Assembly (NCBI GenBank): GCA_017305055.1
Contig: JAFKMZ010000008.1
Span: forward strand, 111,990-175,989
Length of the DNA stretch: 64,000 bases
DNA from: Lysobacterales bacterium
Lineage (GTDB): Bacteria; Pseudomonadota; Gammaproteobacteria; Xanthomonadales; Rhodanobacteraceae
Direction of reading: 5' to 3'
The notes beneath the pieces were generated by a model. It worked only from the letters and a program-made list of their open reading frames with translations. It ran no database searches and had not been told where the DNA came from. The translations under genes were made by a program, and so were the position numbers. Positions 1 to 64,000 of this stretch are shown here, piece after piece (position 1 is the stretch's first letter; each line of letters opens with the position of its first letter).

Positions 1-3270
<3,270 letters not shown>

Positions 3271-3366
3271 CGTGTTGAAACGCGGCATCGACCTGTCTCA
3301 GGGTCGATGCCGCAAGCCAGGCGCGACGACTGGTGGGCCGCCACTTCGACTGCAATTCGCGTATTC

Positions 3367-4716
3367 ATGGAAACCAATGCAATGTCTGACTTGATCGGGG
3401 TGTTTGCGGTATTGGTGCTGGTCGCGGCCAATGGGTTCTTCGTGGCATCAGAGTTCTCGCTCGTCGCCGTTCGACGTAGCCGGGTGGCCGAACTGGTCGC
3501 CAGCGGACGCATGAACGCAAAGGCGCTGCTGCGCACGGTCGACCACCTGGACGCGAGCCTTGCGGCCACCCAGCTCGGTATCACGCTGTCGTCGCTGGCG
3601 CTGGGCTGGATCGGCGAGCCGGCGCTTTCGCACCTGGTCGAGCCCCTGCTCGCCGGCTGGGCGGGCTCGTTTGCAGCTGCTGGCTCGCATGCGATTGCCG
3701 TGGCAATCGCCTTCAGCCTGATCACAGTGCTGCATATCGTGCTGGGCGAGTTGGCGCCCAAGAGCCTGGCCCTGCAACGCAGCGAAAGCACGGCGCTCTG
3801 GGTCGTGCGCCCGCTGGGACTGTTCCTGTTCGTGTTCAAGCCGGCAATCCTGCTGCTCAATGGCTTGGGCAACCTCGTGCTGCGGTTGTTCGGACTGAAG
3901 CCAGGGGCGGGTGAGGAATCGCTGCACTCGGCCGAGGAACTGAAGCTGTTGATCTCCGCCAGCCAAGAGGCAGGGATTCTGCAGCGGGCGCAGCAGGAAG
4001 TGGTTGAGCGCGTGTTCAACATGGGCGACCGTCCGATCGGCGACATCATGACACCGCGAACCGAAATCGACTGGGTCGATGCGGACGATCCGCCGGAAGA
4101 GATCCTTGCCGCTGTCCGTGCCTGTCCGCACGACCAGATCCTGGTGGGGCGTGACGGCATTGACGAGCCGCTGGGCATGATCGTGAAGCACGACCTGTTG
4201 CACCAGGTGCTCGACGGTCACCGGCCCGATCCGCTGGCGACCATCCGCCAGCCACTGGTGATCCCGGAAGGCACACCAATCTTCAGGTTGCTCGAACGCT
4301 TCCACACCACGCCGGTACGCATGGCGATGGTGCTGAACGAATACGGCGTACTGGAGGGCATCGTCACTCAGACCGATTTGCTGGAGGCCATCGCCGGCCA
4401 CCTGCCGGAAGCCGAAGACGAGGCACCCGACATCGTCGAGTGCGAGGACGGCAGCGTTCTCATCGACGGCATGACGTCCGCGGTGGAGGCCTTCGAGCGG
4501 CTCGGCCTGCGCCGGCCTGCCGCGGAGAGCGGCTATCACACCATCGCCGGCTTTGCGCTGTTCCAATTCCAGCGCCTACCCCAAGTAGGCGAGTCCTTCG
4601 AGTACGAAGACTGGCGCTTCAAAATCATCAATACCGATGGGCACCGCATTGACAAGGTCATGGCTTCGCGGCTGCCCAAGGCGGCGGGGGACGACTTCGA
4701 TCATGAGACCGGCTGA
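3367..4716 (+). CDS. HlyC/CorC (CNNM/TlyC) family transporter: DUF21 membrane domain + CBS pair + CorC_HlyC domain
   Basis: The N-terminal part has TM helices (FFVASEFSLVAVRRSRV is a DUF21 signature). The middle is a CBS-like region (IMTPRTEIDWV...) and the C-terminal is a CorC_HlyC-like domain (GYHTIAGFALFQFQRLPQVGESFEYEDWRFKI). The start is chosen at METNAM; 3307 and 3382 are alternatives. Confidence 0.85.
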   Translation: METNAMSDLIGVFAVLVLVAANGFFVASEFSLVAVRRSRVAELVASGRMNAKALLRTVDHLDASLAATQLGITLSSLALGWIGEPALSHLVEPLLAGWAGSFAAAGSHAIAVAIAFSLITVLHIVLGELAPKSLALQRSESTALWVVRPLGLFLFVFKPAILLLNGLGNLVLRLFGLKPGAGEESLHSAEELKLLISASQEAGILQRAQQEVVERVFNMGDRPIGDIMTPRTEIDWVDADDPPEEILAAVRACPHDQILVGRDGIDEPLGMIVKHDLLHQVLDGHRPDPLATIRQPLVIPEGTPIFRLLERFHTTPVRMAMVLNEYGVLEGIVTQTDLLEAIAGHLPEAEDEAPDIVECEDGSVLIDGMTSAVEAFERLGLRRPAAESGYHTIAGFALFQFQRLPQVGESFEYEDWRFKIINTDGHRIDKVMASRLPKAAGDDFDHETG

Positions 4717-4740
4717 TGCGCGTTTCGTGCCGTGCCGGCG

Positions 4741-5766
4741 TCAGGAGCGCGACTGCATGATGCGCAGAACCGGATGCCCCTGCACATCTTTCAGCGGAAA
4801 GTAGGCGCGGTGCGTGGTTGGATCCACTGCCACGACATGAGCATTGGGACCAAGCCACGCGGTTCCAGAGGCGCTGACCCTTTGGCCTTGTACTTTGAAC
4901 ACGGAGACCTGACCCGATTCGCCAGCGACATACAGCCAGCCGAGTTTTGCATCGAACGCCAGTACGTCCGGATCCTTCGCGACGTCGAACGATGCCAGCA
5001 CCTGATGGCTGGCCACGTCCAGGACCACCAGTTTGTTGTTGCCTTCGCAAGCGATGAAGGCAATCCGCGCCGGTGCGTCGATGTAGAGGCCATGGTTGCC
5101 CCTTGCACCCGGCAGGTCGATCCGCGCGATCACCTTGTCGGCCACCGGGTCGATCTCCACCAGTTGATCGTGTGTCTGCGCATTGGCGAAGATGTGCCGC
5201 GATGTCGAGTCATACTGCGTGTTCCCGACTTCCCCGCCTAGTGGAATGGTGGCGATGCGCCTGTTGCTCGCCGTATCAATGACCGTGTCGGTGCCACCGT
5301 GCTCGTCAGACACATAGAGTTTGTGCACGTCGGGTGCATAAGCCATACCGTCCGAGTAATCGCCACCGGGCATGCGCGCGACGATCTTGAGAGTCCTGGT
5401 GTCGATCGCGACCACTTCATTGGTTCCGGTCGCTGACGCATAGACGCGATCCAGTTGCGGCACGTAGAGCACCCCGTGCACTTGACTGATGCCGGGGATG
5501 GTCGCGATGACCTTGCGTTGCGCCGTATCGAACACCACGACCGCGCTGTCGCCAAGATGCGCGAGGAAAAGGTGATGGCGTCGTGTATCGAGGCTGGCGT
5601 AATCCCAGCGCGTTGTATTGCCTGGCAGCGGCACGTCAGCGACCGTGGTCAACGGCAGTTGGCGGGCCGGATTGCCAGCATGGCCGCACACAGGCAGGGA
5701 TACGGCGAGTACTAGGAGAACGCCAAGCACCCAGCCTCGATAGAAATGGTTTGCAAGAGTTTTCAT
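4741..5766 (-). CDS. Secreted YncE/YVTN-like beta-propeller repeat protein
   Basis: It has a signal peptide (MKTLANHFYRGWVLGVLLVLAVSLPVCGHA). Repeated units of the type 'LYV..., ...V.VID....K.IA.I.' recur through the protein, as in 7-bladed YncE-type propellers. Confidence 0.7.
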   Translation of the reverse strand: MKTLANHFYRGWVLGVLLVLAVSLPVCGHAGNPARQLPLTTVADVPLPGNTTRWDYASLDTRRHHLFLAHLGDSAVVVFDTAQRKVIATIPGISQVHGVLYVPQLDRVYASATGTNEVVAIDTRTLKIVARMPGGDYSDGMAYAPDVHKLYVSDEHGGTDTVIDTASNRRIATIPLGGEVGNTQYDSTSRHIFANAQTHDQLVEIDPVADKVIARIDLPGARGNHGLYIDAPARIAFIACEGNNKLVVLDVASHQVLASFDVAKDPDVLAFDAKLGWLYVAGESGQVSVFKVQGQRVSASGTAWLGPNAHVVAVDPTTHRAYFPLKDVQGHPVLRIMQSRS

Positions 5767-5806
5767 TCACCGGCGCTCATTGCAAAAAAGGATCATACGC
5801 CCGTTA

Positions 5807-7078
5807 TCACGCTCGCCGTTCTTCCGGCGGCGTATGGTGCCGGAACTGCGCCAGCAGCAGGAAGTCATAGACGATCTTCAGGCTGCCACAGATCAATAGC
5901 GGCCAGGCGAACGCGTAGACCGCGAACAATGCGCCTGCCATTGCCGGGCTCGCGGCCGAAGCGAGACTGCGCGGCACGGAGGTGAAGCTCGCGGCAGCAG
6001 GCCGTTCGGCCTCGGTCACCACCGCCATCACGTAGGACGAGCGGGTTGGCACGTCCATCTGCGAGAGCGCGGCACGGACCAGCAGCAACGCCAGGGCAAA
6101 TCCCAGCGTGGGCGCCAGCGCGGCCAGGATCAGCGCGATGCTGGACGGGATATGCGTGAACACCATCGTATTGACTAGCCCAAAGCGTCGCGACAGCCGT
6201 GCCGCCACCGGATACGACAGCGCCGCCAGCAAACTGGCGCAGAAAAAAAACACGCCGGCGGCGGGGAGCGAGAGATGAAACCGCTGGAACAGCCACAGGG
6301 CGAGCAGCGACTGCACCACGAAGCCGCCCGCGAACGCATCCAGGCTGAACAGTGCGGCCAGCCTGATCACGATGGAACGCGAAGGCCCGAGCGCCGCCCG
6401 GGGTACCCGACCTATGGGAATCTGTCGTTGCGGCAATCGTGCGTAGAGGAAACGGGCAACCACGCCGAGCAATGCATACAGGACGAACATCCCGCGCATC
6501 GCGTTTAGCCGATCGAGTCCGAGCAGTGCCGCCAGCCCCGGCGCCCCCGCAACCAGCGCACCCACCGCCGCGGCCAACGCTCCGGCCACGCTGTAAAACG
6601 CAAACACCCGCGTGCGGTCCTGGTCACCCGCTTCGTGCGCCAGCGCTGCGTGTTCCAAGGGCACGAACACACTAACGTTGCCGGCGGACGGGTTGATCGT
6701 GCCCGCGAAGGCGATTGCCAGCAACACCACATAATCACGGGAGGCAGCGAACGCGAGTCCGGAGGCCACCATCAGCCCGGCCGCGATCAGCAGCAGCCGG
6801 CGATAGCCGTAGCGTGATCCCAGCAGGCCCGCGCCGATCGTCAGGCAGGCCGAACCCGATAATGACACCGTGGCGAGCACACCCACCGCCAGTGGCGTGA
6901 AGCCCAACGCCAGAAGGTAAGCCGGCAGCAGGATCGCGACGAAGCTGTCGCCAAAGTCGCGCAATGCGCGCGCGGCAAACAAACAATTCATTGGATTGAG
7001 TGCCCGTCCGGGCGCCCCGGCGACTTCGTTCATCGAAGCACCCATGGGTCCACAGCACTTGTGACATGGGTGTAGCAT
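5807..7078 (-). CDS. MFS transporter
   Basis: About 12 hydrophobic helices and an MFS-like loop (GSRYGYRRLLL). It is divergent from chrB. The real start may be MNEVAG at 7033. Confidence 0.75.
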   Translation of the reverse strand: MLHPCHKCCGPMGASMNEVAGAPGRALNPMNCLFAARALRDFGDSFVAILLPAYLLALGFTPLAVGVLATVSLSGSACLTIGAGLLGSRYGYRRLLLIAAGLMVASGLAFAASRDYVVLLAIAFAGTINPSAGNVSVFVPLEHAALAHEAGDQDRTRVFAFYSVAGALAAAVGALVAGAPGLAALLGLDRLNAMRGMFVLYALLGVVARFLYARLPQRQIPIGRVPRAALGPSRSIVIRLAALFSLDAFAGGFVVQSLLALWLFQRFHLSLPAAGVFFFCASLLAALSYPVAARLSRRFGLVNTMVFTHIPSSIALILAALAPTLGFALALLLVRAALSQMDVPTRSSYVMAVVTEAERPAAASFTSVPRSLASAASPAMAGALFAVYAFAWPLLICGSLKIVYDFLLLAQFRHHTPPEERRA

Positions 7079-7085
7079 ACGCTAC

Positions 7086-8057
7086 ATGGACGTAAAGCTA
7101 TCCACCTGGTTGATGCTGGTGGTGTCGCTGCCGGGGCGCAGCCAGACACTCCGCATGCGGTTGTGGCGAGCGCTCAAGGGCGCCGGCGCGGCGATGCTCC
7201 GCGACGGCGTATACGTGCTGCCCGAAAGCGATGGAGCGCAGGTGCTTTTCAAGGCCCAGGTTGGCGAGGCAAACCAGGCCGGCGGCAGCGCGCACGTGGT
7301 GCCGTTCACCTCGACCGATCCCAGTCAGGAGGCCGAATTGCGTGCTGCCTTCGATCGTACGCAGGCTTATGCGCGAGGACTCGAAAGTTTGGCGGTCTTG
7401 CGTCGTGGCTTGCGGCAACTTGGCGAGGCCGAGGCGCGCAAGCGAATCGCCGCCGCCCGGCGCGAGCTGGAGGCGGTTGCCGCGATCGACTTCTTTCCGG
7501 GCGCGGCACGGGCACGGGTGGAGACCACGCTGACCGACCTTGAGCACGCGCTCAACGCACAGTTCGCGCCCGACGAACCACACGGAAAGAAAACGGCGAT
7601 TCCGCATTGCCGCATGCAGGATTACCGAGGCCGTGTGTGGGCCACCCGCCGGCATTTATGGATCGACCGCGTCGCCTCGGCTTGGCTGATCCGCCGCTTC
7701 ATCGATCCACGCGCGGAATTTCGTTGGCTGAAGAAGCCGGCCGCTTGCCCAAAGCATATCGTGGGGTTCGATTTTGACGGTGCCCAGTTCAGCCACGTCG
7801 GTGCGCGCGTGACCTTCGAGGTGCTGGCGGCCAGCTTCGGCCTGGACCGCGATCCACGCCTGGCGCGGCTGGGGCGCCTGATCGGTTACCTGGACATCGG
7901 CGGTGTACCCGTGGCCGATGCCGCCGGTTTCGCCAGCGTCATGGCGGGTGCACGCGCCCGGCACGGCGAGGACGACAACGCGCTGCTGGCAGACATGTCG
8001 ACCGTGCTCGACTGTCTGTATGCGGCGTACTCCGAAACGGAAGGAGGGTCACCATGA
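7086..8057 (+). CDS. chrB: Chromate resistance regulator ChrB
   Basis: N-terminal ChrB domain (LPGRSQTLRMRLWRALKGAGAAMLRDGVYVLPES) plus a C-terminal ChrB_C domain (HLWIDRVASAWLIRRFIDP...). It is the first gene of an operon that ends in chrA. Confidence 0.85.
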   Translation: MDVKLSTWLMLVVSLPGRSQTLRMRLWRALKGAGAAMLRDGVYVLPESDGAQVLFKAQVGEANQAGGSAHVVPFTSTDPSQEAELRAAFDRTQAYARGLESLAVLRRGLRQLGEAEARKRIAAARRELEAVAAIDFFPGAARARVETTLTDLEHALNAQFAPDEPHGKKTAIPHCRMQDYRGRVWATRRHLWIDRVASAWLIRRFIDPRAEFRWLKKPAACPKHIVGFDFDGAQFSHVGARVTFEVLAASFGLDRDPRLARLGRLIGYLDIGGVPVADAAGFASVMAGARARHGEDDNALLADMSTVLDCLYAAYSETEGGSP

Positions 8058-8980
8058 ATGTCGATATTTCAAAACTCGCTGCACGCTCATCGTGGATGTT
8101 GTTGGTTGTCGCGGGGCTGACCCTTGCATGTGGTTCCGCGGCCGCCGCTGCGCTGGATGCCGCGGCGATCAGCCAGGCGGCGGGAGTAAAGGCAATGACC
8201 CAGAAGGACGGCGTGGTGAAGATCGGTTGGAGCCGTAGCGATGTGGCAGTCACCGTGGACGGCATGCGGTTGGCGCCGGCCGCGGGCTTGGGCTCCTGGG
8301 CCGCGTTCGCGCCGATGGGCAACCAGGCGATGGTGATGGGCGACACGGTGGTGTTCCAGGACGAAGTGGATGCGGCGATGGATGCCGCGTTCGCGCATGG
8401 CCTCAAGGTGACCGGCCTGCACAATCACTTCTTCTACGACCAGCCCAAGGTGTATTTCATGCACATCGAGGGCGAGGACGCCGCGACCGCACTCGCTTCC
8501 GACGTCAAGGCCGTGTGGGATGCGATCAAGGCGGTGCGTGCGGCCCATCCTCAACCCGCTGAGGGGTTCGGCGGCATGGTGCCGAAACCAGGCAAACTCG
8601 ATGCCGATGCGCTCGCCCGGATCGTGGGCCATCCAGCGGAGGCCAACAACGGTTTCCCAAAGATCACTATTGGGGCTACCGGCCGCATGCGCGGTCAATC
8701 CCTCGGTGCCTCAATGGGACTGACTACCTGGGCGGCGTTCAGCGGCAGCGATCAGCTCGCGGCGATGGATGGCGACTTCATCATGCGCGCCGATGAAGTG
8801 CAACCCGTCCTGCGGGCCTTGCGCAAGGCAGGCATCCATATTGTCGCCTTGCACAACCATATGATCGGCACGCAGCCGGATTTCTACTTCACCCACTTCT
8901 GGGGCAAGGGCAAGGTCGTCGACCTGGCGCGCGGATTCCGCGTTGCGCTGGATGCGCAAGCGGCCGTGGCGAAGCCTTGA
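8054..8980 (+). CDS. DUF1259 (LppY/LpqO-like) secreted protein
   Basis: Signal peptide plus an internal duplication with GLHNHF / ALHNHM motifs, characteristic of DUF1259. The start overlaps the chrB stop (ATGA at 8054-8057). Confidence 0.75.
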   Translation: MNVDISKLAARSSWMLLVVAGLTLACGSAAAAALDAAAISQAAGVKAMTQKDGVVKIGWSRSDVAVTVDGMRLAPAAGLGSWAAFAPMGNQAMVMGDTVVFQDEVDAAMDAAFAHGLKVTGLHNHFFYDQPKVYFMHIEGEDAATALASDVKAVWDAIKAVRAAHPQPAEGFGGMVPKPGKLDADALARIVGHPAEANNGFPKITIGATGRMRGQSLGASMGLTTWAAFSGSDQLAAMDGDFIMRADEVQPVLRALRKAGIHIVALHNHMIGTQPDFYFTHFWGKGKVVDLARGFRVALDAQAAVAKP

Positions 8981-8992
8981 TATTGTTGGCCG

Positions 8993-11149
8993 GTGTTACT
9001 CGCCATGACCCTCGCCTCAGCCCTGGCCGGATCGACGCCGGTCGCCGCATCCGCGCAGCCGGCGCAGGTTCAAGCGGTCCAGGTGCCGCAGGGCGCCCTC
9101 GTGCTCGATGGCGCCCTGAATGAACCGGCATGGCAGCAAGCGCCCGTGCTGAAACTGACCCAGCAAGACCCGCATCCGGGTCAGGCCACGCCTTATGTCA
9201 CCACGGTGCGGGTGCTGCGGGACAGTACTCATCTTTACTTCGGCGTGATCTGCACTGATCCGGACCTCGCAAGCTTGGCGATGCATTCGCTGGAGCGCGA
9301 CAGCATTCAGAAGCACGACGATCACGTCACGATCGTACTCGATACCCTCGATACCCATCACTTGGGCTATGTGTTCCAGATCAATGCCGGCGGCACGCGC
9401 ACGGACGGACTGATGTCGCCGGCTTCGAGCGATCCAAATTACGACTGGGACGGCATCTGGAACGCGAAGGTGCGGCGCACCGCGACCGGTTGGACGGCCG
9501 AAATCGCGATCGACGTGCGCGGCCTGCAAATCGGGAAAGGAGCTGATGTCTGGGGACTCAACATCCAGCGCTACGTCCCCCGCGACCAACTCAGCCTGCA
9601 ATGGACCGGCATCAGCCTGGACGCCTCGATCTTCGATTTGACGCGCACGGGATCGCTCACGGGAGTGGGTGATTTTGAACAAGGTCACGGCCTCGAAATC
9701 ACTCCTTACGCGCTGGTGCGCCACGATAGCGTCGGCAATCGCAGCGCAGGCCAGGTCGGCGGTGACGTGCGTTATCACTTGACGCCCGGCATCACCGCCA
9801 CGCTGACCTTCAATCCGGATTTCGCCGAAGCCGAAGCCGACACGCAGCAAGTCAACCTGACCCGCTTCTCGCTGTTTTTTCCCGAAAAGCGGCGTTTTTT
9901 TGCGGAAGGTGCCAACATTTTCACCTTCGGCGCCGGGCTGGTCGACAACGACACGTTCATTCCGTATTACTCACGTCGCATCGGGCTGGTAAACAGCGAG
10001 CCGGTACGCGTGGACGCCGGTGCCAAGATCCTGGGTAGTGATGGGCCGTGGACAATCGGCGCGCTGGGCGTGCAGATGGGTCCTTCGAATGTCGGTGCCC
10101 CCACCAAGCTGTTCGTCGGTCGTCTGACCTACGATGTCGATGACCATCTGCGCATCGGCACCTTGCTGACCCACGGTGATCCGACTGGAGCGACAAACAA
10201 CAGTTTCACCGGCGTGGATGCGGTTTGGCACACCTCCACATTCCAGGGCGACAAGAATCTGATCCTATCGGGCTGGTCCGCACGCTCCAGCGATCCGTTG
10301 CCCGGAAATCATGCCGGCTGGGGCGTGTTCGCGAGCTACCCCAACGACCTATGGAGCGGCTACTTCAGCTTCAACCGATTCGGCGATGCGCTGGACCCTG
10401 CGCTCGGCTTCCTGCCGCGACCCGGAACGCGTCAGTACGACGCCTACGTCGAGTATGCGCCGCGCCCCACCAGCCAGTGGCTGCGCTGGACACGGCAATT
10501 CTTCTACCAGTTCGAGTGGCAGCAGGTGGACGACCTGCACGGCACGACACAGACGCGCCGCGTCTTCACCGCACCGTTCAATGTGAGGTCCGCATCGGAC
10601 GCGCACTTTGAATTCGACTGGATTCCCGATTACGAAGCCTTGAGCGAACCGTTCGCGATCGCCAAGGGCGTTACCTTGCCGATCGGCCGCTATCACTTCT
10701 CCCGCTATCGCTTCGAGACGCAATCGTCCTACGCCCGGCAGTGGCAGATCGGCAACGTACTGGAAATCGGCAGTTTCTACGACGGCCATCTGACCCAAAT
10801 CCAGCCGTTCGTGAACTGGACCACGCCGAATGGCAAGCTGAGCCTTCAACTGCAGAACGAAACCGATTTCGGTTATCTGCGCGTCGGCAATTTCATCCAG
10901 CGCCTTTACGTGCTCAAGGTCGCTTATTCCTTCAACCCCGACCTGACTGTCTCGACGCTCGCGCAATACGATTCAACGCTCGGGCACACGGGGGTCAATC
11001 TGCGCCTGCACTGGATCCTCTCGCCCGGACGTGATTTCTTTCTTGTGCTCAACCGTGGCATCAAAGCCTCCGTGACCGACCCGAACGCGCGGGTGCAGCC
11101 CATCTCCAACGAAGTGATCGCCAAGCTGAGTTGGGATTTCATCCAATGA
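8993..11149 (+). CDS. Large secreted CBM9-like/DUF5916 family protein, possibly outer-membrane associated
   Basis: 718 aa with a GTG start and a short signal-like N-terminus ending AASA|QPA. The LDGALNEPAWQQAP motif is typical of the CBM9-like N-domain of DUF5916 proteins. The C-terminal is beta-rich and ends in an aromatic-rich stretch (KLSWDFIQ). Confidence 0.6.
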   Translation: MLLAMTLASALAGSTPVAASAQPAQVQAVQVPQGALVLDGALNEPAWQQAPVLKLTQQDPHPGQATPYVTTVRVLRDSTHLYFGVICTDPDLASLAMHSLERDSIQKHDDHVTIVLDTLDTHHLGYVFQINAGGTRTDGLMSPASSDPNYDWDGIWNAKVRRTATGWTAEIAIDVRGLQIGKGADVWGLNIQRYVPRDQLSLQWTGISLDASIFDLTRTGSLTGVGDFEQGHGLEITPYALVRHDSVGNRSAGQVGGDVRYHLTPGITATLTFNPDFAEAEADTQQVNLTRFSLFFPEKRRFFAEGANIFTFGAGLVDNDTFIPYYSRRIGLVNSEPVRVDAGAKILGSDGPWTIGALGVQMGPSNVGAPTKLFVGRLTYDVDDHLRIGTLLTHGDPTGATNNSFTGVDAVWHTSTFQGDKNLILSGWSARSSDPLPGNHAGWGVFASYPNDLWSGYFSFNRFGDALDPALGFLPRPGTRQYDAYVEYAPRPTSQWLRWTRQFFYQFEWQQVDDLHGTTQTRRVFTAPFNVRSASDAHFEFDWIPDYEALSEPFAIAKGVTLPIGRYHFSRYRFETQSSYARQWQIGNVLEIGSFYDGHLTQIQPFVNWTTPNGKLSLQLQNETDFGYLRVGNFIQRLYVLKVAYSFNPDLTVSTLAQYDSTLGHTGVNLRLHWILSPGRDFFLVLNRGIKASVTDPNARVQPISNEVIAKLSWDFIQ

Positions 11150-12540
11150 TCGTGCCGGCTCCCGCCCCCCCATCTGATCCGGCGGCGCTTCCGGTTTCAC
11201 TGCGCGAAGCGACGCGCGTCTGGGCCAAAGTGGGTCTGATGAGTTTCGGTGGACCGGCGGGGCAGATCGCGGTAATGCATCGAGAACTGGTGGAAACACG
11301 CCGCTGGATCAGCGATGCGCGGTTCCTGCACGCATTGAACTATTGCATGTTGCTGCCGGGCCCCGAGGCGACACAACTCGCGATCTACATCGGCTGGATG
11401 CTGCACCGGACGGTGGGCGGGCTGATCGCGGGCGTCCTGTTCGTGTTACCCGGGTTCATCACTATCCTCGCGCTCAGCATCATCTACGCGTTGTACGGAC
11501 AGGTGCCATGGATTGTTGCGGTGTTCTTCGGGCTGAAGGCCGCCGTGCTCGCGGTGGTGATCGAAGCGGTGTTGCGCATTGGTCGCAAGGCGATCAAGAA
11601 CGGCATCATGCTGGCGATCGCAGTCCTTGCCTTCGTGGCAATCTTCTTCTTCCGGGTGCCATTTCCGTTGATCGTGCTGGGGGCCGGTTTGATCGGCCTG
11701 TTGGGGCGCTGGTGGATGCCGGACAGCTTCCCCACCCCAAGTTCAGCCGCCGCCGATGCCTCGTCGGATTATCTGATCGATCGCCTGCTCGGGCGTGGCG
11801 AACTGCGCCATACCAGGCCTTCCACCGCGCGCGCTGTGCGCGTGCTGGTGGTTTGGCTCGCGATCTGGTGGTTGCCGGTACTGGCGATCATCGGCACGTT
11901 CGGCGCGCAGAGCGTGCTGGCGCGTGAAGGCATCTTCTTCAGCCAGGCGGCGATGGTCACTTTCGGCGGCGCCTACGCGGTGCTGGCCTACATCGCACAA
12001 CGTGCAGTCGGCGGGTTCCACTGGATCTCGGCAGGCCAGATGCTGGATGGGCTGGCCTTGGCCGAAACCACGCCGGGTCCACTGATCATGGTGGTGCAGT
12101 TCGTGGCGTTTCTGGGGGCATATTTCCACCAGACGGGCATGTCACCGATGACCGCTGGAGTGATCGGTTCGATCCTCACCACCTGGGTGACGTTCGCGCC
12201 GTGTTTTCTCTGGATCTTCCTCGGCGCGCCGTACATCGAAGCTTTGCGCAGCAATCGTGCGCTGCACGCGGCACTCTCGGGCGTAACGGCTGCCGTGGTG
12301 GGCGTGATCTTGAACCTGTCGGTCTGGTTTGCCCTGCACACGCTGTTCGGGAAGACGCAACCGATTCGCTACGGCTGGCTGGCCTTCGATTGGCCGCAAT
12401 GGCAGACGATCCATCCCGTCGCGGCCGTGCTCGTGGTTGCCGCACTAATTGCAATGCTGCGCTTCAGGATCGGGATGGGCTGGACGTTGCTGGGCAGCGC
12501 AGTGGCCGGTGCCGCCAGCCTTGCGTTGCGCGTGGCCTGA
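11146..12540 (+). CDS. chrA: Chromate ion transporter ChrA (CHR family, two-domain)
   Basis: Contains LMSFGGPAGQIAVMHRELVE... and a second repeated CHR half (FGGAYAVLAYI...). The ATG at 11146 overlaps the upstream stop (ATGA). The ORF track start at 11131 is an alternative. Confidence 0.9.
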   Translation: MIVPAPAPPSDPAALPVSLREATRVWAKVGLMSFGGPAGQIAVMHRELVETRRWISDARFLHALNYCMLLPGPEATQLAIYIGWMLHRTVGGLIAGVLFVLPGFITILALSIIYALYGQVPWIVAVFFGLKAAVLAVVIEAVLRIGRKAIKNGIMLAIAVLAFVAIFFFRVPFPLIVLGAGLIGLLGRWWMPDSFPTPSSAAADASSDYLIDRLLGRGELRHTRPSTARAVRVLVVWLAIWWLPVLAIIGTFGAQSVLAREGIFFSQAAMVTFGGAYAVLAYIAQRAVGGFHWISAGQMLDGLALAETTPGPLIMVVQFVAFLGAYFHQTGMSPMTAGVIGSILTTWVTFAPCFLWIFLGAPYIEALRSNRALHAALSGVTAAVVGVILNLSVWFALHTLFGKTQPIRYGWLAFDWPQWQTIHPVAAVLVVAALIAMLRFRIGMGWTLLGSAVAGAASLALRVA

Positions 12541-12555
12541 GAAGCGTCGCGTCGC

Positions 12556-13614
12556 TCACTTGTGCCGGTGCTGGTGATGAATGTCCGGATAGTGAAGATG
12601 CATGTGCGTCAACGGCGCGTGGGTATGTTCATGCGTATGCGGTTCCCGGCCATCCCAGTCGAAATCGTGCGTGTGTTGGTGGTGTTCATCGTGCACGTGG
12701 CGATGCGTGTGGGTGATCGGCTCATGGGTGTGCAGGTGTTCATGACGTTCGGTCAGGTGCAGCCACACGCCTCCGCCCATCAAAGCGGCAGCCAGCCAGA
12801 ATGTCCACGAGGCATGTTCGCCGAATGCCAGGATCGCGATCGCCGCGCCAATGAATGGTGCGGTGGAGAAATACGCGCCCGTGCGTGCCGACCCCAGTCC
12901 GCGCAGGGCGAGCACGAACAGCACCAGACTGATGCCATAACCCAGTAGTCCTACGAGCATCGCCATGCCCACAAATGGCAGCGCCGGCAGCCGCGCGCCA
13001 AACGCCAGCGCGATGCCGACGTTGACGATGCCCGAAAGCAGGCCTTTCAATCCGGCGATGAACAATGCGTCCGATGCCGACACCTTGCGCGTGAAGTTGT
13101 TGTCCAGCGCCCAGCACAGGCAGGCGCCCGCGATCAGCAACGCGCCCCAGCCCAAGTGCGTACCCTGCGACGAACCAGGCAACGCCAGCAACACCGCACC
13201 GGCCACGATCAGCAGCATCCCGAGCACGATCCGGCGATCGGTGTTCTCGCGGAACACGATCCACGCCAGCACCGCGGTCAGTACCGCTTCGAGGTTCAGC
13301 AGCAGCGAAGCCGTAGCCCCAGGCGTTCGGGTCAACCCCAGCATCAGCGCCAACGGACCGAGCACGCCGCCGAAGCCGATCGCGAGCAGCAACCAGGACC
13401 ACTCCTTTTTTGCCATCGGCGGAGTGCGCCAGCCGCGGTCCCGCGCGATGCGGACCAAGCCCAAGCCGATGCCGCTACCCAAATACAGCAAGCCCGCCAG
13501 CAACACTGGCGACACATCGCGCAGCAACGCCTTGGCCAAAGGTGTGCTGGCACCGAACAGCAGCGCTGCTCCAAGCGCGGGGGCTACTGCAGAAGAAAAG
13601 GTTATACGGCGCAT
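12556..13614 (-). CDS. DMT (EamA-type) transporter with a histidine-rich C-terminal tail
   Basis: Ten hydrophobic helices in two EamA-like halves. By my count the last 67 residues contain 24 His (HLTERHEHLHTHEPITHTHRHVHDEHHQHTH...HHQHRHK). Confidence 0.8.
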   Translation of the reverse strand: MRRITFSSAVAPALGAALLFGASTPLAKALLRDVSPVLLAGLLYLGSGIGLGLVRIARDRGWRTPPMAKKEWSWLLLAIGFGGVLGPLALMLGLTRTPGATASLLLNLEAVLTAVLAWIVFRENTDRRIVLGMLLIVAGAVLLALPGSSQGTHLGWGALLIAGACLCWALDNNFTRKVSASDALFIAGLKGLLSGIVNVGIALAFGARLPALPFVGMAMLVGLLGYGISLVLFVLALRGLGSARTGAYFSTAPFIGAAIAILAFGEHASWTFWLAAALMGGGVWLHLTERHEHLHTHEPITHTHRHVHDEHHQHTHDFDWDGREPHTHEHTHAPLTHMHLHYPDIHHQHRHK

Positions 13615-14545
13615 GCGGGCAGACTAACCCGTTCCGAGCCAGTGGGTTCGATACCACAATGTGCGCTTCTACGTCTGTGAGCGATAACGCGAACGGCGGG
13701 TTAGGGTCGATTGCTGGCCGGTGGCCAGGTCAGGCATCTTGGTCATCTCATCGCGGGATGCTGATCAAGGAAGACCAGTTCCCGTACCCTTGCACCTCGT
13801 AGGCGAAATGCTCTCAAGGTTCGCGCGTCGGCGCAAAGCGCCGTCGGGCTTTCGGGCTGCGCCCCGTGCCGCCTTCGCCGTCAGGCCATTCGGCTTCAAT
13901 CTCTCACGCCTTCGCGCCTGCGGCGCTGCGCACTCCGCTTGCCTCCAAGGGAAAGCCCGGGGGCTATCCCTGCCGCGCATAGCTTGGCACCCCTCCGCAT
14001 GGGGCAGGGCGTGGGCGAACACGCTGGCGCTTGCTGCGGCAGGTTGTGCGGATGCGTGCCGTTCCCGACGCTGGCGGTTTGCCGCCTAGTCGTCACGAAG
14101 GACGGTCCACCGACACACCCGCCCGACCTCGCTTATGGAGCTTCCATGCCACGCCTCAAGCACGTCGCCACAAGTTACGGGCAAGGGCGTTCTCGCCTGT
14201 CGTTGGAGCGTGGGCCTTGCTCGCGTCAGGGCGCATGCCGGTGCAGCCGTCATGTGGAGATGCCGAGTCGGCCATCCCTCCGTTCGGGACAGACGGCCCG
14301 TGCGTCCTTGGCTTGTCGTGAATCCTGGCGGGGGCGCGGCTGCGCCTTGGGCTTCATGGCCGCAACCTTCCAGCGAAAACAATTTCCCCGCCGCTATGCG
14401 GCTCCTCGCGGGACAAATTCTTTTTCGCCTCCAGGTTCTCCACTGCGTTGCGACCGCAAGCGGTGCGGCCCGCCCATCCCCCACCGGTCGGATCACAACA
14501 AGGACGCACTGGCGCGACCTTGGTTCACCGAAAGGAGAAAACATC

Positions 14546-14860
14546 ATGGCCAACATCGGTACCTTCACCGCAGACAAAGACGGCTTCACCGGCACGCTTC
14601 GTACCCTGACGCTCAACGCCAAGGCCAAGCTGGTTCCCAACGACAAGGGCAACAGCGAGAACGCCCCCGACTTCCGCCTTCAGGCGGCCGGCCACGACGT
14701 CGGCGCGGCGTGGAAGAAGACCAGCGAGGCCGGGCGGGATTACCTGTCCGTGACCCTCGACGATCCTTCGTTCCCGGCGACGGTCTATGCCCGCCTGGTC
14801 GAAGGCGAGAACGGCACGCATGACCTGATCTGGTCGCGCAGCAAGCCGCAGGCGGCCTGA
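14546..14860 (+). CDS. DUF736 domain protein (ICE/plasmid-associated)
   Basis: [45 protein letters not shown]... matches the typical DUF736 N-terminus. There is an RBS (aaaggagaaaacatcATG). The longer ORF from 14135 is read-through of GC-rich non-coding DNA. Confidence 0.85.
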
Positions 14861-14913
14861 CGGCCACCCACTGCGCCCCGCCCATTGCGGCGGGGCGCTC
14901 CCTACCGGCCAGC

Positions 14914-15231
14914 TTAGGTCTCCGCTGCCGCGAGCTGTCGTTCCGCTTCGGCCATCACCACCGTCGTGCTGCATTCGAGCGCGTCGGCGATCTTGAAAAT
15001 GATCGCCAGTGTCGGCATGTGCTCGCCGCGCTCGACCTTGCCCATATGGGAGCGCTCGATGCTGGCGAGGTTTGCCAGCGATTCCTGCGAGATCCCGCGT
15101 TCCGCTCGCAGCGCGCGCACCGCCGTGCCGAAGGCTCGCGCCAGCTCGGCATCGAAGGTGGTGGCGCCGGCCGGTCGCCCGGGGCGGACGGATCGCTTCT
15201 GCATGGACAGAAGCGTCCGGTCGCGAGACAA
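14914..15231 (-). CDS. XRE-family helix-turn-helix transcriptional regulator
   Basis: HTH_3 core: LRAERGISQESLANLASIERSHMGKVERGEHMPTLAIIFKIADAL. It is divergent from the DUF2958 gene. The start may be MQKRS at 15204. Confidence 0.8.
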   Translation of the reverse strand: MSRDRTLLSMQKRSVRPGRPAGATTFDAELARAFGTAVRALRAERGISQESLANLASIERSHMGKVERGEHMPTLAIIFKIADALECSTTVVMAEAERQLAAAET

Positions 15232-15255
15232 TTAAAACCACGTTATGTTTAACTC

Positions 15256-15271
15256 ATAAGCAGCTACTTAT
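15256..15271. promoter_or_regulatory. Imperfect 16-bp palindrome ATAAGCAGCTACTTAT in an AT-rich divergent promoter region (candidate XRE operator)
   Basis: Read directly. The 5-bp arms ATAAG/CTTAT are perfect and the inner positions have 2 mismatches. It lies 25 nt upstream of the XRE ORF start. Confidence 0.3.
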
Positions 15272-15403
15272 CCGCTTTCATGCATTTAAGGGTTCCGTAT
15301 CGGCGGATGCCAGTGGAACCGGAGAACCGGATTCATGTCTTATCTGGCCCGCACAATGGTGCCTTCGTGCTTCCGTACAGACGCGGATTCGGCGCCTTGC
15401 GCC

Positions 15404-15429
15404 TTTGTGCTTCCACATGGAAGCACAAA
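15404..15429. repeat. 26-bp palindrome TTTGTGCTTCCA-CA-TGGAAGCACAAA (12-bp perfect arms)
   Basis: Read directly. It lies about 70 nt upstream of the DUF2958 start codon. A partial half-site, GTGCTTCC, occurs about 40 nt upstream (15367-15374). Confidence 0.6.
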
Positions 15430-15501
15430 GCCGATTTCGCCATTCCGCGCTTCGATGCAAAAGCGCTTCCGGGCACGCCCAGTGTCGCGAGATTCCAAGT
15501 C

Positions 15502-15852
15502 ATGGCGCAGCCGCTGACCACAGCCGACGAACGCGCACAACTGCTCACGAATGGCACGGCGCGCGCTTCCGGCCAAGGCATTGACCCGCTGCCAGTGGTG
15601 CGGCTGTTCACGCCAGACGCGCATGCGACGTGGCTGCTGGCGGCGCTCGATCCCGCTGACGGCGACACTACCTGGGGTCTCATCGATCTGGGCATCGGCA
15701 TGCCAGTGCTTGGAACGGTCAAGCTGTCCGACCTGGCCAGCATTGTCGGCCCACGCGGGCAGCCGGTGATGCGAGACCGCTACTTCAGCCCCGCACGCAC
15801 GTTGTCGGAATACGCTCGACTGGCGCAGCGCGACGGTTCCATCGCCGATTGA
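15502..15852 (+). CDS. DUF2958 domain protein (ICE-associated)
   Basis: MAQPLTTADERAQLLTNG...DPLPVVRLFTPDAHATWLLAALDPADGDTTWGLIDLGIGMPVLGTVKLSDL is the typical DUF2958 core. Confidence 0.8.
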   Translation: MAQPLTTADERAQLLTNGTARASGQGIDPLPVVRLFTPDAHATWLLAALDPADGDTTWGLIDLGIGMPVLGTVKLSDLASIVGPRGQPVMRDRYFSPARTLSEYARLAQRDGSIAD

Positions 15853-16166
15853 ATGCCATCGACTGTGCCTTTTTTGGTCTGGTGCTATGCCGGGCGGGTC
15901 TCAATCGCCACTCTTGCGCCGAACTGGCGCGCGCCTGACCGAGAAAGACATGATGCGTGGCGCGGTTTGAGGCACGGTATTCAATGCTGCGCCCGTTTTC
16001 GAGTCGCGCAGTCGCTGCATTCGGACGTCTCGCACAAGGCTTCGGAGTCAATCGGTCTTGACTACCCACCAGCTTATTCCATCGTCGATGACGACATGCC
16101 GATGATGCCGTAGCCCCGTAGTTTCGATGCCCGTGGCGGCGCTCCCGTTGCACAGGAGGTCGCATC

Positions 16167-16922
16167 ATGGCCGATCGAAGTCGCTATGCCTGGCGTCCGA
16201 CTGCCGCGTATCTGTACGTGCTGCACTTGGACCGCCCGGCGCTTGCCTGGGAGTATCTGCGCCGCAATCCCGACTACCGGCGCGACTGGCTGCGCCGTCG
16301 CAACCAGCCAGAATCGGCGCATGTATGGAGCTTGCGCCTGCTGGAGGACCCGGCGCTGGATGCGCGTGACGCACACCCGGCCTGGTTTCCCGATCACGAC
16401 GGCGTGCTTCAGCTCTACCCGGACGCCGATCCGCCGCCACAGGCCCATGCCTTCGAGTTTTGGCGCATTCCCGGCCGCAAGCACTTGGTCCACGATGGCA
16501 AGCGCCTGCTGTTGACGGCCCGTTGGCCGGGCTGCTGCGTGCGGCTCGCGCTGACGCCCGACTTGACCGATGGCATGGCCTACACGTACGCCGTCCGCGC
16601 GTGCGCCGCGCCCTGCGCCCGCTATCGCGTGCTCACGGAGGAGCTGGACAAGCTGGCGGTGGCCGCCGGCGCTGAACCCGTCGCAGCCGTCCGCGCACGG
16701 CCTGCGCCGGCGGCGCTGCTGGAGCTGCACACCCTGCAGGCGCTGGACGCGGCACTCGCGGGTGCGTCCTTGCGCGAGACGGCGGGCGGGCTGTTTGATG
16801 CTGACGTCGTGGCCACCGGTTGGTATGCCGATGGCGGACTGCGCTCGCGCGTGCGCCGACTGGTGCGCCGTGGTCAATCGCTGATGCGCGGCGGCTACCG
16901 CCGACTGGCACAGCTCGATTGA
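16167..16922 (+). CDS. DUF6499/DUF2285 domain protein (FseA-like candidate ICE transfer regulator)
   Basis: The N-terminal is W..TAAYLYVLHLDRPALAWEYLRRNPDYRRDW (DUF6499-type) and the C-terminal is DUF2285-like. It sits at the conserved position upstream of the HTH and repA genes. Confidence 0.75.
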   Translation: MADRSRYAWRPTAAYLYVLHLDRPALAWEYLRRNPDYRRDWLRRRNQPESAHVWSLRLLEDPALDARDAHPAWFPDHDGVLQLYPDADPPPQAHAFEFWRIPGRKHLVHDGKRLLLTARWPGCCVRLALTPDLTDGMAYTYAVRACAAPCARYRVLTEELDKLAVAAGAEPVAAVRARPAPAALLELHTLQALDAALAGASLRETAGGLFDADVVATGWYADGGLRSRVRRLVRRGQSLMRGGYRRLAQLD

Positions 16923-17032
16923 TCTGGGGAGGGCCGTTTTGCCCGCAACGCAAAACGACCCTCTGCGCAACGCGCCACCTTCCCGAGACTGTCTCCATCC
17001 GGCCGCGCTTGTGCAGTCGACGTTCCTGACCG

Positions 17033-17332
17033 ATGGAGGCTCACCCCATGCGCCCCGCTCCCTTGCGGCCTGCTGCGGTACCCGCGGCCCCGCCGCCTGC
17101 GCAACCCCAGCGCTATCTGACCAACGACGAAGCCGCCGGATACCTGCGGCTGTCGCCGCGCACGCTCGAAAAGCAGCGCGTGATTGGCGGCGGCCCGAAG
17201 TTCCGTAAGTTCGGTCGACGCGTCATGTACGCCGTAGCCGACCTCGACGTCTGGGCCGCCGACCGCAGTTTCGAGACGACTTCCGACCCCGAATACGCCG
17301 AGCAACACTCGGCTGACAGCCGTGCGCGCTGA
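17033..17332 (+). CDS. Helix-turn-helix (MerR/excisionase-type HTH_17) DNA-binding protein
   Basis: YLTNDEAAGYLRLSPRTLEKQRVIGGGPKFRKFGRRVMYAVADLDVWA is the classic HTH_17 motif. Confidence 0.75.
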   Translation: MEAHPMRPAPLRPAAVPAAPPPAQPQRYLTNDEAAGYLRLSPRTLEKQRVIGGGPKFRKFGRRVMYAVADLDVWAADRSFETTSDPEYAEQHSADSRAR

Positions 17333-17358
17333 TTGGCGGCGCGCGGCAGACCATCGCC

Positions 17359-18201
17359 ATGTCCAGCACCGCGCTGCCGTCCCGGCAGCGGTCGTTGCAA
17401 GAGCGCGAACAGCTCGACTTGTTCCGCGCCTTGCCCGGCGACATGGCGCCGCGCGACAGCCAGGATTTGATGGCGTACCCGTTCTTCTCGCTGGCCAAAT
17501 CCAGGCGGGTCAAGCCCATCAACTTCCGAGCGGGCAACGTGACGATCCGCGTGGCTGGCACGGCCGAGCACGGCATCGCCACCATTTGGGATGCGGACAT
17601 CCTGATCTGGGCCGCCAGCCAGATCGTGGAGGCGCAGGATGCGGGCCTGCGGCCCTCGCGGCTGATGCGTGCTACGCCATACGAGATCCTGCGCTTCATC
17701 GGGCGCGGCACCGGCTCACGCGACTACCAGCGCCTCAAGGCAGCACTCGATCGGCTGCAATCGACCACGGTGGCCACCTCCATACGCGGGACGGCCGGGC
17801 GGCGGCTGCACCGTTTTTCGTGGATCAACGAATGGAAGGAGTTGGCCGATGCCAGCGGCACGCCGCCGGGCATCGAACTGATCCTGCCCGACTGGTTCTA
17901 TGCGGGCGTGCTCGACGCCGCCCTGGTGCTGACCATCGACCCGGCGTATTTCCGGCTCACGGGCGGCATCGAACGCTGGCTGTATCGCCTGGTGCGCAAG
18001 CACGGCGGCAAGCAGGCATACGGCTGGCAGTTCGACTTCCGCTACCTGCACCAGAAATCGGGCAGTACCGCCAAGCCCTACGACTTCGCCTGCGACCTGC
18101 GCGCGCTGGTCGCGCGCCAGTCGCTGCCCGGCTACGTCCTGGGCATCGAGCGGATGCCGGAGACCGGCATGGAATGGCTGACGTTCCGGCCCGTGCCGTA
18201 A
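17359..18201 (+). CDS. repA: Replication initiator protein A (RPA family)
   Basis: Contains the DLMAYPFFSLAKSRRVKPINF motif near the N-terminus and has the right length, and it sits upstream of iterons and parA. Confidence 0.8.
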   Translation: MSSTALPSRQRSLQEREQLDLFRALPGDMAPRDSQDLMAYPFFSLAKSRRVKPINFRAGNVTIRVAGTAEHGIATIWDADILIWAASQIVEAQDAGLRPSRLMRATPYEILRFIGRGTGSRDYQRLKAALDRLQSTTVATSIRGTAGRRLHRFSWINEWKELADASGTPPGIELILPDWFYAGVLDAALVLTIDPAYFRLTGGIERWLYRLVRKHGGKQAYGWQFDFRYLHQKSGSTAKPYDFACDLRALVARQSLPGYVLGIERMPETGMEWLTFRPVP

Positions 18202-18240
18202 ACGGCACGGGGACAACTCCGGGAAAACCGGTGCACGGTG

Positions 18241-18304
18241 TCGTGCTATCAGGCGTGCCGGGTATCGTGCTATCAGGCGTGGGACTATCGTGCTATCAGG
18301 CGTG
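18241..18304. repeat. Three direct 17-bp repeats TCGTGCTATCAGGCGTG (iteron-like)
   Basis: Copies start at 18241, 18265 and 18288 (spacing 24 and 23 bp). They lie between the repA stop and the parA start. Confidence 0.85.
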
Positions 18305-18347
18305 CGAAATCGCTGGAAAACCAGCAACGGCGCGGGCTTCGGCGTCC

Positions 18348-18382
18348 CTTAACTTATCTAACTTAAATTCTCTAACTTTTGG
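18348..18382. promoter_or_regulatory. AT-rich tract with three TAACTT repeats (candidate DNA-unwinding element or parA promoter)
   Basis: CTTAACTTATCTAACTTAAATTCTCTAACTTTTGG stands out in otherwise GC-rich DNA, about 45 nt after the iterons. Confidence 0.4.
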
Positions 18383-18469
18383 TAGAGAAGCGCCGCTGCG
18401 GTGGACAACCGCCACGCGGCCACAAACGCAGCAGCAAAAGCCCGGCTTTCCAGCATGGAGGGCCAGGCC

Positions 18470-19108
18470 ATGATCGTCGCGCTGCTCAACCAGAAAGGCG
18501 GCGTCGGCAAGACCACGCTCGCCACGCACATCGCCGGAGAACTGGCGATGCGCGGCCAGCATGTCGTGCTGCTGGATGCTGACCCGCAGGGTTCATCGCT
18601 GGATTGGACGCAGCGCCGAAGCCAGCAAGGCTTGCCGCGGCTGTTCAGCGCCGTGGGCCTCGCACGCGAAACGCTGCATCAGGAAGCGCCGGAACTCGCC
18701 AGACGGGCCGATCACGTCGTCATCGACGGCCCGCCGCGCATCGCGGCGCTGGCGCGCTCCGCGCTGCTGGCGGCCGAGCGGGTGCTGATTCCGGTGCAGC
18801 CCAGCCCCTACGACCTGTGGGCCAGCGCCGAGATGGTGGCGCTGATCCGCGAGGCGCAAGTCTTTCGACCGGCGTTGCGCGCGGCCTTCGTCATCAACCG
18901 GCGTGTCAGTACCACCGTGATCGGGCGCGAAGCGCGCCAGGCGCTCGCTGACCAGCCGCTTCCTGCGCTGCGCGCGGAAGTGCATCAGCGCATCGTGTTC
19001 GCCGACGTCGTGGCCGCTGGCCGGCTTGCACGCGAGACGGCGCCCGACAGCGCCGCCGCCCGCGAAATCACCGCCCTGGTGGACGAACTGCTGCGGTGGC
19101 CGACATGA
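18470..19108 (+). CDS. parA: ParA-family partition ATPase
   Basis: MIVALLNQKGGVGKTTLATHIA is a deviant Walker A, and the length is about 212 aa. Confidence 0.9.
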   Translation: MIVALLNQKGGVGKTTLATHIAGELAMRGQHVVLLDADPQGSSLDWTQRRSQQGLPRLFSAVGLARETLHQEAPELARRADHVVIDGPPRIAALARSALLAAERVLIPVQPSPYDLWASAEMVALIREAQVFRPALRAAFVINRRVSTTVIGREARQALADQPLPALRAEVHQRIVFADVVAAGRLARETAPDSAAAREITALVDELLRWPT

Positions 19109-19377
19109 CAACGAAGTCGTCCACACGAGCCAAGCGCATCGGCATCGGCACACGTCCGCCCGCGAATCCTCACGCAGAAGCGTGGATTCGGCAGGGCGAT
19201 GCCGAGGCCCTGAGCAAAGGCGATCTCTACACCGCGCGCCTCACTCTCGACGTCACGCCCGCACTGCGGGCGCGCATCAAGGTGTCGGCCTTCACGCAGG
19301 GCATGACCGTGGCCAACCTGCTGCGCGGGATGCTGGAGCGGGAGTTTCCAGAGCACCGCGGGGAGAACACGCCATGA
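19105..19377 (+). CDS. Ribbon-helix-helix partition/centromere-binding-like protein (ParG/ParB-like small protein)
   Basis: An ATGA overlap with the parA stop. The C-terminal RLTLDVTPALRARIKVSAFTQGMTVANLLRGMLE looks like an RHH fold. Confidence 0.6.
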   Translation: MTTKSSTRAKRIGIGTRPPANPHAEAWIRQGDAEALSKGDLYTARLTLDVTPALRARIKVSAFTQGMTVANLLRGMLEREFPEHRGENTP

Positions 19378-19907
19378 CTGCATCCGCTTCGCCTGCCGCC
19401 GTCGCGGCGACGGCTGGGCTCGCAACACCTTCCGGCCAGTCCGCCAGCGCGCCGCTGACGCGCGTGGCGCTGGCCTATATCGACCAGCGTTTCAAGCTCT
19501 ATCTGCGCTTCGGCGAGCCGGCACGCATCATCCGGCTCGACCGCTGGCGGCGCTGCGCCGTGTTCCTGCCGAACGCGGTGTTCTGCCGCATCCGCTGGCA
19601 GGCCAACGACTACGGCACCGTACGCTGGCAGCTCATGGTCATGCAGGCTTGCACACCTCTCGATGCGGCGCAGCGCATCCCCGGCGTGCAGCCGGGTGCA
19701 CGCCTGCTGCTGCACGCCGAAGGCGACAAGACCGTGCGCGCCGTGCTGGAACGCATAGATGCCATCGAGGCCCGGGGCATCGCACCGCCCGGTACTTCGC
19801 CCGCGTACTGGCGCACGCTCGCCAATCGGTTCGCCGCGCACCTGCCGCTGCCCGAATACACCGTCGAGCGGCACGCGGCCTGGCTGATGGGAAGGGTGCT
19901 GCCATGA
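19374..19907 (+). CDS. DUF2840 domain protein (ICE-associated)
   Basis: It has the conserved position after parA and the RHH gene, and the motif block RIRWQANDYGTVRWQLMVMQ. Its start overlaps the upstream stop. Confidence 0.7.
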   Translation: MTASASPAAVAATAGLATPSGQSASAPLTRVALAYIDQRFKLYLRFGEPARIIRLDRWRRCAVFLPNAVFCRIRWQANDYGTVRWQLMVMQACTPLDAAQRIPGVQPGARLLLHAEGDKTVRAVLERIDAIEARGIAPPGTSPAYWRTLANRFAAHLPLPEYTVERHAAWLMGRVLP

Positions 19908-20485
19908 CCACCGTCCCCACTGCCGTCATCCCGCCGGGTTTGCGCCGGCGCGTTCGCTTCGCATGGATGGCACTGTTCGTCTGCGGCTTCGTTGCGCTGG
20001 CCTGGGTGTCCTTCGTCCCACCGTTGCCGCGCGTCATCTACAACCCGACCGACAGTGAGCCGGTGGGCTGGTATGGCGTCGATCCGTTCAACTGGCTGGC
20101 CAATCCACGGCGCCGTGCGCCGCACTTGGGCAGCATCGTGCTGGCCCACCTGCCGGCGCGGGCCGCGCTGCTTGCTGCCCGGCGCGACTACTTGCCGCTG
20201 ACCGTTCCGCTGCTCAAGCGCGTGGGGGCCGTCGCGCCACAGCGGGTATGCATCGTCGGGCGCAGCGTGCGCATCGACGGCGTGCCCGTGGCCACCGTGC
20301 TGGCCACCGATCATTTGGGCCGGCCTCTGCCATCCTGGCGACAGTGCCGACAGTTGCGGCCAGGCGAATTGTTCCTGCTCAGTGCGACCAATCCGGCCTC
20401 GTTCGACAGCCGGTATTTCGGGCCGGTGGCCGCATCCGCCGTGATCGGCGTCGCGCATCCACTCTGGCTGGAGGACCGCCCATGA
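19904..20485 (+). CDS. traF: S26-family signal peptidase, conjugative TraF-like
   Basis: An N-terminal TM segment followed by IYNPTDSEPVGWY (catalytic Ser context). The C-terminal contains SFDSRYFGPV, typical of TraF/S26 peptidases. Confidence 0.8.
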   Translation: MTTVPTAVIPPGLRRRVRFAWMALFVCGFVALAWVSFVPPLPRVIYNPTDSEPVGWYGVDPFNWLANPRRRAPHLGSIVLAHLPARAALLAARRDYLPLTVPLLKRVGAVAPQRVCIVGRSVRIDGVPVATVLATDHLGRPLPSWRQCRQLRPGELFLLSATNPASFDSRYFGPVAASAVIGVAHPLWLEDRP

Positions 20486-20933
20486 TGGCTGTCGATTCGC
20501 TGCACGTTGCCGTGCATCTCATCGTGCCATTGGGCGTGTCGTTCCGGCGGCCGTCGCCGTGTCGTCGCGCGTGCAGTGCGGGTGCATACGCACCGCGCTT
20601 CGCGCTGTCTCCGGCGCAGCCGTCCACCGTGCAGGCGTCTTGCCTCGAACGCGCCCGGCCTATGGCCGTCGCAGCGTTCGCCGGCGCGCTGGCTGCTCGC
20701 GCCGCAGTGCCGCCGGGCCGCCAGCGCCCGGAGCGAGAGCGAAGGGCAAAGGCGGAAGGCAAGACAAAAGGACGCGGCACCGGGCCGCGTGGAAAGCCGG
20801 TCTGCACGTGGGGGTGGCGCGGCACGCAGCGGCTTCGCCTCCGTGCCGCTTGTGACGCGTGGGCCGCGCCAAGACAGGGCTGCCCGCGTGCTTCGCGCGC
20901 CGGGGCACGCCGCAGCTCTCCTTCGAAGCAGCC

Positions 20934-22910
20934 ATGAGCGACCGCCACGACGACGGTTTCCGCATCCGCCCCAGCGCCCCGAAGAGCCGGGGTCAGGGCT
21001 TCGTCTCCAAGGTTCTCCAGCAGGCCGGCAAGGCCAGCGGCGGCAAGTCCTCGGTGCGCCGTCCTGGGAGAACCGGCAAGGGTGCTGGCACTGGCCAGCG
21101 ACCCGGCTCACGTCTGGGACGCGGCTACACGGCAGCGCATTTCGCCGGGGCGAAGCTCACGCCCCTATCGCGGCGCGTGACCATCAAGACGCTGCTGGTC
21201 AACCAGCGCCAGTTCAGCTCGCAGTCGCTCGCGAAGCACCTGCGCTATATCGAGCGCGACGGCGTGGGCCGTAACGGCGAGCCGGGGCAGGCCTACGGGC
21301 CGCAGGCCGATGTCGCCGACCTCGATGTCTTCAAGGAACGCTGCGCCGACGACCGGCATCATTTCCGCTTCATCCTCTCGCCCGAGGATGGCGCTGAACT
21401 GGAGGACTTGCGCACCTACACGCGGCACCTCATGGGTCGCATGGAGGCCGACCTGGGCACGGGCCTCGATTGGGTGGCTGTCAACCACTGGAACACCGAC
21501 AACCCGCACACACACATCGTCGTGCGTGGGCGCGATGACACCGGCAAAGATCTTATCATCGCGGGCGACTACATCACGCACGGCTTCCGCCATCGCGCCG
21601 CCGAACTGGCGACCGAATGGCTGGGGCCACGCACCGAGCTGGAGATCCAGCAGACCTTGCAGCGCGAGGTGGGGCAGGAGCGGTGGACGAGGCTGGATCG
21701 CACCCTGCAACGCGAGGCCGACGAGGACGGCCGAGTGCAGATCGAACGCTTCAACGAACCGCGACTGCAACGCCAGCGCCTGCTGCTGATCGGCCGCCTG
21801 CAACGCTTGCAGCGCCTGGGCCTGGCCGATGAAATGCAGCCCGGCACCTGGGCCGTCCATGCCGATGCGGGGAAAACCCTGCGCGCCCTAGGCGAGCGTG
21901 GCGACATCATCCGCACCATGCAACGGGCCATGCGCGGCGAGCCGCGCGAGCTGGCGGTGTTCGAGCCGGGCGACGATGGCCGAACCATCCTCGGCCGCGT
22001 GGCCGCAAAGGGGCTGGCCGACGAGTTGCACGACCGGGGCTATCTGGTCATCGACGGAGCAGACGGCAAAGCCCACTACGTCGCGCTCAACGCCCGCGAC
22101 GAACTGGCGAACTATCCGGCCGGCGCCGTGGTGGAGGTGAAGGGATCGGCCGACGTACGCACGGCCGACAGGAATATCGCTGCGCTGGCGAGCGATGGGC
22201 TGTACCGCACCGACCATCACCTGGCCGTCGCGAAGGGGCAGGCCGTTTCCGGCCGCTATCCGCAGGAAGTCGTCGCGGCCCACGTCCGCCGCCTCGAAGC
22301 CCTGCGCCGTGCCGGCATTGTGGAGCGCGTGGCCGAGGGACTATGGAAGGTGCCGGACGACCTGCCCGAGCAAGGCCGCCGCTACAACGCGCAGCGCCTG
22401 GGCGGCGTGGCCGTTGAGCTGAAATCGCACCTGCCCATCGCGCAACAGGCGCGCGTGATCGGCGCCACCTGGCTCGACCAGCAGTTGATCGGCGGTGGCT
22501 CGGGCCTAGGCGACCTGGGCTTTGGCTGTGAGGTCAGGGATGCGCTGCAGCAGCGCGCCAACTTCCTGGTCGAACAGGGGCTAGCCAAGCGGCATGGGCA
22601 ACGCGTGATCCTGAGGCGCAATCTGCTAGGCACGCTGCGCAATCGGGAGCTTGTACGGGCCACCAAGAACATTGCCACCGAAACCGGCCTGGAGTATCGG
22701 CCGGTGGCCGACGGCCATTGCGTGGCTGGCATCTACCGGCGCTCAGTCATGCTCGCCAGCGGGCGCTATGCGATGCTCGACGACGGCATGGGATTCTCGC
22801 TGGTGCCGTGGAAGCCGGTGATCGAGCAACGGCTGGGGCAGCGGCTCGCCGCAATGGTGCAAGGTAGTAATGTGTCCTGGCAGATCGGACGGCGCGGCCA
22901 TTCCATCTGA
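20934..22910 (+). CDS. traI: MOBP-type relaxase (VirD2/TraI-like, with DUF3363-like C-terminal region)
   Basis: Contains the histidine-triad motif HWNTDNPHTHIVVRG and has the typical N-terminus MSDRHDDGFRIRPSAPK. It is 658 aa and sits upstream of the T4CP gene. Confidence 0.85.
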   Translation: MSDRHDDGFRIRPSAPKSRGQGFVSKVLQQAGKASGGKSSVRRPGRTGKGAGTGQRPGSRLGRGYTAAHFAGAKLTPLSRRVTIKTLLVNQRQFSSQSLAKHLRYIERDGVGRNGEPGQAYGPQADVADLDVFKERCADDRHHFRFILSPEDGAELEDLRTYTRHLMGRMEADLGTGLDWVAVNHWNTDNPHTHIVVRGRDDTGKDLIIAGDYITHGFRHRAAELATEWLGPRTELEIQQTLQREVGQERWTRLDRTLQREADEDGRVQIERFNEPRLQRQRLLLIGRLQRLQRLGLADEMQPGTWAVHADAGKTLRALGERGDIIRTMQRAMRGEPRELAVFEPGDDGRTILGRVAAKGLADELHDRGYLVIDGADGKAHYVALNARDELANYPAGAVVEVKGSADVRTADRNIAALASDGLYRTDHHLAVAKGQAVSGRYPQEVVAAHVRRLEALRRAGIVERVAEGLWKVPDDLPEQGRRYNAQRLGGVAVELKSHLPIAQQARVIGATWLDQQLIGGGSGLGDLGFGCEVRDALQQRANFLVEQGLAKRHGQRVILRRNLLGTLRNRELVRATKNIATETGLEYRPVADGHCVAGIYRRSVMLASGRYAMLDDGMGFSLVPWKPVIEQRLGQRLAAMVQGSNVSWQIGRRGHSI

Positions 22911-23124
22911 TGACCCTAGGCGATCCGGCACAGCCATAGTTGATGGTGCCTCCATGAACTGGGTCCTGGCAACGAGCCATTAAAGGCGCCCAATGAAGGT
23001 GGAGTAGACTAAGCGGCGAAGTAAATCGGGTTGCCGTAAGCGAGATGTGGGACCATCAAGTTCATCTACTGGTTTTAAAAAAAGCCAGGCTGCACATGGA
23101 TGATAGCAATCCAATGCTGTTTGT

Positions 23125-23900
23125 TTCAGGGCACGTAGCCAGACACCTGCAACGCGAAGAGTTCTGCGTATCGTCCACCATTAGCAATGAGCTGTGCATG
23201 GGTGCCCTGCTCATACACACGGCCGTCGGCTAAATAGAGGATATGGTCTGCGATACGTACGCTTGAAAGTCGGTGTGAGACGAGTACGTTCGTCTTTCCT
23301 TAGTGAGATCGCCGAAAGCGGGAATACTTCATGCTGAGCCTGTGCGTCTAGGCTAGCACTGGGCTCATCGAGAATGAGAATTTGCGATTCGCCCATGTAA
23401 GCTCGTGCAAGAGCGATTTTTTGCCATTGACCGGTGGATAGATCCAACCCGTCCTCGAAGCGGCGCCCGAGCATCTGATCATAGCCTTTGGGGAAGCTCT
23501 TTTCGGCTGCGAAGCGAGCCCGAATCATGTCATCCATGGCCTTCAAACTTGCCTATACCTATATTCTCCTTGGCGATGAAGTCATAGCGGAAAATCCGGG
23601 AAAACGACACCGATTTCACGGTAAATACCTTTAAAATGATACTCTCGGAGATCAACACCATCAAGAAGGATTTTCCCTTCCGTTGGGTCGTAGAGCCGTG
23701 CCAAAAGTTGACTATGGTTATCTTTCCTGCTCCACCATTCTCACCGACGAGGGCGAGGCATGTACCGGCGTCTATAAGGAAGTTCACGTTAGGAAGAACC
23801 GGCTTGGACGAACCTGCGTAGGCAAAGGTTACCTTACGGAACTCGAATCAGGTACGAATGGCCCCCCGGAGGTGTGCACCGAGATCGAAATCCGGCGACA
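23125..23900 (-). pseudogene. Degraded ABC exporter ATP-binding domain: 5'-truncated, with several frameshifts and an internal stop
   Basis: Pieces in different minus-strand frames read FEFRKVTFAYAGSSKPVLPNVNFLIDAGTCLALVGENG-GAGK (broken Walker A), LSTGQWQKIALARAYMGESQILILDEPSASLD (signature plus Walker B), and VLVSHRLSSVRIADHILYLADGRVYEQGTHAQLIANGGRYAELFALQVSGYVP*. No TMD is upstream. The region is visibly AT-richer. Confidence 0.8.
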
Positions 23901-24116
23901 GGAATACAATGAGTAATGATCGAAGGAGGTGCTGGGACTAACACCTGCCGCGGAAGCCGAAGGGGCTTTCCTGTCGGCCGCAAGCTGCGTTGCCGGAGAG
24001 CTGCGGCGACGGGCGTCACAGTCGTTGTTGTATCGACACTTCGGTGACACCCATGGTCGGAGCCGCGATTCCGGCATTGCTGCCGGACACCTTCATGGGG
24101 TTCAAGAGAGGGCACG

Positions 24117-25061
24117 ATGGAGCTGCGTCATCTCCGATGCTTCCTCGCCGTAGCGGATGAACTGCATTTCGCTCGCGCGGCGGAACGGTTGCACATTGAA
24201 CAGTCCCCGCTGTCGCGTACGATCAGGGAGCTGGAAGAGGATTTGGGCGTCCGGCTTTTCGCTCGCACCACGCGCAGCACTCGGCTGACATACGCAGGAA
24301 AACTGTTTCTAGAGAATGTGCCACGTGTATTTACTGCGTTGGAGCAAGCGTGCGACAGCGTAAAAGCTGCCGCGAACGGTTTTCGCAACCAGTTGCGCGT
24401 GGCTATCTCAGATTGCGTCATACCGTCGGAGTTTTCTGCCTTCTTGGCCTTGTGCCGTCAGGAGGAGCCGGAGATGGAGATACGCCTGTCCGAGGTTCCA
24501 TTGTCGCAACAAATCAAGGGACTCCATGAGGATCTGTACGACGTCGGCTTTGCCCGGTCGAACGAAGTCGGCGATGGCATCATCGCTGAAGTAGCCTGGA
24601 ACGATCCGTTGATGGTGGCCGTACCGGCCCGCCATCCGCTACTGGCCTACAAGCGCATCCCGTTGGAGGAAGTGCTGCGCTATCCATTGGTGCTTGGAGA
24701 CCCCCATGTTTGTGAAGGCTGCGCTCGGCAAGTAGAACGGGTGTTGCGACAAGTCGATCAGGAGCCGCTCATTGCGGAGCGGGTGGCGTCCATCGAGTTG
24801 ATGATGGCACTGGTGGCGGCGGGGTTCGCTTTGGGCCTCGCGGGCGCTTCACACATCACCGGCAACCGTGAATCCGGCGTGGTAGCTCGGCCGCTGGCCG
24901 GGCGCGTACCCATGCTCACGACCTATCTGCTCCGCTTGGATAACGATCCTGCTGATGCGCTTATCCGCTTCATTGCGAGGGTCGGAAGTGTCGGGGCACC
25001 TCTCAAAGGTGCGGACGTCGGGTCATTCGGTTCCAACGCCTCGGAGGACGCCGAGCCATGA
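24117..25061 (+). CDS. LysR-family transcriptional regulator
   Basis: MELRHLRCFLAVADELHFARAAERLHIEQSPLSRTIRELEEDLGVRLF is the N-terminal wHTH, followed by a LysR substrate-binding domain. Confidence 0.9.
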   Translation: MELRHLRCFLAVADELHFARAAERLHIEQSPLSRTIRELEEDLGVRLFARTTRSTRLTYAGKLFLENVPRVFTALEQACDSVKAAANGFRNQLRVAISDCVIPSEFSAFLALCRQEEPEMEIRLSEVPLSQQIKGLHEDLYDVGFARSNEVGDGIIAEVAWNDPLMVAVPARHPLLAYKRIPLEEVLRYPLVLGDPHVCEGCARQVERVLRQVDQEPLIAERVASIELMMALVAAGFALGLAGASHITGNRESGVVARPLAGRVPMLTTYLLRLDNDPADALIRFIARVGSVGAPLKGADVGSFGSNASEDAEP

Positions 25062-25303
25062 AAATAGTCGTATTGCTTTTCGTTGCCGTGACGCTGGCCG
25101 CATGCAACAGGGCCGCACCCACCGACACGGTGGATTCACTGGTGGCGCACCCCGACCACCTGCATGGGATCGAGCGGCAATGCGCCAACAATGACGCGCG
25201 GGTATCGGCTGCGGAGTGCGAACTTGCGTCCGAGGCACGGCGCAAACTGTTCATGGGCAATGGCACGCAGTACACCCCGCCTAAAAACCCGCCGAAGTTC
25301 TGA
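25058..25303 (+). CDS. EexN/TrbK-like entry-exclusion lipoprotein (cargo copy)
   Basis: Has a lipobox (VAVTLAAC). It shares the blocks TVDSLVAHPDHL...RQC and a C-terminal ...RK.F.G.G with the ORF at 32802-33095. The start overlaps the LysR stop (ATGA). Confidence 0.65.
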   Translation: MKIVVLLFVAVTLAACNRAAPTDTVDSLVAHPDHLHGIERQCANNDARVSAAECELASEARRKLFMGNGTQYTPPKNPPKF

Positions 25304-25523
25304 ATCGCGGTTACGCAACATAGCATCTCGATTCGTAGCTCGCTACGTCCGCTTGCGCACGGCTGCGCCGGGATGTGCCGCACAACGCCCCGGCGCGCAA
25401 TCTTGCTTTTTCGATCATTTTCATCACCATAAAAGTCTTTGACCGGTGCTGACCACGGCACCGATGCTCTTGGTTGTGCGGCACGTTTTCGCCGCATGAA
25501 GAAAGGGAAAGTCGGAGGCCGGT

Positions 25524-27527
25524 GTGAACGGTACCAGTGTGCTGTTCGGCCAGGTGCTGACGGTGTTCGGCATCGTGGTCACGGGAACTTGGGGAGCCAC
25601 CCAATGGACCGCCGCACATCTGGGCTATCAGCTACGCCTGGGCTCGCCCTGGTTCGACTGGCTCGGCATTCCGTTCTATTACCCGTGGCGGCTGTTCCAG
25701 TGGTGGTACTGGTACGACGCCTATGCGCCGCACCTGTTCCTGGTAGGCGGGGCCATCGCAGCGGCCAGTGGCCTCTCTGCCGCCGGCGTGGCCATCGGCA
25801 TGTCGGTATGGCGTGCGCGCCAGTCGCGACTCGTCACGACGTACGGTTCCGCGCGCTGGGCCGACGCCCGCGACATCCATCGGGCAGGGCTGGACAAACC
25901 CGCCGGCGTCTTTCTCGGGCTGCATGACCGGCAGTATCTGCGCCATGACGGCCCGGAACACGTCTTGACCTTCGCGCCGACGCGCTCGGGCAAGGGCGTG
26001 GGCCTCGTCATTCCCACGCTGCTCTCCTGGCAGGCGTCGGCCGTCATTCACGACATCAAGGGCGAAAACTGGCAGATCACCGCCGGCTGGCGTTCGCGCT
26101 TCTCGCACTGCCTGCTGTTCAATCCCACTGATGCGCGCTCGGCCGCGTACAACCCGCTGCTCGAAGTGCGGCGTGGCGCCTGCGAAGTGCGCGACGTGCA
26201 GAACATCGCGGACATCCTGGTCGATCCTGAAGGCGCGCTGGAGCGGCGCAACCACTGGGAGAAGACTTCACACGCGTTGCTCGTCGGGGCCATCCTGCAC
26301 GTGCTCTACGCCGGCGAAGACAAGACGCTGCGCGGCGTCGCCAACTTCCTCTCCGACCCCGCGTGCCCGTTCGAGGTAACGCTGCATCGGATGATGACAA
26401 CGCGCCACCTGGGCGATGCGCCGCATCCCGTCGTTGCGTCCGCTGCGCGCGAGGTGTTGAACAAGGCGGAGAACGAACGCTCCGGCGTGCTCTCCACGGC
26501 CATGTCGTTCCTTGGCCTGTACCGCGATCCGACGGTGGCGGAAGTCACCTCGCGCTGCGACTGGCGCATCGCCGATCTGATCGCCTCCGACCACCCCGTT
26601 TCGCTGTACCTGGTGGTGCCGCCTTCGGACATCTCGCGCACGAAGCCGCTCATCCGTTTGATCCTCAACCAGATCGGTCGGCGTCTGACCGAATCGCTCG
26701 ACGGTAGCGACGGCATCGAGCGGCGCCACAAGTTGCTGCTGATGCTCGACGAGTTTCCGGCGCTTGGGCGCCTGGACTTCTTCGAGACGGCGCTGGCCTT
26801 CATGGCGGGCTACGGCATCCGCAGCTTCCTCATCGCGCAGTCGCTCAACCAGATCGACAAGGCCTACGGCCAGAACCATTCGATCCTCGACAACTGCCAT
26901 GTGCGGGTGACGTTCGCCACCAACGACGAGCGCACCGCCAAGCGCATCTCCGACACGTTGGGCACCTCGACTGAGCTTCGCGCGCAGCGCAACTACGCAG
27001 GCCACCGGCTCGCACCGTGGCTCGGGCACCTGATGGTGTCGCGCCAGGAAACGGCGCGACCGCTGCTGACGCCCGGCGAGGTCATGCAGCTCCCGCCCGA
27101 CGAAGCCGTGGTGATGGTGTCCAGCGTGGCGCCGATCAAGGCGAAGAAGCTGCGCTACTACGCCGACGCCAACTTCAAGCGCCGTGTGCTGCCGCCTCCG
27201 GTACTTGCCGACGAGCGCTATGCCGATACGCCGCCCGCACGGCCCGACGACTGGAGCGGGCTGGCGATTCCTGCTGTCCCGGTGGTACCGGCTGTGGACG
27301 ACCTGACCGAGAGCGGTATCGGCTCGGGCACTTCCGATGACGGCGGCCTGCGCCGGCAACCGGAACTCGCCGACGTTGCCGAATACAGCCCCGAACAGCA
27401 GGCCACCGACAGCGACCTGGCGCTGCTAGATGACGACGATCCGCCGCTGCCTGGCGAGTTCAGCCCGGCCATGCAGCGTACGTCGCGATTGGCCTCACTC
27501 GATCAACACGACGGGATCGAACTATGA
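25524..27527 (+). CDS. traG: Type IV coupling protein TraG/VirD4
   Basis: N-terminal TM helices, Walker A FAPTRSGKGVGLVIPTLL, and Walker B region LLLMLDEFPALGRL. It is 667 aa with a GTG start. Confidence 0.9.
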   Translation: MNGTSVLFGQVLTVFGIVVTGTWGATQWTAAHLGYQLRLGSPWFDWLGIPFYYPWRLFQWWYWYDAYAPHLFLVGGAIAAASGLSAAGVAIGMSVWRARQSRLVTTYGSARWADARDIHRAGLDKPAGVFLGLHDRQYLRHDGPEHVLTFAPTRSGKGVGLVIPTLLSWQASAVIHDIKGENWQITAGWRSRFSHCLLFNPTDARSAAYNPLLEVRRGACEVRDVQNIADILVDPEGALERRNHWEKTSHALLVGAILHVLYAGEDKTLRGVANFLSDPACPFEVTLHRMMTTRHLGDAPHPVVASAAREVLNKAENERSGVLSTAMSFLGLYRDPTVAEVTSRCDWRIADLIASDHPVSLYLVVPPSDISRTKPLIRLILNQIGRRLTESLDGSDGIERRHKLLLMLDEFPALGRLDFFETALAFMAGYGIRSFLIAQSLNQIDKAYGQNHSILDNCHVRVTFATNDERTAKRISDTLGTSTELRAQRNYAGHRLAPWLGHLMVSRQETARPLLTPGEVMQLPPDEAVVMVSSVAPIKAKKLRYYADANFKRRVLPPPVLADERYADTPPARPDDWSGLAIPAVPVVPAVDDLTESGIGSGTSDDGGLRRQPELADVAEYSPEQQATDSDLALLDDDDPPLPGEFSPAMQRTSRLASLDQHDGIEL

Positions 27528-27988
27528 GCCGGTATCGCCTCAACCTCTTCATTGCACCTGAGCACGCCAAGCGTCTCGACGAGCTGGCGGCGAAGAAGGG
27601 CGTCTCCAAGTCATCCATCTTGGCGGCAGCGCTCGCATCGTGGCTGTCGCCGGACGCTGGCGACCAGCGCGAAGCGGCCATTGCCAAACGTCTCGATCGG
27701 CTCTCGCGCCAGTTCGAGAAGCTGGAGCGCGACCAGAACATCGAGATCGAAACGATCGCTTTGTTCGTGCGCTACTTCCTGACGGTCAGTACCCCGGTTC
27801 CGGAGGCTCACCAGGACGCCGCCCGCGCGCAGGGCCGGGCGCGCTTCGAGCAGTTCGTCGAACAGCTCGGCCGCCGCCTGCTGCGCGGGCACAGCCTGGT
27901 GCGCGACGTGGTGGAGGAACTGAACCCCGAGGCCGCGCAGCTCGACGCCGCAGCGACTTCGGCCGACGGCCAGGAGCGTGCGGCGTGA
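27524..27988 (+). CDS. Ribbon-helix-helix (CopG-like) protein between traG and trbB
   Basis: MSRYRLNLFIAPEHAKRLDELAAKKGVSKSSILAAALASWL looks like an RHH N-terminus. It occupies the conserved slot in Tn4371-like ICEs and overlaps both neighbouring genes. Confidence 0.6.
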   Translation: MSRYRLNLFIAPEHAKRLDELAAKKGVSKSSILAAALASWLSPDAGDQREAAIAKRLDRLSRQFEKLERDQNIEIETIALFVRYFLTVSTPVPEAHQDAARAQGRARFEQFVEQLGRRLLRGHSLVRDVVEELNPEAAQLDAAATSADGQERAA

Positions 27989-29004
27989 ACGCGGTCGTTG
28001 CGCTCGGGACGTCACTCAGCGCCGCGACGTCGCTGGACCGACGCGTCCGCATGCTGCGCACCGCGATGGGGCCGCTGATCGCTGCCGCGCTTGAAGACCC
28101 GGACGTGGTGGAGATCATGCTCAACCCGGATCACACGCTCTGGGTCGATCGGCTATCCACGGGCCGTGCCCCACTGGGCGCGGAGCTGTCCGAAGAGGAT
28201 GGCGAACGCATCATTCGCCTGGTGGCTGCGCACGTCGGCGCGGAAGTCCATCGCGGCCGACCGCTGTTGACCGCTGAACTCCCCGAGACCGGCGAACGCT
28301 TCGAGGGCATCCTGCCGCCGGCGGCGCCCGGCCCGGCCTTTGCGCTCCGCAAGCGCGCAGTGGGCGTCATTCCGCTGGAGCGCTACGTCACCGACGGCAT
28401 GATGACCACCGAGCAGGCCGCGTTCCTGCGCACTGCGGTACGCGAGCGGCAGAACGTCCTGGTCGCCGGCGGCACCAGCACCGGCAAGACCACGCTCGCC
28501 AACGCCTTGCTGGCGGAGATCGCCGCCACGGGCGATCGCGTCCTGGTCCTCGAAGACACGGTGGAACTGCAATGCGTGGCGCGCGATCACGTGCCGCTGC
28601 GCACCCGCGCGGGCGTCGTTTCCATGACCGAGCTGGTGCGGGCGACGATGCGCCTGCGTCCCGATCGGGTGATCGTCGGCGAGGTGCGCGGCGGTGAAGC
28701 GCTGGATCTCATCAAGGTGTGGGGCACGGGCCATCCGGGCGGCATCGCCACGGTGCACGCCGGCTCGGCGCACGGTGCGTTGCTGCGCCTGGAGCAACTG
28801 ATCCTCGAAGTGGCTTTGAATCCGCCGCGCGCGCTGATCGCCGAGGCGGTCAATGTCGTCGTGCACCTCGCCGGTCGCGGCAGGACGCGCCGCGTCGAGT
28901 GCATCGCCCGCGTCATCGGTTTCGACGCAGCGGGCTACCAGCTATGCGACGCCGTGCCGTCGGCCGCACATCCCGACCCGATTTCCTCTGGAGAACCCAC
29001 ATGA
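27985..29004 (+). CDS. trbB: P-type conjugative transfer ATPase TrbB (VirB11 family)
   Basis: Walker A VAGGTSTGKTTLANAL, then RPDRVIVGEVRGGEALD and GHPGGIATVHA. The GTG start overlaps the upstream stop (GTGA). Confidence 0.9.
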   Translation: MNAVVALGTSLSAATSLDRRVRMLRTAMGPLIAAALEDPDVVEIMLNPDHTLWVDRLSTGRAPLGAELSEEDGERIIRLVAAHVGAEVHRGRPLLTAELPETGERFEGILPPAAPGPAFALRKRAVGVIPLERYVTDGMMTTEQAAFLRTAVRERQNVLVAGGTSTGKTTLANALLAEIAATGDRVLVLEDTVELQCVARDHVPLRTRAGVVSMTELVRATMRLRPDRVIVGEVRGGEALDLIKVWGTGHPGGIATVHAGSAHGALLRLEQLILEVALNPPRALIAEAVNVVVHLAGRGRTRRVECIARVIGFDAAGYQLCDAVPSAAHPDPISSGEPT

Positions 29005-29369
29005 GCCGCGTTCCTGATTCACGCTTTTCTGTAAATCCGCTCGTGTGCCTGCACGGATTGGTCCAGACCGTTGATCGCGGTGTGGCAACGGCTATCGCTC
29101 TGTTGGCAGTGGTCGGAACGGCAAGGGCTGCCGGCTCGAATATGCCGTGGGAAGCACCGTTGCAGTCCATCCTTGATTCGATCCAGGGGCCGGTCGCCAA
29201 GATCATCGCCGTCATCATCATCATCGTGACGGGTCTCACGCTCGCCTTCGGTGACACCAGCGGCGGGTTCCGGCGGCTGATCCAGATCGTGTTCGGCCTG
29301 TCGATCGCCTTTGCCGCGTCTTCCTTCTTCCTGTCGTTCTTCAGCTTCTCCGGGGGGGCCGTCGTATGA
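29001..29369 (+). CDS. trbC: TrbC/VirB2 pilin
   Basis: A long leader followed by two hydrophobic helices (IIAVIIIIVTGLTLAF..., IVFGLSIAFAASSFF). Confidence 0.85.
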   Translation: MSRVPDSRFSVNPLVCLHGLVQTVDRGVATAIALLAVVGTARAAGSNMPWEAPLQSILDSIQGPVAKIIAVIIIIVTGLTLAFGDTSGGFRRLIQIVFGLSIAFAASSFFLSFFSFSGGAVV

Positions 29370-29635
29370 GCACGGCGCCTGATCTTCCGGGCTTCGAGGT
29401 GCCGCTGCACCGCGCGCTCACCGAACCGATCCTGATGGGCGGTGCACCACGCACGGTGGCGATCGCCAACGGCACGCTGGCCGCGGCCGTCGGGCTTGGC
29501 CTGCAACTGTGGTTGCCCGGCATCGCGCTGTGGCTGGTGGGCCATTCACTCGCGGTCTGGGGCGCGAAGGTCGATCCGCAGTTCATGCAGGTCTTCGCGC
29601 GGCACCTCAAGCACAAGTCGCTGCTGGACGTGTGA
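29366..29635 (+). CDS. trbD: TrbD (VirB3 family)
   Basis: 89 aa. Contains PLHRALTEPILMGGAPR and then a TM hairpin. Its position and overlaps with neighbours fit. Confidence 0.85.
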   Translation: MSTAPDLPGFEVPLHRALTEPILMGGAPRTVAIANGTLAAAVGLGLQLWLPGIALWLVGHSLAVWGAKVDPQFMQVFARHLKHKSLLDV

Positions 29636-29645
29636 GGACGGCACC

Positions 29646-32072
29646 ATGTTGAATCTCGCCGAATACCGCCAGCGTCCCGCACTGCTTGCCGACTGGCTGC
29701 CGTGGGCCGGGCTGGTCGCGCCCGGCGTGGTGCTGAACAAGGACGGCAGCTTCCAGCGCATGGCGCGCTTTCGCGGACCGGACCTGGACAGCGCAACCCA
29801 AGGCGAGCTGGTCGCCACGACCGCGCGGCTTAACAACGCGCTGCGCCGCCTGGGGTCGGGCTGGGCGCTGTTCGTCGAGGCGGAGCGCCGGCCAGCGGCC
29901 GACTATCCGCACTCAGCGTTTCCCGAGGCGCTCTCCTGGCTGGCGGACGAGGAACGGCGGGCAGCGTTCGAACAAGCCGGCAGTCACTACGAAAGCGGCT
30001 ATCACCTGACGCTGGCCTATCTGCCGCCGGAGGAATCGCGCGCGCGTGCCGCGAAGCTTCTGTACGAGAACACGCCCACGTCCGGGGTGGACTGGCGCGA
30101 ACGGCTCGCCGCATTCATCGCCGAGACCGGCCGCGTGTTCGACCTGCTCGACGGCGTGATGCCCGAGATCGCGTGGCTGGACGACGCCGAGACGCTGACC
30201 TATCTGCACGGGTGTATCTCGACGCGGCACTACTCGCTGTCGGTGCCCGAAGTGCCATTCCACCTCGACGCGTTCCTGGCGGATTCGGCGCTCGTCGGAG
30301 GCCTGGCGCCCATGCTGGGCGACCAGCACCTGCGCGTCGTGACGGTGCGCGGCTTCCCGACCTCGACTTGGCCGGGCCTGCTCGACGACCTGAATCGCTT
30401 GGGCTTTGCCTATCGCTGGTGCACCCGCTTTCTATGCCTGGACAAGGCCGAGGCGGAAAAGGAGCTGACGCGGCTGCGCCGGCAGTGGTTCGCCAAGCGC
30501 AAGAACGTCGTGGCGCTGTTGCGCGAGACCATCTTCCAGCAGGAGTCGCCGCTAGTCGATACGGATGCGAGCAACAAAGCGACGGATGCCGACGCCGCCC
30601 TGCAGGAACTCGGCGGTGACCAGGTGGCGTTCGGCTACGTGACCGCGACCGTCGTCGTGATGGACGCGGAGGCGGACGCGGCCGACGAGAAACTGCGCCG
30701 GGTCGAACGCGCGATCCAGGGGCGTGGCTTCGTCACGATCCCCGAGACGCTCAATGCCATCGAAGCCTGGCTGTCGTCGCTTCCCGGCCACGCCTACGCC
30801 AACGTGCGCCAGCCGAGCATTTCCACGCTGAACCTCGCGCACCTGATGCCGGTCTCGGCCGTGTGGGCCGGGCCGGAGAAGAACGACCACCTCGACGGGC
30901 CGCCGCTGATCGTTACGCGTACGGCGGGCGACACGCCGTTCCGGCTGGTGACGCACATCGGCGACGTCGGCCATACGCTGGTGGTGGGGCCGACCGGCAT
31001 GGGCAAGTCGGTGCTGCTCGCCGTGCTGGCGTTGCAGTTCCGACGGTATCCGGGCTCGCGCATCTTCGCCTTCGACATGGGCCGCTCCATGCGCGCCACC
31101 ATCCTGGGGCTGGGCGGCGAACACTACGACCTCGGCAGCGACGGTGCGATCGCGTTCCAGCCGCTCGCGCGCATCGACCGCGAGGGCTATCTCACCTGGG
31201 CGGCCGAATGGGTCGAAGGCCGCCTGCGGCAGGAAGGTGTGGCCGTCGGCCCGGACGAGAAGGCCGCCGTATGGTCGGCGCTCGCCAGCCTTGCCGGCGC
31301 ACCGACCGAACAGCGCACGCTCACGGGCCTGTCCGTGCTGCTGCAATCCAATGCGCTGCGCCAGGCGCTGGCGCCGTACGTGCTCGGCGGTGCCCACGGA
31401 CGGCTGCTCGATGCCGACCACGACCAGCTCGGCGTGGCCGACGTGCAGGGCTTCGAGATGGAAGAGCTGATGGCGAGCCGCGCGGCGGTGCTCGCCGTGC
31501 TGGGGTATCTCTTTGCGCGCTTCGAGGAGCGCTTCGATGGCGCGCCCACGTTGCTGATCCTCGATGAGTCCTGGCTGTTCCTCGACGACCCGGTATTTGC
31601 CGCGCGCATCCGCCAGTGGCTCAAGACGCTGCGCAAGAAGAACGTGAGCGTCATCTTCGCCACGCAATCGCTGGCCGACATCAAGGACTCGAGCGTCGCG
31701 CCCGCGATCATCGAGAGCTGCGCGAGCCGCATTTTCCTGCCGAACCCGCAGGCCACCGAGCCGCAGATTCGGACGATTTACGAGGGCTTTGGCCTGAACA
31801 GCCGGCAGATCGAGATCGTCGCCACCGCCGAACCCAAGCGCGACTACTACTACCAGTCGCGTCTCGGCAACCGCCTGTTCGACCTCGACCTCGGGCCGGT
31901 CGCACTCGCGTTTGCTGGCGCCTCCATGCCGCAGGACCAGCGTGACATCGACGCCGTGCGCGCCAGCGCCCAGCCGGGCGACTTCGCCGCGAGCTGGCTG
32001 CGTCACCGCGGCCTCGACTGGGCCGCCGACCTCATTCCTTCGTTTCCCAAACCTACGGAGATTCGGCCATGA
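29646..32072 (+). CDS. trbE: TrbE (VirB4 ATPase)
   Basis: Walker A VVGPTGMGKSVLL and Walker B LLILDESWLFL. About 808 aa. Confidence 0.9.
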   Translation: MLNLAEYRQRPALLADWLPWAGLVAPGVVLNKDGSFQRMARFRGPDLDSATQGELVATTARLNNALRRLGSGWALFVEAERRPAADYPHSAFPEALSWLADEERRAAFEQAGSHYESGYHLTLAYLPPEESRARAAKLLYENTPTSGVDWRERLAAFIAETGRVFDLLDGVMPEIAWLDDAETLTYLHGCISTRHYSLSVPEVPFHLDAFLADSALVGGLAPMLGDQHLRVVTVRGFPTSTWPGLLDDLNRLGFAYRWCTRFLCLDKAEAEKELTRLRRQWFAKRKNVVALLRETIFQQESPLVDTDASNKATDADAALQELGGDQVAFGYVTATVVVMDAEADAADEKLRRVERAIQGRGFVTIPETLNAIEAWLSSLPGHAYANVRQPSISTLNLAHLMPVSAVWAGPEKNDHLDGPPLIVTRTAGDTPFRLVTHIGDVGHTLVVGPTGMGKSVLLAVLALQFRRYPGSRIFAFDMGRSMRATILGLGGEHYDLGSDGAIAFQPLARIDREGYLTWAAEWVEGRLRQEGVAVGPDEKAAVWSALASLAGAPTEQRTLTGLSVLLQSNALRQALAPYVLGGAHGRLLDADHDQLGVADVQGFEMEELMASRAAVLAVLGYLFARFEERFDGAPTLLILDESWLFLDDPVFAARIRQWLKTLRKKNVSVIFATQSLADIKDSSVAPAIIESCASRIFLPNPQATEPQIRTIYEGFGLNSRQIEIVATAEPKRDYYYQSRLGNRLFDLDLGPVALAFAGASMPQDQRDIDAVRASAQPGDFAASWLRHRGLDWAADLIPSFPKPTEIRP

Positions 32073-32797
32073 AGAAGACCTGTCTGGTCGCTGCGGCTGC
32101 TGTGTTGTTCACGTGTTCGTCCGCGAGCTTCGCGCAGTGGGCGGTGTTCGATGCGGCCAACTACACCCAGAACCTTTTGACCGCTGCGCGCGAGCTGCAG
32201 CAGATCGACAACCAGATCCAGCAGTTGCAGAACCAGGCCACGATGCTGGTGAACCAGGGTCGCAATCTCACGAGCCTTCCCTACAGCGCGCTCGCACAGT
32301 TGCAAGCCACGCTGGCGAGCACCAACCAGTTGATCGCGCAAGCGCAGGGACTGTCCTTCAACGTCGCGCAGTCGCAGGCGATGTTCAATCGGCTGTATCC
32401 CAGTTCTTACGGTGCCAGCGCCTCCAATGCCCAGATGGTGCAGGACGCGCAAACGCGCTGGCAAACCTCGGTGCAGGCGCTGCAGACCGCGACGCAGATA
32501 CAGTCGCAAGCCGCGCAGAACTTGCTGTCGGATCAAAGCGTATTAAGCAACGTGGTGACGCAAAGCCAGGGCGCGGTTGGCGCCTTGCAGGCCAGCCAGG
32601 CCACCAACCAGTTGCTCGCGCTGATTTCGCGCCAGGCGATCCAGGCCCAGCAACTCGCGGTGTCGCAGAACCGGGCGACGGCCCTGGACCAGGCGCGGGC
32701 GGCAGCCGACGAGGCGCAGGCCGAGCAGGTGCGCACGCGCTTCATCGGCAATGGCCCGCAATACACGCCGCAGCCGGTGGACTTCTACGGGAACTGA
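32069..32797 (+). CDS. trbJ: TrbJ (VirB5-like)
   Basis: Signal peptide, a Q-rich coiled-coil region (LQQIDNQIQQLQNQATML), and the expected position. Confidence 0.85.
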   Translation: MKKTCLVAAAAVLFTCSSASFAQWAVFDAANYTQNLLTAARELQQIDNQIQQLQNQATMLVNQGRNLTSLPYSALAQLQATLASTNQLIAQAQGLSFNVAQSQAMFNRLYPSSYGASASNAQMVQDAQTRWQTSVQALQTATQIQSQAAQNLLSDQSVLSNVVTQSQGAVGALQASQATNQLLALISRQAIQAQQLAVSQNRATALDQARAAADEAQAEQVRTRFIGNGPQYTPQPVDFYGN

Positions 32798-32801
32798 TGG
32801 C

Positions 32802-33095
32802 ATGCGTCGCGCGCCACTCCTGTTTGCCACGGTGCTGCTGACCGCTTGCGGCCGGCACGCGCCGGCGCTGACCGTCGACGCACTTGCGCACGACCCGCAC
32901 CAGCTCTACGCGCTGCGCCGCCACTGTGCGCGCTCACCCATGCGCATCAACCGGGCGACCTGCCGGATGGCGAACGCCGCCTACGCCAAGCGCTTCTTCC
33001 TGGGGTTGGGTGGCCCCGATGAATACCAGACGCTGCGCTCCCTCCCGCCAATCCCGGAGAGCTTCGAGCCGGACGCTGCCGGGGCGCCGCCGTGA
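32802..33095 (+). CDS. trbK: TrbK/EexN-like entry-exclusion lipoprotein (backbone copy)
   Basis: Has a lipobox (TVLLTAC) and lies between trbJ and trbL. It is a paralogue of 25058-25303. Confidence 0.65.
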   Translation: MRRAPLLFATVLLTACGRHAPALTVDALAHDPHQLYALRRHCARSPMRINRATCRMANAAYAKRFFLGLGGPDEYQTLRSLPPIPESFEPDAAGAPP

Positions 33096-34336
33096 ACGAC
33101 CTGTCCGTCATCGACCAGTTCCTGGCCGTCTTCTCGCGGTACATCGACTCGGGCTTCGGGTTGCTGCACGGCGAGGTCATGTATCTGTCGGCCACGCTGA
33201 TCGTCATCGACATGACGCTCGCCGGCCTGTTCTGGGCGATGGGCGGCGAAGAGGTGCTGGCGAAGCTGATCCGCAAGACGCTCTACATCGGGGCGTTCGC
33301 CTACATCATCGGCAACTTCAACATGCTCGCCGGCATCGTGTTCCGCTCGTTCGTCGGCCTCGGCCTGCTTGCGTCCGGTTCGACCGTCAGCGTCGGCGAC
33401 TTCCTGCAGCCAGGGCGGCTCGCCGCGATCGGCGTCACTGCCGGCGCACCGATCCTGCAGCAGGTCGGCACGATGTCGCATGGCATCACGGCGGTCTTCA
33501 GCAACTTCGACATGATCGTGGTGCTGCTGTTCGCCTGGGCCGTCGTGGTCATCAGCTTTTTCATCCTGGCGATACAGCTTTTCGTGACGCTGGTGGAGTT
33601 CAAGCTGACCACGCTTGCCGGGTTCGTGCTGGTGCCGTTCGCACTCTGGAACAAGACTTCGTTCCTGGCAGAGAAGGTGCTCGGCAACGTGGTGTCCTCG
33701 GGCGTCAAGGTGCTGGTGCTCGCCGTGATCGTCGGCATCGGTTCGACGATCTTCGGGCAGTTCCAGTCGCCGGCCGGCACCGATCCGTCGCTGAACCACG
33801 CACTCGCCCTCATGCTGGCTTCGCTCACGATGCTGGGCCTGGGCATCTTCGGACCGGGTATTGCCACCGGCCTGGTGTCCGGGGCGCCGCAGCTTGGCGC
33901 GGGAGCCGCTGCCGGTACGGCGCTCGGCGCGGCAGGTCTTGCGGTCGCAGGCGGTGCCGCCGTGGCGACCGGGGGTGCCGCAGTGGCGGCCGGAACCCGC
34001 CTGGCCGCTCGTGGCGCGGTGGGCGCTGCGCGCACCGCCAGCGGTGCTGCCTCCGCGTATCGCGCGGGAGCCGCCGCATCGGGCGCAACCGGAGCCAGGG
34101 CATTCGGGGCGGGCATGGCGAGCGCCGCCCGCGCCGCGAGTAGCCGCGTGGCGTCCGCCGTTGGTGCAGGCGGCGCGTCCCCTACAACCGGCAACAGGGC
34201 ACCGGACTGGGCGCAGCGCCTGCAACGCCGGCAGCGTTTCTCGCAGGGCGCTTCGACCGCCGCGCACGTCGTGCGCTCGGGCGATCACGGCGGTGGCGGC
34301 GCCGCGCCCGAGCTGCGCGATCCCTCGAACGATTAA
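33092..34336 (+). CDS. trbL: TrbL (VirB6 family)
   Basis: Multi-TM protein with an Ala/Gly-rich C-terminal tail, and the expected position. Confidence 0.85.
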   Translation: MNDLSVIDQFLAVFSRYIDSGFGLLHGEVMYLSATLIVIDMTLAGLFWAMGGEEVLAKLIRKTLYIGAFAYIIGNFNMLAGIVFRSFVGLGLLASGSTVSVGDFLQPGRLAAIGVTAGAPILQQVGTMSHGITAVFSNFDMIVVLLFAWAVVVISFFILAIQLFVTLVEFKLTTLAGFVLVPFALWNKTSFLAEKVLGNVVSSGVKVLVLAVIVGIGSTIFGQFQSPAGTDPSLNHALALMLASLTMLGLGIFGPGIATGLVSGAPQLGAGAAAGTALGAAGLAVAGGAAVATGGAAVAAGTRLAARGAVGAARTASGAASAYRAGAAASGATGARAFGAGMASAARAASSRVASAVGAGGASPTTGNRAPDWAQRLQRRQRFSQGASTAAHVVRSGDHGGGGAAPELRDPSND

Positions 34337-34348
34337 CGGAGACCCATC

Positions 34349-35053
34349 ATGCGCTTTAAACGACCCGGCGTCCGCTACAGCGATACACCCGCACCTGCAA
34401 CGCCTTATCAGGCGGCCGCGCAGGTGTGGGACGAGCGCTTGGGCAGTGCCCGCGTGCAGGCGAAAAACTGGCGGTTGATGTCGTTCGGCTGCCTGGGCAT
34501 TGCGCTGCTGATGGCTGCTGGTCTCGTCTGGCAGTCCGGCGAGTCGCGCGTCACGCCCTACGTGGTCGAAGTCGATCACGCGGGGCAGGTGCGTGCGGTC
34601 GGGGCGGCGATAACGCCGTACAAGCCCACCGACGCGCAGATCGCCTGGTATCTCGCGCGCTTCATCGCCGACGTGCGCTCGCTGTCCATCGACCCGATCG
34701 TGGTGCGGCAGCACTGGCTCGAAGCCTACGGCTACACCACCGACAAGGGTGCGGCGACGCTGAACGCCTACGCCCGCGCCCACGATCCGTTTGCCCATAT
34801 CGGGCAGGACTCCGTATCGGTGGATGTGACCAGCGTGGTGCGCGTGAGCGACGCCTCGTTCCAGCTGCGCTGGACCGAGCAGCACTACCACGAGGGCACG
34901 CCCACGGGCAGCGAGCACTGGACCGCGATGCTCACCCTCGTCATGCAGACCCCGCGCACCGAGCAGCAGGTGCGCCGCAACCCCCTCGGCATCTACGTCA
35001 ACGGCCTGTCCTGGAGCCGCGACCTGGATGCACCCCAAGGAGCCAAGAAATGA
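34349..35053 (+). CDS. trbF: TrbF (VirB8 family)
   Basis: Single N-terminal TM plus a VirB8-like domain (PYVVEVDHAGQVRAV..., WTAMLTLVMQ). Confidence 0.85.
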   Translation: MRFKRPGVRYSDTPAPATPYQAAAQVWDERLGSARVQAKNWRLMSFGCLGIALLMAAGLVWQSGESRVTPYVVEVDHAGQVRAVGAAITPYKPTDAQIAWYLARFIADVRSLSIDPIVVRQHWLEAYGYTTDKGAATLNAYARAHDPFAHIGQDSVSVDVTSVVRVSDASFQLRWTEQHYHEGTPTGSEHWTAMLTLVMQTPRTEQQVRRNPLGIYVNGLSWSRDLDAPQGAKK

Positions 35054-36057
35054 AACGTGCCATGACTGCCATTGCCGTCCTCGGCGCACTGGTCGCGCTG
35101 TCCGGCTGCGCGACGCAAGGCAAGCCGCCACCCGCCATCTCGTTGGACGAGCCGGTGCAGGCCGAGTCACTGCCCGAACCAGCCAAGCCGGTCGCGGTGG
35201 TGGAGGTGCCCAAGCCCTTGCCGCTGCCGGGCCAAATGAAGCCATTGCCCGGCAAGGCCGACGCAAAGCCCGCTGCGGAATCGGCCGACCCGAAAACACG
35301 CGTCGAACGGGCCAATGCCGAAGCCAGCATGGCGCCCACCCGCGAGGGCTACATCAACGCGATCCAGGTCTGGCCGTTCTCCGACGGTGCGCTGTACCAG
35401 GTCTATACGAGTCCCGGGCGCGTGACGGTGATTCGCCTGCAGCCCGGCGAGGATCTCGTGACAGTCGCCGCCGGCGACACGGTGCAATGGATCGTGGGCG
35501 ATACGGCCAGCGGCAGTGGTGCGGATCGGCGTGTCGCCGTGATGGTCAAGCCGGTGCGCGTGGGCATCAAGACGAACCTCGTCATCACGACCAGCCGGCG
35601 CACCTATTTGCTGGAACTCACGTCCACTCCCAAAGCGTGGATGGCCTCGGTGTCATGGGAGTATCCGAGGGACCAGATGCTGGCCCTGCAGGCCCAGACG
35701 CAGGCTGCCGATGCCCAGGCGCCGGTGGCTGGCGGGCTGTCGCTCGACCAGTTGCATTTCCGCTATGCGATCACGGGTGACGATCCGCCGTGGAAGCCGG
35801 TGCGAGCCTTCGACGATGGCCGGCACGTCTACATCCAGTTCCCGGCCGGTATCGCGCAGGGAGAGTTGCCGCCACTGTTCGTGGTCGGGCCGGACGGCAA
35901 GGGCGAGCTGGTGAACTACCGGTTCCGCGCACCCTACGACGTTGTGGATCGCCTGTTCGGCGCGGCCGAGTTGCGGCTGGGTGGAAAGAAGGCCGCCGTG
36001 GTGCGCATCGAGCGCACCGATGGCGTGGCGGCGGGAGCAGGCCATGGACACGACTGA
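35050..36057 (+). CDS. trbG: TrbG (VirB9 family) lipoprotein
   Basis: Has a lipobox (LVALSGC) and VirB9 repeats (VWPFSDGALYQVYTSPGRVTVIRLQPGE, DGRHVYIQFP). Confidence 0.85.
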   Translation: MKRAMTAIAVLGALVALSGCATQGKPPPAISLDEPVQAESLPEPAKPVAVVEVPKPLPLPGQMKPLPGKADAKPAAESADPKTRVERANAEASMAPTREGYINAIQVWPFSDGALYQVYTSPGRVTVIRLQPGEDLVTVAAGDTVQWIVGDTASGSGADRRVAVMVKPVRVGIKTNLVITTSRRTYLLELTSTPKAWMASVSWEYPRDQMLALQAQTQAADAQAPVAGGLSLDQLHFRYAITGDDPPWKPVRAFDDGRHVYIQFPAGIAQGELPPLFVVGPDGKGELVNYRFRAPYDVVDRLFGAAELRLGGKKAAVVRIERTDGVAAGAGHGHD

Positions 36058-37336
36058 CCGCGAAGCCCAGCCGACGCCGAAAGTCGCGCCCGAGGGGATG
36101 GCGTTGCGTGCAGCGCCGCGCGCGGTCACGCGGCTCAACCGGCGCACGCTCGCGGTGTCCAGCACGCTCCTGGTGGTCGCGGTTGCCGCAGCCTCGATGT
36201 GGGCACTGCAATCGAAGGGCAGACGTGGCCCGGCCGATCAGACCAATCTTTACCACGTTGATCGCGTCGCCAAGGCCGATGACCTCGACCAGTTGCCTGC
36301 CGACTATTCGAAGCTGCCCGGGAAGCCCGCGCCGGCACCCGCCGCGAGCGTGCCTCAGCTTGGGCCGCCGCTGCCCGGTGACATAGGGGCAGCTTCGGCT
36401 GTGACGCCGTTGCCAAATGGCGCCGTGGCTCCGGGGCCATCGGCTGAGAGTGTCGATCGGCAACGCCAGGCCGAGGAGATTGCGCGCTCGGCAGTGTTCT
36501 TCCGCACCAGCAGCAACAGCGGCAAGCAAGAAGCGGCTGCGGCCGTAGCACCTGCTGCACCGCCAAGCGGTGCCCTGGCCAGCCCGTTCAATCCGATGGG
36601 TGCCGGCCCGGCTTCCACGGCGGCACAGCCCAACGATCCGACGGCTCTCCAGAACCGGCAAGGCCAGAAGGAAACGTTTATGGCCCAAGGCGGCGATGCC
36701 GCTACGAGCAATACCGGCACCCTGCAGGCGCCGCCTTCGCCGTACACCGTGATGGCAGGCACCATCATCCCAGCGGCGCTAGTGACGGGCATCAACTCCG
36801 ACTTGCCGGGGCAGATCATCGCCGAGGTGACGCAGCCGGTGTATGACACAGCGACGGGCCACTATCTCTTGATCCCGCAGGGCTCGCGCCTGATCGGCCG
36901 CTACGACAGCCAGGTCGCCTTCGGGCAGCGCCGCGTGCTGCTGGTGTGGCTGCGTCTGGTGCTGCCCGACACCTCGTCGATTGCGCTGGACAAGCTGCCC
37001 GGCATCGACCCGGCGGGCTATGCCGGTTTGGAGGACGGCGTGGACTGGCACTGGAGCCGCATCCTGGCGGGTGCGGCGCTGTCCACGTTGCTGGGGGTCA
37101 ACGCCGAGCTGGCCGTCTCCAATCAGAATCAGGCCAACGGCAACACCGTGATCGCTTTGCGCGACAGCGCGCAGGACACCACCAACCAGATCGGGCAGGA
37201 GATCACGCGCCGCAACCTGAGCGTCCAGCCGACGCTGACCGTGCGGCCGGGATTCCAGGTCAACGTCATGGTGAACAAGGACCTGGTGCTGCGGCCGTAC
37301 CAGCCGCTCTTTATCCAGCGAGGTCCAATGCCATGA
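36044..37336 (+). CDS. trbI: TrbI (VirB10 family)
   Basis: TM segment, Pro/Ala-rich linker, and a C-terminal VirB10 barrel (GTIIPAALVTGINSDLPGQIIAEV...). Confidence 0.85.
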   Translation: MDTTDREAQPTPKVAPEGMALRAAPRAVTRLNRRTLAVSSTLLVVAVAAASMWALQSKGRRGPADQTNLYHVDRVAKADDLDQLPADYSKLPGKPAPAPAASVPQLGPPLPGDIGAASAVTPLPNGAVAPGPSAESVDRQRQAEEIARSAVFFRTSSNSGKQEAAAAVAPAAPPSGALASPFNPMGAGPASTAAQPNDPTALQNRQGQKETFMAQGGDAATSNTGTLQAPPSPYTVMAGTIIPAALVTGINSDLPGQIIAEVTQPVYDTATGHYLLIPQGSRLIGRYDSQVAFGQRRVLLVWLRLVLPDTSSIALDKLPGIDPAGYAGLEDGVDWHWSRILAGAALSTLLGVNAELAVSNQNQANGNTVIALRDSAQDTTNQIGQEITRRNLSVQPTLTVRPGFQVNVMVNKDLVLRPYQPLFIQRGPMP

Positions 37337-37593
37337 GCGCACCACCGAAAAAGCTGCGGCTCGGGCCGCTGCCCGACACACAGACCGTCAAGCTGGCCTT
37401 TGCGTGTCCGGCCCGGCTCAAGGCCGACCTGGACCGCTACGCGGCGCTGCACGCACAGACCTACGGTGAGGTAGTGGATGCCGTGACGCTGATACCGCTC
37501 ATGCTGGAAGCATTCATGGCAGCGGATCGGGGATTCAAACGGTCGGGCGTATCGTCGAGTCGTCCTAGAAACGAGAAAGCCGCCCCTGTATGA
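37333..37593 (+). CDS. DUF2274 domain protein (terminal gene of Trb-type ICEs)
   Basis: KKLRLGPLPDTQTVKLAFACPARLKADLDRYAALHAQTYGE...LIPLMLEAFMAADRGF. The stop codon sits in the loop of the hairpin at 37579-37604. Confidence 0.8.
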   Translation: MSAPPKKLRLGPLPDTQTVKLAFACPARLKADLDRYAALHAQTYGEVVDAVTLIPLMLEAFMAADRGFKRSGVSSSRPRNEKAAPV

Positions 37594-37604
37594 ACAGGGG
37601 CGGC
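37579..37604 (-). terminator. Rho-independent terminator of the tRNA-Leu gene (11-bp stem, 4-nt loop)
   Basis: GCCGCCCCTGT-ATGA-ACAGGGGCGGC. On the minus strand the hairpin starts 7 nt after the tRNA CCA end and is followed by UUUCUCGUUUCU. Confidence 0.6.
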
Positions 37605-37611
37605 TCCGAAT

Positions 37612-37933
37612 TGGTGCCCGAGGTCGGACTCGAACCGACAAGCCTTGCGGCGGGGGATTTTCTTCCCACTTCGGCTTTCGCCGCCGACGTTTCCAAAGAA
37701 ACGGCGTTCGTGGTCTGGAGCACGCCTTCACCATAGCCTTGCGGCCGTAGGTGCCCGCCGTCTGCTCTCTACACCTTCCCTCGAACCTTTCGGTCCGAGG
37801 GCTTGGCTCGGCGTTAGCTCGGACTCTCGTCCAGGGCCTTCACCGAGTTTGACGGGCTTCACCTCGGGGGTTTCCCCCAGAGGGCTCAAATTTGGTCTGA
37901 GTCCCCTGCGTCTACCAATTCCACCACTCGGGC
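37612..37933 (-). tRNA. tRNA-Leu(CAA) gene interrupted by a group I intron (exons 37899-37933 and 37612-37661)
   Basis: The joined exons are GCCCGAG UG GUGG AAUUGGUAGA CGC A GGGGA CUCAAAA UCCCC CGCCGCAAGGCUU GUCGG UUCGAGU CCGAC CUCGGGC A CCA. This is an 85-nt type II cloverleaf with a long variable arm and an encoded CCA. Confidence 0.85.
37662..37898 (-). ncRNA. Group I intron, IC3-like, 237 nt, no ORF
   Basis: It contains blocks shared with the Azoarcus tRNA-Ile and cyanobacterial tRNA-Leu(UAA) introns. These are the guide UUUGAGCCC, GUCAAACUCGG, CCGAGCCAAGCC, GGAAGGUGUAGAGAGCAGACGG, GCUAUGG, a GCGAAAGC tetraloop hairpin in a 3' extension, and a terminal G directly before the 3' exon AAAAUCCCC. 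Confidence 0.85.
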
Positions 37934-38122
37934 AGGACGCACATGATACTTCAACTACCTGCTACTACTGACTTGGAGTCAGCCTGCGCTGCACTGGCTC
38001 CCAGTTGGCTCCTAGCTCGAAAACTCGCATTCCCGATCAGGAGCCGCTTTTCCTCGTAAACTTTTGCCTGGCGCGGGCTGGCGGACGATGAACCCAACTT
38101 AACCATAGGTAGGAGTACCTAT

Positions 38123-38160
38123 TTTTGAGTCCGCCGCGTCTACCATTCCGCCACACCGGC
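38123..38160 (-). pseudogene. 5' fragment (38 nt) of a second, sequence-distinct tRNA-Leu(CAA)
   Basis: GCCGGUG UG GCGG AAUGGUAGA CGC G GCGGA CUCAAAA, then non-tRNA sequence (the hairpin ATAGGTA-CTCC-TACCTAT). I see no matching anticodon 3' strand, T-arm or acceptor 3' strand downstream. Confidence 0.7.
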
Positions 38161-38184
38161 ATTGAGGTGCGAATTATGCCGGGT

Positions 38185-38766
38185 TCACTGCACGCGGTCG
38201 AGTCCGAGCACGCGCATGTCGCGCGTGTAGCCGTGGCCGTCGGGCAGCGGCTGGAACACCGAGCAGCGCAGCATCGGGCCGGCATAGACATGCAGGCTGA
38301 CGGTGACCGCGTCGTCGCTTGGATTGCGGATGCTGTGGTATTCGTGCGGCGGGATCAGGCTGCCGGCGGAACCCGCTGCGGCGTGGATCGAGCCAATCGC
38401 GCTGAACTGCCAACGCTCGTCCTCGTGGCCCTGCAGGTCGTATTGCTGGATGTCGAGCGCGCCGTGCCATACGCCCTCGACGCACCACATGCCGTCGTGG
38501 TCATGGATCGGCGTGCCTTGGCCCGGCGCCCAGGTCATCGCCACGATGCAATAGCCGTGCTCCTCGCTGCGATACAGCTCGCGGCGCGCGTAATGTTCGG
38601 CGCAGGGGACGAACACACAATCGGGCAGCTGCACGTCGCCTGAGCTCATGAAGTGGCACAGGCTCGCGCGCAGGCTGCTGGTGAGCGCCGCGGCATCGGG
38701 CTGGCCGACGGCGAAGTCGATGGCGTCGATGAGTTGCCGGCTACCGGGAAATGGCAGGTTGAGCAC
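38185..38766 (-). CDS. Cysteine dioxygenase-like cupin protein
   Basis: Cupin metal motif GTPIHDHDGMWCVEGVWHG...PPHEYHSI, about 190 aa. Confidence 0.65.
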   Translation of the reverse strand: MLNLPFPGSRQLIDAIDFAVGQPDAAALTSSLRASLCHFMSSGDVQLPDCVFVPCAEHYARRELYRSEEHGYCIVAMTWAPGQGTPIHDHDGMWCVEGVWHGALDIQQYDLQGHEDERWQFSAIGSIHAAAGSAGSLIPPHEYHSIRNPSDDAVTVSLHVYAGPMLRCSVFQPLPDGHGYTRDMRVLGLDRVQ

Positions 38767-38811
38767 GGGGGTCTCCAGTCGTACAGGCTGCGTGATCGTA
38801 GCAGCGGGGGG

Positions 38812-39924
38812 TCATGTGTTGCGCAGGGTCAGCAGGAAATCACCGATCGCGCGACTGTAATTCGGGATGTCGACCAGGAACGCGTCGTGCCCCTGTGGCG
38901 AATCGAGCGCGACGAAGTCCACGTGCGCACCGGCTTCGCGCAGGCCGTCCGCAATCTGCTCCTGTTGCTGCAGCGGAAACAGGATGTCGGTGCTGACGCC
39001 GATCACAAGGGCGCGCTCGATGCGGATGCGCAGCAGGCCGGCGCGCACGCTGCCGCCGCCGTATTCGGCGATGTCGAACCAGTCGCTGGCGCGCGACAGG
39101 TACAGGTAGCAGTTCGGGTCGAAATGCCGCACGAAGCGCCGGGCATGGCCTTCCAGGTAGGACTCCACCTTGAATTCGCGGGCAAACGGCTCGTCGTCGC
39201 GCTGCTCCGGGTCGAGCCGGATGCGGGCGAAGCGGCCGTTCCATTCCATGGCCGAGCGATAGGTGATCACGCCGAGCTTGCGCGCCAGGCTCATGCCTAT
39301 CTCGGGATAACTGGCATCGCTGTACCCGCCATCGTTCCAGCGCGGATCGAGGCGGATGGCCTCGCGCTGCAGCGAGCGGATGGCGATGGCGAACGGTTGC
39401 GCCTGTGGCGCGGTGTCGACGCTGATGTGCGCGCGTACGCTGCCGGGGTGCAGCAGCATGTAGGCCAGCGCGCTCATGCCGCCCATCGAGCAGCCGACCA
39501 GACAGGCCAGACGTTCGATGCCCAGGCTCCGGATCACAGCGTGGGCGGCGTTGGCCACGTCCTCGAGCGCGAGTTCCGGAAAGGACAGCCGATAAGGCTC
39601 GCCGGTGGCCGGGTCGATGGAAGCCGGGCCGGTCGAGCCCTTGTCGCTGCCCAGCGAATTGACGCACACCAGGAACCAGCGTGTGGTATCGATCGCCTTC
39701 CCGGGTCCCGCCATGTCCTGCCACCAGCCGGGGCTGGGGTCGGCTTCGTTGGCGGTGAGATGCGCGCTGGGCGACAGGCCGGTCAGCACCAGGATGGCGT
39801 TGTCGTGCGCCGCGTTGAGCGTGCCCCAGGTTTCGTAGGCGACGTTGCCGCCGTACACGACGCCGCCGCGTTTCATGGCAAATGGAGAGGGGAGGGGACA
39901 ATAGCGGCGCGCGTCACCGGCCAT
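38812..39924 (-). CDS. metX: Homoserine O-acyltransferase MetX (alpha/beta hydrolase)
   Basis: Nucleophile elbow VGCSMGGMSA, N-terminal GGNVAYETWGTLNAAHDNAILVLTGLS, and C-terminal SPQGHDAFL. Confidence 0.85.
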   Translation of the reverse strand: MAGDARRYCPLPSPFAMKRGGVVYGGNVAYETWGTLNAAHDNAILVLTGLSPSAHLTANEADPSPGWWQDMAGPGKAIDTTRWFLVCVNSLGSDKGSTGPASIDPATGEPYRLSFPELALEDVANAAHAVIRSLGIERLACLVGCSMGGMSALAYMLLHPGSVRAHISVDTAPQAQPFAIAIRSLQREAIRLDPRWNDGGYSDASYPEIGMSLARKLGVITYRSAMEWNGRFARIRLDPEQRDDEPFAREFKVESYLEGHARRFVRHFDPNCYLYLSRASDWFDIAEYGGGSVRAGLLRIRIERALVIGVSTDILFPLQQQEQIADGLREAGAHVDFVALDSPQGHDAFLVDIPNYSRAIGDFLLTLRNT

Positions 39925-40634
39925 CAGCGCGTGGCCTGGTCCACCGGGGTCGAGGTGGCCGGCGCCGGCGCGCTGGCAGCTCGCGCCGCCGCCACGGCAA
40001 TCTGCTTGGCCACGGCCTGGGCCACCGCAGAGCCTGGTTCAAGCTGCGGCTGCAGCAGGCGCCAGGTGGCGTGCGCGTCGGCATAGTGCCCCTGCTGGAA
40101 ATCGCTGATGCCGAGCAGCCACAGGCCGCGCTGGCTGTCCGGCTGCAATTGCACCGCCCGCAGCAGCAGCTCGCGGCCGCGACCCTCGATCAGGTGATCC
40201 TGGCGCAGCATGGAATCCGCCTCGGCCCAGCCGACCATGGCGTCCGCATTGTTCGGGGCGAGCTGCAGCACGTGGTCGTAGGCTTCGCGCGCCATGGACG
40301 GATTGTGCAGCGCCGTGCCGGTCTGGCCGAGCAGCATCCAGCCGGCCTGGTCATCCGGCTCCTGCGCGAGATGGGCGCGGAGCGCGGCCACGGCGTCGTC
40401 GATGGAGCGCGGCATGGTGGCCTGCGCATCCACGCCGCGCAGGGCAGCAGGCGTGCCGACGAGCGCGTAGATGCCCGCCACCGCAAGCGGCAGCACCAGC
40501 GCCACGCCCAGTGCCAGCGCGAACATCGTCCGCGACGGGCCAGTCCGCCGGCCTTGGCGCAGCAGGGGCACGAGCACGAAGACCAGCGCCACAACCGTCA
40601 TGGCTGCGGCAATCAGGAAAAACACGGAAGTCAC
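39924..40634 (-). CDS. ccmI: Cytochrome c biogenesis protein CcmI (TPR-containing)
   Basis: N-terminal TM plus TPR-like repeats, located downstream of ccmH. Confidence 0.7.
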   Translation of the reverse strand: MTSVFFLIAAAMTVVALVFVLVPLLRQGRRTGPSRTMFALALGVALVLPLAVAGIYALVGTPAALRGVDAQATMPRSIDDAVAALRAHLAQEPDDQAGWMLLGQTGTALHNPSMAREAYDHVLQLAPNNADAMVGWAEADSMLRQDHLIEGRGRELLLRAVQLQPDSQRGLWLLGISDFQQGHYADAHATWRLLQPQLEPGSAVAQAVAKQIAVAAARAASAPAPATSTPVDQATR

Positions 40635-41104
40635 CAGTCATCCCCGTTGTCGATGGGCGGCTCCATGGCCGCACTGGCCTGCCGGCGCCTGCGTATGGCC
40701 ACCAGCACCACGCCTGCACCGGCCAGCAGGATCGCCGGCGGACCGAACCACAGCAGCCAGGTACCCGGCTGCAGTGGCGGATCGTACAGCACGAAACTGG
40801 AGTACCGCGCCACCAGGTACTGCTTGATCTGGTCGTCGGTTTTTCCTTCCTGCATGAGCTTGAACACGATCAGGCGCAGGTCGCGCGCCAGCTCGGCGTT
40901 GGAGTCGGCCAGGTTCTCGTTCTGGCACACCAGGCAGCGCAGCTGGCGGGTGAGGTCCTGGAAGCGGACTTCCTGCGCCTGGTCCTTGAACGGCAGCGGC
41001 TCGATCGCCTGCGCGTGCGCCACGCCCACGGCCAGGAGCAGTACCAGCATCATCCATACCCGTGGGCAAGCGCGGGCGAGAATGTGGTGCACGCTCAGCA
41101 TCAC
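40631..41104 (-). CDS. ccmH: Cytochrome c-type biogenesis protein CcmH
   Basis: Contains the LRCLVCQNENLADSNAELARDLR motif. Confidence 0.85.
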   Translation of the reverse strand: MMLSVHHILARACPRVWMMLVLLLAVGVAHAQAIEPLPFKDQAQEVRFQDLTRQLRCLVCQNENLADSNAELARDLRLIVFKLMQEGKTDDQIKQYLVARYSSFVLYDPPLQPGTWLLWFGPPAILLAGAGVVLVAIRRRRQASAAMEPPIDNGDDW

Positions 41105-41643
41105 CGCGTCTCCTGGGCCAGGGCGGCAATGGCGGGCTTCAGTTCCTGGCTGATGATTTTTGGCGTGAACGGACCAATATGCTTGTAGCGGATGACGCCG
41201 TGGGCGTCGATGAGGAAACTTTCCGGTGCCCCATAGACGCCGAAGTTGATTGCCGTCCGGCCTGGGAAGTCGGCAATCACCAGGTCATAGGGATTGCCGT
41301 GGGTGCGCAACCAGTCCTTGGCATCCTGCGGCTGGTCCTTGTAGTTGTAGCCGATCACCGGGATGCCCAGGCTGCGCCCCTCGGCCATCAGCACCGGATG
41401 CTCCTCGCCGCAGGCGATGCACCAGCTGGCGAACACGTTGAGCAGGTAGGGCTTGCCCAGCAGGCTGGCCTTGCTGACCAAGTGCGCCGGATCGTCCAGC
41501 GTCGGCAGGTCGAAGGCCGGGGCCGGCTTGTTGATCAGCGGCGAGGGCACCTCGTTGGGGTCGTGCTGCGTGTTCCACCAGATGCCGAAGCCGAACAAGG
41601 CCAGCAGCAGGGCAAAGCCAAACAGCGGCAGGTATCGGCTCAT
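41101..41643 (-). CDS. ccmG: Thiol:disulfide interchange protein DsbE/CcmG
   Basis: 180 aa, a TM anchor, the thioredoxin motif ASWCIACGEEHP, and GVYGAPESFLID. Confidence 0.9.
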   Translation of the reverse strand: MSRYLPLFGFALLLALFGFGIWWNTQHDPNEVPSPLINKPAPAFDLPTLDDPAHLVSKASLLGKPYLLNVFASWCIACGEEHPVLMAEGRSLGIPVIGYNYKDQPQDAKDWLRTHGNPYDLVIADFPGRTAINFGVYGAPESFLIDAHGVIRYKHIGPFTPKIISQELKPAIAALAQETR

Positions 41644-43631
41644 GCCGTGTTTTCCTGCGGGCGCAAGGCGGGCGCGGGCTCGTTGCCTGTAGTGGCCACT
41701 ACGGCCGCCTGGCGCTTCAGGCGAAAGCGCTTGTCCAGCGCGCAGGTGAAACCGCCCAGCATCATCAGCACGCCACCGCCCCAGATCCAGCGGATGAACG
41801 GCTTGTAGTACAGGCGCAAGGACCACGCGCCACGCACGTTGTTCGCATCCATCGGCTCGCCCAGGGCCACGTACAGGTCGCGGGTAAGCCCGGCCTTGAC
41901 TGCCGACTCGGTCTGCACCTGGCCGCGTGGGTAGGTGCGTTTCTGCGGGTGCATGACCGCGATCTGCCTGCCATTGCGGGTCACGGTGACCGTGCCTTGC
42001 TCGGCATGCCAGTTCGGCCCGGTGGTCTGCTGGGCGCCGTCGAAGCGGAAGCTGTAGCCGCCGACCTCGTGCGCATCGCCCGGGGCCATGCGCACGTCCG
42101 TGGTTACGCTCAAGGCCTCGGACAGCAGCACCCCGACCAGGAACACCGCCACGCCGAAGTGCGCCAGCAGCATGCCGGCCATCTCGGCCGGATAGCGGCG
42201 ACCACGTGGAAACTCGCGCCAACGCTTGTAGGCGTACAAGGCCACGCCGAAGCCCACCCAGACCGCGGCGGCAGTGCCGAGAATGGCCTTGACCTGCCCA
42301 TGCACGAAGAACGCCGCGACGATGGCGCACACCACGGCGGCGCTGCCGATGCGCAGCAGCACGGCTTTCAGCACGGCGGGCTCGCCATGGCCCCAGCGCA
42401 GGAACGGTCCGAACGGCATCAGCAGGATGACCGGGGTCATCAGCAGCGGAAACAGCAGGCCGAAGTAGGGCTGCCCGACCGAGATGCGGCCCAGGTGCAG
42501 GGCGTCGGCGATCAGCGGAAACAGGGTGCCGAGCAGCACCATGGCCGCGGCGACCACAAACATCAGGTTGCCGATCAGCATGGCGGTTTCGCGCGAGAGC
42601 ACGTTGAACGGCTTGCCATGGGCGATCTTCGGCGCACGCAGGGCATACAGCAGCAGCGAGGCGCCGATGACGATGCCAAGGAAGATCAGGATGTACAGGC
42701 CACGGCGCGGGTCCGAGGCAAAGGCATGGATCGAGGTGAGCACGCCGGAGCGCACCAGGAAGGTGCCCAGCAGGCTGAGCGAGAAAGCCACGATCGACAG
42801 CAGGATGGTCCAGGCGCGCAGGCTGCCGCGCTTCTCGGTGATGGCCTGGGCGTGGATCAGCGCCAGTCCGGCGAGCCAGGGCATGAAGCTGGCGTTTTCC
42901 ACCGGGTCCCAGAACCACCAGCCACCCCAGCCCAGTTCGCCATAGGCCCACCAGCTGCCGGCGACGATGCCCAGGGTGAGGAAGCCCCAGGCAACGTTGG
43001 TCCACGGCCTGGCCCAGCGTATCCAGGCCTTTTCCAGTTCGCCGCCGAGCAGGGCGGCGATGGCAAAGGAAAACGCCACCGAGAAGCCTACATAGCCCAT
43101 GTACAGCATGGGCGGATGGGTGGTCATGCCCGGATCCTGCAGGATCGGGTTGAGGTCGGCGCCGTCGGCCGGCATCGGCAGCAGCCGCCCGAACGGATCG
43201 GAAGTGAAGAGAGTGAAGACCAGGAAGCCCACTGCGATCAGGCCCATCACCGCCAGCACGCGCGAGGCAAACACCTCGGGCAGGTTCTGGCTGAACATGG
43301 CCAGGGCCAGGGTCCACACGTTGAGGATCAGCACCCAGAGCAGCAGCGAGCCCTCGTGTGCGCCCCACACCGCGGCGAAGCGGTAGTACCAGGGCAGGGC
43401 CAGGTTGGAGTTGTCGGCGACGTACTGCACCGAGAAATCGAAGGTCATGAAGGCCCAGGCCAGAATGCCGAACGCCAGCGCGACGAACACCGCCTGGCCG
43501 GCGGCGGCCGGTCGCGCCACGGCCATCAGCGCGTGGTTGTTGCGCCAGGCACCGATCAGCGGCAGCACGCTTTGCGCGAGCGCCAGCAGTAGGGCGAGGA
43601 TCAGGGCAAGTTGGCCGAGTTCAGGGGTCAT
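41640..43631 (-). CDS. ccmF: Heme lyase CcmF
   Basis: Contains the WWD-type motif WGGWWFWDPVENASFMPW in a multi-TM protein of about 663 aa. The start is at MTPELGQLAL. Confidence 0.9.
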   Translation of the reverse strand: MTPELGQLALILALLLALAQSVLPLIGAWRNNHALMAVARPAAAGQAVFVALAFGILAWAFMTFDFSVQYVADNSNLALPWYYRFAAVWGAHEGSLLLWVLILNVWTLALAMFSQNLPEVFASRVLAVMGLIAVGFLVFTLFTSDPFGRLLPMPADGADLNPILQDPGMTTHPPMLYMGYVGFSVAFSFAIAALLGGELEKAWIRWARPWTNVAWGFLTLGIVAGSWWAYGELGWGGWWFWDPVENASFMPWLAGLALIHAQAITEKRGSLRAWTILLSIVAFSLSLLGTFLVRSGVLTSIHAFASDPRRGLYILIFLGIVIGASLLLYALRAPKIAHGKPFNVLSRETAMLIGNLMFVVAAAMVLLGTLFPLIADALHLGRISVGQPYFGLLFPLLMTPVILLMPFGPFLRWGHGEPAVLKAVLLRIGSAAVVCAIVAAFFVHGQVKAILGTAAAVWVGFGVALYAYKRWREFPRGRRYPAEMAGMLLAHFGVAVFLVGVLLSEALSVTTDVRMAPGDAHEVGGYSFRFDGAQQTTGPNWHAEQGTVTVTRNGRQIAVMHPQKRTYPRGQVQTESAVKAGLTRDLYVALGEPMDANNVRGAWSLRLYYKPFIRWIWGGGVLMMLGGFTCALDKRFRLKRQAAVVATTGNEPAPALRPQENTA

Positions 43632-43689
43632 GGCGGAATGTCGATGGCGAAGAGGGGAGAACGGCTGACGGAAACATGGCGGCGCCGGT

Positions 43690-44172
43690 TCATGGATCGG
43701 GATTGCCGCCACCTGCTGCCGTGCCGGCTTCGGCCTTGATCTCCTTGCCGGCATGCGCCTTGGCCATGGCGTCCTTCAGCTCCTTGGGCATGTAGGTTTC
43801 GTCGTGCTTGGCCAGGACCTCGGTGGCGACGAAGTGGGCGTTGTCCATGTGGCCGGTGGCGATCACCGACTGGTCGTCGCGGAACAGGTCGGGCAGGATG
43901 CCGGTGTATTCGACCGGCATGGCGCCATCGGCGTCGACCACGATGAAGGTAGTCTTCAGCGAGTCGTCACTGCGATGGATCGAGCCGCGCTTGACCATGC
44001 CGCCCAGGCGGAAGGTCCGGTAGCCGGACGCTTGTCCGGACTGCACCTGGCTCGGGGTCAGCAGGTAGTTCATGTTCTGCTGCAGGGCATACACGCCCAA
44101 GGCCACGGCCAGGGCGACCGCCACCGTCACGACCCCAACGATGGTGAGACGGCGCTTGTGGGTACGGTTCAT
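43690..44172 (-). CDS. ccmE: Heme chaperone CcmE
   Basis: [12 protein letters not shown]..., FRLGGMV, and [12 protein letters not shown], which holds the heme-binding His. Confidence 0.9.
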
Positions 44173-44408
44173 GTTGACCTCGACGGCGCCGCTGTGGCGC
44201 CCGACTCGTTGCCAGTCGCCGCGTGGGCGGCGTCCTGGCGCACTGCCTGGCGCACCAGCCGTGCACGCAGTTCCTGCACGATACGGTGGCGACGCAGCGT
44301 CGGCACCAGGCTGTCGCCAAGCAGCACCGCCAAGAATACCGCGTACGCCGGCCACACATAGGCGGCATAACCGCCCATGTCCAGGAACGCCTGCCAGGAG
44401 CCGCTCAC
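44169..44408 (-). CDS. ccmD: Heme exporter protein CcmD
   Basis: A small protein with the [14 protein letters not shown] motif. The GTG start overlaps the ccmC stop (GTGA). An alternative ATG is at 44378. Confidence 0.7.
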
Positions 44409-45163
44409 GGCGCCGGCTCCGGGGCCACCAGCTCGTGCACCCAGGCCTTGTTGCCTTCCAGCGCCAGCAGGTCGGCGCGCGCGCGCCGGCACAGGCTGGC
44501 CACGTAATACAGCTTGGTCGCCAGCGTCAGCACCAGGAGCGGCCACAGCATGTCCGCGGCAATCTTCGAGGTGCCGAAGAAGTTGATCGTGCTGCCCTGG
44601 TGCAGGGTATTCCACCAGTTCACCGAGAAATGCACGATGGGTACGTTGATGATGCCGATGATGGCCAGGAAGCCCGCGGCCCGCGCCCCCTGTCGGCGAT
44701 CTTCGAAGGCGTGGTACAGCCCGATCACACCCAGATACAGGAACAGCAGCACCAGCTCGGAAGTGAGCCGCGCATCCCAGGTCCACCACGTGCCCCACAT
44801 CGGCTTGCCCCACAGCGAGCCGCTGACCAGGGTGATGAAGGTGAAGGCCGCGCCGATCGGTGCCGACTGCATGGCCACCACTTCGGCCAGCTTGATCCGC
44901 CACACCACGGCGACAAAAGAGGCCACTGCCATGACGGCGTAGATGAACATGCTCATCCACGCGCTCGGCACGTGGATGAAGATGATGCGGTAGGCATCGC
45001 CCTGCTGGTAATCCGGCGGCGCCAGCACCAGCGCGCCGTACAGACCGATCGCGCCGGCGACCAGTGCCAGGCCCATGGCCCATGGCCACACGGCGCCGGC
45101 GAAGCGGTAGAACGTGGGCGGCGAGCTGAGGCGGTGCAACCAGAGCGGAATCCAGCGGGTCAT
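44405..45163 (-). CDS. ccmC: Heme exporter protein CcmC
   Basis: Contains the WWD motif [19 protein letters not shown]. The start is at MTRWIPLW. Confidence 0.9.
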
Positions 45164-45167
45164 GGTT

Positions 45168-45818
45168 TCAGGCATCCAGCGCAATGCGCAGCGCGCCAGC
45201 GCATGCGAGTGGGGCGAAGGCGATGGCCAGCACCAAGATGGCGGCCAGCCAGCTGATCGGCGCCAGCCATGGCAGGCCTTGCTGGGCCGCCGCGACAGCA
45301 CCGGCGGCGAAGATCACTGCCGGCATGCACAGCGGCAGCAGCATCAGGGCCAGCAGCATACCAGAGCGGCGGGTGCCGGCGGTCAATGCCACCAGGATCG
45401 CGCCAAGCAGGCTGAGCAGGGGCGTGGCCAGCAGCAAGGCCAGCAGCAGCACCGGAATGACCGGCCCGGGCAGATGCAGCATCGCCGCCAGCAGCGGCGC
45501 AATGACGATCAACGGCAGCGCGCTGGTCAGCCAGTGGGCGAGGATCTTCATGCCCAGCAGCAGGGCCAGGGGTTGTGGTGACAGCACCAGTTGCTCCAAT
45601 GATCCGTCCTCGATATCGCTGGTGAACATCGCATCCAGCGTCAGCAGCATCGCCAACAGCACCGTCACCAGCACGATGCCACCGGCAATGCGCTGCAGCA
45701 GCGTGTCTTCCGGCCCCAACGCGAACGGGAACAGTACCGTCACCAGTACGGCGTACAGCACCGGCATGGCGATGTCCCCGCGGCGACGCCAGGCCAGGAG
45801 GAGCTCGCGCCGCAGCAT
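45168..45818 (-). CDS. ccmB: Heme exporter permease CcmB
   Basis: MLRRELLLAWRRRGDIAMPVLYAVLVTVLFPFALGP... followed by 6 TM segments. The start is chosen by family-typical N-terminus. Confidence 0.8.
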   Translation of the reverse strand: MLRRELLLAWRRRGDIAMPVLYAVLVTVLFPFALGPEDTLLQRIAGGIVLVTVLLAMLLTLDAMFTSDIEDGSLEQLVLSPQPLALLLGMKILAHWLTSALPLIVIAPLLAAMLHLPGPVIPVLLLALLLATPLLSLLGAILVALTAGTRRSGMLLALMLLPLCMPAVIFAAGAVAAAQQGLPWLAPISWLAAILVLAIAFAPLACAGALRIALDA

Positions 45819-45989
45819 GGCCGCGCAGGCCTGGCCAAGGCCGGGCGGGCTCACGCCTGCCCTCGTGCGCGCCGTACGCTGGTGGCCGACCGAGTCGGGA
45901 GGCGTGGGTCGCCCAGTCCCGCACATTGCCGCGCGGGTGCCGGCGTGGACGCGGTGGCGGATGCGCGTCGTGGCATGCGTGGCCACACC

Positions 45990-46625
45990 TCAGGCCCCCA
46001 GGCGTATGCGCCGCCACCGGCCATCATCGGCGTCCGGTGCAGTGTGCGTGGTGACCAATGCAGCACCGCCGGCTGCGGCGTGTGTCCCGAGAATGCGGTT
46101 CACCAGGGTCGTGCCCACGCGGTCGAGGTTCGCATAGGGTTCGTCCAGCAACCACAGCGCGGCGGGCAGCAGCAGCAGCCGGGCCAGGGCCACGCGTTTC
46201 TTCTGGCCGGCGGAAAGGCGCCGCACCGGCTCGTCCTCGTAACCGCGCAAGCCGAGTTCCCGCAGGGCCTGACTCGGCTCCATGGCGGGCCGTGATCCAT
46301 GCAGGCCAGCGGCGACACGCAGGTTTTCCCGCGCCGTCAGATCGGCCTTCAGTCCCAGCTGATGGCCGATGTACAGGATTTCGCCGGCGCTGTCGTCCCG
46401 TTCCAAGGCCTTGCCGCGCCAGTACAGCGTGCCTGTGCCCACGTGCAGCAAGCCGGCCAGTACACGCAGTAAAGTGGTCTTGCCACTACCGTTGGCGCCC
46501 TCGACCCAGACCAGTTCACCGGCACACAAGCTGAAACTTTGCGGTGCGAATACCGGCAGGTCATGGCGCAGGAAGGTGAGTGCGTGCACCTCGAGCAGGG
46601 ACACGCTGGCGGTTTGGACTGTCAT
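45990..46625 (-). CDS. ccmA: Heme ABC exporter ATPase CcmA
   Basis: Walker A GANGSGKTTLLR, signature LSAGQKKRVALARL, and Walker B LWLLDEP. Confidence 0.85.
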   Translation of the reverse strand: MTVQTASVSLLEVHALTFLRHDLPVFAPQSFSLCAGELVWVEGANGSGKTTLLRVLAGLLHVGTGTLYWRGKALERDDSAGEILYIGHQLGLKADLTARENLRVAAGLHGSRPAMEPSQALRELGLRGYEDEPVRRLSAGQKKRVALARLLLLPAALWLLDEPYANLDRVGTTLVNRILGTHAAAGGAALVTTHTAPDADDGRWRRIRLGA

Positions 46626-46683
46626 TGCCGTGATTGTCCGCAATGCTGGCGGCGCTTGTCCATGTGGCGTGCTGTCGCTGAGT

Positions 46684-47088
46684 TCAAGGACGCACGACGT
46701 ACAGGCTGGCATGGTCTGCGCCCCGGCCGCGCAGGTAGGCATTCTGCCGGAAGGCAGTGGCCAGCGCGTCGAGCGCCGCGAATTCCGGACCAACCACGAA
46801 TAGACTGGGCTCGTACCAGCCGTCGGGTCCAATGCCGATGGCTGGCAGGCTCAGCGTGTTCCGTGGCAACTCGCCCAGGAGCTTGCGCTGTGCGGCCTGG
46901 TTCGGCTCATCCGCGCGCCGGATCGATCCCGGGTTCCATGCCGTGATGAAGGCCCAGGGCTGCGTGCCGACCAGTGCCTGCAGAGTGGCTGGCAGTGCCT
47001 GCTCGATGACAATGGCAGGCCACCGCACGCGGTCGACGCAGACCAGGTAGGTGCTGGCCCGATACTGGGCGAGCAGAGCCTCATCCAT
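46684..47088 (-). CDS. DUF3293-like hypothetical protein
   Basis: MDEALLAQYRASTYLV...WAFITAWNPGS...NQAAQRKL resembles DUF3293. The assignment is from memory only. Confidence 0.5.
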   Translation of the reverse strand: MDEALLAQYRASTYLVCVDRVRWPAIVIEQALPATLQALVGTQPWAFITAWNPGSIRRADEPNQAAQRKLLGELPRNTLSLPAIGIGPDGWYEPSLFVVGPEFAALDALATAFRQNAYLRGRGADHASLYVVRP

Positions 47089-47263
47089 GCGGGTGGGCCG
47101 GAAATGGCGGCAGCCGCGCGCGCAAGGCTGCCAAGGCGGCATGGACGTCCATCGGCGCGCCGTGTCGAGCGACTTGTTGGTCGAACGGTGTGCCGACCCG
47201 GGCTCCGATCAAGATGATGGGGGACTGCTGCATATCGCGCTGGGCGCCGGCACCCGTGGCCGC

Positions 47264-48025
47264 TCAGAAGCTCATGAAATAACCGCCGTTGACCGGCAGG
47301 TTGGCGCCGGTGATGTAGCCGGCGGCGTCGGCTGCCAGGAAGGCCACGGCGCGGGCGATGTCGGCCGGCTGTCCCAGCCTCCCGACCGGGATGCCGGCGA
47401 TGATCTGCTCGCGGATATCGGCGGGCACGGCAGCGACCATCGGCGTGTCGCAGTATCCAGGCGACACCGTGTTGACGGTCACGCCCTTGCGTGCGGTTTC
47501 CCGCGCCAGGGCCATGCTGAAACCATGCACGCCGGCCTTGGCCGCCGAGTAGTTGGTCTGGCCGAACTGGCCGGTCTGGCCGTTGACCGAGCTGATGTTG
47601 ACGATGCGCCCGAAGCCGCGCGTCAGCATGCCGTCGATCACGTTGCGGCACATGTTGAACACGCCATCGAGGTTCACCTGCAGCAGTTCGTGCCAATGCT
47701 CCGGGCTCATCTTGCGCAGGCTGGCGTCGCGGGTGATGCCGGCTGCGTTGACCAGGATGTCGATGCTGCCATGCTGCCGTTGCAGCCGCGTGGCCAGTTG
47801 CGCGCAGGCATCGAACTTGCTGACGTCCGCAGCCTCGAAGCCGATGGCGCCGTCCAGATCGGCCACCTCGTCGCGGAAGGCTGCGACGCGTTCGGCGCGT
47901 GCGGCAAGGTCGACTGCCGTCACATGGCAGCCGGAGCCAGCCAGTTGGCGGCAGATCTCGGTACCGAGTCCGCCGATGCCGCCGGTCACGACGGCATGGC
48001 GTGGTGTCGCGGAAAGATCGCTCAT
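47264..48025 (-). CDS. phbB: Acetoacetyl-CoA reductase / 3-oxoacyl reductase (SDR)
   Basis: VTGGIGGLGTE cofactor motif, the catalytic YSAAK, and a position adjacent to phaR. Confidence 0.8.
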   Translation of the reverse strand: MSDLSATPRHAVVTGGIGGLGTEICRQLAGSGCHVTAVDLAARAERVAAFRDEVADLDGAIGFEAADVSKFDACAQLATRLQRQHGSIDILVNAAGITRDASLRKMSPEHWHELLQVNLDGVFNMCRNVIDGMLTRGFGRIVNISSVNGQTGQFGQTNYSAAKAGVHGFSMALARETARKGVTVNTVSPGYCDTPMVAAVPADIREQIIAGIPVGRLGQPADIARAVAFLAADAAGYITGANLPVNGGYFMSF

Positions 48026-48103
48026 GGGTTCGCAGCTCAGTGGGAGGTATGGCTGGCGGAGCTGGCCGGGACCGTCAGCAGTCCGGCTGCCGTAAGGGGC
48101 CGC

Positions 48104-48601
48104 TCAACGCGTCTTCTTGTCGCCCTGGCCTTTGCCGGGGGGCGTCGGCGTCAACTTGGCCGCCTGCTCCAGCACATTGCGCTGCATGGCATTCCACGCG
48201 TCCATGTTGCGCGCGGTCAGGTCGTTCAGGGTATTCCAGGGGGTCTGGCCCATCAGGCTGTCCAACTGGTTGCGGAACTGGCTCTGCTGGTCAAGGAAAA
48301 TCTGCAGGCTGCGTTCGAGATAGGGGCCCATGAAGCCCTGCAGCGAATTGCCGTAGAAGCGGATGATCTGGCTCAGCAGCCGCGGCGACAGCATGGGCTG
48401 GGCTTCGCTCTCGTGTTCGGAGATGATCTGCAGCAGCACCGAGCGGGTCAGGTCCTCGCCGCTCTTGGCGTCGCGCACCTCGAAGGGCTCGTCGTCCAGA
48501 ACCAGCTGGCGGATTTCCTCGAGCGTGATGTAGCTGGAAATTTCCGTGTCGTACAACCGCCGATTCGGATACTTTTTGATGATGCGCATGTGTTCGCTCA
48601 T
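48104..48601 (-). CDS. phaR: Polyhydroxyalkanoate synthesis repressor PhaR
   Basis: RIIKKYPNRRLYDTEISSYITLEEIRQLV is the hallmark PhaR N-terminus. Confidence 0.85.
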   Translation of the reverse strand: MSEHMRIIKKYPNRRLYDTEISSYITLEEIRQLVLDDEPFEVRDAKSGEDLTRSVLLQIISEHESEAQPMLSPRLLSQIIRFYGNSLQGFMGPYLERSLQIFLDQQSQFRNQLDSLMGQTPWNTLNDLTARNMDAWNAMQRNVLEQAAKLTPTPPGKGQGDKKTR

Positions 48602-48768
48602 TGCACTAAATTAGCAGAACATATTGCGCTGCACCAGAGGCTGGCGTGCTGTTGCCAGCGCAGCAAATCCTCGTCCGGCGGGCTTTCGCGGGCACCGGTT
48701 GCACCCGCGCATGCTGCACGCCGGCAGGGCTCGTCGCTGCATGGGCCAATGCGCGCATGCCGCCGCAT

Positions 48769-49548
48769 TCAGTCTTGCTTTGCGTCCAGGCCGAACACGC
48801 GGCGTGCATTGGCCGTGGTGGCGGCAGCCAGCGTGGACAGGGTCTCACCCCGCAGTTCGGCAATGCAGCAGGCGATGTCGGCCACACGCGCCGGCTCGTT
48901 GCGCTGGCCGCGGATCCCCGCATCCGGCTGGTCAGGTGCGTCGCTTTCCAGCAGCAGGAATTCGCTGGGCATGCTGGCGACGATCTGGCGCAATCGCCGT
49001 GCGCGCGGATAGGTGACCGGGCCACCGATACCGAGACAGAAGCCCAACTCCCAGAGTCGTGAAGCCTGTTGTTGGCTGCCGGAGAAGCTGTGCACCACGC
49101 CCCGCAGCCCGCCGACTTCGCGCAGCGTCAAGCTGACCTCTTCAAAGGCCGCGCGTGCATGCACGATGACTGGCAGCCCACGCTCGCGGGCAATTTGCAG
49201 CTGGGCCCTGAAAAAGTGCCGCTGGAGGTCGCGGTCCGGGCTCTGGGCATGGAAATCCAGGCCGATCTCGCCGATTGCCACGGCATCGCCGGCGTCGAGC
49301 CATGCAGACAAGGCCTGCACATCGTTGGGTGCATGCTGGTCAGCGAACAGCGGATGCAGCCCGTAGGCTGCATGCAAGCGATGGTTGCCGGCGCACAAAT
49401 GCCGGATGCTTGCCCAGCCGTTCCGGTCGACCCCCGGGATGACGAGCGTGCCGATGCAATTGGCCTGCGCCCGCGCCAGGACTTGCGCCCGGTCCGCGTT
49501 GAAGGCCGCATGGTCGAGGTGGACGTGGCTGTCGACGAGGGCATGCAT
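48769..49548 (-). CDS. TatD-family metal-dependent hydrolase
   Basis: LVDSHVHLD at the N-terminus, IGEIGLDF, VHSF, and ESDAPD motifs. Confidence 0.85.
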   Translation of the reverse strand: MHALVDSHVHLDHAAFNADRAQVLARAQANCIGTLVIPGVDRNGWASIRHLCAGNHRLHAAYGLHPLFADQHAPNDVQALSAWLDAGDAVAIGEIGLDFHAQSPDRDLQRHFFRAQLQIARERGLPVIVHARAAFEEVSLTLREVGGLRGVVHSFSGSQQQASRLWELGFCLGIGGPVTYPRARRLRQIVASMPSEFLLLESDAPDQPDAGIRGQRNEPARVADIACCIAELRGETLSTLAAATTANARRVFGLDAKQD

Positions 49549-49707
49549 GGACGTTCGGGTACCTGTGTGGGTGTATCGGGCTGTGTTCCCGGGCTCCCGG
49601 CCCTGGCCGATGATCTAGCTTTGATTCAGTCACATGAGGGTTCAATGAGCGCATGGCGACGATCGTGTCGCCAAACCGTGACGGGCCATACATCAAGGGA
49701 GAGGCAG

Positions 49708-50337
49708 ATGAACAGAATGCTGGTCAATGCGTTGAACATGGGGATCGCCGTGGCTCTTACCGTTGGGATCTCGGGGTGCAACCGGGATGCCGACGCCGGT
49801 ATCGCCGGCAACATCGCGCCATCCGCGGCGGGCACGGTTGCCGAGAGCAATGCCGCCAACCCGACACCTGCAGCACGCACCGCGCCGTCGGCCCAGTATG
49901 CCAAGGTGGTCAGTGTGACGCCGGTCCGCGAGTCGACCAAGGTGCCCAAGCAGGTCTGCAGCAACGAGACGGTGACCCAGGCGGCCCCGTCCCGTGATGA
50001 GCACAATCTGGTCGGTACGGCCATTGGCGCCGTTGCCGGTGGTTTGCTCGGCAACCAGGTTGGTGGCGGCAAGGGCAAGACACTGGCCACGGTGGCCGGA
50101 GCGGTGGGCGGCGGCTATGCCGGCAACCGCATCGAGGAAAACCGCCGCCAGACAAACACGACATCCAGCGTCCAACAGCACTGCGAAACCGTCCAGGTTG
50201 CCGGTCCCGAGAAGATCGTCGGTTACGACGTCGCCTACGTCTACAACGGTGTCACCCGCACCGTGCGCATGGACCATGACCCGGGCGACCGGGTGCAGGT
50301 GAAACAAGACGTCAGCGTGGTTCCGGTGTCGCGCTGA
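49708..50337 (+). CDS. Glycine-zipper 2TM lipoprotein (SlyB/17-kDa antigen-like)
   Basis: Has a lipobox (TVGISGC) and the Gly-zipper GTAIGAVAGGLLGNQVGGGKGKTLATVAGAVGGGYAGN. Confidence 0.7.
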   Translation: MNRMLVNALNMGIAVALTVGISGCNRDADAGIAGNIAPSAAGTVAESNAANPTPAARTAPSAQYAKVVSVTPVRESTKVPKQVCSNETVTQAAPSRDEHNLVGTAIGAVAGGLLGNQVGGGKGKTLATVAGAVGGGYAGNRIEENRRQTNTTSSVQQHCETVQVAGPEKIVGYDVAYVYNGVTRTVRMDHDPGDRVQVKQDVSVVPVSR

Positions 50338-50377
50338 GCGAGCGGCGGATTCAGCTGACCATCCCACTGTAAGGAGA

Positions 50378-50875
50378 ATGCGCATGCACATGACCACAGG
50401 CAAATTCGCAATGGCGGCTGCTTTTTCAGGCGCCTTGGCCATGGCTGGTTGCGCCAGCCAACCCTACGGCAACAGTGGCCGCTACGATCGTGGCTACACG
50501 CAGTCCAGCCAGTACGGCGGCTCCACCCGCTGCGCCAACTGCGGCGTGGTACAGGAAGTGCAGCAGGTTTACCTCGACGGCGGCAATGGCAACGGCGGGA
50601 CCTTGGGTGCCATCGTTGGCGCCGTGGCAGGCGGCCTGTTGGGCAACACGATTGGCAAGGGCGACGGGCGCAAGGCGGCAACCGTTGGCGGTGCCGTGGC
50701 GGGCGGCATGGTGGGCAACCAGATCGGCAAGAGCAATTCTGGCGGCAGCACTGCATGGCGCATCGTGGTGCGGCGCGACGATGGCCAATACGTGACGGTC
50801 ACGCAACGCGAGAATCCCGGCGTGCGCAGCGGTGACTACGTCGAGATCCGCAACGACCACGTTTACGTACGTTGA
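50378..50875 (+). CDS. Glycine-zipper 2TM lipoprotein, second paralogue
   Basis: Has a lipobox (ALAMAGC) and GAIVGAVAGGLLGNTIGKGDGRKAATVGGAVAGGMVGN. Confidence 0.7.
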   Translation: MRMHMTTGKFAMAAAFSGALAMAGCASQPYGNSGRYDRGYTQSSQYGGSTRCANCGVVQEVQQVYLDGGNGNGGTLGAIVGAVAGGLLGNTIGKGDGRKAATVGGAVAGGMVGNQIGKSNSGGSTAWRIVVRRDDGQYVTVTQRENPGVRSGDYVEIRNDHVYVR

Positions 50876-50940
50876 TCCGGCGTGTTTGTGGTGGACGGCC
50901 AGCCGTCCATGGCCATTGACGCGCACCTGCTGCAGATGTG

Positions 50941-50968
50941 AACAGGCCGCCCCGTTGGGCGGCCTGTT
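50941..50968. terminator. Bidirectional hairpin between convergent genes (12-bp stem)
   Basis: AACAGGCCGCCC-CGTT-GGGCGGCCTGTT is a perfect stem. The flanking U-tracts are weak. Confidence 0.45.
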
Positions 50969-50999
50969 GCACTTACGGCAATGGAGAAAAGACGCCCGC

Positions 51000-51434
51000 T
51001 CAGTTCACGACGTAGAAGGCATGGTCGCCAATCGTGACGCTGGGGCGCTTGAACGACCAGTCGGGTACCACGGCAAGCGTGGCGAAGTGATCGGCATGTG
51101 GCACGAGGATGTGGCGTTGCGCGACGGGCAAGCTCCAGTTGTGGATCGACTGCCCGGAAATCGCCCACGCCTGCTGGTACGCCTCGAGGTTGCTGATCGC
51201 GAATGAGCCGGGAGTGGTCGTCGTCGCAAACTGGTGCGGTGCGGTCACCACCTGGCACAGTGTCTTTCCCCAGTTGCCGCGATCGCGGCGCCGCAGGGCG
51301 ACTTCGGCCACGGCCGCCTGGCCGTTCGCGCTCTCGCCGCGTGCCTCCAGATAGACCGTGGTCGCCAGGCACGCATGCTCGGCTACGGGTTGGGGCATCA
51401 ATGTGGTAAGCCACAACAAGATGGACAGGGTCAT
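51000..51434 (-). CDS. Cell wall hydrolase (SleB/Hydrolase_2 family)
   Basis: Signal peptide, then CLATTVYLEARGES..GQAAVAEVALRR and QFA..., typical of Hydrolase_2. Confidence 0.7.
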   Translation of the reverse strand: MTLSILLWLTTLMPQPVAEHACLATTVYLEARGESANGQAAVAEVALRRRDRGNWGKTLCQVVTAPHQFATTTTPGSFAISNLEAYQQAWAISGQSIHNWSLPVAQRHILVPHADHFATLAVVPDWSFKRPSVTIGDHAFYVVN

Positions 51435-51894
51435 TGCGTTGCCTCCAGTTGGCTGAACGCACAGGCAGTAGAAACCGGTGTGTCAGGGGGCGGTCGGGCA
51501 AACGGGCCATTCCGCCTGGATGGATCAATTCCGCGCAAAACAGTGCAACAACTGCTCGACCACGGGCTGTGGTTGAAACGGTGATGCAGCACCGGTGTAT
51601 GACGTTTTGATTGGGCTCCTGTGTGCAGCGTCTGCTGCAACTGCCAAGACACTTCCAGCACGCATGCCGGTTGCATGGAGGAGACAAGCCATCCGGCGTT
51701 GAAGCCGGGTCGCGCCGATTCGGAGTCTTCCGATTCGTCGCGTGATTCGAATGTCGTCAAGACATCCCGCAGAGAAAGCTACCGAAGGCTAGCGGCATGC
51801 AACGGCGCTGGCAAGTGGCAATTGTCGTTTGTTCACTAGGCGGTCATTTTTTCCGACCCCGCCCCTGCGGGCAAAAATGCACTGCGGCAATCCA

Positions 51895-52698
51895 TCAGGC
51901 CGGCCAAACCCGCTGCAACTGTACTGTTGATTCAGATGTATAGACGGCTGGACGTCCATTCTTGAAATCCATCACTGCGCTTTCGTCGAGCACGGCAAGC
52001 GCCTCGAACCCGGGGTCGACAGGCACGACGTCGAGTACGCGACCGGTTTCACGGTTGCCGGCGCACAGCGCTTCGCCGGCATGCATGGCATCTGGGGAAG
52101 CCAGGCTGCACAGGTGTTGCTTGTGTGCGCCACGGAAGTGCAGGCGCGCGACGATCTCCTGCCCGGGATAGCATCCCTTGTCGGTCACCACCGCCCGCAG
52201 GCGCAGCAACGACAATGCCGGAGCCAGCCATTGGCCGAGTTCCGCTGCGGGCAGCCAGGGCCACCCCGCACGCACTTGCTGCGTGCACCAGTCGGGCATC
52301 TCTTCGCCTGGTGCAGCGAGGTACATGCCGTGCCCCCCGCAGCCCAGGCCGAGCGTCCCGCGGCTGCCGCAAAGCCTGTGCAGCGGTGCCGCTGGTCCGC
52401 CATGGAGCTGGCAGGGTGCGGCAGCGAGGATCGTCACCCGGGAGCGGAACACGAAGCGGCGCAGCGCTGCGGCAACCGCCTCGCCATCACCTCCGCGCAA
52501 CAGCATGACCAGGGTCTGGTCGCTGCTACGCGCCAAATGAAACAATGCCTGCACGCGCCCGCGGGCATCCAGCCATGCGCTGAATTGCCATTGCCCGACT
52601 GCAAGCATGTTGACCGGACTGCTGAACTGGGCATGGGCAAACGCCACGGCGTCGGGGCCGGTGATTTCAATGGTATGGGCCAGTCGCGGGACAATCAT
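51895..52698 (-). CDS. ygfZ: Folate-binding Fe-S cluster repair/tRNA-modification protein YgfZ
   Basis: Contains the signature KGCYPGQEIVARLHFRG. The GcvT-like N-terminal includes ITGPDAVAFAHAQFS. Confidence 0.75.
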   Translation of the reverse strand: MIVPRLAHTIEITGPDAVAFAHAQFSSPVNMLAVGQWQFSAWLDARGRVQALFHLARSSDQTLVMLLRGGDGEAVAAALRRFVFRSRVTILAAAPCQLHGGPAAPLHRLCGSRGTLGLGCGGHGMYLAAPGEEMPDWCTQQVRAGWPWLPAAELGQWLAPALSLLRLRAVVTDKGCYPGQEIVARLHFRGAHKQHLCSLASPDAMHAGEALCAGNRETGRVLDVVPVDPGFEALAVLDESAVMDFKNGRPAVYTSESTVQLQRVWPA

Positions 52699-52817
52699 GG
52701 TACGGGGCAGGGTAGGTATGATCGCGACTGCAGGGGGTCGCCTCGCACCTCTTCCGCGGCTTCTTGGAGTTGTACGCGCATGCCTCAAGTATTACCCTTT
52801 CTGGGCTGAAAAACGCC

Positions 52818-53006
52818 ATGTCTGAACGACCACTCATCAATGACACGCCTGCCACCCGGACGCCGGGCGACAGTCCGGATGCGCGCGTCGAGGGGGCGGA
52901 GGGTGACAAGGCGCGCAAGAAGGCGCCATTGGCGCGGGAGCCTTCGGACCTCGATCCGACGCGCTATGGTGACTGGGAGAAGAATGGGCGCTGCATCGAT
53001 TTTTGA
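52818..53006 (+). CDS. DUF1674 (SDHAF4-like) small protein
   Basis: The C-terminal EPTRYGDWEKNGRCIDF is the DUF1674 signature. It lies just upstream of sdhC. Confidence 0.7.
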   Translation: MSERPLINDTPATRTPGDSPDARVEGAEGDKARKKAPLAREPSDLDPTRYGDWEKNGRCIDF

Positions 53007-53103
53007 GTGCCTTTGAGTGGCAACGACAGAGCCATTGTGAGCAGCCCCGCCGCCATGGGGACTCTGCCGCGCCGTACTAGGATTCGCAATTAGGACCGCT
53101 GCC

Positions 53104-53499
53104 ATGGCACCAACACCAAGACCCACTTCTCCGAATATCCAGATTTACCGTTGGCAGGTGCAAATGGTGAGCTCGATCCTGCATCGAGCCACGGGCATCG
53201 CCCTGGCGGTCGGCACCCTGGTTGTCGTCTGCGGCCTGCTCAAGCTTGCGGGTGGCGAGGACGGCTTCAATGGGTTCCGTGCGCTGCTCGGTACCCCAGT
53301 CGGGATGCTCTTGATGCTGGGTTGGAGCTGGGCGCTGTTCTACCATTTGTGCAACGGCATACGCCACCTCGTGCAGGACGGCGGCGCCGGGTACAAGATT
53401 CCGCAGTTCGTGCGCTCCAGCTGGCTGTCCGTCATTGGCAGCGTGGTGCTCACGGTCATCGTATGGGTTTACGTACTGGCGGCTGGGGGTGCGGCATGA
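53104..53499 (+). CDS. sdhC: Succinate dehydrogenase cytochrome b556 subunit
   Basis: RPTSPNIQIYRWQVQMVSSILHRATG, three TM segments, and the expected position. Confidence 0.85.
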   Translation: MAPTPRPTSPNIQIYRWQVQMVSSILHRATGIALAVGTLVVVCGLLKLAGGEDGFNGFRALLGTPVGMLLMLGWSWALFYHLCNGIRHLVQDGGAGYKIPQFVRSSWLSVIGSVVLTVIVWVYVLAAGGAA

Positions 53500-53900
53500 G
53501 CACAAAAGAGGTGGTGGTGGGCGATCGCCGCAGCCCCCTCAAGATCGCGCGTGGATTGGGCTCGTCGCATTCGGGCGCACACCACTGGTGGGTGCAGCGG
53601 GTGACTGCGGCGGCCCTGGTCGGGCTCGGAATCTGGTTCGTCATCCTCGTGTTGAGCCTGCTCGGCGCTGACTTCGAAGCAGCGCGCGCGCGCGTCGCAC
53701 AACCGTGGAACGCATTGCTGATGGTCGCGTTCCTGGTGGCGATGTTCTGGCATGCGGCGCTCGGCCTGCAGGTCGTCATCGAGGACTACGTGCACACGCG
53801 ATGGAAGGAAGTGGTCGCGCTGGTCGCGGTGTACTTCCTCGCCTTCCTTGGTGCGTTCGCCGCCGTGCTGGCTGTGCTGCGCATCGCACTGACTCCCTGA
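53496..53900 (+). CDS. sdhD: Succinate dehydrogenase membrane anchor subunit
   Basis: [17 protein letters not shown]..., three TM segments, and an ATG that overlaps the sdhC stop. Confidence 0.85.
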
Positions 53901-53920
53901 AAGGCCAAGGATACCGTTTC

Positions 53921-55708
53921 ATGGAAAGCTACAAGATCCAGCAGCATCTGTACGATGTGATCGTCGTCGGCGCCGGCGGCTCAGGCCTTCGCGCCACATT
54001 CGGGCTGGCGGAAAAGGGCCTCAGGGCGGCATGCATCAGCAAGGTGTTCCCAACCCGCTCGCATACCGTCGCTGCCCAGGGTGGGATCTCCGCCGCGCTC
54101 GGCAACATGCACCCGGACGACTGGCGCTTCCACTTCTACGATACGGTCAAGGGTGGCGACTGGCTGGGTGACCAGGACGCGATCGAGTACATGTGCAAGG
54201 ACGCGCCGCGCGCGATCTACGAGCTCGAGCACCAGGGCCTGCCGTTTTCGCGCACCGAAGAGGGCAAGATCTACCAGCGCCCGTTCGGTGGCATGTCGAC
54301 GAACTACGGCAAGGAGCAGGCGCAGCGCACGTGTGCGGCAGCCGATCGCACCGGCCACGCCATGCTGCACGCGCTGTATCAGCAGGCGCTGGCGCACGGC
54401 GCCTCGATCTTCGTCGAATACTTCGTGATCGACCTGATCTTCGACGAGGCAGGCGTATGCCAGGGTGTGCTGGCGCTGGACATGAACGAAGGGACCATGC
54501 ATTTCTTCCGCGGTCACGCGGTCATCCTGGCAACTGGCGGTTACGGCCGCGCGTACTTCAGCTGCACCTCCGCACACACCTGCACCGGTGACGGTGGCGG
54601 CATGGTGCTGCGTGCCGGCCTGGCGCTGCAGGACATGGAATTCGTGCAGTTCCATCCCACCGGGATCTACGGCGCGGGGTGCCTGATCACCGAGGGGGTG
54701 CGTGGCGAGGGCGGTTTCCTTACCAACTCGGCGGGCGAGCGCTTCATGGAGCGCTATGCGCCGCACGCCAAGGACTTGGCCTCGCGTGACGTGGTCAGTC
54801 GCGCGATGACCGTGGAGATCAACGAGGGTCGTGGCGTCGGTGAGCACAAGGACCACCTGCTGCTCAACCTGATGCACCTGGGCCCCGAGGTCATCCATCT
54901 GCGCCTGCCAGGGATTGCCGAATCGGCACGCATCTTTGCCGGCGTCGACGTCACCAAGGAGCCCATTCCGGTCTTGCCGACGGTGCACTACGTCATGGGC
55001 GGCATCCCCACCGACATCCATGGCCAGGTGGTACAGAAGCGCGGCGATGACGTCGATGCACGCGTACCCGGCCTGTTCGCGGTGGGCGAGGCGGCATGCG
55101 TGTCCGTGCATGGCGGCAACCGCCTGGGGTCGAATTCGTTGCTGGACCTGGTGGTGTTCGGACGTGCGGTGGCAGAGCGTTGTGCGGAGTTGATCAAGCC
55201 GGATACTCCGCACCGCGATGTACCCGCGACGCTGCTGGACAAGGCGCTGGCGCGCTTCGACGCCCTGCGCAACGCCAATGGCGGCACGCCGACGGCGCAA
55301 TTGCGCGTCAAGATGCAACGCACGATGCAGAAATACGCCGCCGTGTTCCGCACCGGTGAGACCCTGGCCGAGGGCAAGCAGAAGATTTCCGAGGTGTTCG
55401 AGCAGTTCAAGGACATCCACGTCAGCGACCGTTCGCTGATCTGGAACTCCGATCTGATCGAGACCCTGGAATTGGCCAACCTGCTCGAGCAGGCCGTGGC
55501 CACCATGCACTCGGCCGAGCAGCGCACCGAGACCCGGGGTGCGCATGCGCGGGAGGATTTCACCGAGCGCGACGACGTCAACTGGCTCAAGCACACCCTG
55601 GTGTGGGTGGATCAGGAAGGGAAGACCCGCTTCGACTATCGCCCGGTGCACCTGCATACCTTGACCGACGAGGTCGAGCCGGTACCGCTGGGCAAGCGCG
55701 TCTATTGA
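53921..55708 (+). CDS. sdhA: Succinate dehydrogenase flavoprotein subunit
   Basis: [21 protein letters not shown] (the His for covalent FAD), and FHPTG. 595 aa. Confidence 0.95.
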
Positions 55709-55860
55709 TCACACGCCCCGGCGGGGTCTGCCTGCCCCGCGCCTTGCCGTCGCGATGCGCAGGCAGCCAGGCTGGGACGGGACAAGGCCATGGTGACGCC
55801 GCGCTGCGCACGCCATGGGTGGAAGGTATTTGCGACACGCGGTTTTAGGAGAATCCTGCG

Positions 55861-56637
55861 ATGGCCAATTTCACCCTGCCGAAGAATTCCAAGATGCGGA
55901 TCGGCAAGTACTATCCGGCGCCCGGCGCCAGCAAGCCGCGCACGTTCCGCATCTACCGCTGGTCACCGGATGACGGGCAGAATCCGCGCATCGACACCTT
56001 CGAGGTCGATACCGCGCAGTGCGGACCCATGGTCCTGGACGCCCTGCTGAAGATCAAGAACGAAGTCGATGCCACGCTCACCCTGCGCCGCTCATGCCGC
56101 GAAGGCGTGTGCGGCAGTTGCGCCATGAACATCAACGGCACCAACTGGCTGGCCTGCACCCAGGCCATCGACGACCTCAGCGGCGACATCAAGATCTATC
56201 CGCTGCCGAGCATGCCGGTGGTCAAGGACCTGGTGCCGGACCTGACGCATTTCTACGCCCAGTTCGCCTCGATCAAGCCCTGGATCCGCACGCAAAGCCC
56301 GGCGCCTTCGGCCGAGCGCCTGCAGTCGCCTGAAGAGCGTGAAAAGCTCACCGGCTTCTACGAGTGCATCCTCTGTGCCTGCTGCACGGCAGGCTGCCCC
56401 AGCCATTGGTGGAACGGCGATCGCTACCTCGGGCCGGCCGTACTGCTGCAGGCCTACCGCTGGCTGATCGACAGCCGCGACGAGGCCACCAACGAGCGCC
56501 TGGACGACCTGGAAGACCCATTCAAGCTGTATCGCTGCCACACCATCCTCAATTGCACGCGCACCTGCCCCAAGGGCTTGAACCCGGCCAAGGCCATTGC
56601 CGAGATCAAGAAGATGATGGTCGCCCGTCGCGGTTGA
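55861..56637 (+). CDS. sdhB: Succinate dehydrogenase iron-sulfur subunit
   Basis: Three Cys clusters: [30 protein letters not shown] and [14 protein letters not shown]. Confidence 0.95.
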
Positions 56638-56701
56638 ATACCGCACGGCCCACACGGCAGTTCGGGTGCCATGCCTTGCCAGGCTGACGGAGTCGCGATC
56701 C

Positions 56702-56965
56702 ATGACGCCAGACACAAGCAGTGCCGCACGCCGCAAGCGCCTGGGCTGGCGCGTGCGACGTGGCACGAAGGAACTGGACATCCTGTTCGGCACCTGGCTG
56801 GACGAGCACTACGATGCCGCCGATGCCGTGCAGCAGGCAGCCTTCGATGCCTTGCTGGACCAGCAGGATCCCGACCTGTGGGACTGGGTCATGGGCTATG
56901 CGCCGGCGCCACGTGCCGAATGGCAGGCGATCATCGATGACATCCGCACCCGCCATCACCTTTGA
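56702..56965 (+). CDS. sdhE: FAD assembly factor SdhE (YgfY/DUF339)
   Basis: Contains the RGTKELDILF motif (RGxxE) and ends with a W..ID-type C-terminal. Confidence 0.8.
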   Translation: MTPDTSSAARRKRLGWRVRRGTKELDILFGTWLDEHYDAADAVQQAAFDALLDQQDPDLWDWVMGYAPAPRAEWQAIIDDIRTRHHL

Positions 56966-57374
56966 ATATAGGCCGTCCGCGCGCCTGCGCTGGGCGGGCC
57001 TCGGCATCGCCGGGTTGGCGCTGGCCGCGATTGGCTTGAGTGCATTGCCGTGGTGGGGAAGGGCGGCGCTGGCGGTGGTGGTGCTCGTGGCAACCGTACG
57101 CGAGCAGTACCGGTTGCAGCACGCGTCCACACTCGCCGTCGGCTGGAACGTGGACGGCCAGTGGACGCTGCATGCCGTCGCAGCGGACGAAGTCGTGGTA
57201 ACCCTGTCGTCGTTTCGTACGCTGGGTGGCTGGGTGCAGCTGCGGCTTGCATTGCCCGAACGCTGCTTTCAATGCCTGGTCCTGGCCAGTGACAACAGCG
57301 ATCCAGGGCTGCGTCGGCGTTTGCGCATGCGCCTGGCAACGGTGCAGGCTGACGCGACGTCGCCACGCATCTGA
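56937..57374 (+). CDS. YgfX/CptA-like inner-membrane protein (DUF1434-like)
   Basis: A two-TM N-terminal (WAGLGIAGLALAAIGLSALPWWGRAALAVVVLVATV) and a position immediately after sdhE, as with ygfX in enterics. The sequence assignment is weak. Confidence 0.45.
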   Translation: MTSAPAITFEYRPSARLRWAGLGIAGLALAAIGLSALPWWGRAALAVVVLVATVREQYRLQHASTLAVGWNVDGQWTLHAVAADEVVVTLSSFRTLGGWVQLRLALPERCFQCLVLASDNSDPGLRRRLRMRLATVQADATSPRI

Positions 57375-57553
57375 GAGTCCCGGCAATGTTGGGCCGATGA
57401 CGGCCTGCCGAGCATGGCGATTCTTGCCCGTCATGACATCCTGCCCGCCGGGTTCACACCGCACGCACAGGCGCATGGGTACAAATGGATACGCCGCAAG
57501 CCGCGGTGACCCAGAAGTGGAGGCCATGCGTGGACAGGAATCGAACCGAAGGG

Positions 57554-57709
57554 ATGAAGCGTGAAATCAAGGGCGCCATCAAGGAAGGCGCCGGCAAACT
57601 GACAGGCAACAAGGCCAGGGAAGTCAGCGGCAACATCGAGAAAAACGCCGGCAAGGTGCAGAAGGCCGTGGGCAAGGCCGCCGACCGGGCGCGTGCGGGC
57701 GCCAAGTAG
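57554..57709 (+). CDS. CsbD-family stress protein
   Basis: MKREIKGAIKEGAGKLTGNKAREVSGNIEKNAGKVQKAVGKAAD. Confidence 0.8.
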   Translation: MKREIKGAIKEGAGKLTGNKAREVSGNIEKNAGKVQKAVGKAADRARAGAK

Positions 57710-57791
57710 CGGTATTGACCGGTGAGCGCCAGCGTCCCCATGGGCTGGCTGGCGGTTGACGCGATTGCGCTGCGCTCTGTGGCTATGAGGA

Positions 57792-57826
57792 AAGCCGGCT
57801 CCCTGTTCCCGGGAGCTGGCTTTTTT
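57792..57826 (+). terminator. Rho-independent terminator downstream of csbD
   Basis: AGCCGGCTCCC-TGTTCC-CGGGAGCTGGCT followed by TTTTTTG. Confidence 0.7.
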
Positions 57827-58023
57827 GTTGGTCAACCGCCGGGTGGCTGCACCTGTGCTGGCGGCGGCTGAACGCGGCGCATCCTGGGCTCGGGGACAAC
57901 CGGTTCGTGCGGCGGATCGACCACCGGAATATCCGGGGGCTGCGGGCCAGGCACGGGATGGTCGGATCGGGCGGTGGTGCCGGCGCCGGATCGGGTGGGA
58001 CGTGCCCGGGTGAGGGCGGTACC

Positions 58024-59295
58024 TTACTTTGCCGCCAACCACGCGCGCGTCGCGACCACCAGCGTCTCGACGCCGGTGCGCAAGGTCGGCTCGAGTACTG
58101 GCGCGAAGCGGGCGTTATGGTTGGTGGGGAGGTCGTTGAGCCGGCCTGCCGCTTTCGCCTTCGCATAGGTTTCCGGATCGGTGCAGCCGACAAACCAGAA
58201 CACCGAAGGTACCTTCCACTCCGCACCGAAGCAGCCGAAGTCTTCGCTGGCCGATGTCGGCACGGTTTTCTCGACACGCCCTTCCGCGAAGTGCCGGCGG
58301 AACGCATCGCCGACCTTCTGGTTCGCGTCGGCGTCGTTGACGACCAGGGCGTAGCTGTCCAGTGGCGTGATTTCCGGTGGCTTGGGGGCGCCCGATGCGG
58401 CCGCCTCGGCGTTGACGATGCGTGTGATCGCCGCGAGCACGCGCTTGCGTACGCCCTCGTCGAAGGTACGCACGTTGAGCTTGATCAGTGCCTCGTCGGG
58501 GATCACGTTTTCCTTGGTGCCGGCCTGCAGCGCGCCAATCGTGACTACGGCTGCCTCGGTTGCGGCCAACTCGCGCGATACGATCGTCTGCAGGCGCAGC
58601 ACGGTCGCCGCGGCCATGACCACCGGGTCGATGCTGGCTTGTGGCATTGAGCCATGGGCGCCGCGGCCGAACAGGCGGATCTGCAGGCTGTCTCCGGCCG
58701 AGGTGATTACGCCGGCGCGGCCGCTGATGGTGCCGGCCACGCCGACCATCACGTGCTGGCCGAGCACGACGTCGGGTTTGGGGAAGCGTTTGAACAACCC
58801 GTCGTCGATCATCGCCTGGGCACCGGTGCCGGTTTCCTCCGCAGGCTGGAACACGGCCATCACCGTGCCGCTCCAGTGACCGCGCGCCTGGGCGAGCAGG
58901 GTGCCCGCACCGATCAGCCAGGTCACGTGCATGTCGTGACCGCAGGCATGCATCACCGGCACCGTGTGGCCATCCTTGTCTTTGGTCGTGGCCTTGCTCG
59001 CGTAGGGCAGGCCGGTAGCCTCCGCGACCGGCAGCGCATCCATGTCGGCGCGCAGCATCACAGTCGGGCCGTCACCGTTGCGCAGCAGGCCGACCACGCC
59101 GGTGCCGCCGACGCCGGCAGTCACCTCGAAGCCGGCCTGGCGCAGGCGGGTGGCGGCGATGCCGGCCGTGCGCTGCTCCTGCATCGACAGTTCCGGATGG
59201 GCGTGGAGGTCGGTGTACAGCGCCTCGAGCTCCGGGAGCAGCTTCGGCAGTGTGGTGGACCACGCGTCGGCGATGTTGGTCTCTTTCGTGTTCAT
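58024..59295 (-). CDS. M20-family amidohydrolase (hippurate hydrolase/aminoacylase-like)
   Basis: LHAHPELSMQE, ADMDALP and HACGHD are motifs of the M20D subfamily. Confidence 0.85.
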   Translation of the reverse strand: MNTKETNIADAWSTTLPKLLPELEALYTDLHAHPELSMQEQRTAGIAATRLRQAGFEVTAGVGGTGVVGLLRNGDGPTVMLRADMDALPVAEATGLPYASKATTKDKDGHTVPVMHACGHDMHVTWLIGAGTLLAQARGHWSGTVMAVFQPAEETGTGAQAMIDDGLFKRFPKPDVVLGQHVMVGVAGTISGRAGVITSAGDSLQIRLFGRGAHGSMPQASIDPVVMAAATVLRLQTIVSRELAATEAAVVTIGALQAGTKENVIPDEALIKLNVRTFDEGVRKRVLAAITRIVNAEAAASGAPKPPEITPLDSYALVVNDADANQKVGDAFRRHFAEGRVEKTVPTSASEDFGCFGAEWKVPSVFWFVGCTDPETYAKAKAAGRLNDLPTNHNARFAPVLEPTLRTGVETLVVATRAWLAAK

Positions 59296-59407
59296 GCAAG
59301 CCTCACTGCGCGAAACCACGGGTAATGCAGGAAATCGAACGGCGGCTGGTGGCTGCGGACAACTTGTCCCGGCAGTCGTCGTGGTGGCGAGCAGCCTTGC
59401 GGTGCGT

Positions 59408-59980
59408 TCAGGCTACGCGCGGATGCACGGTCAGTACGCGCTCGATGTGCAGGTGCAATTCCTTGAGATAGTTGCCCAGGAACTCGGCGGTGGAGTCGTT
59501 GCTGACCGTGCCGTCCTCGGCGATCAGGCCGGGGTGAAACTGGATGTAGGCTTCTATCGTGTTCATCAGTGGCGAGTTGCAAAAGCACAACACGCCGCGA
59601 AGTTGTTGTTGCGCGACCGCCGTACCGATCGAGCCGGGCGAGGTGCCGATGATGCCGGACGGCTTGCGTGCAAACGAGTTCTTGCCCCACGGCCGGCTGG
59701 CCCAGTCGATCGCGTTCTTCAACGCGCCGGGGATCGAGCGGTTGTACTCCGGAGTGATGAACAGGACTCCATCCACATCGGCGATCGCCTGCTTGAACTT
59801 GCGCGCCACGGGCGGATAGTCGGCATCGTAGTCGTAACAGTACAGCGGCAAATCCTTGATTGGGATCTCGACCAGTTCCAGTCCCTCGGGGGCAAGGCGA
59901 ACGAGGGCCTTGGAGAGCAGGCGGTTGATCGAACCCTTGGCTAGGCTGCCGACAAAATAGCCGACCTTGAAGGTTTTCAT
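59408..59980 (-). CDS. NADPH-dependent FMN reductase
   Basis: MKTFKVGYFVGSLAKGSINRLL... and FITPEYNRSIPGALKNAIDWASR. Confidence 0.8.
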   Translation of the reverse strand: MKTFKVGYFVGSLAKGSINRLLSKALVRLAPEGLELVEIPIKDLPLYCYDYDADYPPVARKFKQAIADVDGVLFITPEYNRSIPGALKNAIDWASRPWGKNSFARKPSGIIGTSPGSIGTAVAQQQLRGVLCFCNSPLMNTIEAYIQFHPGLIAEDGTVSNDSTAEFLGNYLKELHLHIERVLTVHPRVA

Positions 59981-60027
59981 GCGCGCTCCTTGATGTGGTG
60001 TGCGGTTGCGAAAATGCGGAAAGACCT

Positions 60028-60597
60028 TCAATGGCCGGTCGAATCACCGCGGCGACTGGCCTCGAACAGGAACCAGGTGCGCTGCTCGGCCTCGTCGACC
60101 CATTCCTCGATCAGGCTGGCGGTGGCGATGTCGTGCCGGTCGTCGCACACGCCGTGGGCTTCGCGCAAGCGTGCCGCCAGCATCCTGTTGTCCTCGCGCA
60201 GCTCGGCCAGCATGTCCTCGGGCTCGACATACTCGGCGTCGTTGTCGTCGATGCGCTGCAGACGCGCGATATGGCCGATCGAGCGCAACGTGGTGCCGCC
60301 AATCTTGCGTATGCGTTCGGCGATCGGGTCGGTCATCGCGAACAACTGGCCAGCCTGTTCGTCGAGCAGCAGATGATAGTCACGGAAATGCGGGCCGCTC
60401 ATGTGCCAGTGGAAGTTCTTGGTCTTCAGGTGCAGGGCGAACACGTCGGCCAGGATGGCATTCATGGCGCCCGACACATCACGCACCGCCTTGGCGTCGA
60501 GATCGGTGGTGGTATTCAGCGGCGCCCGCTGCTTGCGCAGCAGGGAAACCTTGGGGTTGGTCTGTGTCTTCTTCATGGTGGTGTGATCCTTGGCCAT
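60028..60597 (-). CDS. dps: Dps-family DNA-protection/ferritin-like protein
   Basis: LHLKTKNFHWHMSGPHFRDYHLLLDEQ and the ferroxidase residues. Confidence 0.9.
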   Translation of the reverse strand: MAKDHTTMKKTQTNPKVSLLRKQRAPLNTTTDLDAKAVRDVSGAMNAILADVFALHLKTKNFHWHMSGPHFRDYHLLLDEQAGQLFAMTDPIAERIRKIGGTTLRSIGHIARLQRIDDNDAEYVEPEDMLAELREDNRMLAARLREAHGVCDDRHDIATASLIEEWVDEAEQRTWFLFEASRRGDSTGH

Positions 60598-61050
60598 GCG
60601 GTGCTCCTTGGATGTGGTGAGAAGGAAGTTGCGAAGGAATATGCACCCTTCGTCGGTAACCGACTGTGAAACGCTGCTCCGAGTTGCCTGGGTGCTTTCA
60701 GTTCGTCCATACAGGCGACGCCGGTGGCACGACGCAAGCCCGCAGCACGATCTGTCGGTCGATACCGTGCGTCATCACTGCGCCGGGTCAGTTGCGGGCT
60801 TGGGATGAACACGTAGAAATTCCTGCCGTTGACAGATGGCTTGTGGGACTGCGGCGTCTGGGGCGACATCCAGATGCGGGTGCCGGCCGCCGATGGCGAA
60901 ACTATGCGGCCGCACCGAATGTACGTCGCCATCGCCGTCAACGCATATGTCATATGGCATGCTGGAACGCGCGCCAACCGTTTACACGAAATTCCCCGAG
61001 CCCAGGCACATCCCTTTGTTCTAAATTTTACATAATATACATTATGCGCA

Positions 61051-61662
61051 GTGAAGGGTGCGCCGGTTGAAGGTGCCGGAGCCCCTGCCAGAGCCGCTGG
61101 CAGCGCTGCTGCTGGCCGCCCTCCTGGTCGTCGTGCTCGGCCACGTCGTCGCCGGGCCTGGCTCATCAGCCCCGAAGGCTTCCGCGAGCTGCGCCATAGC
61201 TGCCTGCTGAGCAACCAGCAAGCCGCCGCCGCGTACCTGGGCGTGTGCGTGCGCACCATCCGCCATTGGGACAGCGGCCGCTGCCGGGTGCCCTGGTCCG
61301 TGGTGCGCCTGCTCCGCCTGCTGCGGGCTGGCGAGCTGGGCGGCCTGCTCGAGGGCTGGGAGGGCTGGACGATCTGGCGGGACCGGCTGGCGGTTCAGGT
61401 GATGTCGCTCGGAATCAGGTTGCTTCAAGATGATGAGCGGCTGTTGGACTCATCCTCAGCAGGCAGCGGGTGGCCCGCTATAAACCCACCTCCAGAGTTG
61501 CAACGCGAGGTTGCGGCAACTAAGTTTGCCGCATGCGCCAGCCGTTCCATCCGCGTTCCCGCAGTTTCCGTGCCGTATTCGGCGTGGCCCTGCTGGCATG
61601 GGCGATGCTCGCGTCGGGTGCATTGGCCGGTCCGCGGCGCATGTTCGATGCGATGGGCGTGA
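61051..61662 (+). other. ORF with a DUF3653-like phage HTH core, probably a remnant
   Basis: The core FRELRHSCLLSNQQAAAYLGVCVRTIRHWDSGRCRVPWSVVRLLRLL...GWEGW resembles DUF3653 phage proteins. The N-terminal is Arg/Ala-rich junk. The 3' end overlaps the copL start by about 130 nt, so the full ORF is unlikely to be real. Confidence 0.35.
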
Positions 61663-61952
61663 ACGCGACGATCCAGGCGGCGCAAGCGCAGGCGACCACG
61701 GTGCATTGTGACGGCATGGCCATGGTGCCGGGCCCCCAGACTTCGATACCCGCATCGATGCCGCCGGCTGGCAATGGCCACGCCTGTTGTCCTGACGGCG
61801 GTTGCCATTGCGCATCTTCGTGCACTGGTATCGTCGGTGTGCCGTATCCCGGTCTGGAGTTGCCGCCGATACGCGGCACTGTGTTGTCACTGGCCTACTC
61901 CCAGCCGATGCGGGCACCTTCCGCACCCCCCTTGCGACCGCCGATCGCCTGA
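61533..61952 (+). CDS. copL: CopL-family Cys/His-rich copper-responsive regulatory protein
   Basis: Signal-like N-terminus, the cluster HACCPDGGCHCASSC, and a position immediately upstream of copAB, as in Xanthomonas. Confidence 0.7.
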   Translation: MRQPFHPRSRSFRAVFGVALLAWAMLASGALAGPRRMFDAMGVNATIQAAQAQATTVHCDGMAMVPGPQTSIPASMPPAGNGHACCPDGGCHCASSCTGIVGVPYPGLELPPIRGTVLSLAYSQPMRAPSAPPLRPPIA

Positions 61953-62075
61953 TTCCCGTCGCGGCGCGCAAAGTGCCGCGAAGCACCGTAACTTGATCCC
62001 TGTTTGCCGCGCACAGCGTGGCGGATGGGCGTCTGCTCGTAACCGGCGTGCCGCGCACGCCAGCGGGAATCCGAA

Positions 62076-63875
62076 ATGAAACAGAACCCTTTTCACACGG
62101 GGCTGACTGTCCCGATGCCTTCCCGTCGACGCTTCGTGCAGGGACTGGCGCTGGGCGGGACCGCCGCGATGCTCGGGGGCTTCCTTAAACCCGCGTGGGC
62201 ACTGCAAAGCCTGGACATGCCCAACAACGCACGCAACGCTGGCGGACCGGGCGTTGTGTCCGGAACACAGTTCGCACTGGAAGTTGCCGAGACGCCGGTG
62301 AACTTCACCGGCAAGGCGCGTTACGCGACGACGGTCAACGGTTTGTTGCCGGGGCCGCTGCTGCGGTGGCGGGAAGGTACCGCAGTCACGCTGCGGGTCA
62401 CCAATCGCCTGCGCGTGCCGACCTCGATCCATTGGCACGGCATCTTGTTGCCTTTCGACATGGATGGCGTGCCTGGCATCAGTTTTCCCGGCATCGCGCC
62501 GGGTGAAACTTTCGTCTATCACTTTCCTGTCAAGCAGTGTGGAACCTACTGGTACCACGCGCACTCCGGCTTTCAGGAACAGACCGGCCTCTATGGTGCG
62601 TTGGTGATCGATCCGGCCGGGCCTGATCGCATACAGGCCGACCGTGATTACGTGGTGATGCTCAACGACTGGACCGACGAGAACCCGATGACGGTTTTCG
62701 CGAACCTCAAGAGGATGGGTGACTACTACAACTACGGCGAGCCGACCGCACGTGATTTCATCGCGGACGTGAGGCGCGGGGGACTAAAGGCTGCGCTGGC
62801 CGAACGCAGGATGTGGAACGAGATGCGCATGAGCCCGCGCGACCTCGTTGACGTCACTGGCGCGACTTACACGTATCTGATGAATGGCACTACGCCCGCC
62901 GGCAACTGGACAGGGCTGTTCAAGCCTGGCGAGCGCGTGCGGCTGCGCTTCATCAACGGTTCCTCGAACAGCCATTTCGATGTGCGCATCCCGGGTTTGA
63001 AGTTGTCCGTGGTTGCGGCTGATGGCCAGGACGTTGTACCAGTGGCGGTGGATGAGTTCCGCATCGGCACGGCCGAGGTCTATGACGTGGTTGTCGAGCC
63101 GCAGGAGGATCGTGCCTACACGATTCTTGCGCAGTCGATGGGTCGCGACGGCTACGCCCGTGGCACGCTGGCGCCGCGCGCAGGTATGCAGGCCGAAGTG
63201 CCGCACCTCGATCCACTGCCCACGCTGTCGATGGTGGACATGATGGGCGCCATGGCGGCGGGCGGCGACATGGCGGCCATGCACGGCACGCATCATGGCT
63301 CGATGCCCGGCATGGCCACCGGCGGTGCCCTTGACCCCGCCGGCATGCAGACGGCACACCACGCACGCACCGAATACGACAACCCGAACGTCGACATGCA
63401 CGTAGACATGCCGCGCACCAACCTCGACGATCCCGGCATCGGTCTGCGCGACAACGGTCGCCGGGTGCTCACCTATGCCGACTTGCACACTGTCGGCGGG
63501 TCGTTGTATCCGCAACAGCCCGTGACCGATGAAATCGAATTGCACCTGACTGGCAATATGAACCGGTTTGTCTGGGGTTTCGACGGGCTCAAATTCTCAC
63601 AGGCGAAGCCGCTGCACTTCCCTTACGGCAAGCACCTGCGGCTGATCCTGTGCAACGACACCATGATGACGCACCCAATCCACCTGCACGGCATGTGGAG
63701 CGAACTGGAATCACCGGAGCAGACGTTCCAGGTGCGCAAACACACCATCAGCGTGCAACCCGCCCAGCGCGTCACGTATCGCGTGAAGGCCGACGCGCTG
63801 GGGCGCTGGGCCTACCACTGCCACCTGCTCTATCACATGGAAGCGGGCATGTTCCGCGAGGTGGTGGTGTCATGA
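62076..63875 (+). CDS. copA: Copper-resistance multicopper oxidase CopA
   Basis: Tat signal SRRRFVQGLALGG. Copper sites HWHG, HAHSG, HPIHLHG and HCHLLYHMEAGM. A Met/His-rich insert is present (MVDMMGAMAAGGDMAAMHGTHHGSMPGM). Confidence 0.9.
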   Translation: MKQNPFHTGLTVPMPSRRRFVQGLALGGTAAMLGGFLKPAWALQSLDMPNNARNAGGPGVVSGTQFALEVAETPVNFTGKARYATTVNGLLPGPLLRWREGTAVTLRVTNRLRVPTSIHWHGILLPFDMDGVPGISFPGIAPGETFVYHFPVKQCGTYWYHAHSGFQEQTGLYGALVIDPAGPDRIQADRDYVVMLNDWTDENPMTVFANLKRMGDYYNYGEPTARDFIADVRRGGLKAALAERRMWNEMRMSPRDLVDVTGATYTYLMNGTTPAGNWTGLFKPGERVRLRFINGSSNSHFDVRIPGLKLSVVAADGQDVVPVAVDEFRIGTAEVYDVVVEPQEDRAYTILAQSMGRDGYARGTLAPRAGMQAEVPHLDPLPTLSMVDMMGAMAAGGDMAAMHGTHHGSMPGMATGGALDPAGMQTAHHARTEYDNPNVDMHVDMPRTNLDDPGIGLRDNGRRVLTYADLHTVGGSLYPQQPVTDEIELHLTGNMNRFVWGFDGLKFSQAKPLHFPYGKHLRLILCNDTMMTHPIHLHGMWSELESPEQTFQVRKHTISVQPAQRVTYRVKADALGRWAYHCHLLYHMEAGMFREVVVS

Positions 63876-64000
63876 AGCCGATCACGCGCAATGGGTGTTT
63901 GTTCGCGGTTCTGTCCGTTGCACACATGGCCGTGCCTGCCTTTGCACGGGACTCGATGCACGGCGTGGATATGGCGCAAGCGCAAACGCCCGCAGATGAA
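63872..64000 (+). CDS. copB: Copper resistance protein B (outer membrane), N-terminal part only
   Basis: The ATG overlaps the copA stop (ATGA). A signal peptide is followed by the start of a Met/His-containing region. It is truncated by the window end. Confidence 0.6.
   Translation, partial: MKPITRNGCLFAVLSVAHMAVPAFARDSMHGVDMAQAQTPADE

Follow-up and report, generated by a model that had tools for sequence, protein, structure and literature searches.

Why introns persist in bacterial tRNA genes is an old question, and it is raised again by a locus of a Lysobacterales bacterium at which a conjugative element (ICE) and a tRNA gene meet. The window, i.e. the whole stretch of DNA analysed, has 64,000 nucleotides. 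On its minus strand, positions 37933-37612 represent a tRNA-Leu(CAA) gene which is interrupted after C34 by a 237-nt intron, as detected by ARAGORN when introns are allowed. Is this gene the chromosomal target of the ICE or is it carried by the ICE, and can a tRNA be obtained from it?

The intron-aware search returned tRNA-Leu(caa) at c[37612,37933] with a 237-nt intron from gene position 36. This reproduces the original prediction of a 35-nt exon, a 237-nt insert and a 50-nt exon which are joined to a type II tRNA-Leu(CAA), and the coordinates and sequence blocks quoted there are all present in the letters. The joined exons represent an 85-nt tRNA with A73 and an encoded CCA. Exon 1 is of betaproteobacterial type (GCCCGAG...GGGGACTC), unlike the host remnant described below. 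The terminator hairpin which follows the split tRNA is kept across the ICE-linked loci (Table 1).

Standard annotation overlooks the gene. ARAGORN without the intron option calls no tRNA anywhere in the window, and Rfam gives no match at gathering thresholds. A check with covariance model RF00028 (Intron_gpI) had been suggested and it fails, as a sensitive scan of 1.2 kb gave 30.3 bits (37908-37745, E = 1.5e-5) against a cut-off of 50. A sister intron from tRNA-Leu(UAA) is likewise under-scored by this model (36.8 bits). According to a preprint (Williams 2020, bioRxiv 10.1101/2020.01.27.920355), there is no bacterial sequence among the Rfam seeds, and cut-offs of 18-20 bits were used in that study. 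As the gene is not seen by standard annotation, such strains would seem to be devoid of tRNA-Leu(CAA), and such ICE ends would be misplaced on maps. Judged from its recurrence in at least 43 other species, from covariation and from the minimum-free-energy z-score, the split gene is no chance match. A further call of the intron-aware search, a tRNA-Ala at 56109-56329, overlaps an ORF chosen by the codon-bias filter and is probably false.

Table 1. Features of the split tRNA-Leu(CAA) locus and of the adjoining ICE (positions refer to the window).
Feature	Position	Strand	Remarks
Apparent cargo region	124-13614	.	RND pump, CNNM/CorC protein, MFS transporter, ChrB, ChrA, EamA transporter
Tn4371-family ICE backbone	14135-37593	+	Pfam scans and gene tables
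DUF2274 gene	37333-37593	+	final protein gene of the ICE, transcribed toward the tRNA
Intrinsic terminator hairpin	37576-37607	-	directly 3′ of the tRNA gene, before the convergent DUF2274 gene
Exon 2, ICE-borne tRNA-Leu(CAA)	37612-37661	-	50 nt, CCA encoded; ARAGORN with introns
Intron	37662-37898	-	237 nt, group I, subgroup IC3, class 'Leu.3Cg'
omega-G	37662	-	last intron nucleotide; invariant in alignment
P9/P9a/P9b	37713-37666	-	hand-drawn IC3 structure
P8	37753-37729	-	hand-drawn IC3 structure
P7	37767-37763 with 37722-37718	-	hand-drawn IC3 structure
P6/P6a	37807-37773	-	hand-drawn IC3 structure
P4	37846-37841 with 37813-37808	-	hand-drawn IC3 structure
P3	37856-37851 with 37759-37754	-	hand-drawn IC3 structure
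P2	37883-37862	-	hand-drawn IC3 structure
Internal guide sequence UUUGAG	37885-37890	-	read directly from the letters
P1	37901-37896 with 37890-37885	-	hand-drawn IC3 structure
Exon 1, ICE-borne tRNA-Leu(CAA)	37899-37933	-	35 nt, last base is anticodon C34; ARAGORN with introns
Right-end arm (attR / P′ arm)	37934-38122	-	between crossover core and ICE-borne tRNA
Tandem motif GGAGCCA-N4-GGAGCCA	38012-37995	-	within right-end arm
Palindrome ATAGGTACTCCTACCTAT	38122-38105	-	within right-end arm
Crossover core CTCAAAA	38123-38129	-	7-nt anticodon loop of host tRNA
5′ remnant of host intron-free tRNA-Leu(CAA)	38123-38160	-	38 nt, cut in anticodon loop (CTCAAAA)
Promoter-like site TCGACC-17-CATAAT	38173-38201	-	upstream of host remnant; promoter function inferred
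Cysteine-dioxygenase-family gene (CDO_I)	38185-38766	-	Pfam PF05995, ccm operon synteny; chromosomal side of junction

As had been predicted, the insert in the anticodon loop of tRNA-Leu(CAA) belongs to the group I introns of IC3 type. It interrupts the loop at position 34/35 as in the classical tRNA-Leu(UAA) intron, and its 237 nt leave no space for a homing endonuclease gene. All core helices from P3 to P8 can be drawn, the P3/P7 pseudoknot among them, the conserved joining segments are present, and there is an omega-G together with a guide that is able to pair with both exons (P1, P10). The GAG of the guide pairs with exon nucleotides C32-U33-C34, which results in a C-G pair at the cleavage site. 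Its UUU pairs either with intron AGA in P1 or with AAA of the 3′ exon in P10. The canonical U.G wobble at the 5′ splice site is thus absent and C34-G is found instead, being invariant in 41/41 sequences, as is the complete guide pairing (C-G, U-A, C-G). The UAA sister introns also have the GAG guide, which in their case is opposite CUU, giving a U.G pair.

In the hand-drawn IC3 structure, 93.4% of the pair cells are standard pairs across 41 sequences, as compared to 31-42% for slid-partner controls, and P3, P4, P6, P7 and P8 are 97-100% paired. Changes on both sides were found at 32 pairs in these sequences, and none of 500 shuffles matched the observed values. There are 258 compensatory cells in the peripheral helices (41 sequences, two proteobacterial classes), while the ribozyme core is invariant. 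Relative to the introns of Azoarcus and of cyanobacteria, P3 and P7 show paired (compensatory) changes. The minimum-free-energy z-score is -3.76, and the unconstrained fold also has helices at the positions assigned to P2, P4, P5, P6a, P8, P9a and P9b. Conservation of the predicted ribozyme fold is supported by this covariation.

Williams 2020 reports 72 'Leu.3Cg' introns, all from Proteobacteria, which have the tRNA, the insertion point (CUC/a...g/AAAA), the C-1:G pair and the omega-G in common with the window intron. The latter resides in a tRNA-Leu after loop nucleotide 3, has C at -1 and G at omega, comes from a proteobacterial host and shows 90.3% identity to the seed member Bba346.Leu.3Cg. 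By its sequence it is a member of this already catalogued class, and the assumption that the CAA isoacceptor is undescribed as an intron host had to be abandoned in view of these 72 introns. Taken alone, it is one further member of a class listed in the 2020 preprint, and the question that it poses is how efficiently splicing proceeds with a Watson-Crick C-G at the 5′ splice site. In the preprint, a C-1:G mutation is described to inactivate the Tetrahymena intron and the Leu.3Cg class is said to need testing. Counts and a covariance model are given, and in the accessible text there is no mention of the genomic surroundings, of a link to ICEs or of cut host genes beside the split gene.

Species-representative genomes were scanned with a 20-mer from the intron as probe. 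Among the 119 matches listed, the same intron core is found in at least 43 tRNA-Leu(CAA) genes and at least 72 tRNA-Leu(UAA) genes, so that the survey of tRNA-Leu(CAA) loci which had been called for recovers the same split gene in at least 43 other species. As the loci were chosen with an intron 20-mer, the statement that there is an intron at every such ICE end is biased. Among the matches listed, 31 CAA split genes have neither an upstream remnant nor ICE genes nearby and, from this context, may be resident in the chromosome. About a third of the proteobacterial UAA introns, again among the matches listed, are also located at ICE ends. Proteobacterial UAA and CAA introns have an unusual P7 (GAGCA/UGCUC) in common. 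A scan of viral contigs detected split tRNA-Leu(UAA) genes without ICE arm or host 5′ remnant as well as phage tRNA arrays, and no ICE.

The predicted link to a conjugative element able to spread the intron is supported. Gene content and order are those of a Tn4371-family ICE. The backbone codes for DUF736, a RovC-like regulator, HTH_17, RepA, ParA, a DUF3363-domain protein and a LysR regulator, followed by TraG, TrbB, TrbE, TrbL, TrbF/VirB8, TrbG/CagX, TrbI and DUF2274. With the DUF3363-domain protein taken to be the relaxase, this is the arrangement of the Tn4371 family (repA-parA, relaxase, traR-traG, trbB-trbI and then DUF2274 at the right end). There is no integrase among the window ORFs scanned; integrase and ICE left end fall outside the window.

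On the chromosomal side, homologues of CDO_I are found in Rhodanobacter and Dyella, and the host is Rhodanobacter-like. In three relatives without the ICE (L139, L140, L141), the corresponding position behind the CDO gene is occupied by an undamaged tRNA-Leu(CAA) gene without intron, to the 5′ part of which the host remnant is identical in 38/38 nt. The original prediction took the split gene, as the gene abutting the ICE, for the chromosomal target. The comparison shows instead that the ICE is inserted in the anticodon loop of a separate intron-free tRNA-Leu(CAA), the real target, of which the putative promoter and the 5′ half remain (38201-38123, the half itself at 38160-38123). The split gene, complete and to judge from its exons of betaproteobacterial type, is located inside the ICE right end, 187 nt from the core and in the same orientation as the host remnant. 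ARAGORN calls no tRNA in the remnant region, and the right junction re-forms no intact tRNA. We rejected a single giant split gene composed of the host 5′ half and the ICE 3′ exon, as the acceptor strands mismatch at 2/7 pairs. Neither the tRNA 3′ end nor the anticodon region has a second copy elsewhere in the window, as would be expected of classical 3′-end integration; single-mismatch matches at 57537 and 9554 are at chance level. The site TCGACC-17-CATAAT is the only promoter-like site upstream of the ICE-borne tRNA, and its CATAAT box recurs in the three relatives with an empty site.

Core and right-end arm include the stretches ACTCAAAAATAGGNACT and GACTTAAAATCTGTTTTGTCAAG. The tandem motif of the arm occurs once in the window (0.06 expected by chance), and a related motif is found upstream of int in left-end loci. 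Among the matches listed, the arm also precedes the split tRNA in 12 further CAA loci of beta- and gammaproteobacteria, and host 5′ halves of differing sequence are followed by arm and split tRNA in 12 further CAA loci and in over 20 loci of UAA type. In three cases (L018, L087, L091) the same core, arm and split tRNA are next to non-tRNA DNA; from a reading of the translation, the insertion in L018 is in an hsdM-like ORF. DUF2274/TrbI is located downstream in 20 loci, all of which (20/20) have an upstream half or core, and in 0/78 loci without an upstream half (among the matches listed).

Right junctions read ...GGACTCAAAA|ATAGG. For the opposite end, five metagenome contigs have a conserved element end which is followed by CTCAAAATCCGC and a host-type 3′ half, the left junctions reading X|CTCAAAATCCGC. 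CTCAAAA is the only sequence common to right and left junctions, and the core-adjacent sequences are not tRNA-like at either junction type. Each of the five contigs codes for a tyrosine integrase, which starts about 90-180 nt away and reads inward. The left-end integrase shares 60-64% identity with those encoded by Tn4371-like elements on plasmids, and in the records with coordinates that were compared, int and DUF2274 at the opposite end are 14-52 kb apart. No tRNA was called by ARAGORN at the five left junctions. In related bacteria, at least three more types of element make use of the tRNA-Leu(CAA) anticodon loop.

Both ends of one element were not found on any single contig. When all ICE proteins from the window were compared to the left-end contigs by tblastn, there was no match; the downstream flanks of the empty sites gave a single 70-nt match to these contigs, so that the junctions were not placed at one locus. 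A walk toward the ICE left end yielded no match for the AcrB-like cargo protein, and RepA was matched only on a 2.6-kb contig. Plasmid-borne Tn4371-like elements share trbI/DUF2274, and the DNA matches to plasmids never reach the arm or the split tRNA. The Pandoraea paaa right end has no split tRNA, and neither has the Hydrogenophaga plasmid right end, where only about 390 nt beside DUF2274 are unannotated.

We consider it likely that the ICE cut a single-exon tRNA-Leu(CAA) gene of the host and carries an intron-split substitute, the precursor of which is spliced, and that the intron is spread along with the ICE. The precursor would be transcribed, for which read-through from the promoter of the host tRNA is a possibility, and transcription would stop at the hairpin 37607-37576. 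We infer this expression route because no sigma-70-like promoter was found in the arm. The intron would fold as a P1-P9 ribozyme and remove itself by two guanosine-dependent transesterifications, using the C34-G pair in place of U.G at the 5′ splice site and omega-G 37662 at the 3′ end. The ligated 85-nt tRNA would replace the gene destroyed by the ICE, for which a substitute is presumably needed. The intron would have spread as an ICE passenger and not by homing. The left end of this ICE is predicted to read int ... CTCAAAATCCGCT ... GGTTCGAGTCCTNTCACCGGTACCA, and attP of the excised circle would read X-CTCAAAA-ATAGGTACTCC, with the split tRNA on the circle.

It might be argued that the split tRNA-Leu(CAA) is itself the host chromosomal gene and that the ICE has integrated classically at or next to its 3′ end. 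Many ICEs target tRNA 3′ ends, Tn4371-family integration is worded in this way in a review (PMC9960961), and the DUF2274 gene is 19 nt from the tRNA 3′ end. However, a truncated tRNA-Leu(CAA) of host type is present upstream and has no mismatch to the intact gene of relatives without the ICE, and at this locus three such relatives carry the intron-free gene and not the split one. The exons are of betaproteobacterial type whereas the host is a Rhodanobacter-like gammaproteobacterium, the tRNA 3′ end is unrepeated elsewhere in the window, and the 190-nt arm travels jointly with the split tRNA behind differing host sequences, including non-tRNA DNA. We thus regard a host origin of the split gene as hardly credible. 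It is also very improbable that half-tRNA and arm are leftovers of an older unrelated island and that the ICE is adjacent by recombination hot-spot coincidence, even though this anticodon loop also serves at least three further kinds of element in related bacteria. In 20 loci, half or core is followed without a break by arm, split tRNA, terminator and DUF2274/TrbI, a perfect association among the matches listed. The arm shares the GGAGCCA repeat motif with the region upstream of int in Tn4371-type left ends, and the UAA-type core is the experimentally defined att sequence of ICE_KKS102_Tn4677.

The split gene could be carried by the ICE and yet be a non-functional passenger, with C-G blocking splicing and the resulting loss of tRNA-Leu(CAA) being tolerated as tRNA-Leu(UAA) reads UUG. 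In E. coli, tRNA-Leu(CAA) is dispensable, and no internal promoter was found for the split gene. The effect of C-1:G on the Tetrahymena intron, and the need for testing the Leu.3Cg class as expressed in Williams 2020, also speak for a passenger. On the other hand, the core is invariant, as are omega-G and guide, the peripheral helices keep their pairing through the 258 compensatory cells in 41 sequences, and the exons still form a canonical tRNA. In addition, the 31 CAA split genes without remnant and ICE genes among the matches listed may be resident chromosomal genes. Because of the invariant core, the compensatory pairing and the canonical exons, the gene does not look like a decaying pseudogene, and we consider a non-functional passenger unlikely. 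We prefer the reading that the ICE carries a substitute which is spliced.

The intron is located in the middle of the 7-bp crossover sequence (CTC|AAAA), and the sequence of the spliced ICE-borne tRNA, GGGGA-CTCAAAA-TCCCC, is exactly the attB used by this ICE family in betaproteobacterial hosts. We tentatively suggest, as a possibility rather than an expectation, that the intron has been kept since it splits the ICE's own target sequence and shields the substitute gene from the integrase. If so, an intron-free copy at a distance of 190 bp from attP would be an integrase substrate, with self-deletion or use as a secondary integration site as the outcome. With the intron, the site would be gone from the DNA and restored only in the RNA, so that the destroyed gene could be brought along by the element in a working copy. 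The same would hold for resident tRNA-Leu genes with the intron, which would then be immune to these ICEs. This could account for the frequent tRNA-Leu(UAA/CAA) introns in beta- and gammaproteobacteria. Hiding a recombination site at the DNA level would be a testable selective reason for a bacterial tRNA intron. Independently of this suggestion, bacterial tRNA introns without an endonuclease would have, in a broad-host-range ICE family, a concrete vehicle by which to spread horizontally.

Among known introns, the classical Leu.3Ug introns, found in tRNA-Leu(UAA) of cyanobacteria and plastids, and related introns of proteobacteria share the 34/35 position, the IC3 core and the GAG guide with the window intron. 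Their sequence identity to it is 51-65%, and they have U34 and hence the canonical U.G pair where the window intron has C34. The cyanobacterial and plastid introns are self-splicing and vertically inherited. The IC3 intron of Azoarcus pre-tRNA-Ile(CAU), for which self-splicing and a crystal structure are established, has the same compact architecture with 60.5% identity. J3/4, P4, J6/7 and J8/7 are nearly identical, and both introns have a GAAA tetraloop on P2. The Azoarcus intron differs in its tRNA, in the loop position, in having a U.G splice-site pair and in its shorter P9.

The backbone of the ICE is that of ICE_KKS102_Tn4677, ICEbphKF708 and the Tn4371 family, with traR (LysR) before traG and with DUF2274 at the end of the trb operon. 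The sequence GATTTTAAG flanks both ICE_KKS102_Tn4677 and ICEbphKF708, and tRNA-Leu is the main reported target (PMC9960961, PMC6563109, PMC11448139). This sequence is the anticodon loop of tRNA-Leu(UAA), and the core CTTAAAATC of the UAA sister ICEs is the reverse complement of the published att (PMC6563109, PMC11448139). Experimental proof for a circular form and for conjugative transfer is confined to ICE_KKS102_Tn4677 (PMC11448139). The window ICE is unlike these two elements in having the CAA loop CTCAAAA as core and chromate and efflux genes as cargo. The accessible Tn4371-family literature contains no intron-split tRNA-Leu inside a right end, and we found no account of such an arrangement in the literature on ICE, group I intron and tRNA-Leu. 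An intron-split gene inside a conjugative element that cut the intron-free copy of its host seems to be new.

For Islander/TIGER islands (PMC4383910), a tyrosine integrase likewise performs the crossover at a symmetric anticodon stem-loop, and the damage to the target is compensated. In the classical case, an island contains no more than the displaced segment of its target gene, which results in a fusion gene at one junction. The window ICE is no such target-regenerating island, as there is no tRNA at the right junction or at the five left junctions. Neither junction type re-forms the tRNA; instead, the whole gene is carried and its copy of the target sequence is interrupted by the intron. This would be an unusual compensation for target destruction, with a complete substitute gene being carried rather than a gene fragment.

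The element to the left of the split tRNA gene is an ICE of the Tn4371 family. Its gene order is DUF736, RovC-like regulator, HTH_17, RepA, ParA and a DUF3363-domain protein, which is taken to be the relaxase, followed by a LysR regulator ahead of TraG, then TrbB/E/L/F/G/I and finally DUF2274. It carries chromate-resistance and efflux cargo, and no integrase was found among the ORFs scanned in the window. The stretch separating repA from parA holds a 22-23-nt sequence (TATCGTGCTATCAGGCGTG...) in three direct copies, which resemble iterons or a partition site. The host side of the junction consists of a ccm operon, a hydrolase gene and a cysteine-dioxygenase-family (CDO) gene, the last of which has homologues in Rhodanobacter and Dyella. 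The interval from the CDO gene to the split tRNA contains the 5′ half of a second tRNA-Leu(CAA), GCCGGTGTGGCGGAATGGTAGACGCGGCGGACTCAAAA, which the original prediction does not mention. This half breaks off within the anticodon loop, and the next 189 nt, the arm, are not tRNA sequence.

The split gene had been considered a chromosomal gene which is abutted by the ICE. Several lines of evidence show instead that the half-gene is the target of the ICE while the split gene belongs to the ICE, as cargo that would replace the disrupted target. Empty sites are found in three relatives with the same synteny (CDO 71-78% identical), where the CDO gene is followed, at a distance of 24-28 nt, by an intact, intron-free tRNA-Leu(CAA) gene. 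Over its first 38 nt, this gene equals the remnant in the window; it then continues with TCCGCT..., where the window has ATAGGTACTCC. A further 12 CAA loci (from Bordetella, Achromobacter, Burkholderia, Comamonas, Xenophilus, Hydrogenophaga, Polaromonas, Rhodanobacter and others) have the arm conserved ahead of their split tRNA, and in most of these the arm is itself preceded by a host 5′ half which is host-specific in sequence. There are also three loci (L018, L087, L091) where the same core, arm and split tRNA adjoin non-tRNA DNA; in L018 the insertion lies in an ORF that, when translated, reads like the N-terminus of hsdM. DUF2274/TrbI occur downstream of the split tRNA in 20 of the loci listed, all 20 with an upstream half or core, while ICE genes were found at none of the 78 half-less loci among those listed. 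The remaining half-less loci, e.g. Steroidobacteraceae CAA and Achromobacter UAA, look like resident chromosomal split genes. The exons in the window are of betaproteobacterial type, in a gammaproteobacterial host. We found no description of such an arrangement in a literature search to which the primary ICE_KKS102 paper did not belong.

Features of the ICE junction and of other regions discussed in the text
Feature	Record	Position	Strand	Remark
Split tRNA-Leu(CAA)	window	37933-37612	minus	ARAGORN (introns allowed) c[37612,37933]; 237-nt intron from gene position 36
Exon 1	window	37933-37899	minus
Intron	window	37898-37662	minus
Exon 2	window	37661-37612	minus
RF00028 match	window	37908-37745		30.3 bits, E = 1.5e-5
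Guide UUUGAG	window	37885-37890
Omega-G	window	37662
Arm	window	37934-38122
Tandem GGAGCCA	window	38012-37995	minus	in arm
Palindrome ATAGGTACTCCTACCTAT	window	38105-38122	minus	adjoins core
Core CTCAAAA	window	38123-38129
Host 5′ half (remnant)	window	38160-38123
Remnant end, ...GGACUCAAAA	window	38123-38134
Promoter-like site of host tRNA	window	38201-38173
Chromate-resistance and efflux cargo	window	124-13614
Direct repeats	window	18239-18307
tRNA-Ala(tgc) call	window	56109-56329	minus	124-nt intron
ORF	window	55861-56637	plus	codon-bias filter
int	CP109756.1	381116-382288
DUF2274	CP109756.1	424195-424440
Split tRNA-Leu(UAA)	NC_004464.2 (pCTX-M3)	61823-62121		L124 2995-3293

The minus-strand reading of the split gene proved exact in sequence. 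In the whole window, no tRNA was detected by ARAGORN in default mode and no RNA family by Rfam at its gathering thresholds. When introns are allowed, ARAGORN calls tRNA-Leu(caa), and joining the exons yields an 85-nt type II tRNA-Leu(CAA) of canonical form, with long variable arm, A73 and encoded CCA. When the surrounding 1.2 kb is scanned with Rfam in sensitive mode, Intron_gpI (RF00028) is by far the top match. The covariance-model check that had been proposed with this family thus formally fails because the score does not reach the gathering score of 50. A sister tRNA-Leu(UAA) intron also scores only 36.8 bits. According to Williams 2020 (10.1101/2020.01.27.920355), bacterial sequences are absent from the Rfam group I seed, and that survey itself applied cut-offs of 18-20 bits. 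A second intron-mode call in the window, tRNA-Ala(tgc), is probably a false positive since it overlaps an ORF and lacks Rfam support.

An IC3 secondary structure (P1, P2, P3, P4, P5/5a, P6/6a, P7, P8/8a, P9/9a/9b) was drawn by analogy with the alignment of Williams, with P3/P7 treated as a pseudoknot, and pairs were counted on an alignment of 41 distinct tRNA-Leu(CAA) introns. Standard pairs make up 93.4% of the pair cells, compared to 31-42% after a shift of the 3′ partners by 1-3 columns, and none of 500 shuffles reached the observed pairing values. Both-sided changes occur in 32 pairs (258 cells), chiefly in P2, P5a, P6a, P9, P9a and P9b. The catalytic core (P3, P4, P6, P7, P8) is invariant or nearly so within this set, as is the omega-G (invariant). 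P3 and P7 show paired changes relative to the Azoarcus tRNA-Ile and cyanobacterial tRNA-Leu(UAA) introns; P7 is GAGCA/UGCUC in the window and GACUA/UAGUC in those. Unconstrained folding (z = -3.76) also predicts helices at the positions assigned to P2, P4, P5, P6a, P8, P9a and P9b. Judged from its sequence, the insert is a structured group I intron, as originally interpreted. In all 41 sequences, however, the 5′ splice-site pair is C34-G and not U.G, one of the features that define group I introns; the guide GAG is common to the UAA sister introns, where it pairs with CUU to give U.G.

Contrary to what had been presumed, the intron class is not new, because it was already catalogued in 2020: Williams listed 72 introns of this class, Leu.3Cg, all of them in Proteobacteria, and the intron is 90.3% identical to the seed sequence Bba346.Leu.3Cg. 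A single scan of one genome per species with a 20-mer of the intron core (AAGGTGTAGAGAGCAGAYGG) detected at least 119 loci in beta- and gammaproteobacteria. Among the 119 loci listed, 43 are split tRNA-Leu(CAA) genes and about 72 are split tRNA-Leu(UAA) genes, including three which ARAGORN mis-parsed as Phe; four could not be parsed.

Mycetohabitans rhizoxinica and M. endofungorum, both endosymbionts of fungi, also have a match to the window's split tRNA on their megaplasmids (H1-H9), at a site that lacks gene annotation in most records; a Mycetohabitans genome contig (L085) has a split tRNA-Leu(CAA) without upstream half-tRNA. Plasmid pCTX-M3 carries an unannotated split tRNA-Leu(UAA) (CUU/...g/AAAA) with a 221-nt group I intron (RF00028, 36.8 bits), which in the one record examined adjoins an AAA-ATPase (tmrB-like) gene and the gentamicin-resistance gene aac(3)-IId. 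A match of about 250 nt to it occurs in about 1300 other plasmid records, from resistance plasmids of Escherichia, Klebsiella, Salmonella, Acinetobacter, Pseudomonas and others; it may mark the source organism of the tmrB-like/aac(3)-IId segment. Large phage contigs in IMG/VR (L131, L132, L133, L135) have tRNA arrays that include intron-split tRNAs with the core 20-mer; in L135, for instance, the intron of tRNA-Leu(taa) measures 325 nt and that of tRNA-Arg(tct) 194 nt.

For the left end, metagenomes were scanned with GGTTCGAGTCCTNTCACCGGTACCA, which forms the native gene's 3′ end. Most matches are intact genes, but five contigs (L147, L157, L197, L205, L247) contain only the 3′ half, from CTCAAAATCCGC, preceded by a conserved element end. 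All five code for a tyrosine integrase (450-470 aa, Arm-DNA-bind_3 and Phage_integrase domains) which starts about 90-180 nt from the core and reads inward. It is 60-64% identical to integrases from plasmid-borne Tn4371-like elements, where int is 14-52 kb away from DUF2274 at the opposite end in the records with coordinates compared, CP109756.1 (see table) among them. ARAGORN found no tRNA at the five junctions, and what the left junctions share with the right ones is CTCAAAA, the anticodon loop of 7 nt. The contigs have no protein in common with the window's 37 kb of ICE; the two ends are known from separate contigs. In other metagenome contigs, displaced 3′ halves of Rhodanobacter-type tRNA-Leu(CAA), all cut at or close to the anticodon loop, adjoin element ends of at least three further kinds (L177, L225; L182, L190, L222; L174, L175). 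Different elements share this loop as an integration hot spot. Within the right arm, a tandem GGAGCCA-N4-GGAGCCA (chance expectation 0.06) recurs in CAA- and UAA-type right arms, and the left ends have a related pair immediately ahead of int. This tandem and the palindrome are probably the arm-type and core-type binding sites of the integrase.

The ICE has thus split the host tRNA-Leu(CAA) in its anticodon loop, a tRNA is re-formed at neither junction, and a complete, structurally conserved intron-split tRNA-Leu(CAA), followed by a terminator, is carried just inside the right arm. If the split gene is transcribed, and if the C-G splice-site pair does not keep the intron from excising itself, the spliced product would replace the lost host tRNA. 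The sole promoter-like site is that of the host tRNA, which points through remnant and arm into the ICE gene. Such a C-G mutation inactivates the Tetrahymena intron, and splicing of Leu.3Cg introns needs testing, as noted in Williams 2020 (10.1101/2020.01.27.920355). The end of the remnant can pair perfectly with the guide. Given read-through from the host promoter, the remnant could serve as an upstream, cryptic 5′ splice site, and the chimeric tRNA so formed would carry two mismatches in its acceptor stem.

At CTC|AAAA, the intron interrupts the crossover core midway. After splicing, the anticodon stem-loop of the ICE gene (GGGGACTCAAAATCCCC) matches exactly the attB used in nine betaproteobacterial hosts, and therefore the element's own integrase would find a perfect target in a copy without the intron, 190 bp from attP. 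It is an attractive hypothesis that the intron takes this site out of the DNA while the RNA regains it. The apparent rule that an intron occurs at every such ICE end is biased because the loci were selected through the intron.

UAA-type loci follow the plan of the CAA loci with a different arm, and their junction is ...GGACTTAAAATC|TGTTTTGTCAAG. Read as its reverse complement, the UAA-type CTTAAAATC gives GATTTTAAG, which was published as the 9-bp attL/attR repeat of both ICE_KKS102_Tn4677 and ICEbphKF708; their main target is said to be tRNA-Leu (PMC6563109, PMC11448139).

Follow-up and report, generated by a model that had tools for sequence, protein, structure and literature searches.

Few features of group I introns are conserved as well as the U·G wobble pair of the 5' splice site, which has a central place in the models of cleavage-site choice. 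The locus described here raises the question how a group I intron fares when this position is occupied by a C-G pair. It is located in the window, by which we mean the whole stretch of 64 kb of DNA that was analysed. A preliminary description of this DNA had predicted such a pair in a tRNA-Leu(CAA) gene and had left three readings, i.e. an intron adapted to C-G, splicing that is inefficient or regulated, and a non-functional derivative of a UAA-type ancestor.

Run with default settings, ARAGORN reported no tRNA in the whole 64-kb window, and no RNA family of Rfam reached the gathering score in it. Since intron-bearing genes of this kind are missed both by default tRNA finders and at the Rfam gathering score, the genomes which carry them seem to be without a tRNA-Leu(CAA). 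When introns were allowed, ARAGORN assigned positions 37933-37612 of the minus strand to a tRNA-Leu(caa) that is interrupted behind 'gactc' by an intron of 237 nt. ARAGORN draws the spliced tRNA as a cloverleaf of 85 nt; its variable arm is long, and A73 and the CCA are encoded. Its anticodon loop comprises 7 nt with U33 and A37, the anticodon is CAA as described before, and it has the features expected of a functional tRNA-Leu. A permissive Rfam search matched the group I intron family RF00028 at 37908-37745 (30.3 bits, E=1e-5; the gathering score is 50). In that alignment C 37899 is placed at the consensus splice-site U and faces the consensus G. The parts of the gene are as follows.

37899..37933, minus strand: 5' exon, tRNA nucleotides 1-34, with C34 at 37899 (ARAGORN -i)
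37662..37898, minus strand: group I intron of IC3 type, 237 nt, AGACC...GGGAAG, terminal G at 37662 (RF00028, homologues, compensatory changes)
37896..37906, minus strand: 5' strand of P1, exon GGGGACUC plus intron AGA, with the predicted cut between 37899 and 37898
37881..37890, minus strand: internal guide sequence UUUGAGCCCU, with G 37887 facing C34
37863..37882, minus strand: P2 hairpin with GAAA loop (compensatory changes)
37851..37857, minus strand: 5' strand of P3, GCCCGUC, partner 37762-37753 (100% canonical, invariant)
37807..37847, minus strand: P4-J4/5-P5/P5a-J5/4-P4'
37778..37801, minus strand: P6 hairpin
37764..37767, minus strand: 5' strand of P7, the guanosine-binding helix, GAGC, partner GCUC at 37721-37718 (invariant in the clade)
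37729..37753, minus strand: P8 hairpin (compensatory change of C-G to U-A between strains)
37666..37713, minus strand: P9 region with a GAAA-capped hairpin
37612..37661, minus strand: 3' exon, nucleotides 35-76, comprising AAAA, anticodon stem, long variable arm, T arm, A73 and encoded CCA

Due to its predicted P3-P4-P6 and P7-P8 core and the P3/P7 pseudoknot the intron is assigned to the IC3 tRNA-type group I introns. A P1 helix of the 5' exon end and the internal guide is present, in which CUC|AGA is paired to UUUGAG. The 5' splice-site pair is indeed the Watson-Crick pair of C34 (37899) and G 37887, which takes the place that U34·G has in the introns of tRNA-Leu(UAA), and the U·G wobble, a near-universal hallmark of group I introns that stands outside the definition of their fold, is absent from this site. 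The pair lies within 37885-37905, where it had been placed, while the guide (37890-37881) extends a few bases past the left end of that interval. On the exon side U33 (37900) pairs with A 37886 and C32 (37901) with G 37885; with A31 bulged out, GGGG at 37906-37903 pairs with CCCU at 37884-37881. The intron contributes the pairs +1 A 37898-U 37888, +2 G 37897·U 37889 and +3 A 37896-U 37890. The C-G pair makes P1 approximately 2.2 kcal/mol more stable than a U·G pair would. J4/5 (AA, 37840-37839) and J5/4 (AA, 37815-37814) are the expected receptor for the splice-site pair, and the pair G 37838·U 37816, which flanks both joining segments, is typical of the intron clade of the window. The intron ends with G 37662, and the AAAA of the 3' exon starts at 37661.

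Since both the intron and the 3' exon start with A, the position of the cut cannot be read from the mature sequence alone. One might therefore suspect that the true junction lies elsewhere and has a U·G pair, or that the precursor is edited from C34 to U34 ahead of splicing. However, exon and guide cannot be shifted into any register with a U·G pair, because U33 is opposite A and C32 opposite G. The junction proposed in the preliminary description had been called the only one that gives a 7-nt anticodon loop (CUC+AAAA). This holds if a terminal G is demanded, whereas the junction CU|...|GAAAA gives a loop of 7 nt as well. The latter would presuppose that the intron ends with A, that the splice-site pair is U-A and that a Leu body carries a Phe anticodon. 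The junction CUCA|...|AAA leads to the same mature RNA, but again the intron would end with A. Moreover, the homologues with U34 share the junction register after nucleotide 34. We know of no C-to-U editing of this kind in bacteria, and we regard both a shifted junction and an edited C34 as extremely improbable.

Relatives of the gene were collected in three ways. Plasmid records were compared with the window by sensitive DNA comparison. This revealed homologous introns in tRNA-Leu(UAA) genes of Mycetohabitans megaplasmids, of a Candidatus Vallotia plasmid and of approximately 1,250 enterobacterial resistance plasmids, with U34·G in all that were inspected. The plasmid pCTX-M3 (NC_004464.2, approximately 61829-62130; L003) contains such a gene, a tRNA-Leu(UAA) that is unannotated; its group I intron is homologous and its splice site is U·G. 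Intron-bearing tRNA-Leu(UAA) genes of the pCTX-M3 type are found near aac(3)-IId, and they occur on resistance plasmids of Escherichia, Klebsiella, Salmonella, Acinetobacter and others.

Species-representative genomes were scanned with a pattern of the intron core, derived from the plasmid homologues, which left P1 and the exons unconstrained and which gave at least 120 loci. They comprise at least 10 tRNA-Leu(CAA) genes with GACUC|AG...UUGAGCCC and at least 82 tRNA-Leu genes in which nucleotide 34 is U and the splice site U·G. The genomic carriers of the CAA genes among the matches listed are Bordetella tumbae, Achromobacter sp. F4_2707, five Steroidobacteraceae bins and three other proteobacterial bins. 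A clade-specific core pattern, derived from the positions that separate the ten CAA genes from all loci with U34 (U-type), was used for metagenomes, again with P1 unconstrained, and gave at least 120 loci; it fixes some core positions and is uninformative on those. Among the metagenomic matches listed ARAGORN called 108 genes, 102 of them tRNA-Leu(CAA) and five tRNA-Leu(UAA). Eleven of the remaining 12 loci among these matches end at a contig edge and one has a truncated exon 1. In the latter (L167) a C-type intron follows only the last nine or so nucleotides of exon 1 (GCGGACUC), which makes it either a pseudogene with a truncated exon or a copy of the intron that sits at a foreign site. The genomic and metagenomic CAA matches listed and the window gene together make up 100 distinct C-type sequences, and the counts given per 100 below refer to this set.

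The core pattern of the genome scan also reaches introns of tRNA-Arg(CCU) genes (L011, L013, L023 and others). In Tsukamurella, a Gemmatimonadaceae bin, an Actinomycetota bin and Microbacterium (L046, L065, L104 and L119) the intron is followed by GUUAAUCC, and two further matches are from Acidobacteria (L015, L092). Related introns are present in apparent tRNA-Asn(GUU) and tRNA-Lys(CUU) genes, some of them in hosts outside the Proteobacteria, and ARAGORN often mislabels the anticodons of these genes. The gammaproteobacterial bin MFD10097.bin.1.40 has two different intron-bearing tRNA-Leu(UAA) genes on separate contigs (L040, L107). In viral contigs the pattern of exon plus guide gave one match, a chance match inside a coding region. 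Phage records were dismissed as intron homologues; they have only the 3' exon in common, in the form of att-like tRNA ends.

The C-G pair is no chance occurrence but a constant feature of the C-type genes. Comparison of the orthologous introns at the splice-site pair, which had been proposed as a check, revealed C34-G in 100 of 100 distinct sequences among the matches listed and the window, and the neighbouring pairs U33-A and C32-G are likewise found in 100 of 100. The pair of intron A +1 with U is present in 99 and the +2 G·U pair in 95 of the 100. P3 and P7 are fully paired and invariant throughout this set, while P4, P8, P9a and the anticodon stem of the exons covary and P5 is also paired. 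One pair of the anticodon stem occurs as C-G (61 sequences), G-C (22), U-A (11) and A-U (5). P7 covaries on a larger scale, as the more distant UAA-type relatives have GACU/AGUC. RNAalifold predicted 69 pairs for the 11 genomic C-type sequences, 20 of which show compensatory double changes. Every C-type gene with complete exons among the matches listed has the terminal G, although ARAGORN sets the junction from the tRNA alone. The 29 distinct mature CAA tRNAs among these matches are all good cloverleaves with A73 and CCA, and their acceptor, anticodon and T stems covary. Within the clade the p-distance is up to 0.31.

A second strain of the window's organism (L255) differs from window positions 37599-38800 at 13 of 1,202 positions, 12 of which are inside the 237-nt intron. 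These 12 differences are located mostly in loops or are compensatory, and none affects P1 or the exons. Such a concentration in the intron is more suggestive of an exchange between intron alleles than of point mutations that arose in situ.

These data bear on the proposal that the U34C change abolished splicing in a tRNA-Leu(UAA) and left a non-functional relic. The Tetrahymena ribozyme depends on U·G for its first step, the metagenomic locus L167 has a truncated exon 1, and the leader of the window gene holds a truncated tRNA half (see below), all of which would fit a relic. A decayed gene is nevertheless hard to reconcile with a C-G pair in 100 of 100 distinct sequences among the matches listed and the window, with a terminal G wherever the exons are complete, and with P3 and P7 helices that are intact and stems of both intron and tRNA that show compensatory changes at a divergence of up to 31%. 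Clean tRNA-Leu(CAA) genes account for 102 of the 108 ARAGORN-called metagenomic genes among the matches listed. The usual marks of pseudogenes, i.e. broken stems, lost invariant bases, a decayed core and a lack of conservation, are not seen in the genes of the window type. The combination of compensatory changes and invariant positions indicates that the structure is under selection. Conservation of the C-type genes could in principle result from recent spread rather than from selection, though the p-distance within the clade reaches 0.31. Judged by these sequences the window gene is unlikely to be a pseudogene, and we give the relic very little credit. The suggestion of a non-functional derivative is thus not borne out, as more than 100 genes have intact cloverleaves, the terminal G, invariant P3 and P7 helices and compensatory helix changes.

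A UAA-type ancestry by way of U34C had been part of the same suggestion, and this part is supported by the comparison of the tRNAs. The CAA tRNA of locus L133 and the UAA tRNA of Cupriavidus nantongensis (L014) are identical at 80 of 85 positions, which is the same closeness as between two CAA members. Consistent differences between C-type and U-type genes are confined to nucleotide 34, one base of the D region, the pair 27-43 (G-C vs. A-U), intron position +2 and the G·U pair beside J4/5. The intron trees, which were calculated by neighbour-joining from approximately 230 columns, are less uniform. In a first tree the C-type introns formed one clade, sister to a U-type clade of Xanthomonadales and Burkholderiales. 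This monophyly was lost in a larger tree of 129 sequences, in which U-type sisters nest beside the subgroup of the window. The number of switches between U and C may be either one or two. Most likely the C-G pair goes back to a tRNA-Leu(UAA) with intron whose anticodon changed at position 34 from U to C; the splice-site pair would have become Watson-Crick because the guide G was unchanged when U34 turned into C34. A selective reason for this shift may be found in the codon usage. The host is GC-rich (65% G+C), and among the leucine codons of the window's genes UUG accounts for 11.6% and UUA for 0.4%, an approximately 28-fold preference. Such a GC-rich host uses UUG and almost never UUA.

The next question is whether the ribozyme is specifically adapted to C-G. 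Docking or catalysis would then be restored by two changes that are typical of the clade. In the receptor a G·U pair closes P5 beside the tandem A·A of J4/5 and J5/4 and replaces an A·C or C·C mismatch, and in P1 the intron starts with +1A/+2G, so that a G·U pair lies two pairs below the cut. G 37838·U 37816 has its counterpart in 11 of 11 genomic C34 introns and in 5 of 82 U34 introns among the matches listed, and +2 is G in 95 of the 100 C-type but in none of 23 sister U-type sequences among these matches. The +1A-U and +2G·U pairs are nearly invariant, and in Azoarcus an adenine of J5/4 touches the guide G. On the other hand, the G·U signature is also present in at least five genomic and at least five metagenomic U34 introns, the latter having been selected by the signature itself. 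It is therefore not tied to C34 and may predate it. In the metagenomic sequences it was moreover imposed by the search pattern. With one or two origins of the C-type introns, the correlations represent one or two events only. For these reasons we rate tolerance of the C-G pair above specific adaptation, to which we would give a minor chance. Somewhat speculative to the same degree is the idea that the clade cleaves without a wobble through the changed receptor (the extra G·U by J4/5) or a relocated P1 wobble (the +2 G·U pair) and that U34·G and C34-G were interchanged more than once. If wobble-free recognition were true, it would provide a natural system for what the 'universal' U·G pair really contributes.

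A third reading assumes that splicing is slow, helper-dependent or conditional. The intron would then throttle a UUG-specific tRNA and would be regulatory, as is the case for other rare-leucine tRNAs. It is in line with this that C at -1 reduces the activity of all model ribozymes tested, and the P1 helix, stabilized by approximately 2.2 kcal/mol, could slow the exchange of exons. In some bacteria tRNA-Leu(CAA) is dispensable, since tRNA-Leu(UAA) can read UUG. A long conserved leader upstream of the gene would also suit a regulated gene. UUG is, however, a common leucine codon in the window, which argues for a well-supplied tRNA and against throttling. Neither an intron-encoded nor an adjacent conserved protein was seen, and the flanks vary between genomes. 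We consider regulated splicing rather unlikely, and a little less probable than adaptation.

The leader and further elements around the gene are listed here.

37934..38160, minus strand: conserved leader of approximately 225 nt, kept in relatives
38173..38201, minus strand: sigma-70-like promoter match TCGACC-17-CATAAT upstream of the leader, the sole one near the gene
37576..37607, minus strand: terminator-like hairpin after the tRNA

The leader starts with a second, truncated 5' half of a tRNA-Leu(CAA) (38160-38123, minus strand), which ends with CUCAAAA. It is followed by a hairpin AUAGG..CCUAU (38122-38105, minus strand) and by a guide-like segment (38097-38091, minus strand), which is complementary to GACUCA in relatives and would again give a C-G pair at a putative splice site. 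The remaining approximately 150 nt contain the repeat AGGAGCCAA/AGGAGCCAG and a covarying hairpin at 38002-37975. The leader recurs within the window's subgroup, at no fewer than 15 loci (L008, L034, L094, L125, L128, L131, L133, L144, L169, L178, L180, L182, L186, L227 and L237). In most relatives its tRNA half equals exon 1 exactly; in the window approximately eight positions differ. The leader, with its second copy of exon 1 and its guide-like hairpin, might serve as a decoy or as an alternative splice site. Two origins were considered and found little support. An island that inserted into the anticodon loop and displaced the tRNA half should have left a 3' half, and no matching one was found anywhere in the window. 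For a decayed intron copy the local alignment score of 33 lies within the range of shuffled sequences (25-28 ± 5), although short motifs and a P1-like hairpin recur.

Window positions 1-37593 belong to an integrative conjugative element of the Tn4371 type, whose boundary is 18 nt away from the tRNA 3' end. It encodes RepA, a DUF3363 relaxase, TraG, TrbE/L/G/I and DUF2274 as well as RND efflux and chromate-resistance cargo, and metagenome contigs of the same organism break exactly at the boundary of element and tRNA. In Achromobacter (L034) the orthologous tRNA is followed by a P4-type integrase and in L094 by an island with an AAA ATPase (AAA_15/AAA_21). The different islands after the orthologous tRNA-Leu(CAA) point to a hot spot of island insertion.

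Taken together, we consider it probable that the locus is a working tRNA-Leu(CAA) gene with a self-splicing IC3 intron of the Leu.3Cg type (see below) which goes back to a shift from U34 to C34. As the intron is inserted after anticodon nucleotide 34, the base in front of the cut is the anticodon's wobble base. A tRNA-Leu(UAA) with an intron would have undergone the U34 to C34 shift, possibly more than once, and with the guide G staying in place the U·G splice-site pair would have turned into C-G. The ribozyme would keep its normal core fold and dock P1 with the C-G pair. Guanosine would attack after C34, and by use of the terminal G the CUC end would be joined to AAAA. With an ordinary ribozyme core ordinary chemistry is expected, and it is the recognition of the site that is unusual. 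We infer that splicing occurs and is fast enough. The sequences are compatible with each of the three states of the C-G site, i.e. adapted, merely tolerated, or inefficient and regulated. An anticodon shift in a tRNA gene can thus drag an intron into an 'illegal' splice-site context. A large and diverse clade that keeps C-G offers a ready-made test whether the wobble is dispensable in small tRNA-type ribozymes or is compensated.

Among the known systems the classical tRNA-Leu(UAA) intron ('Leu.3Ug') of cyanobacteria, plastids and some proteobacteria has the same insertion site, P1 register and IC3 core. The proteobacterial members have up to approximately 85% of the intron positions and 80 of 85 tRNA positions in common with the C-type genes. 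They differ from the window's type by U34·G instead of C34-G, by the anticodon UAA instead of CAA, by A instead of G at +2 and by A-U instead of G-C at 27-43.

The intron of the Azoarcus tRNA-Ile(CAU), the structural model for IC3 introns, resembles the window intron in its small core and in the adenines of J4/5 and J5/4 which face the splice-site pair; it differs by its insertion after nucleotide 36 and by its U·G site. It also shares motifs such as AACGCCGAGCCAAGC, GAAGGUGUAGAGA and AGACGG with the window intron. In the structure of the Azoarcus ribozyme the guide G bonds with both of its amino protons to A87, an adenine of J5/4, so that a Watson-Crick C-G pair would disturb this contact. 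Of the substrate changes tested with this ribozyme CAU to CAC was the best tolerated, i.e. C at -1 impaired the reaction and the ribozyme was still active. The design rule for the Anabaena tRNA-Leu intron demands Y (U or C) at -1. For Tetrahymena, as far as the work is cited in Williams (2020 bioRxiv, doi 10.1101/2020.01.27.920355), the first step suffers strongly when U·G is replaced by C-G. Small ribozymes of the tRNA type seem less sensitive to C at -1 than the Tetrahymena model.

A natural C·G pair at the 5' splice site has reportedly been found in fungal mitochondrial group I introns as well. There, too, a constraint on the exon nucleotide is said to impose the C-G pair. These introns belong to other subgroups and reside in protein-coding genes of organelles, whereas the constraint in the window is the wobble base of a bacterial anticodon.

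The closest counterpart is the Leu.3Cg class, for which 72 cases with a Watson-Crick C(-1):G pair in P1, all from Proteobacteria, were counted (Williams 2020 bioRxiv, doi 10.1101/2020.01.27.920355); the preprint itself states that their splicing ability needs testing. No later mention of this class was found in the literature searched. The window locus agrees with it in the tRNA-Leu host, the insertion after position 3 of the anticodon loop, the C at -1, the Watson-Crick pair with the guide G and the terminal G, and no difference was found. The named relatives of the window gene (Bordetella, Achromobacter, Steroidobacteraceae) and the flanking conjugative element are of proteobacterial type. 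By these sequence characters the gene is a further member of the published class. The C-G site is a real and interesting exception that is already on record, which limits the newness of the basic observation. The clade structure, the covariation, the tRNA body shared with tRNA-Leu(UAA), the rationale from codon use and the conserved leader go beyond the preprint, which gives counts only.
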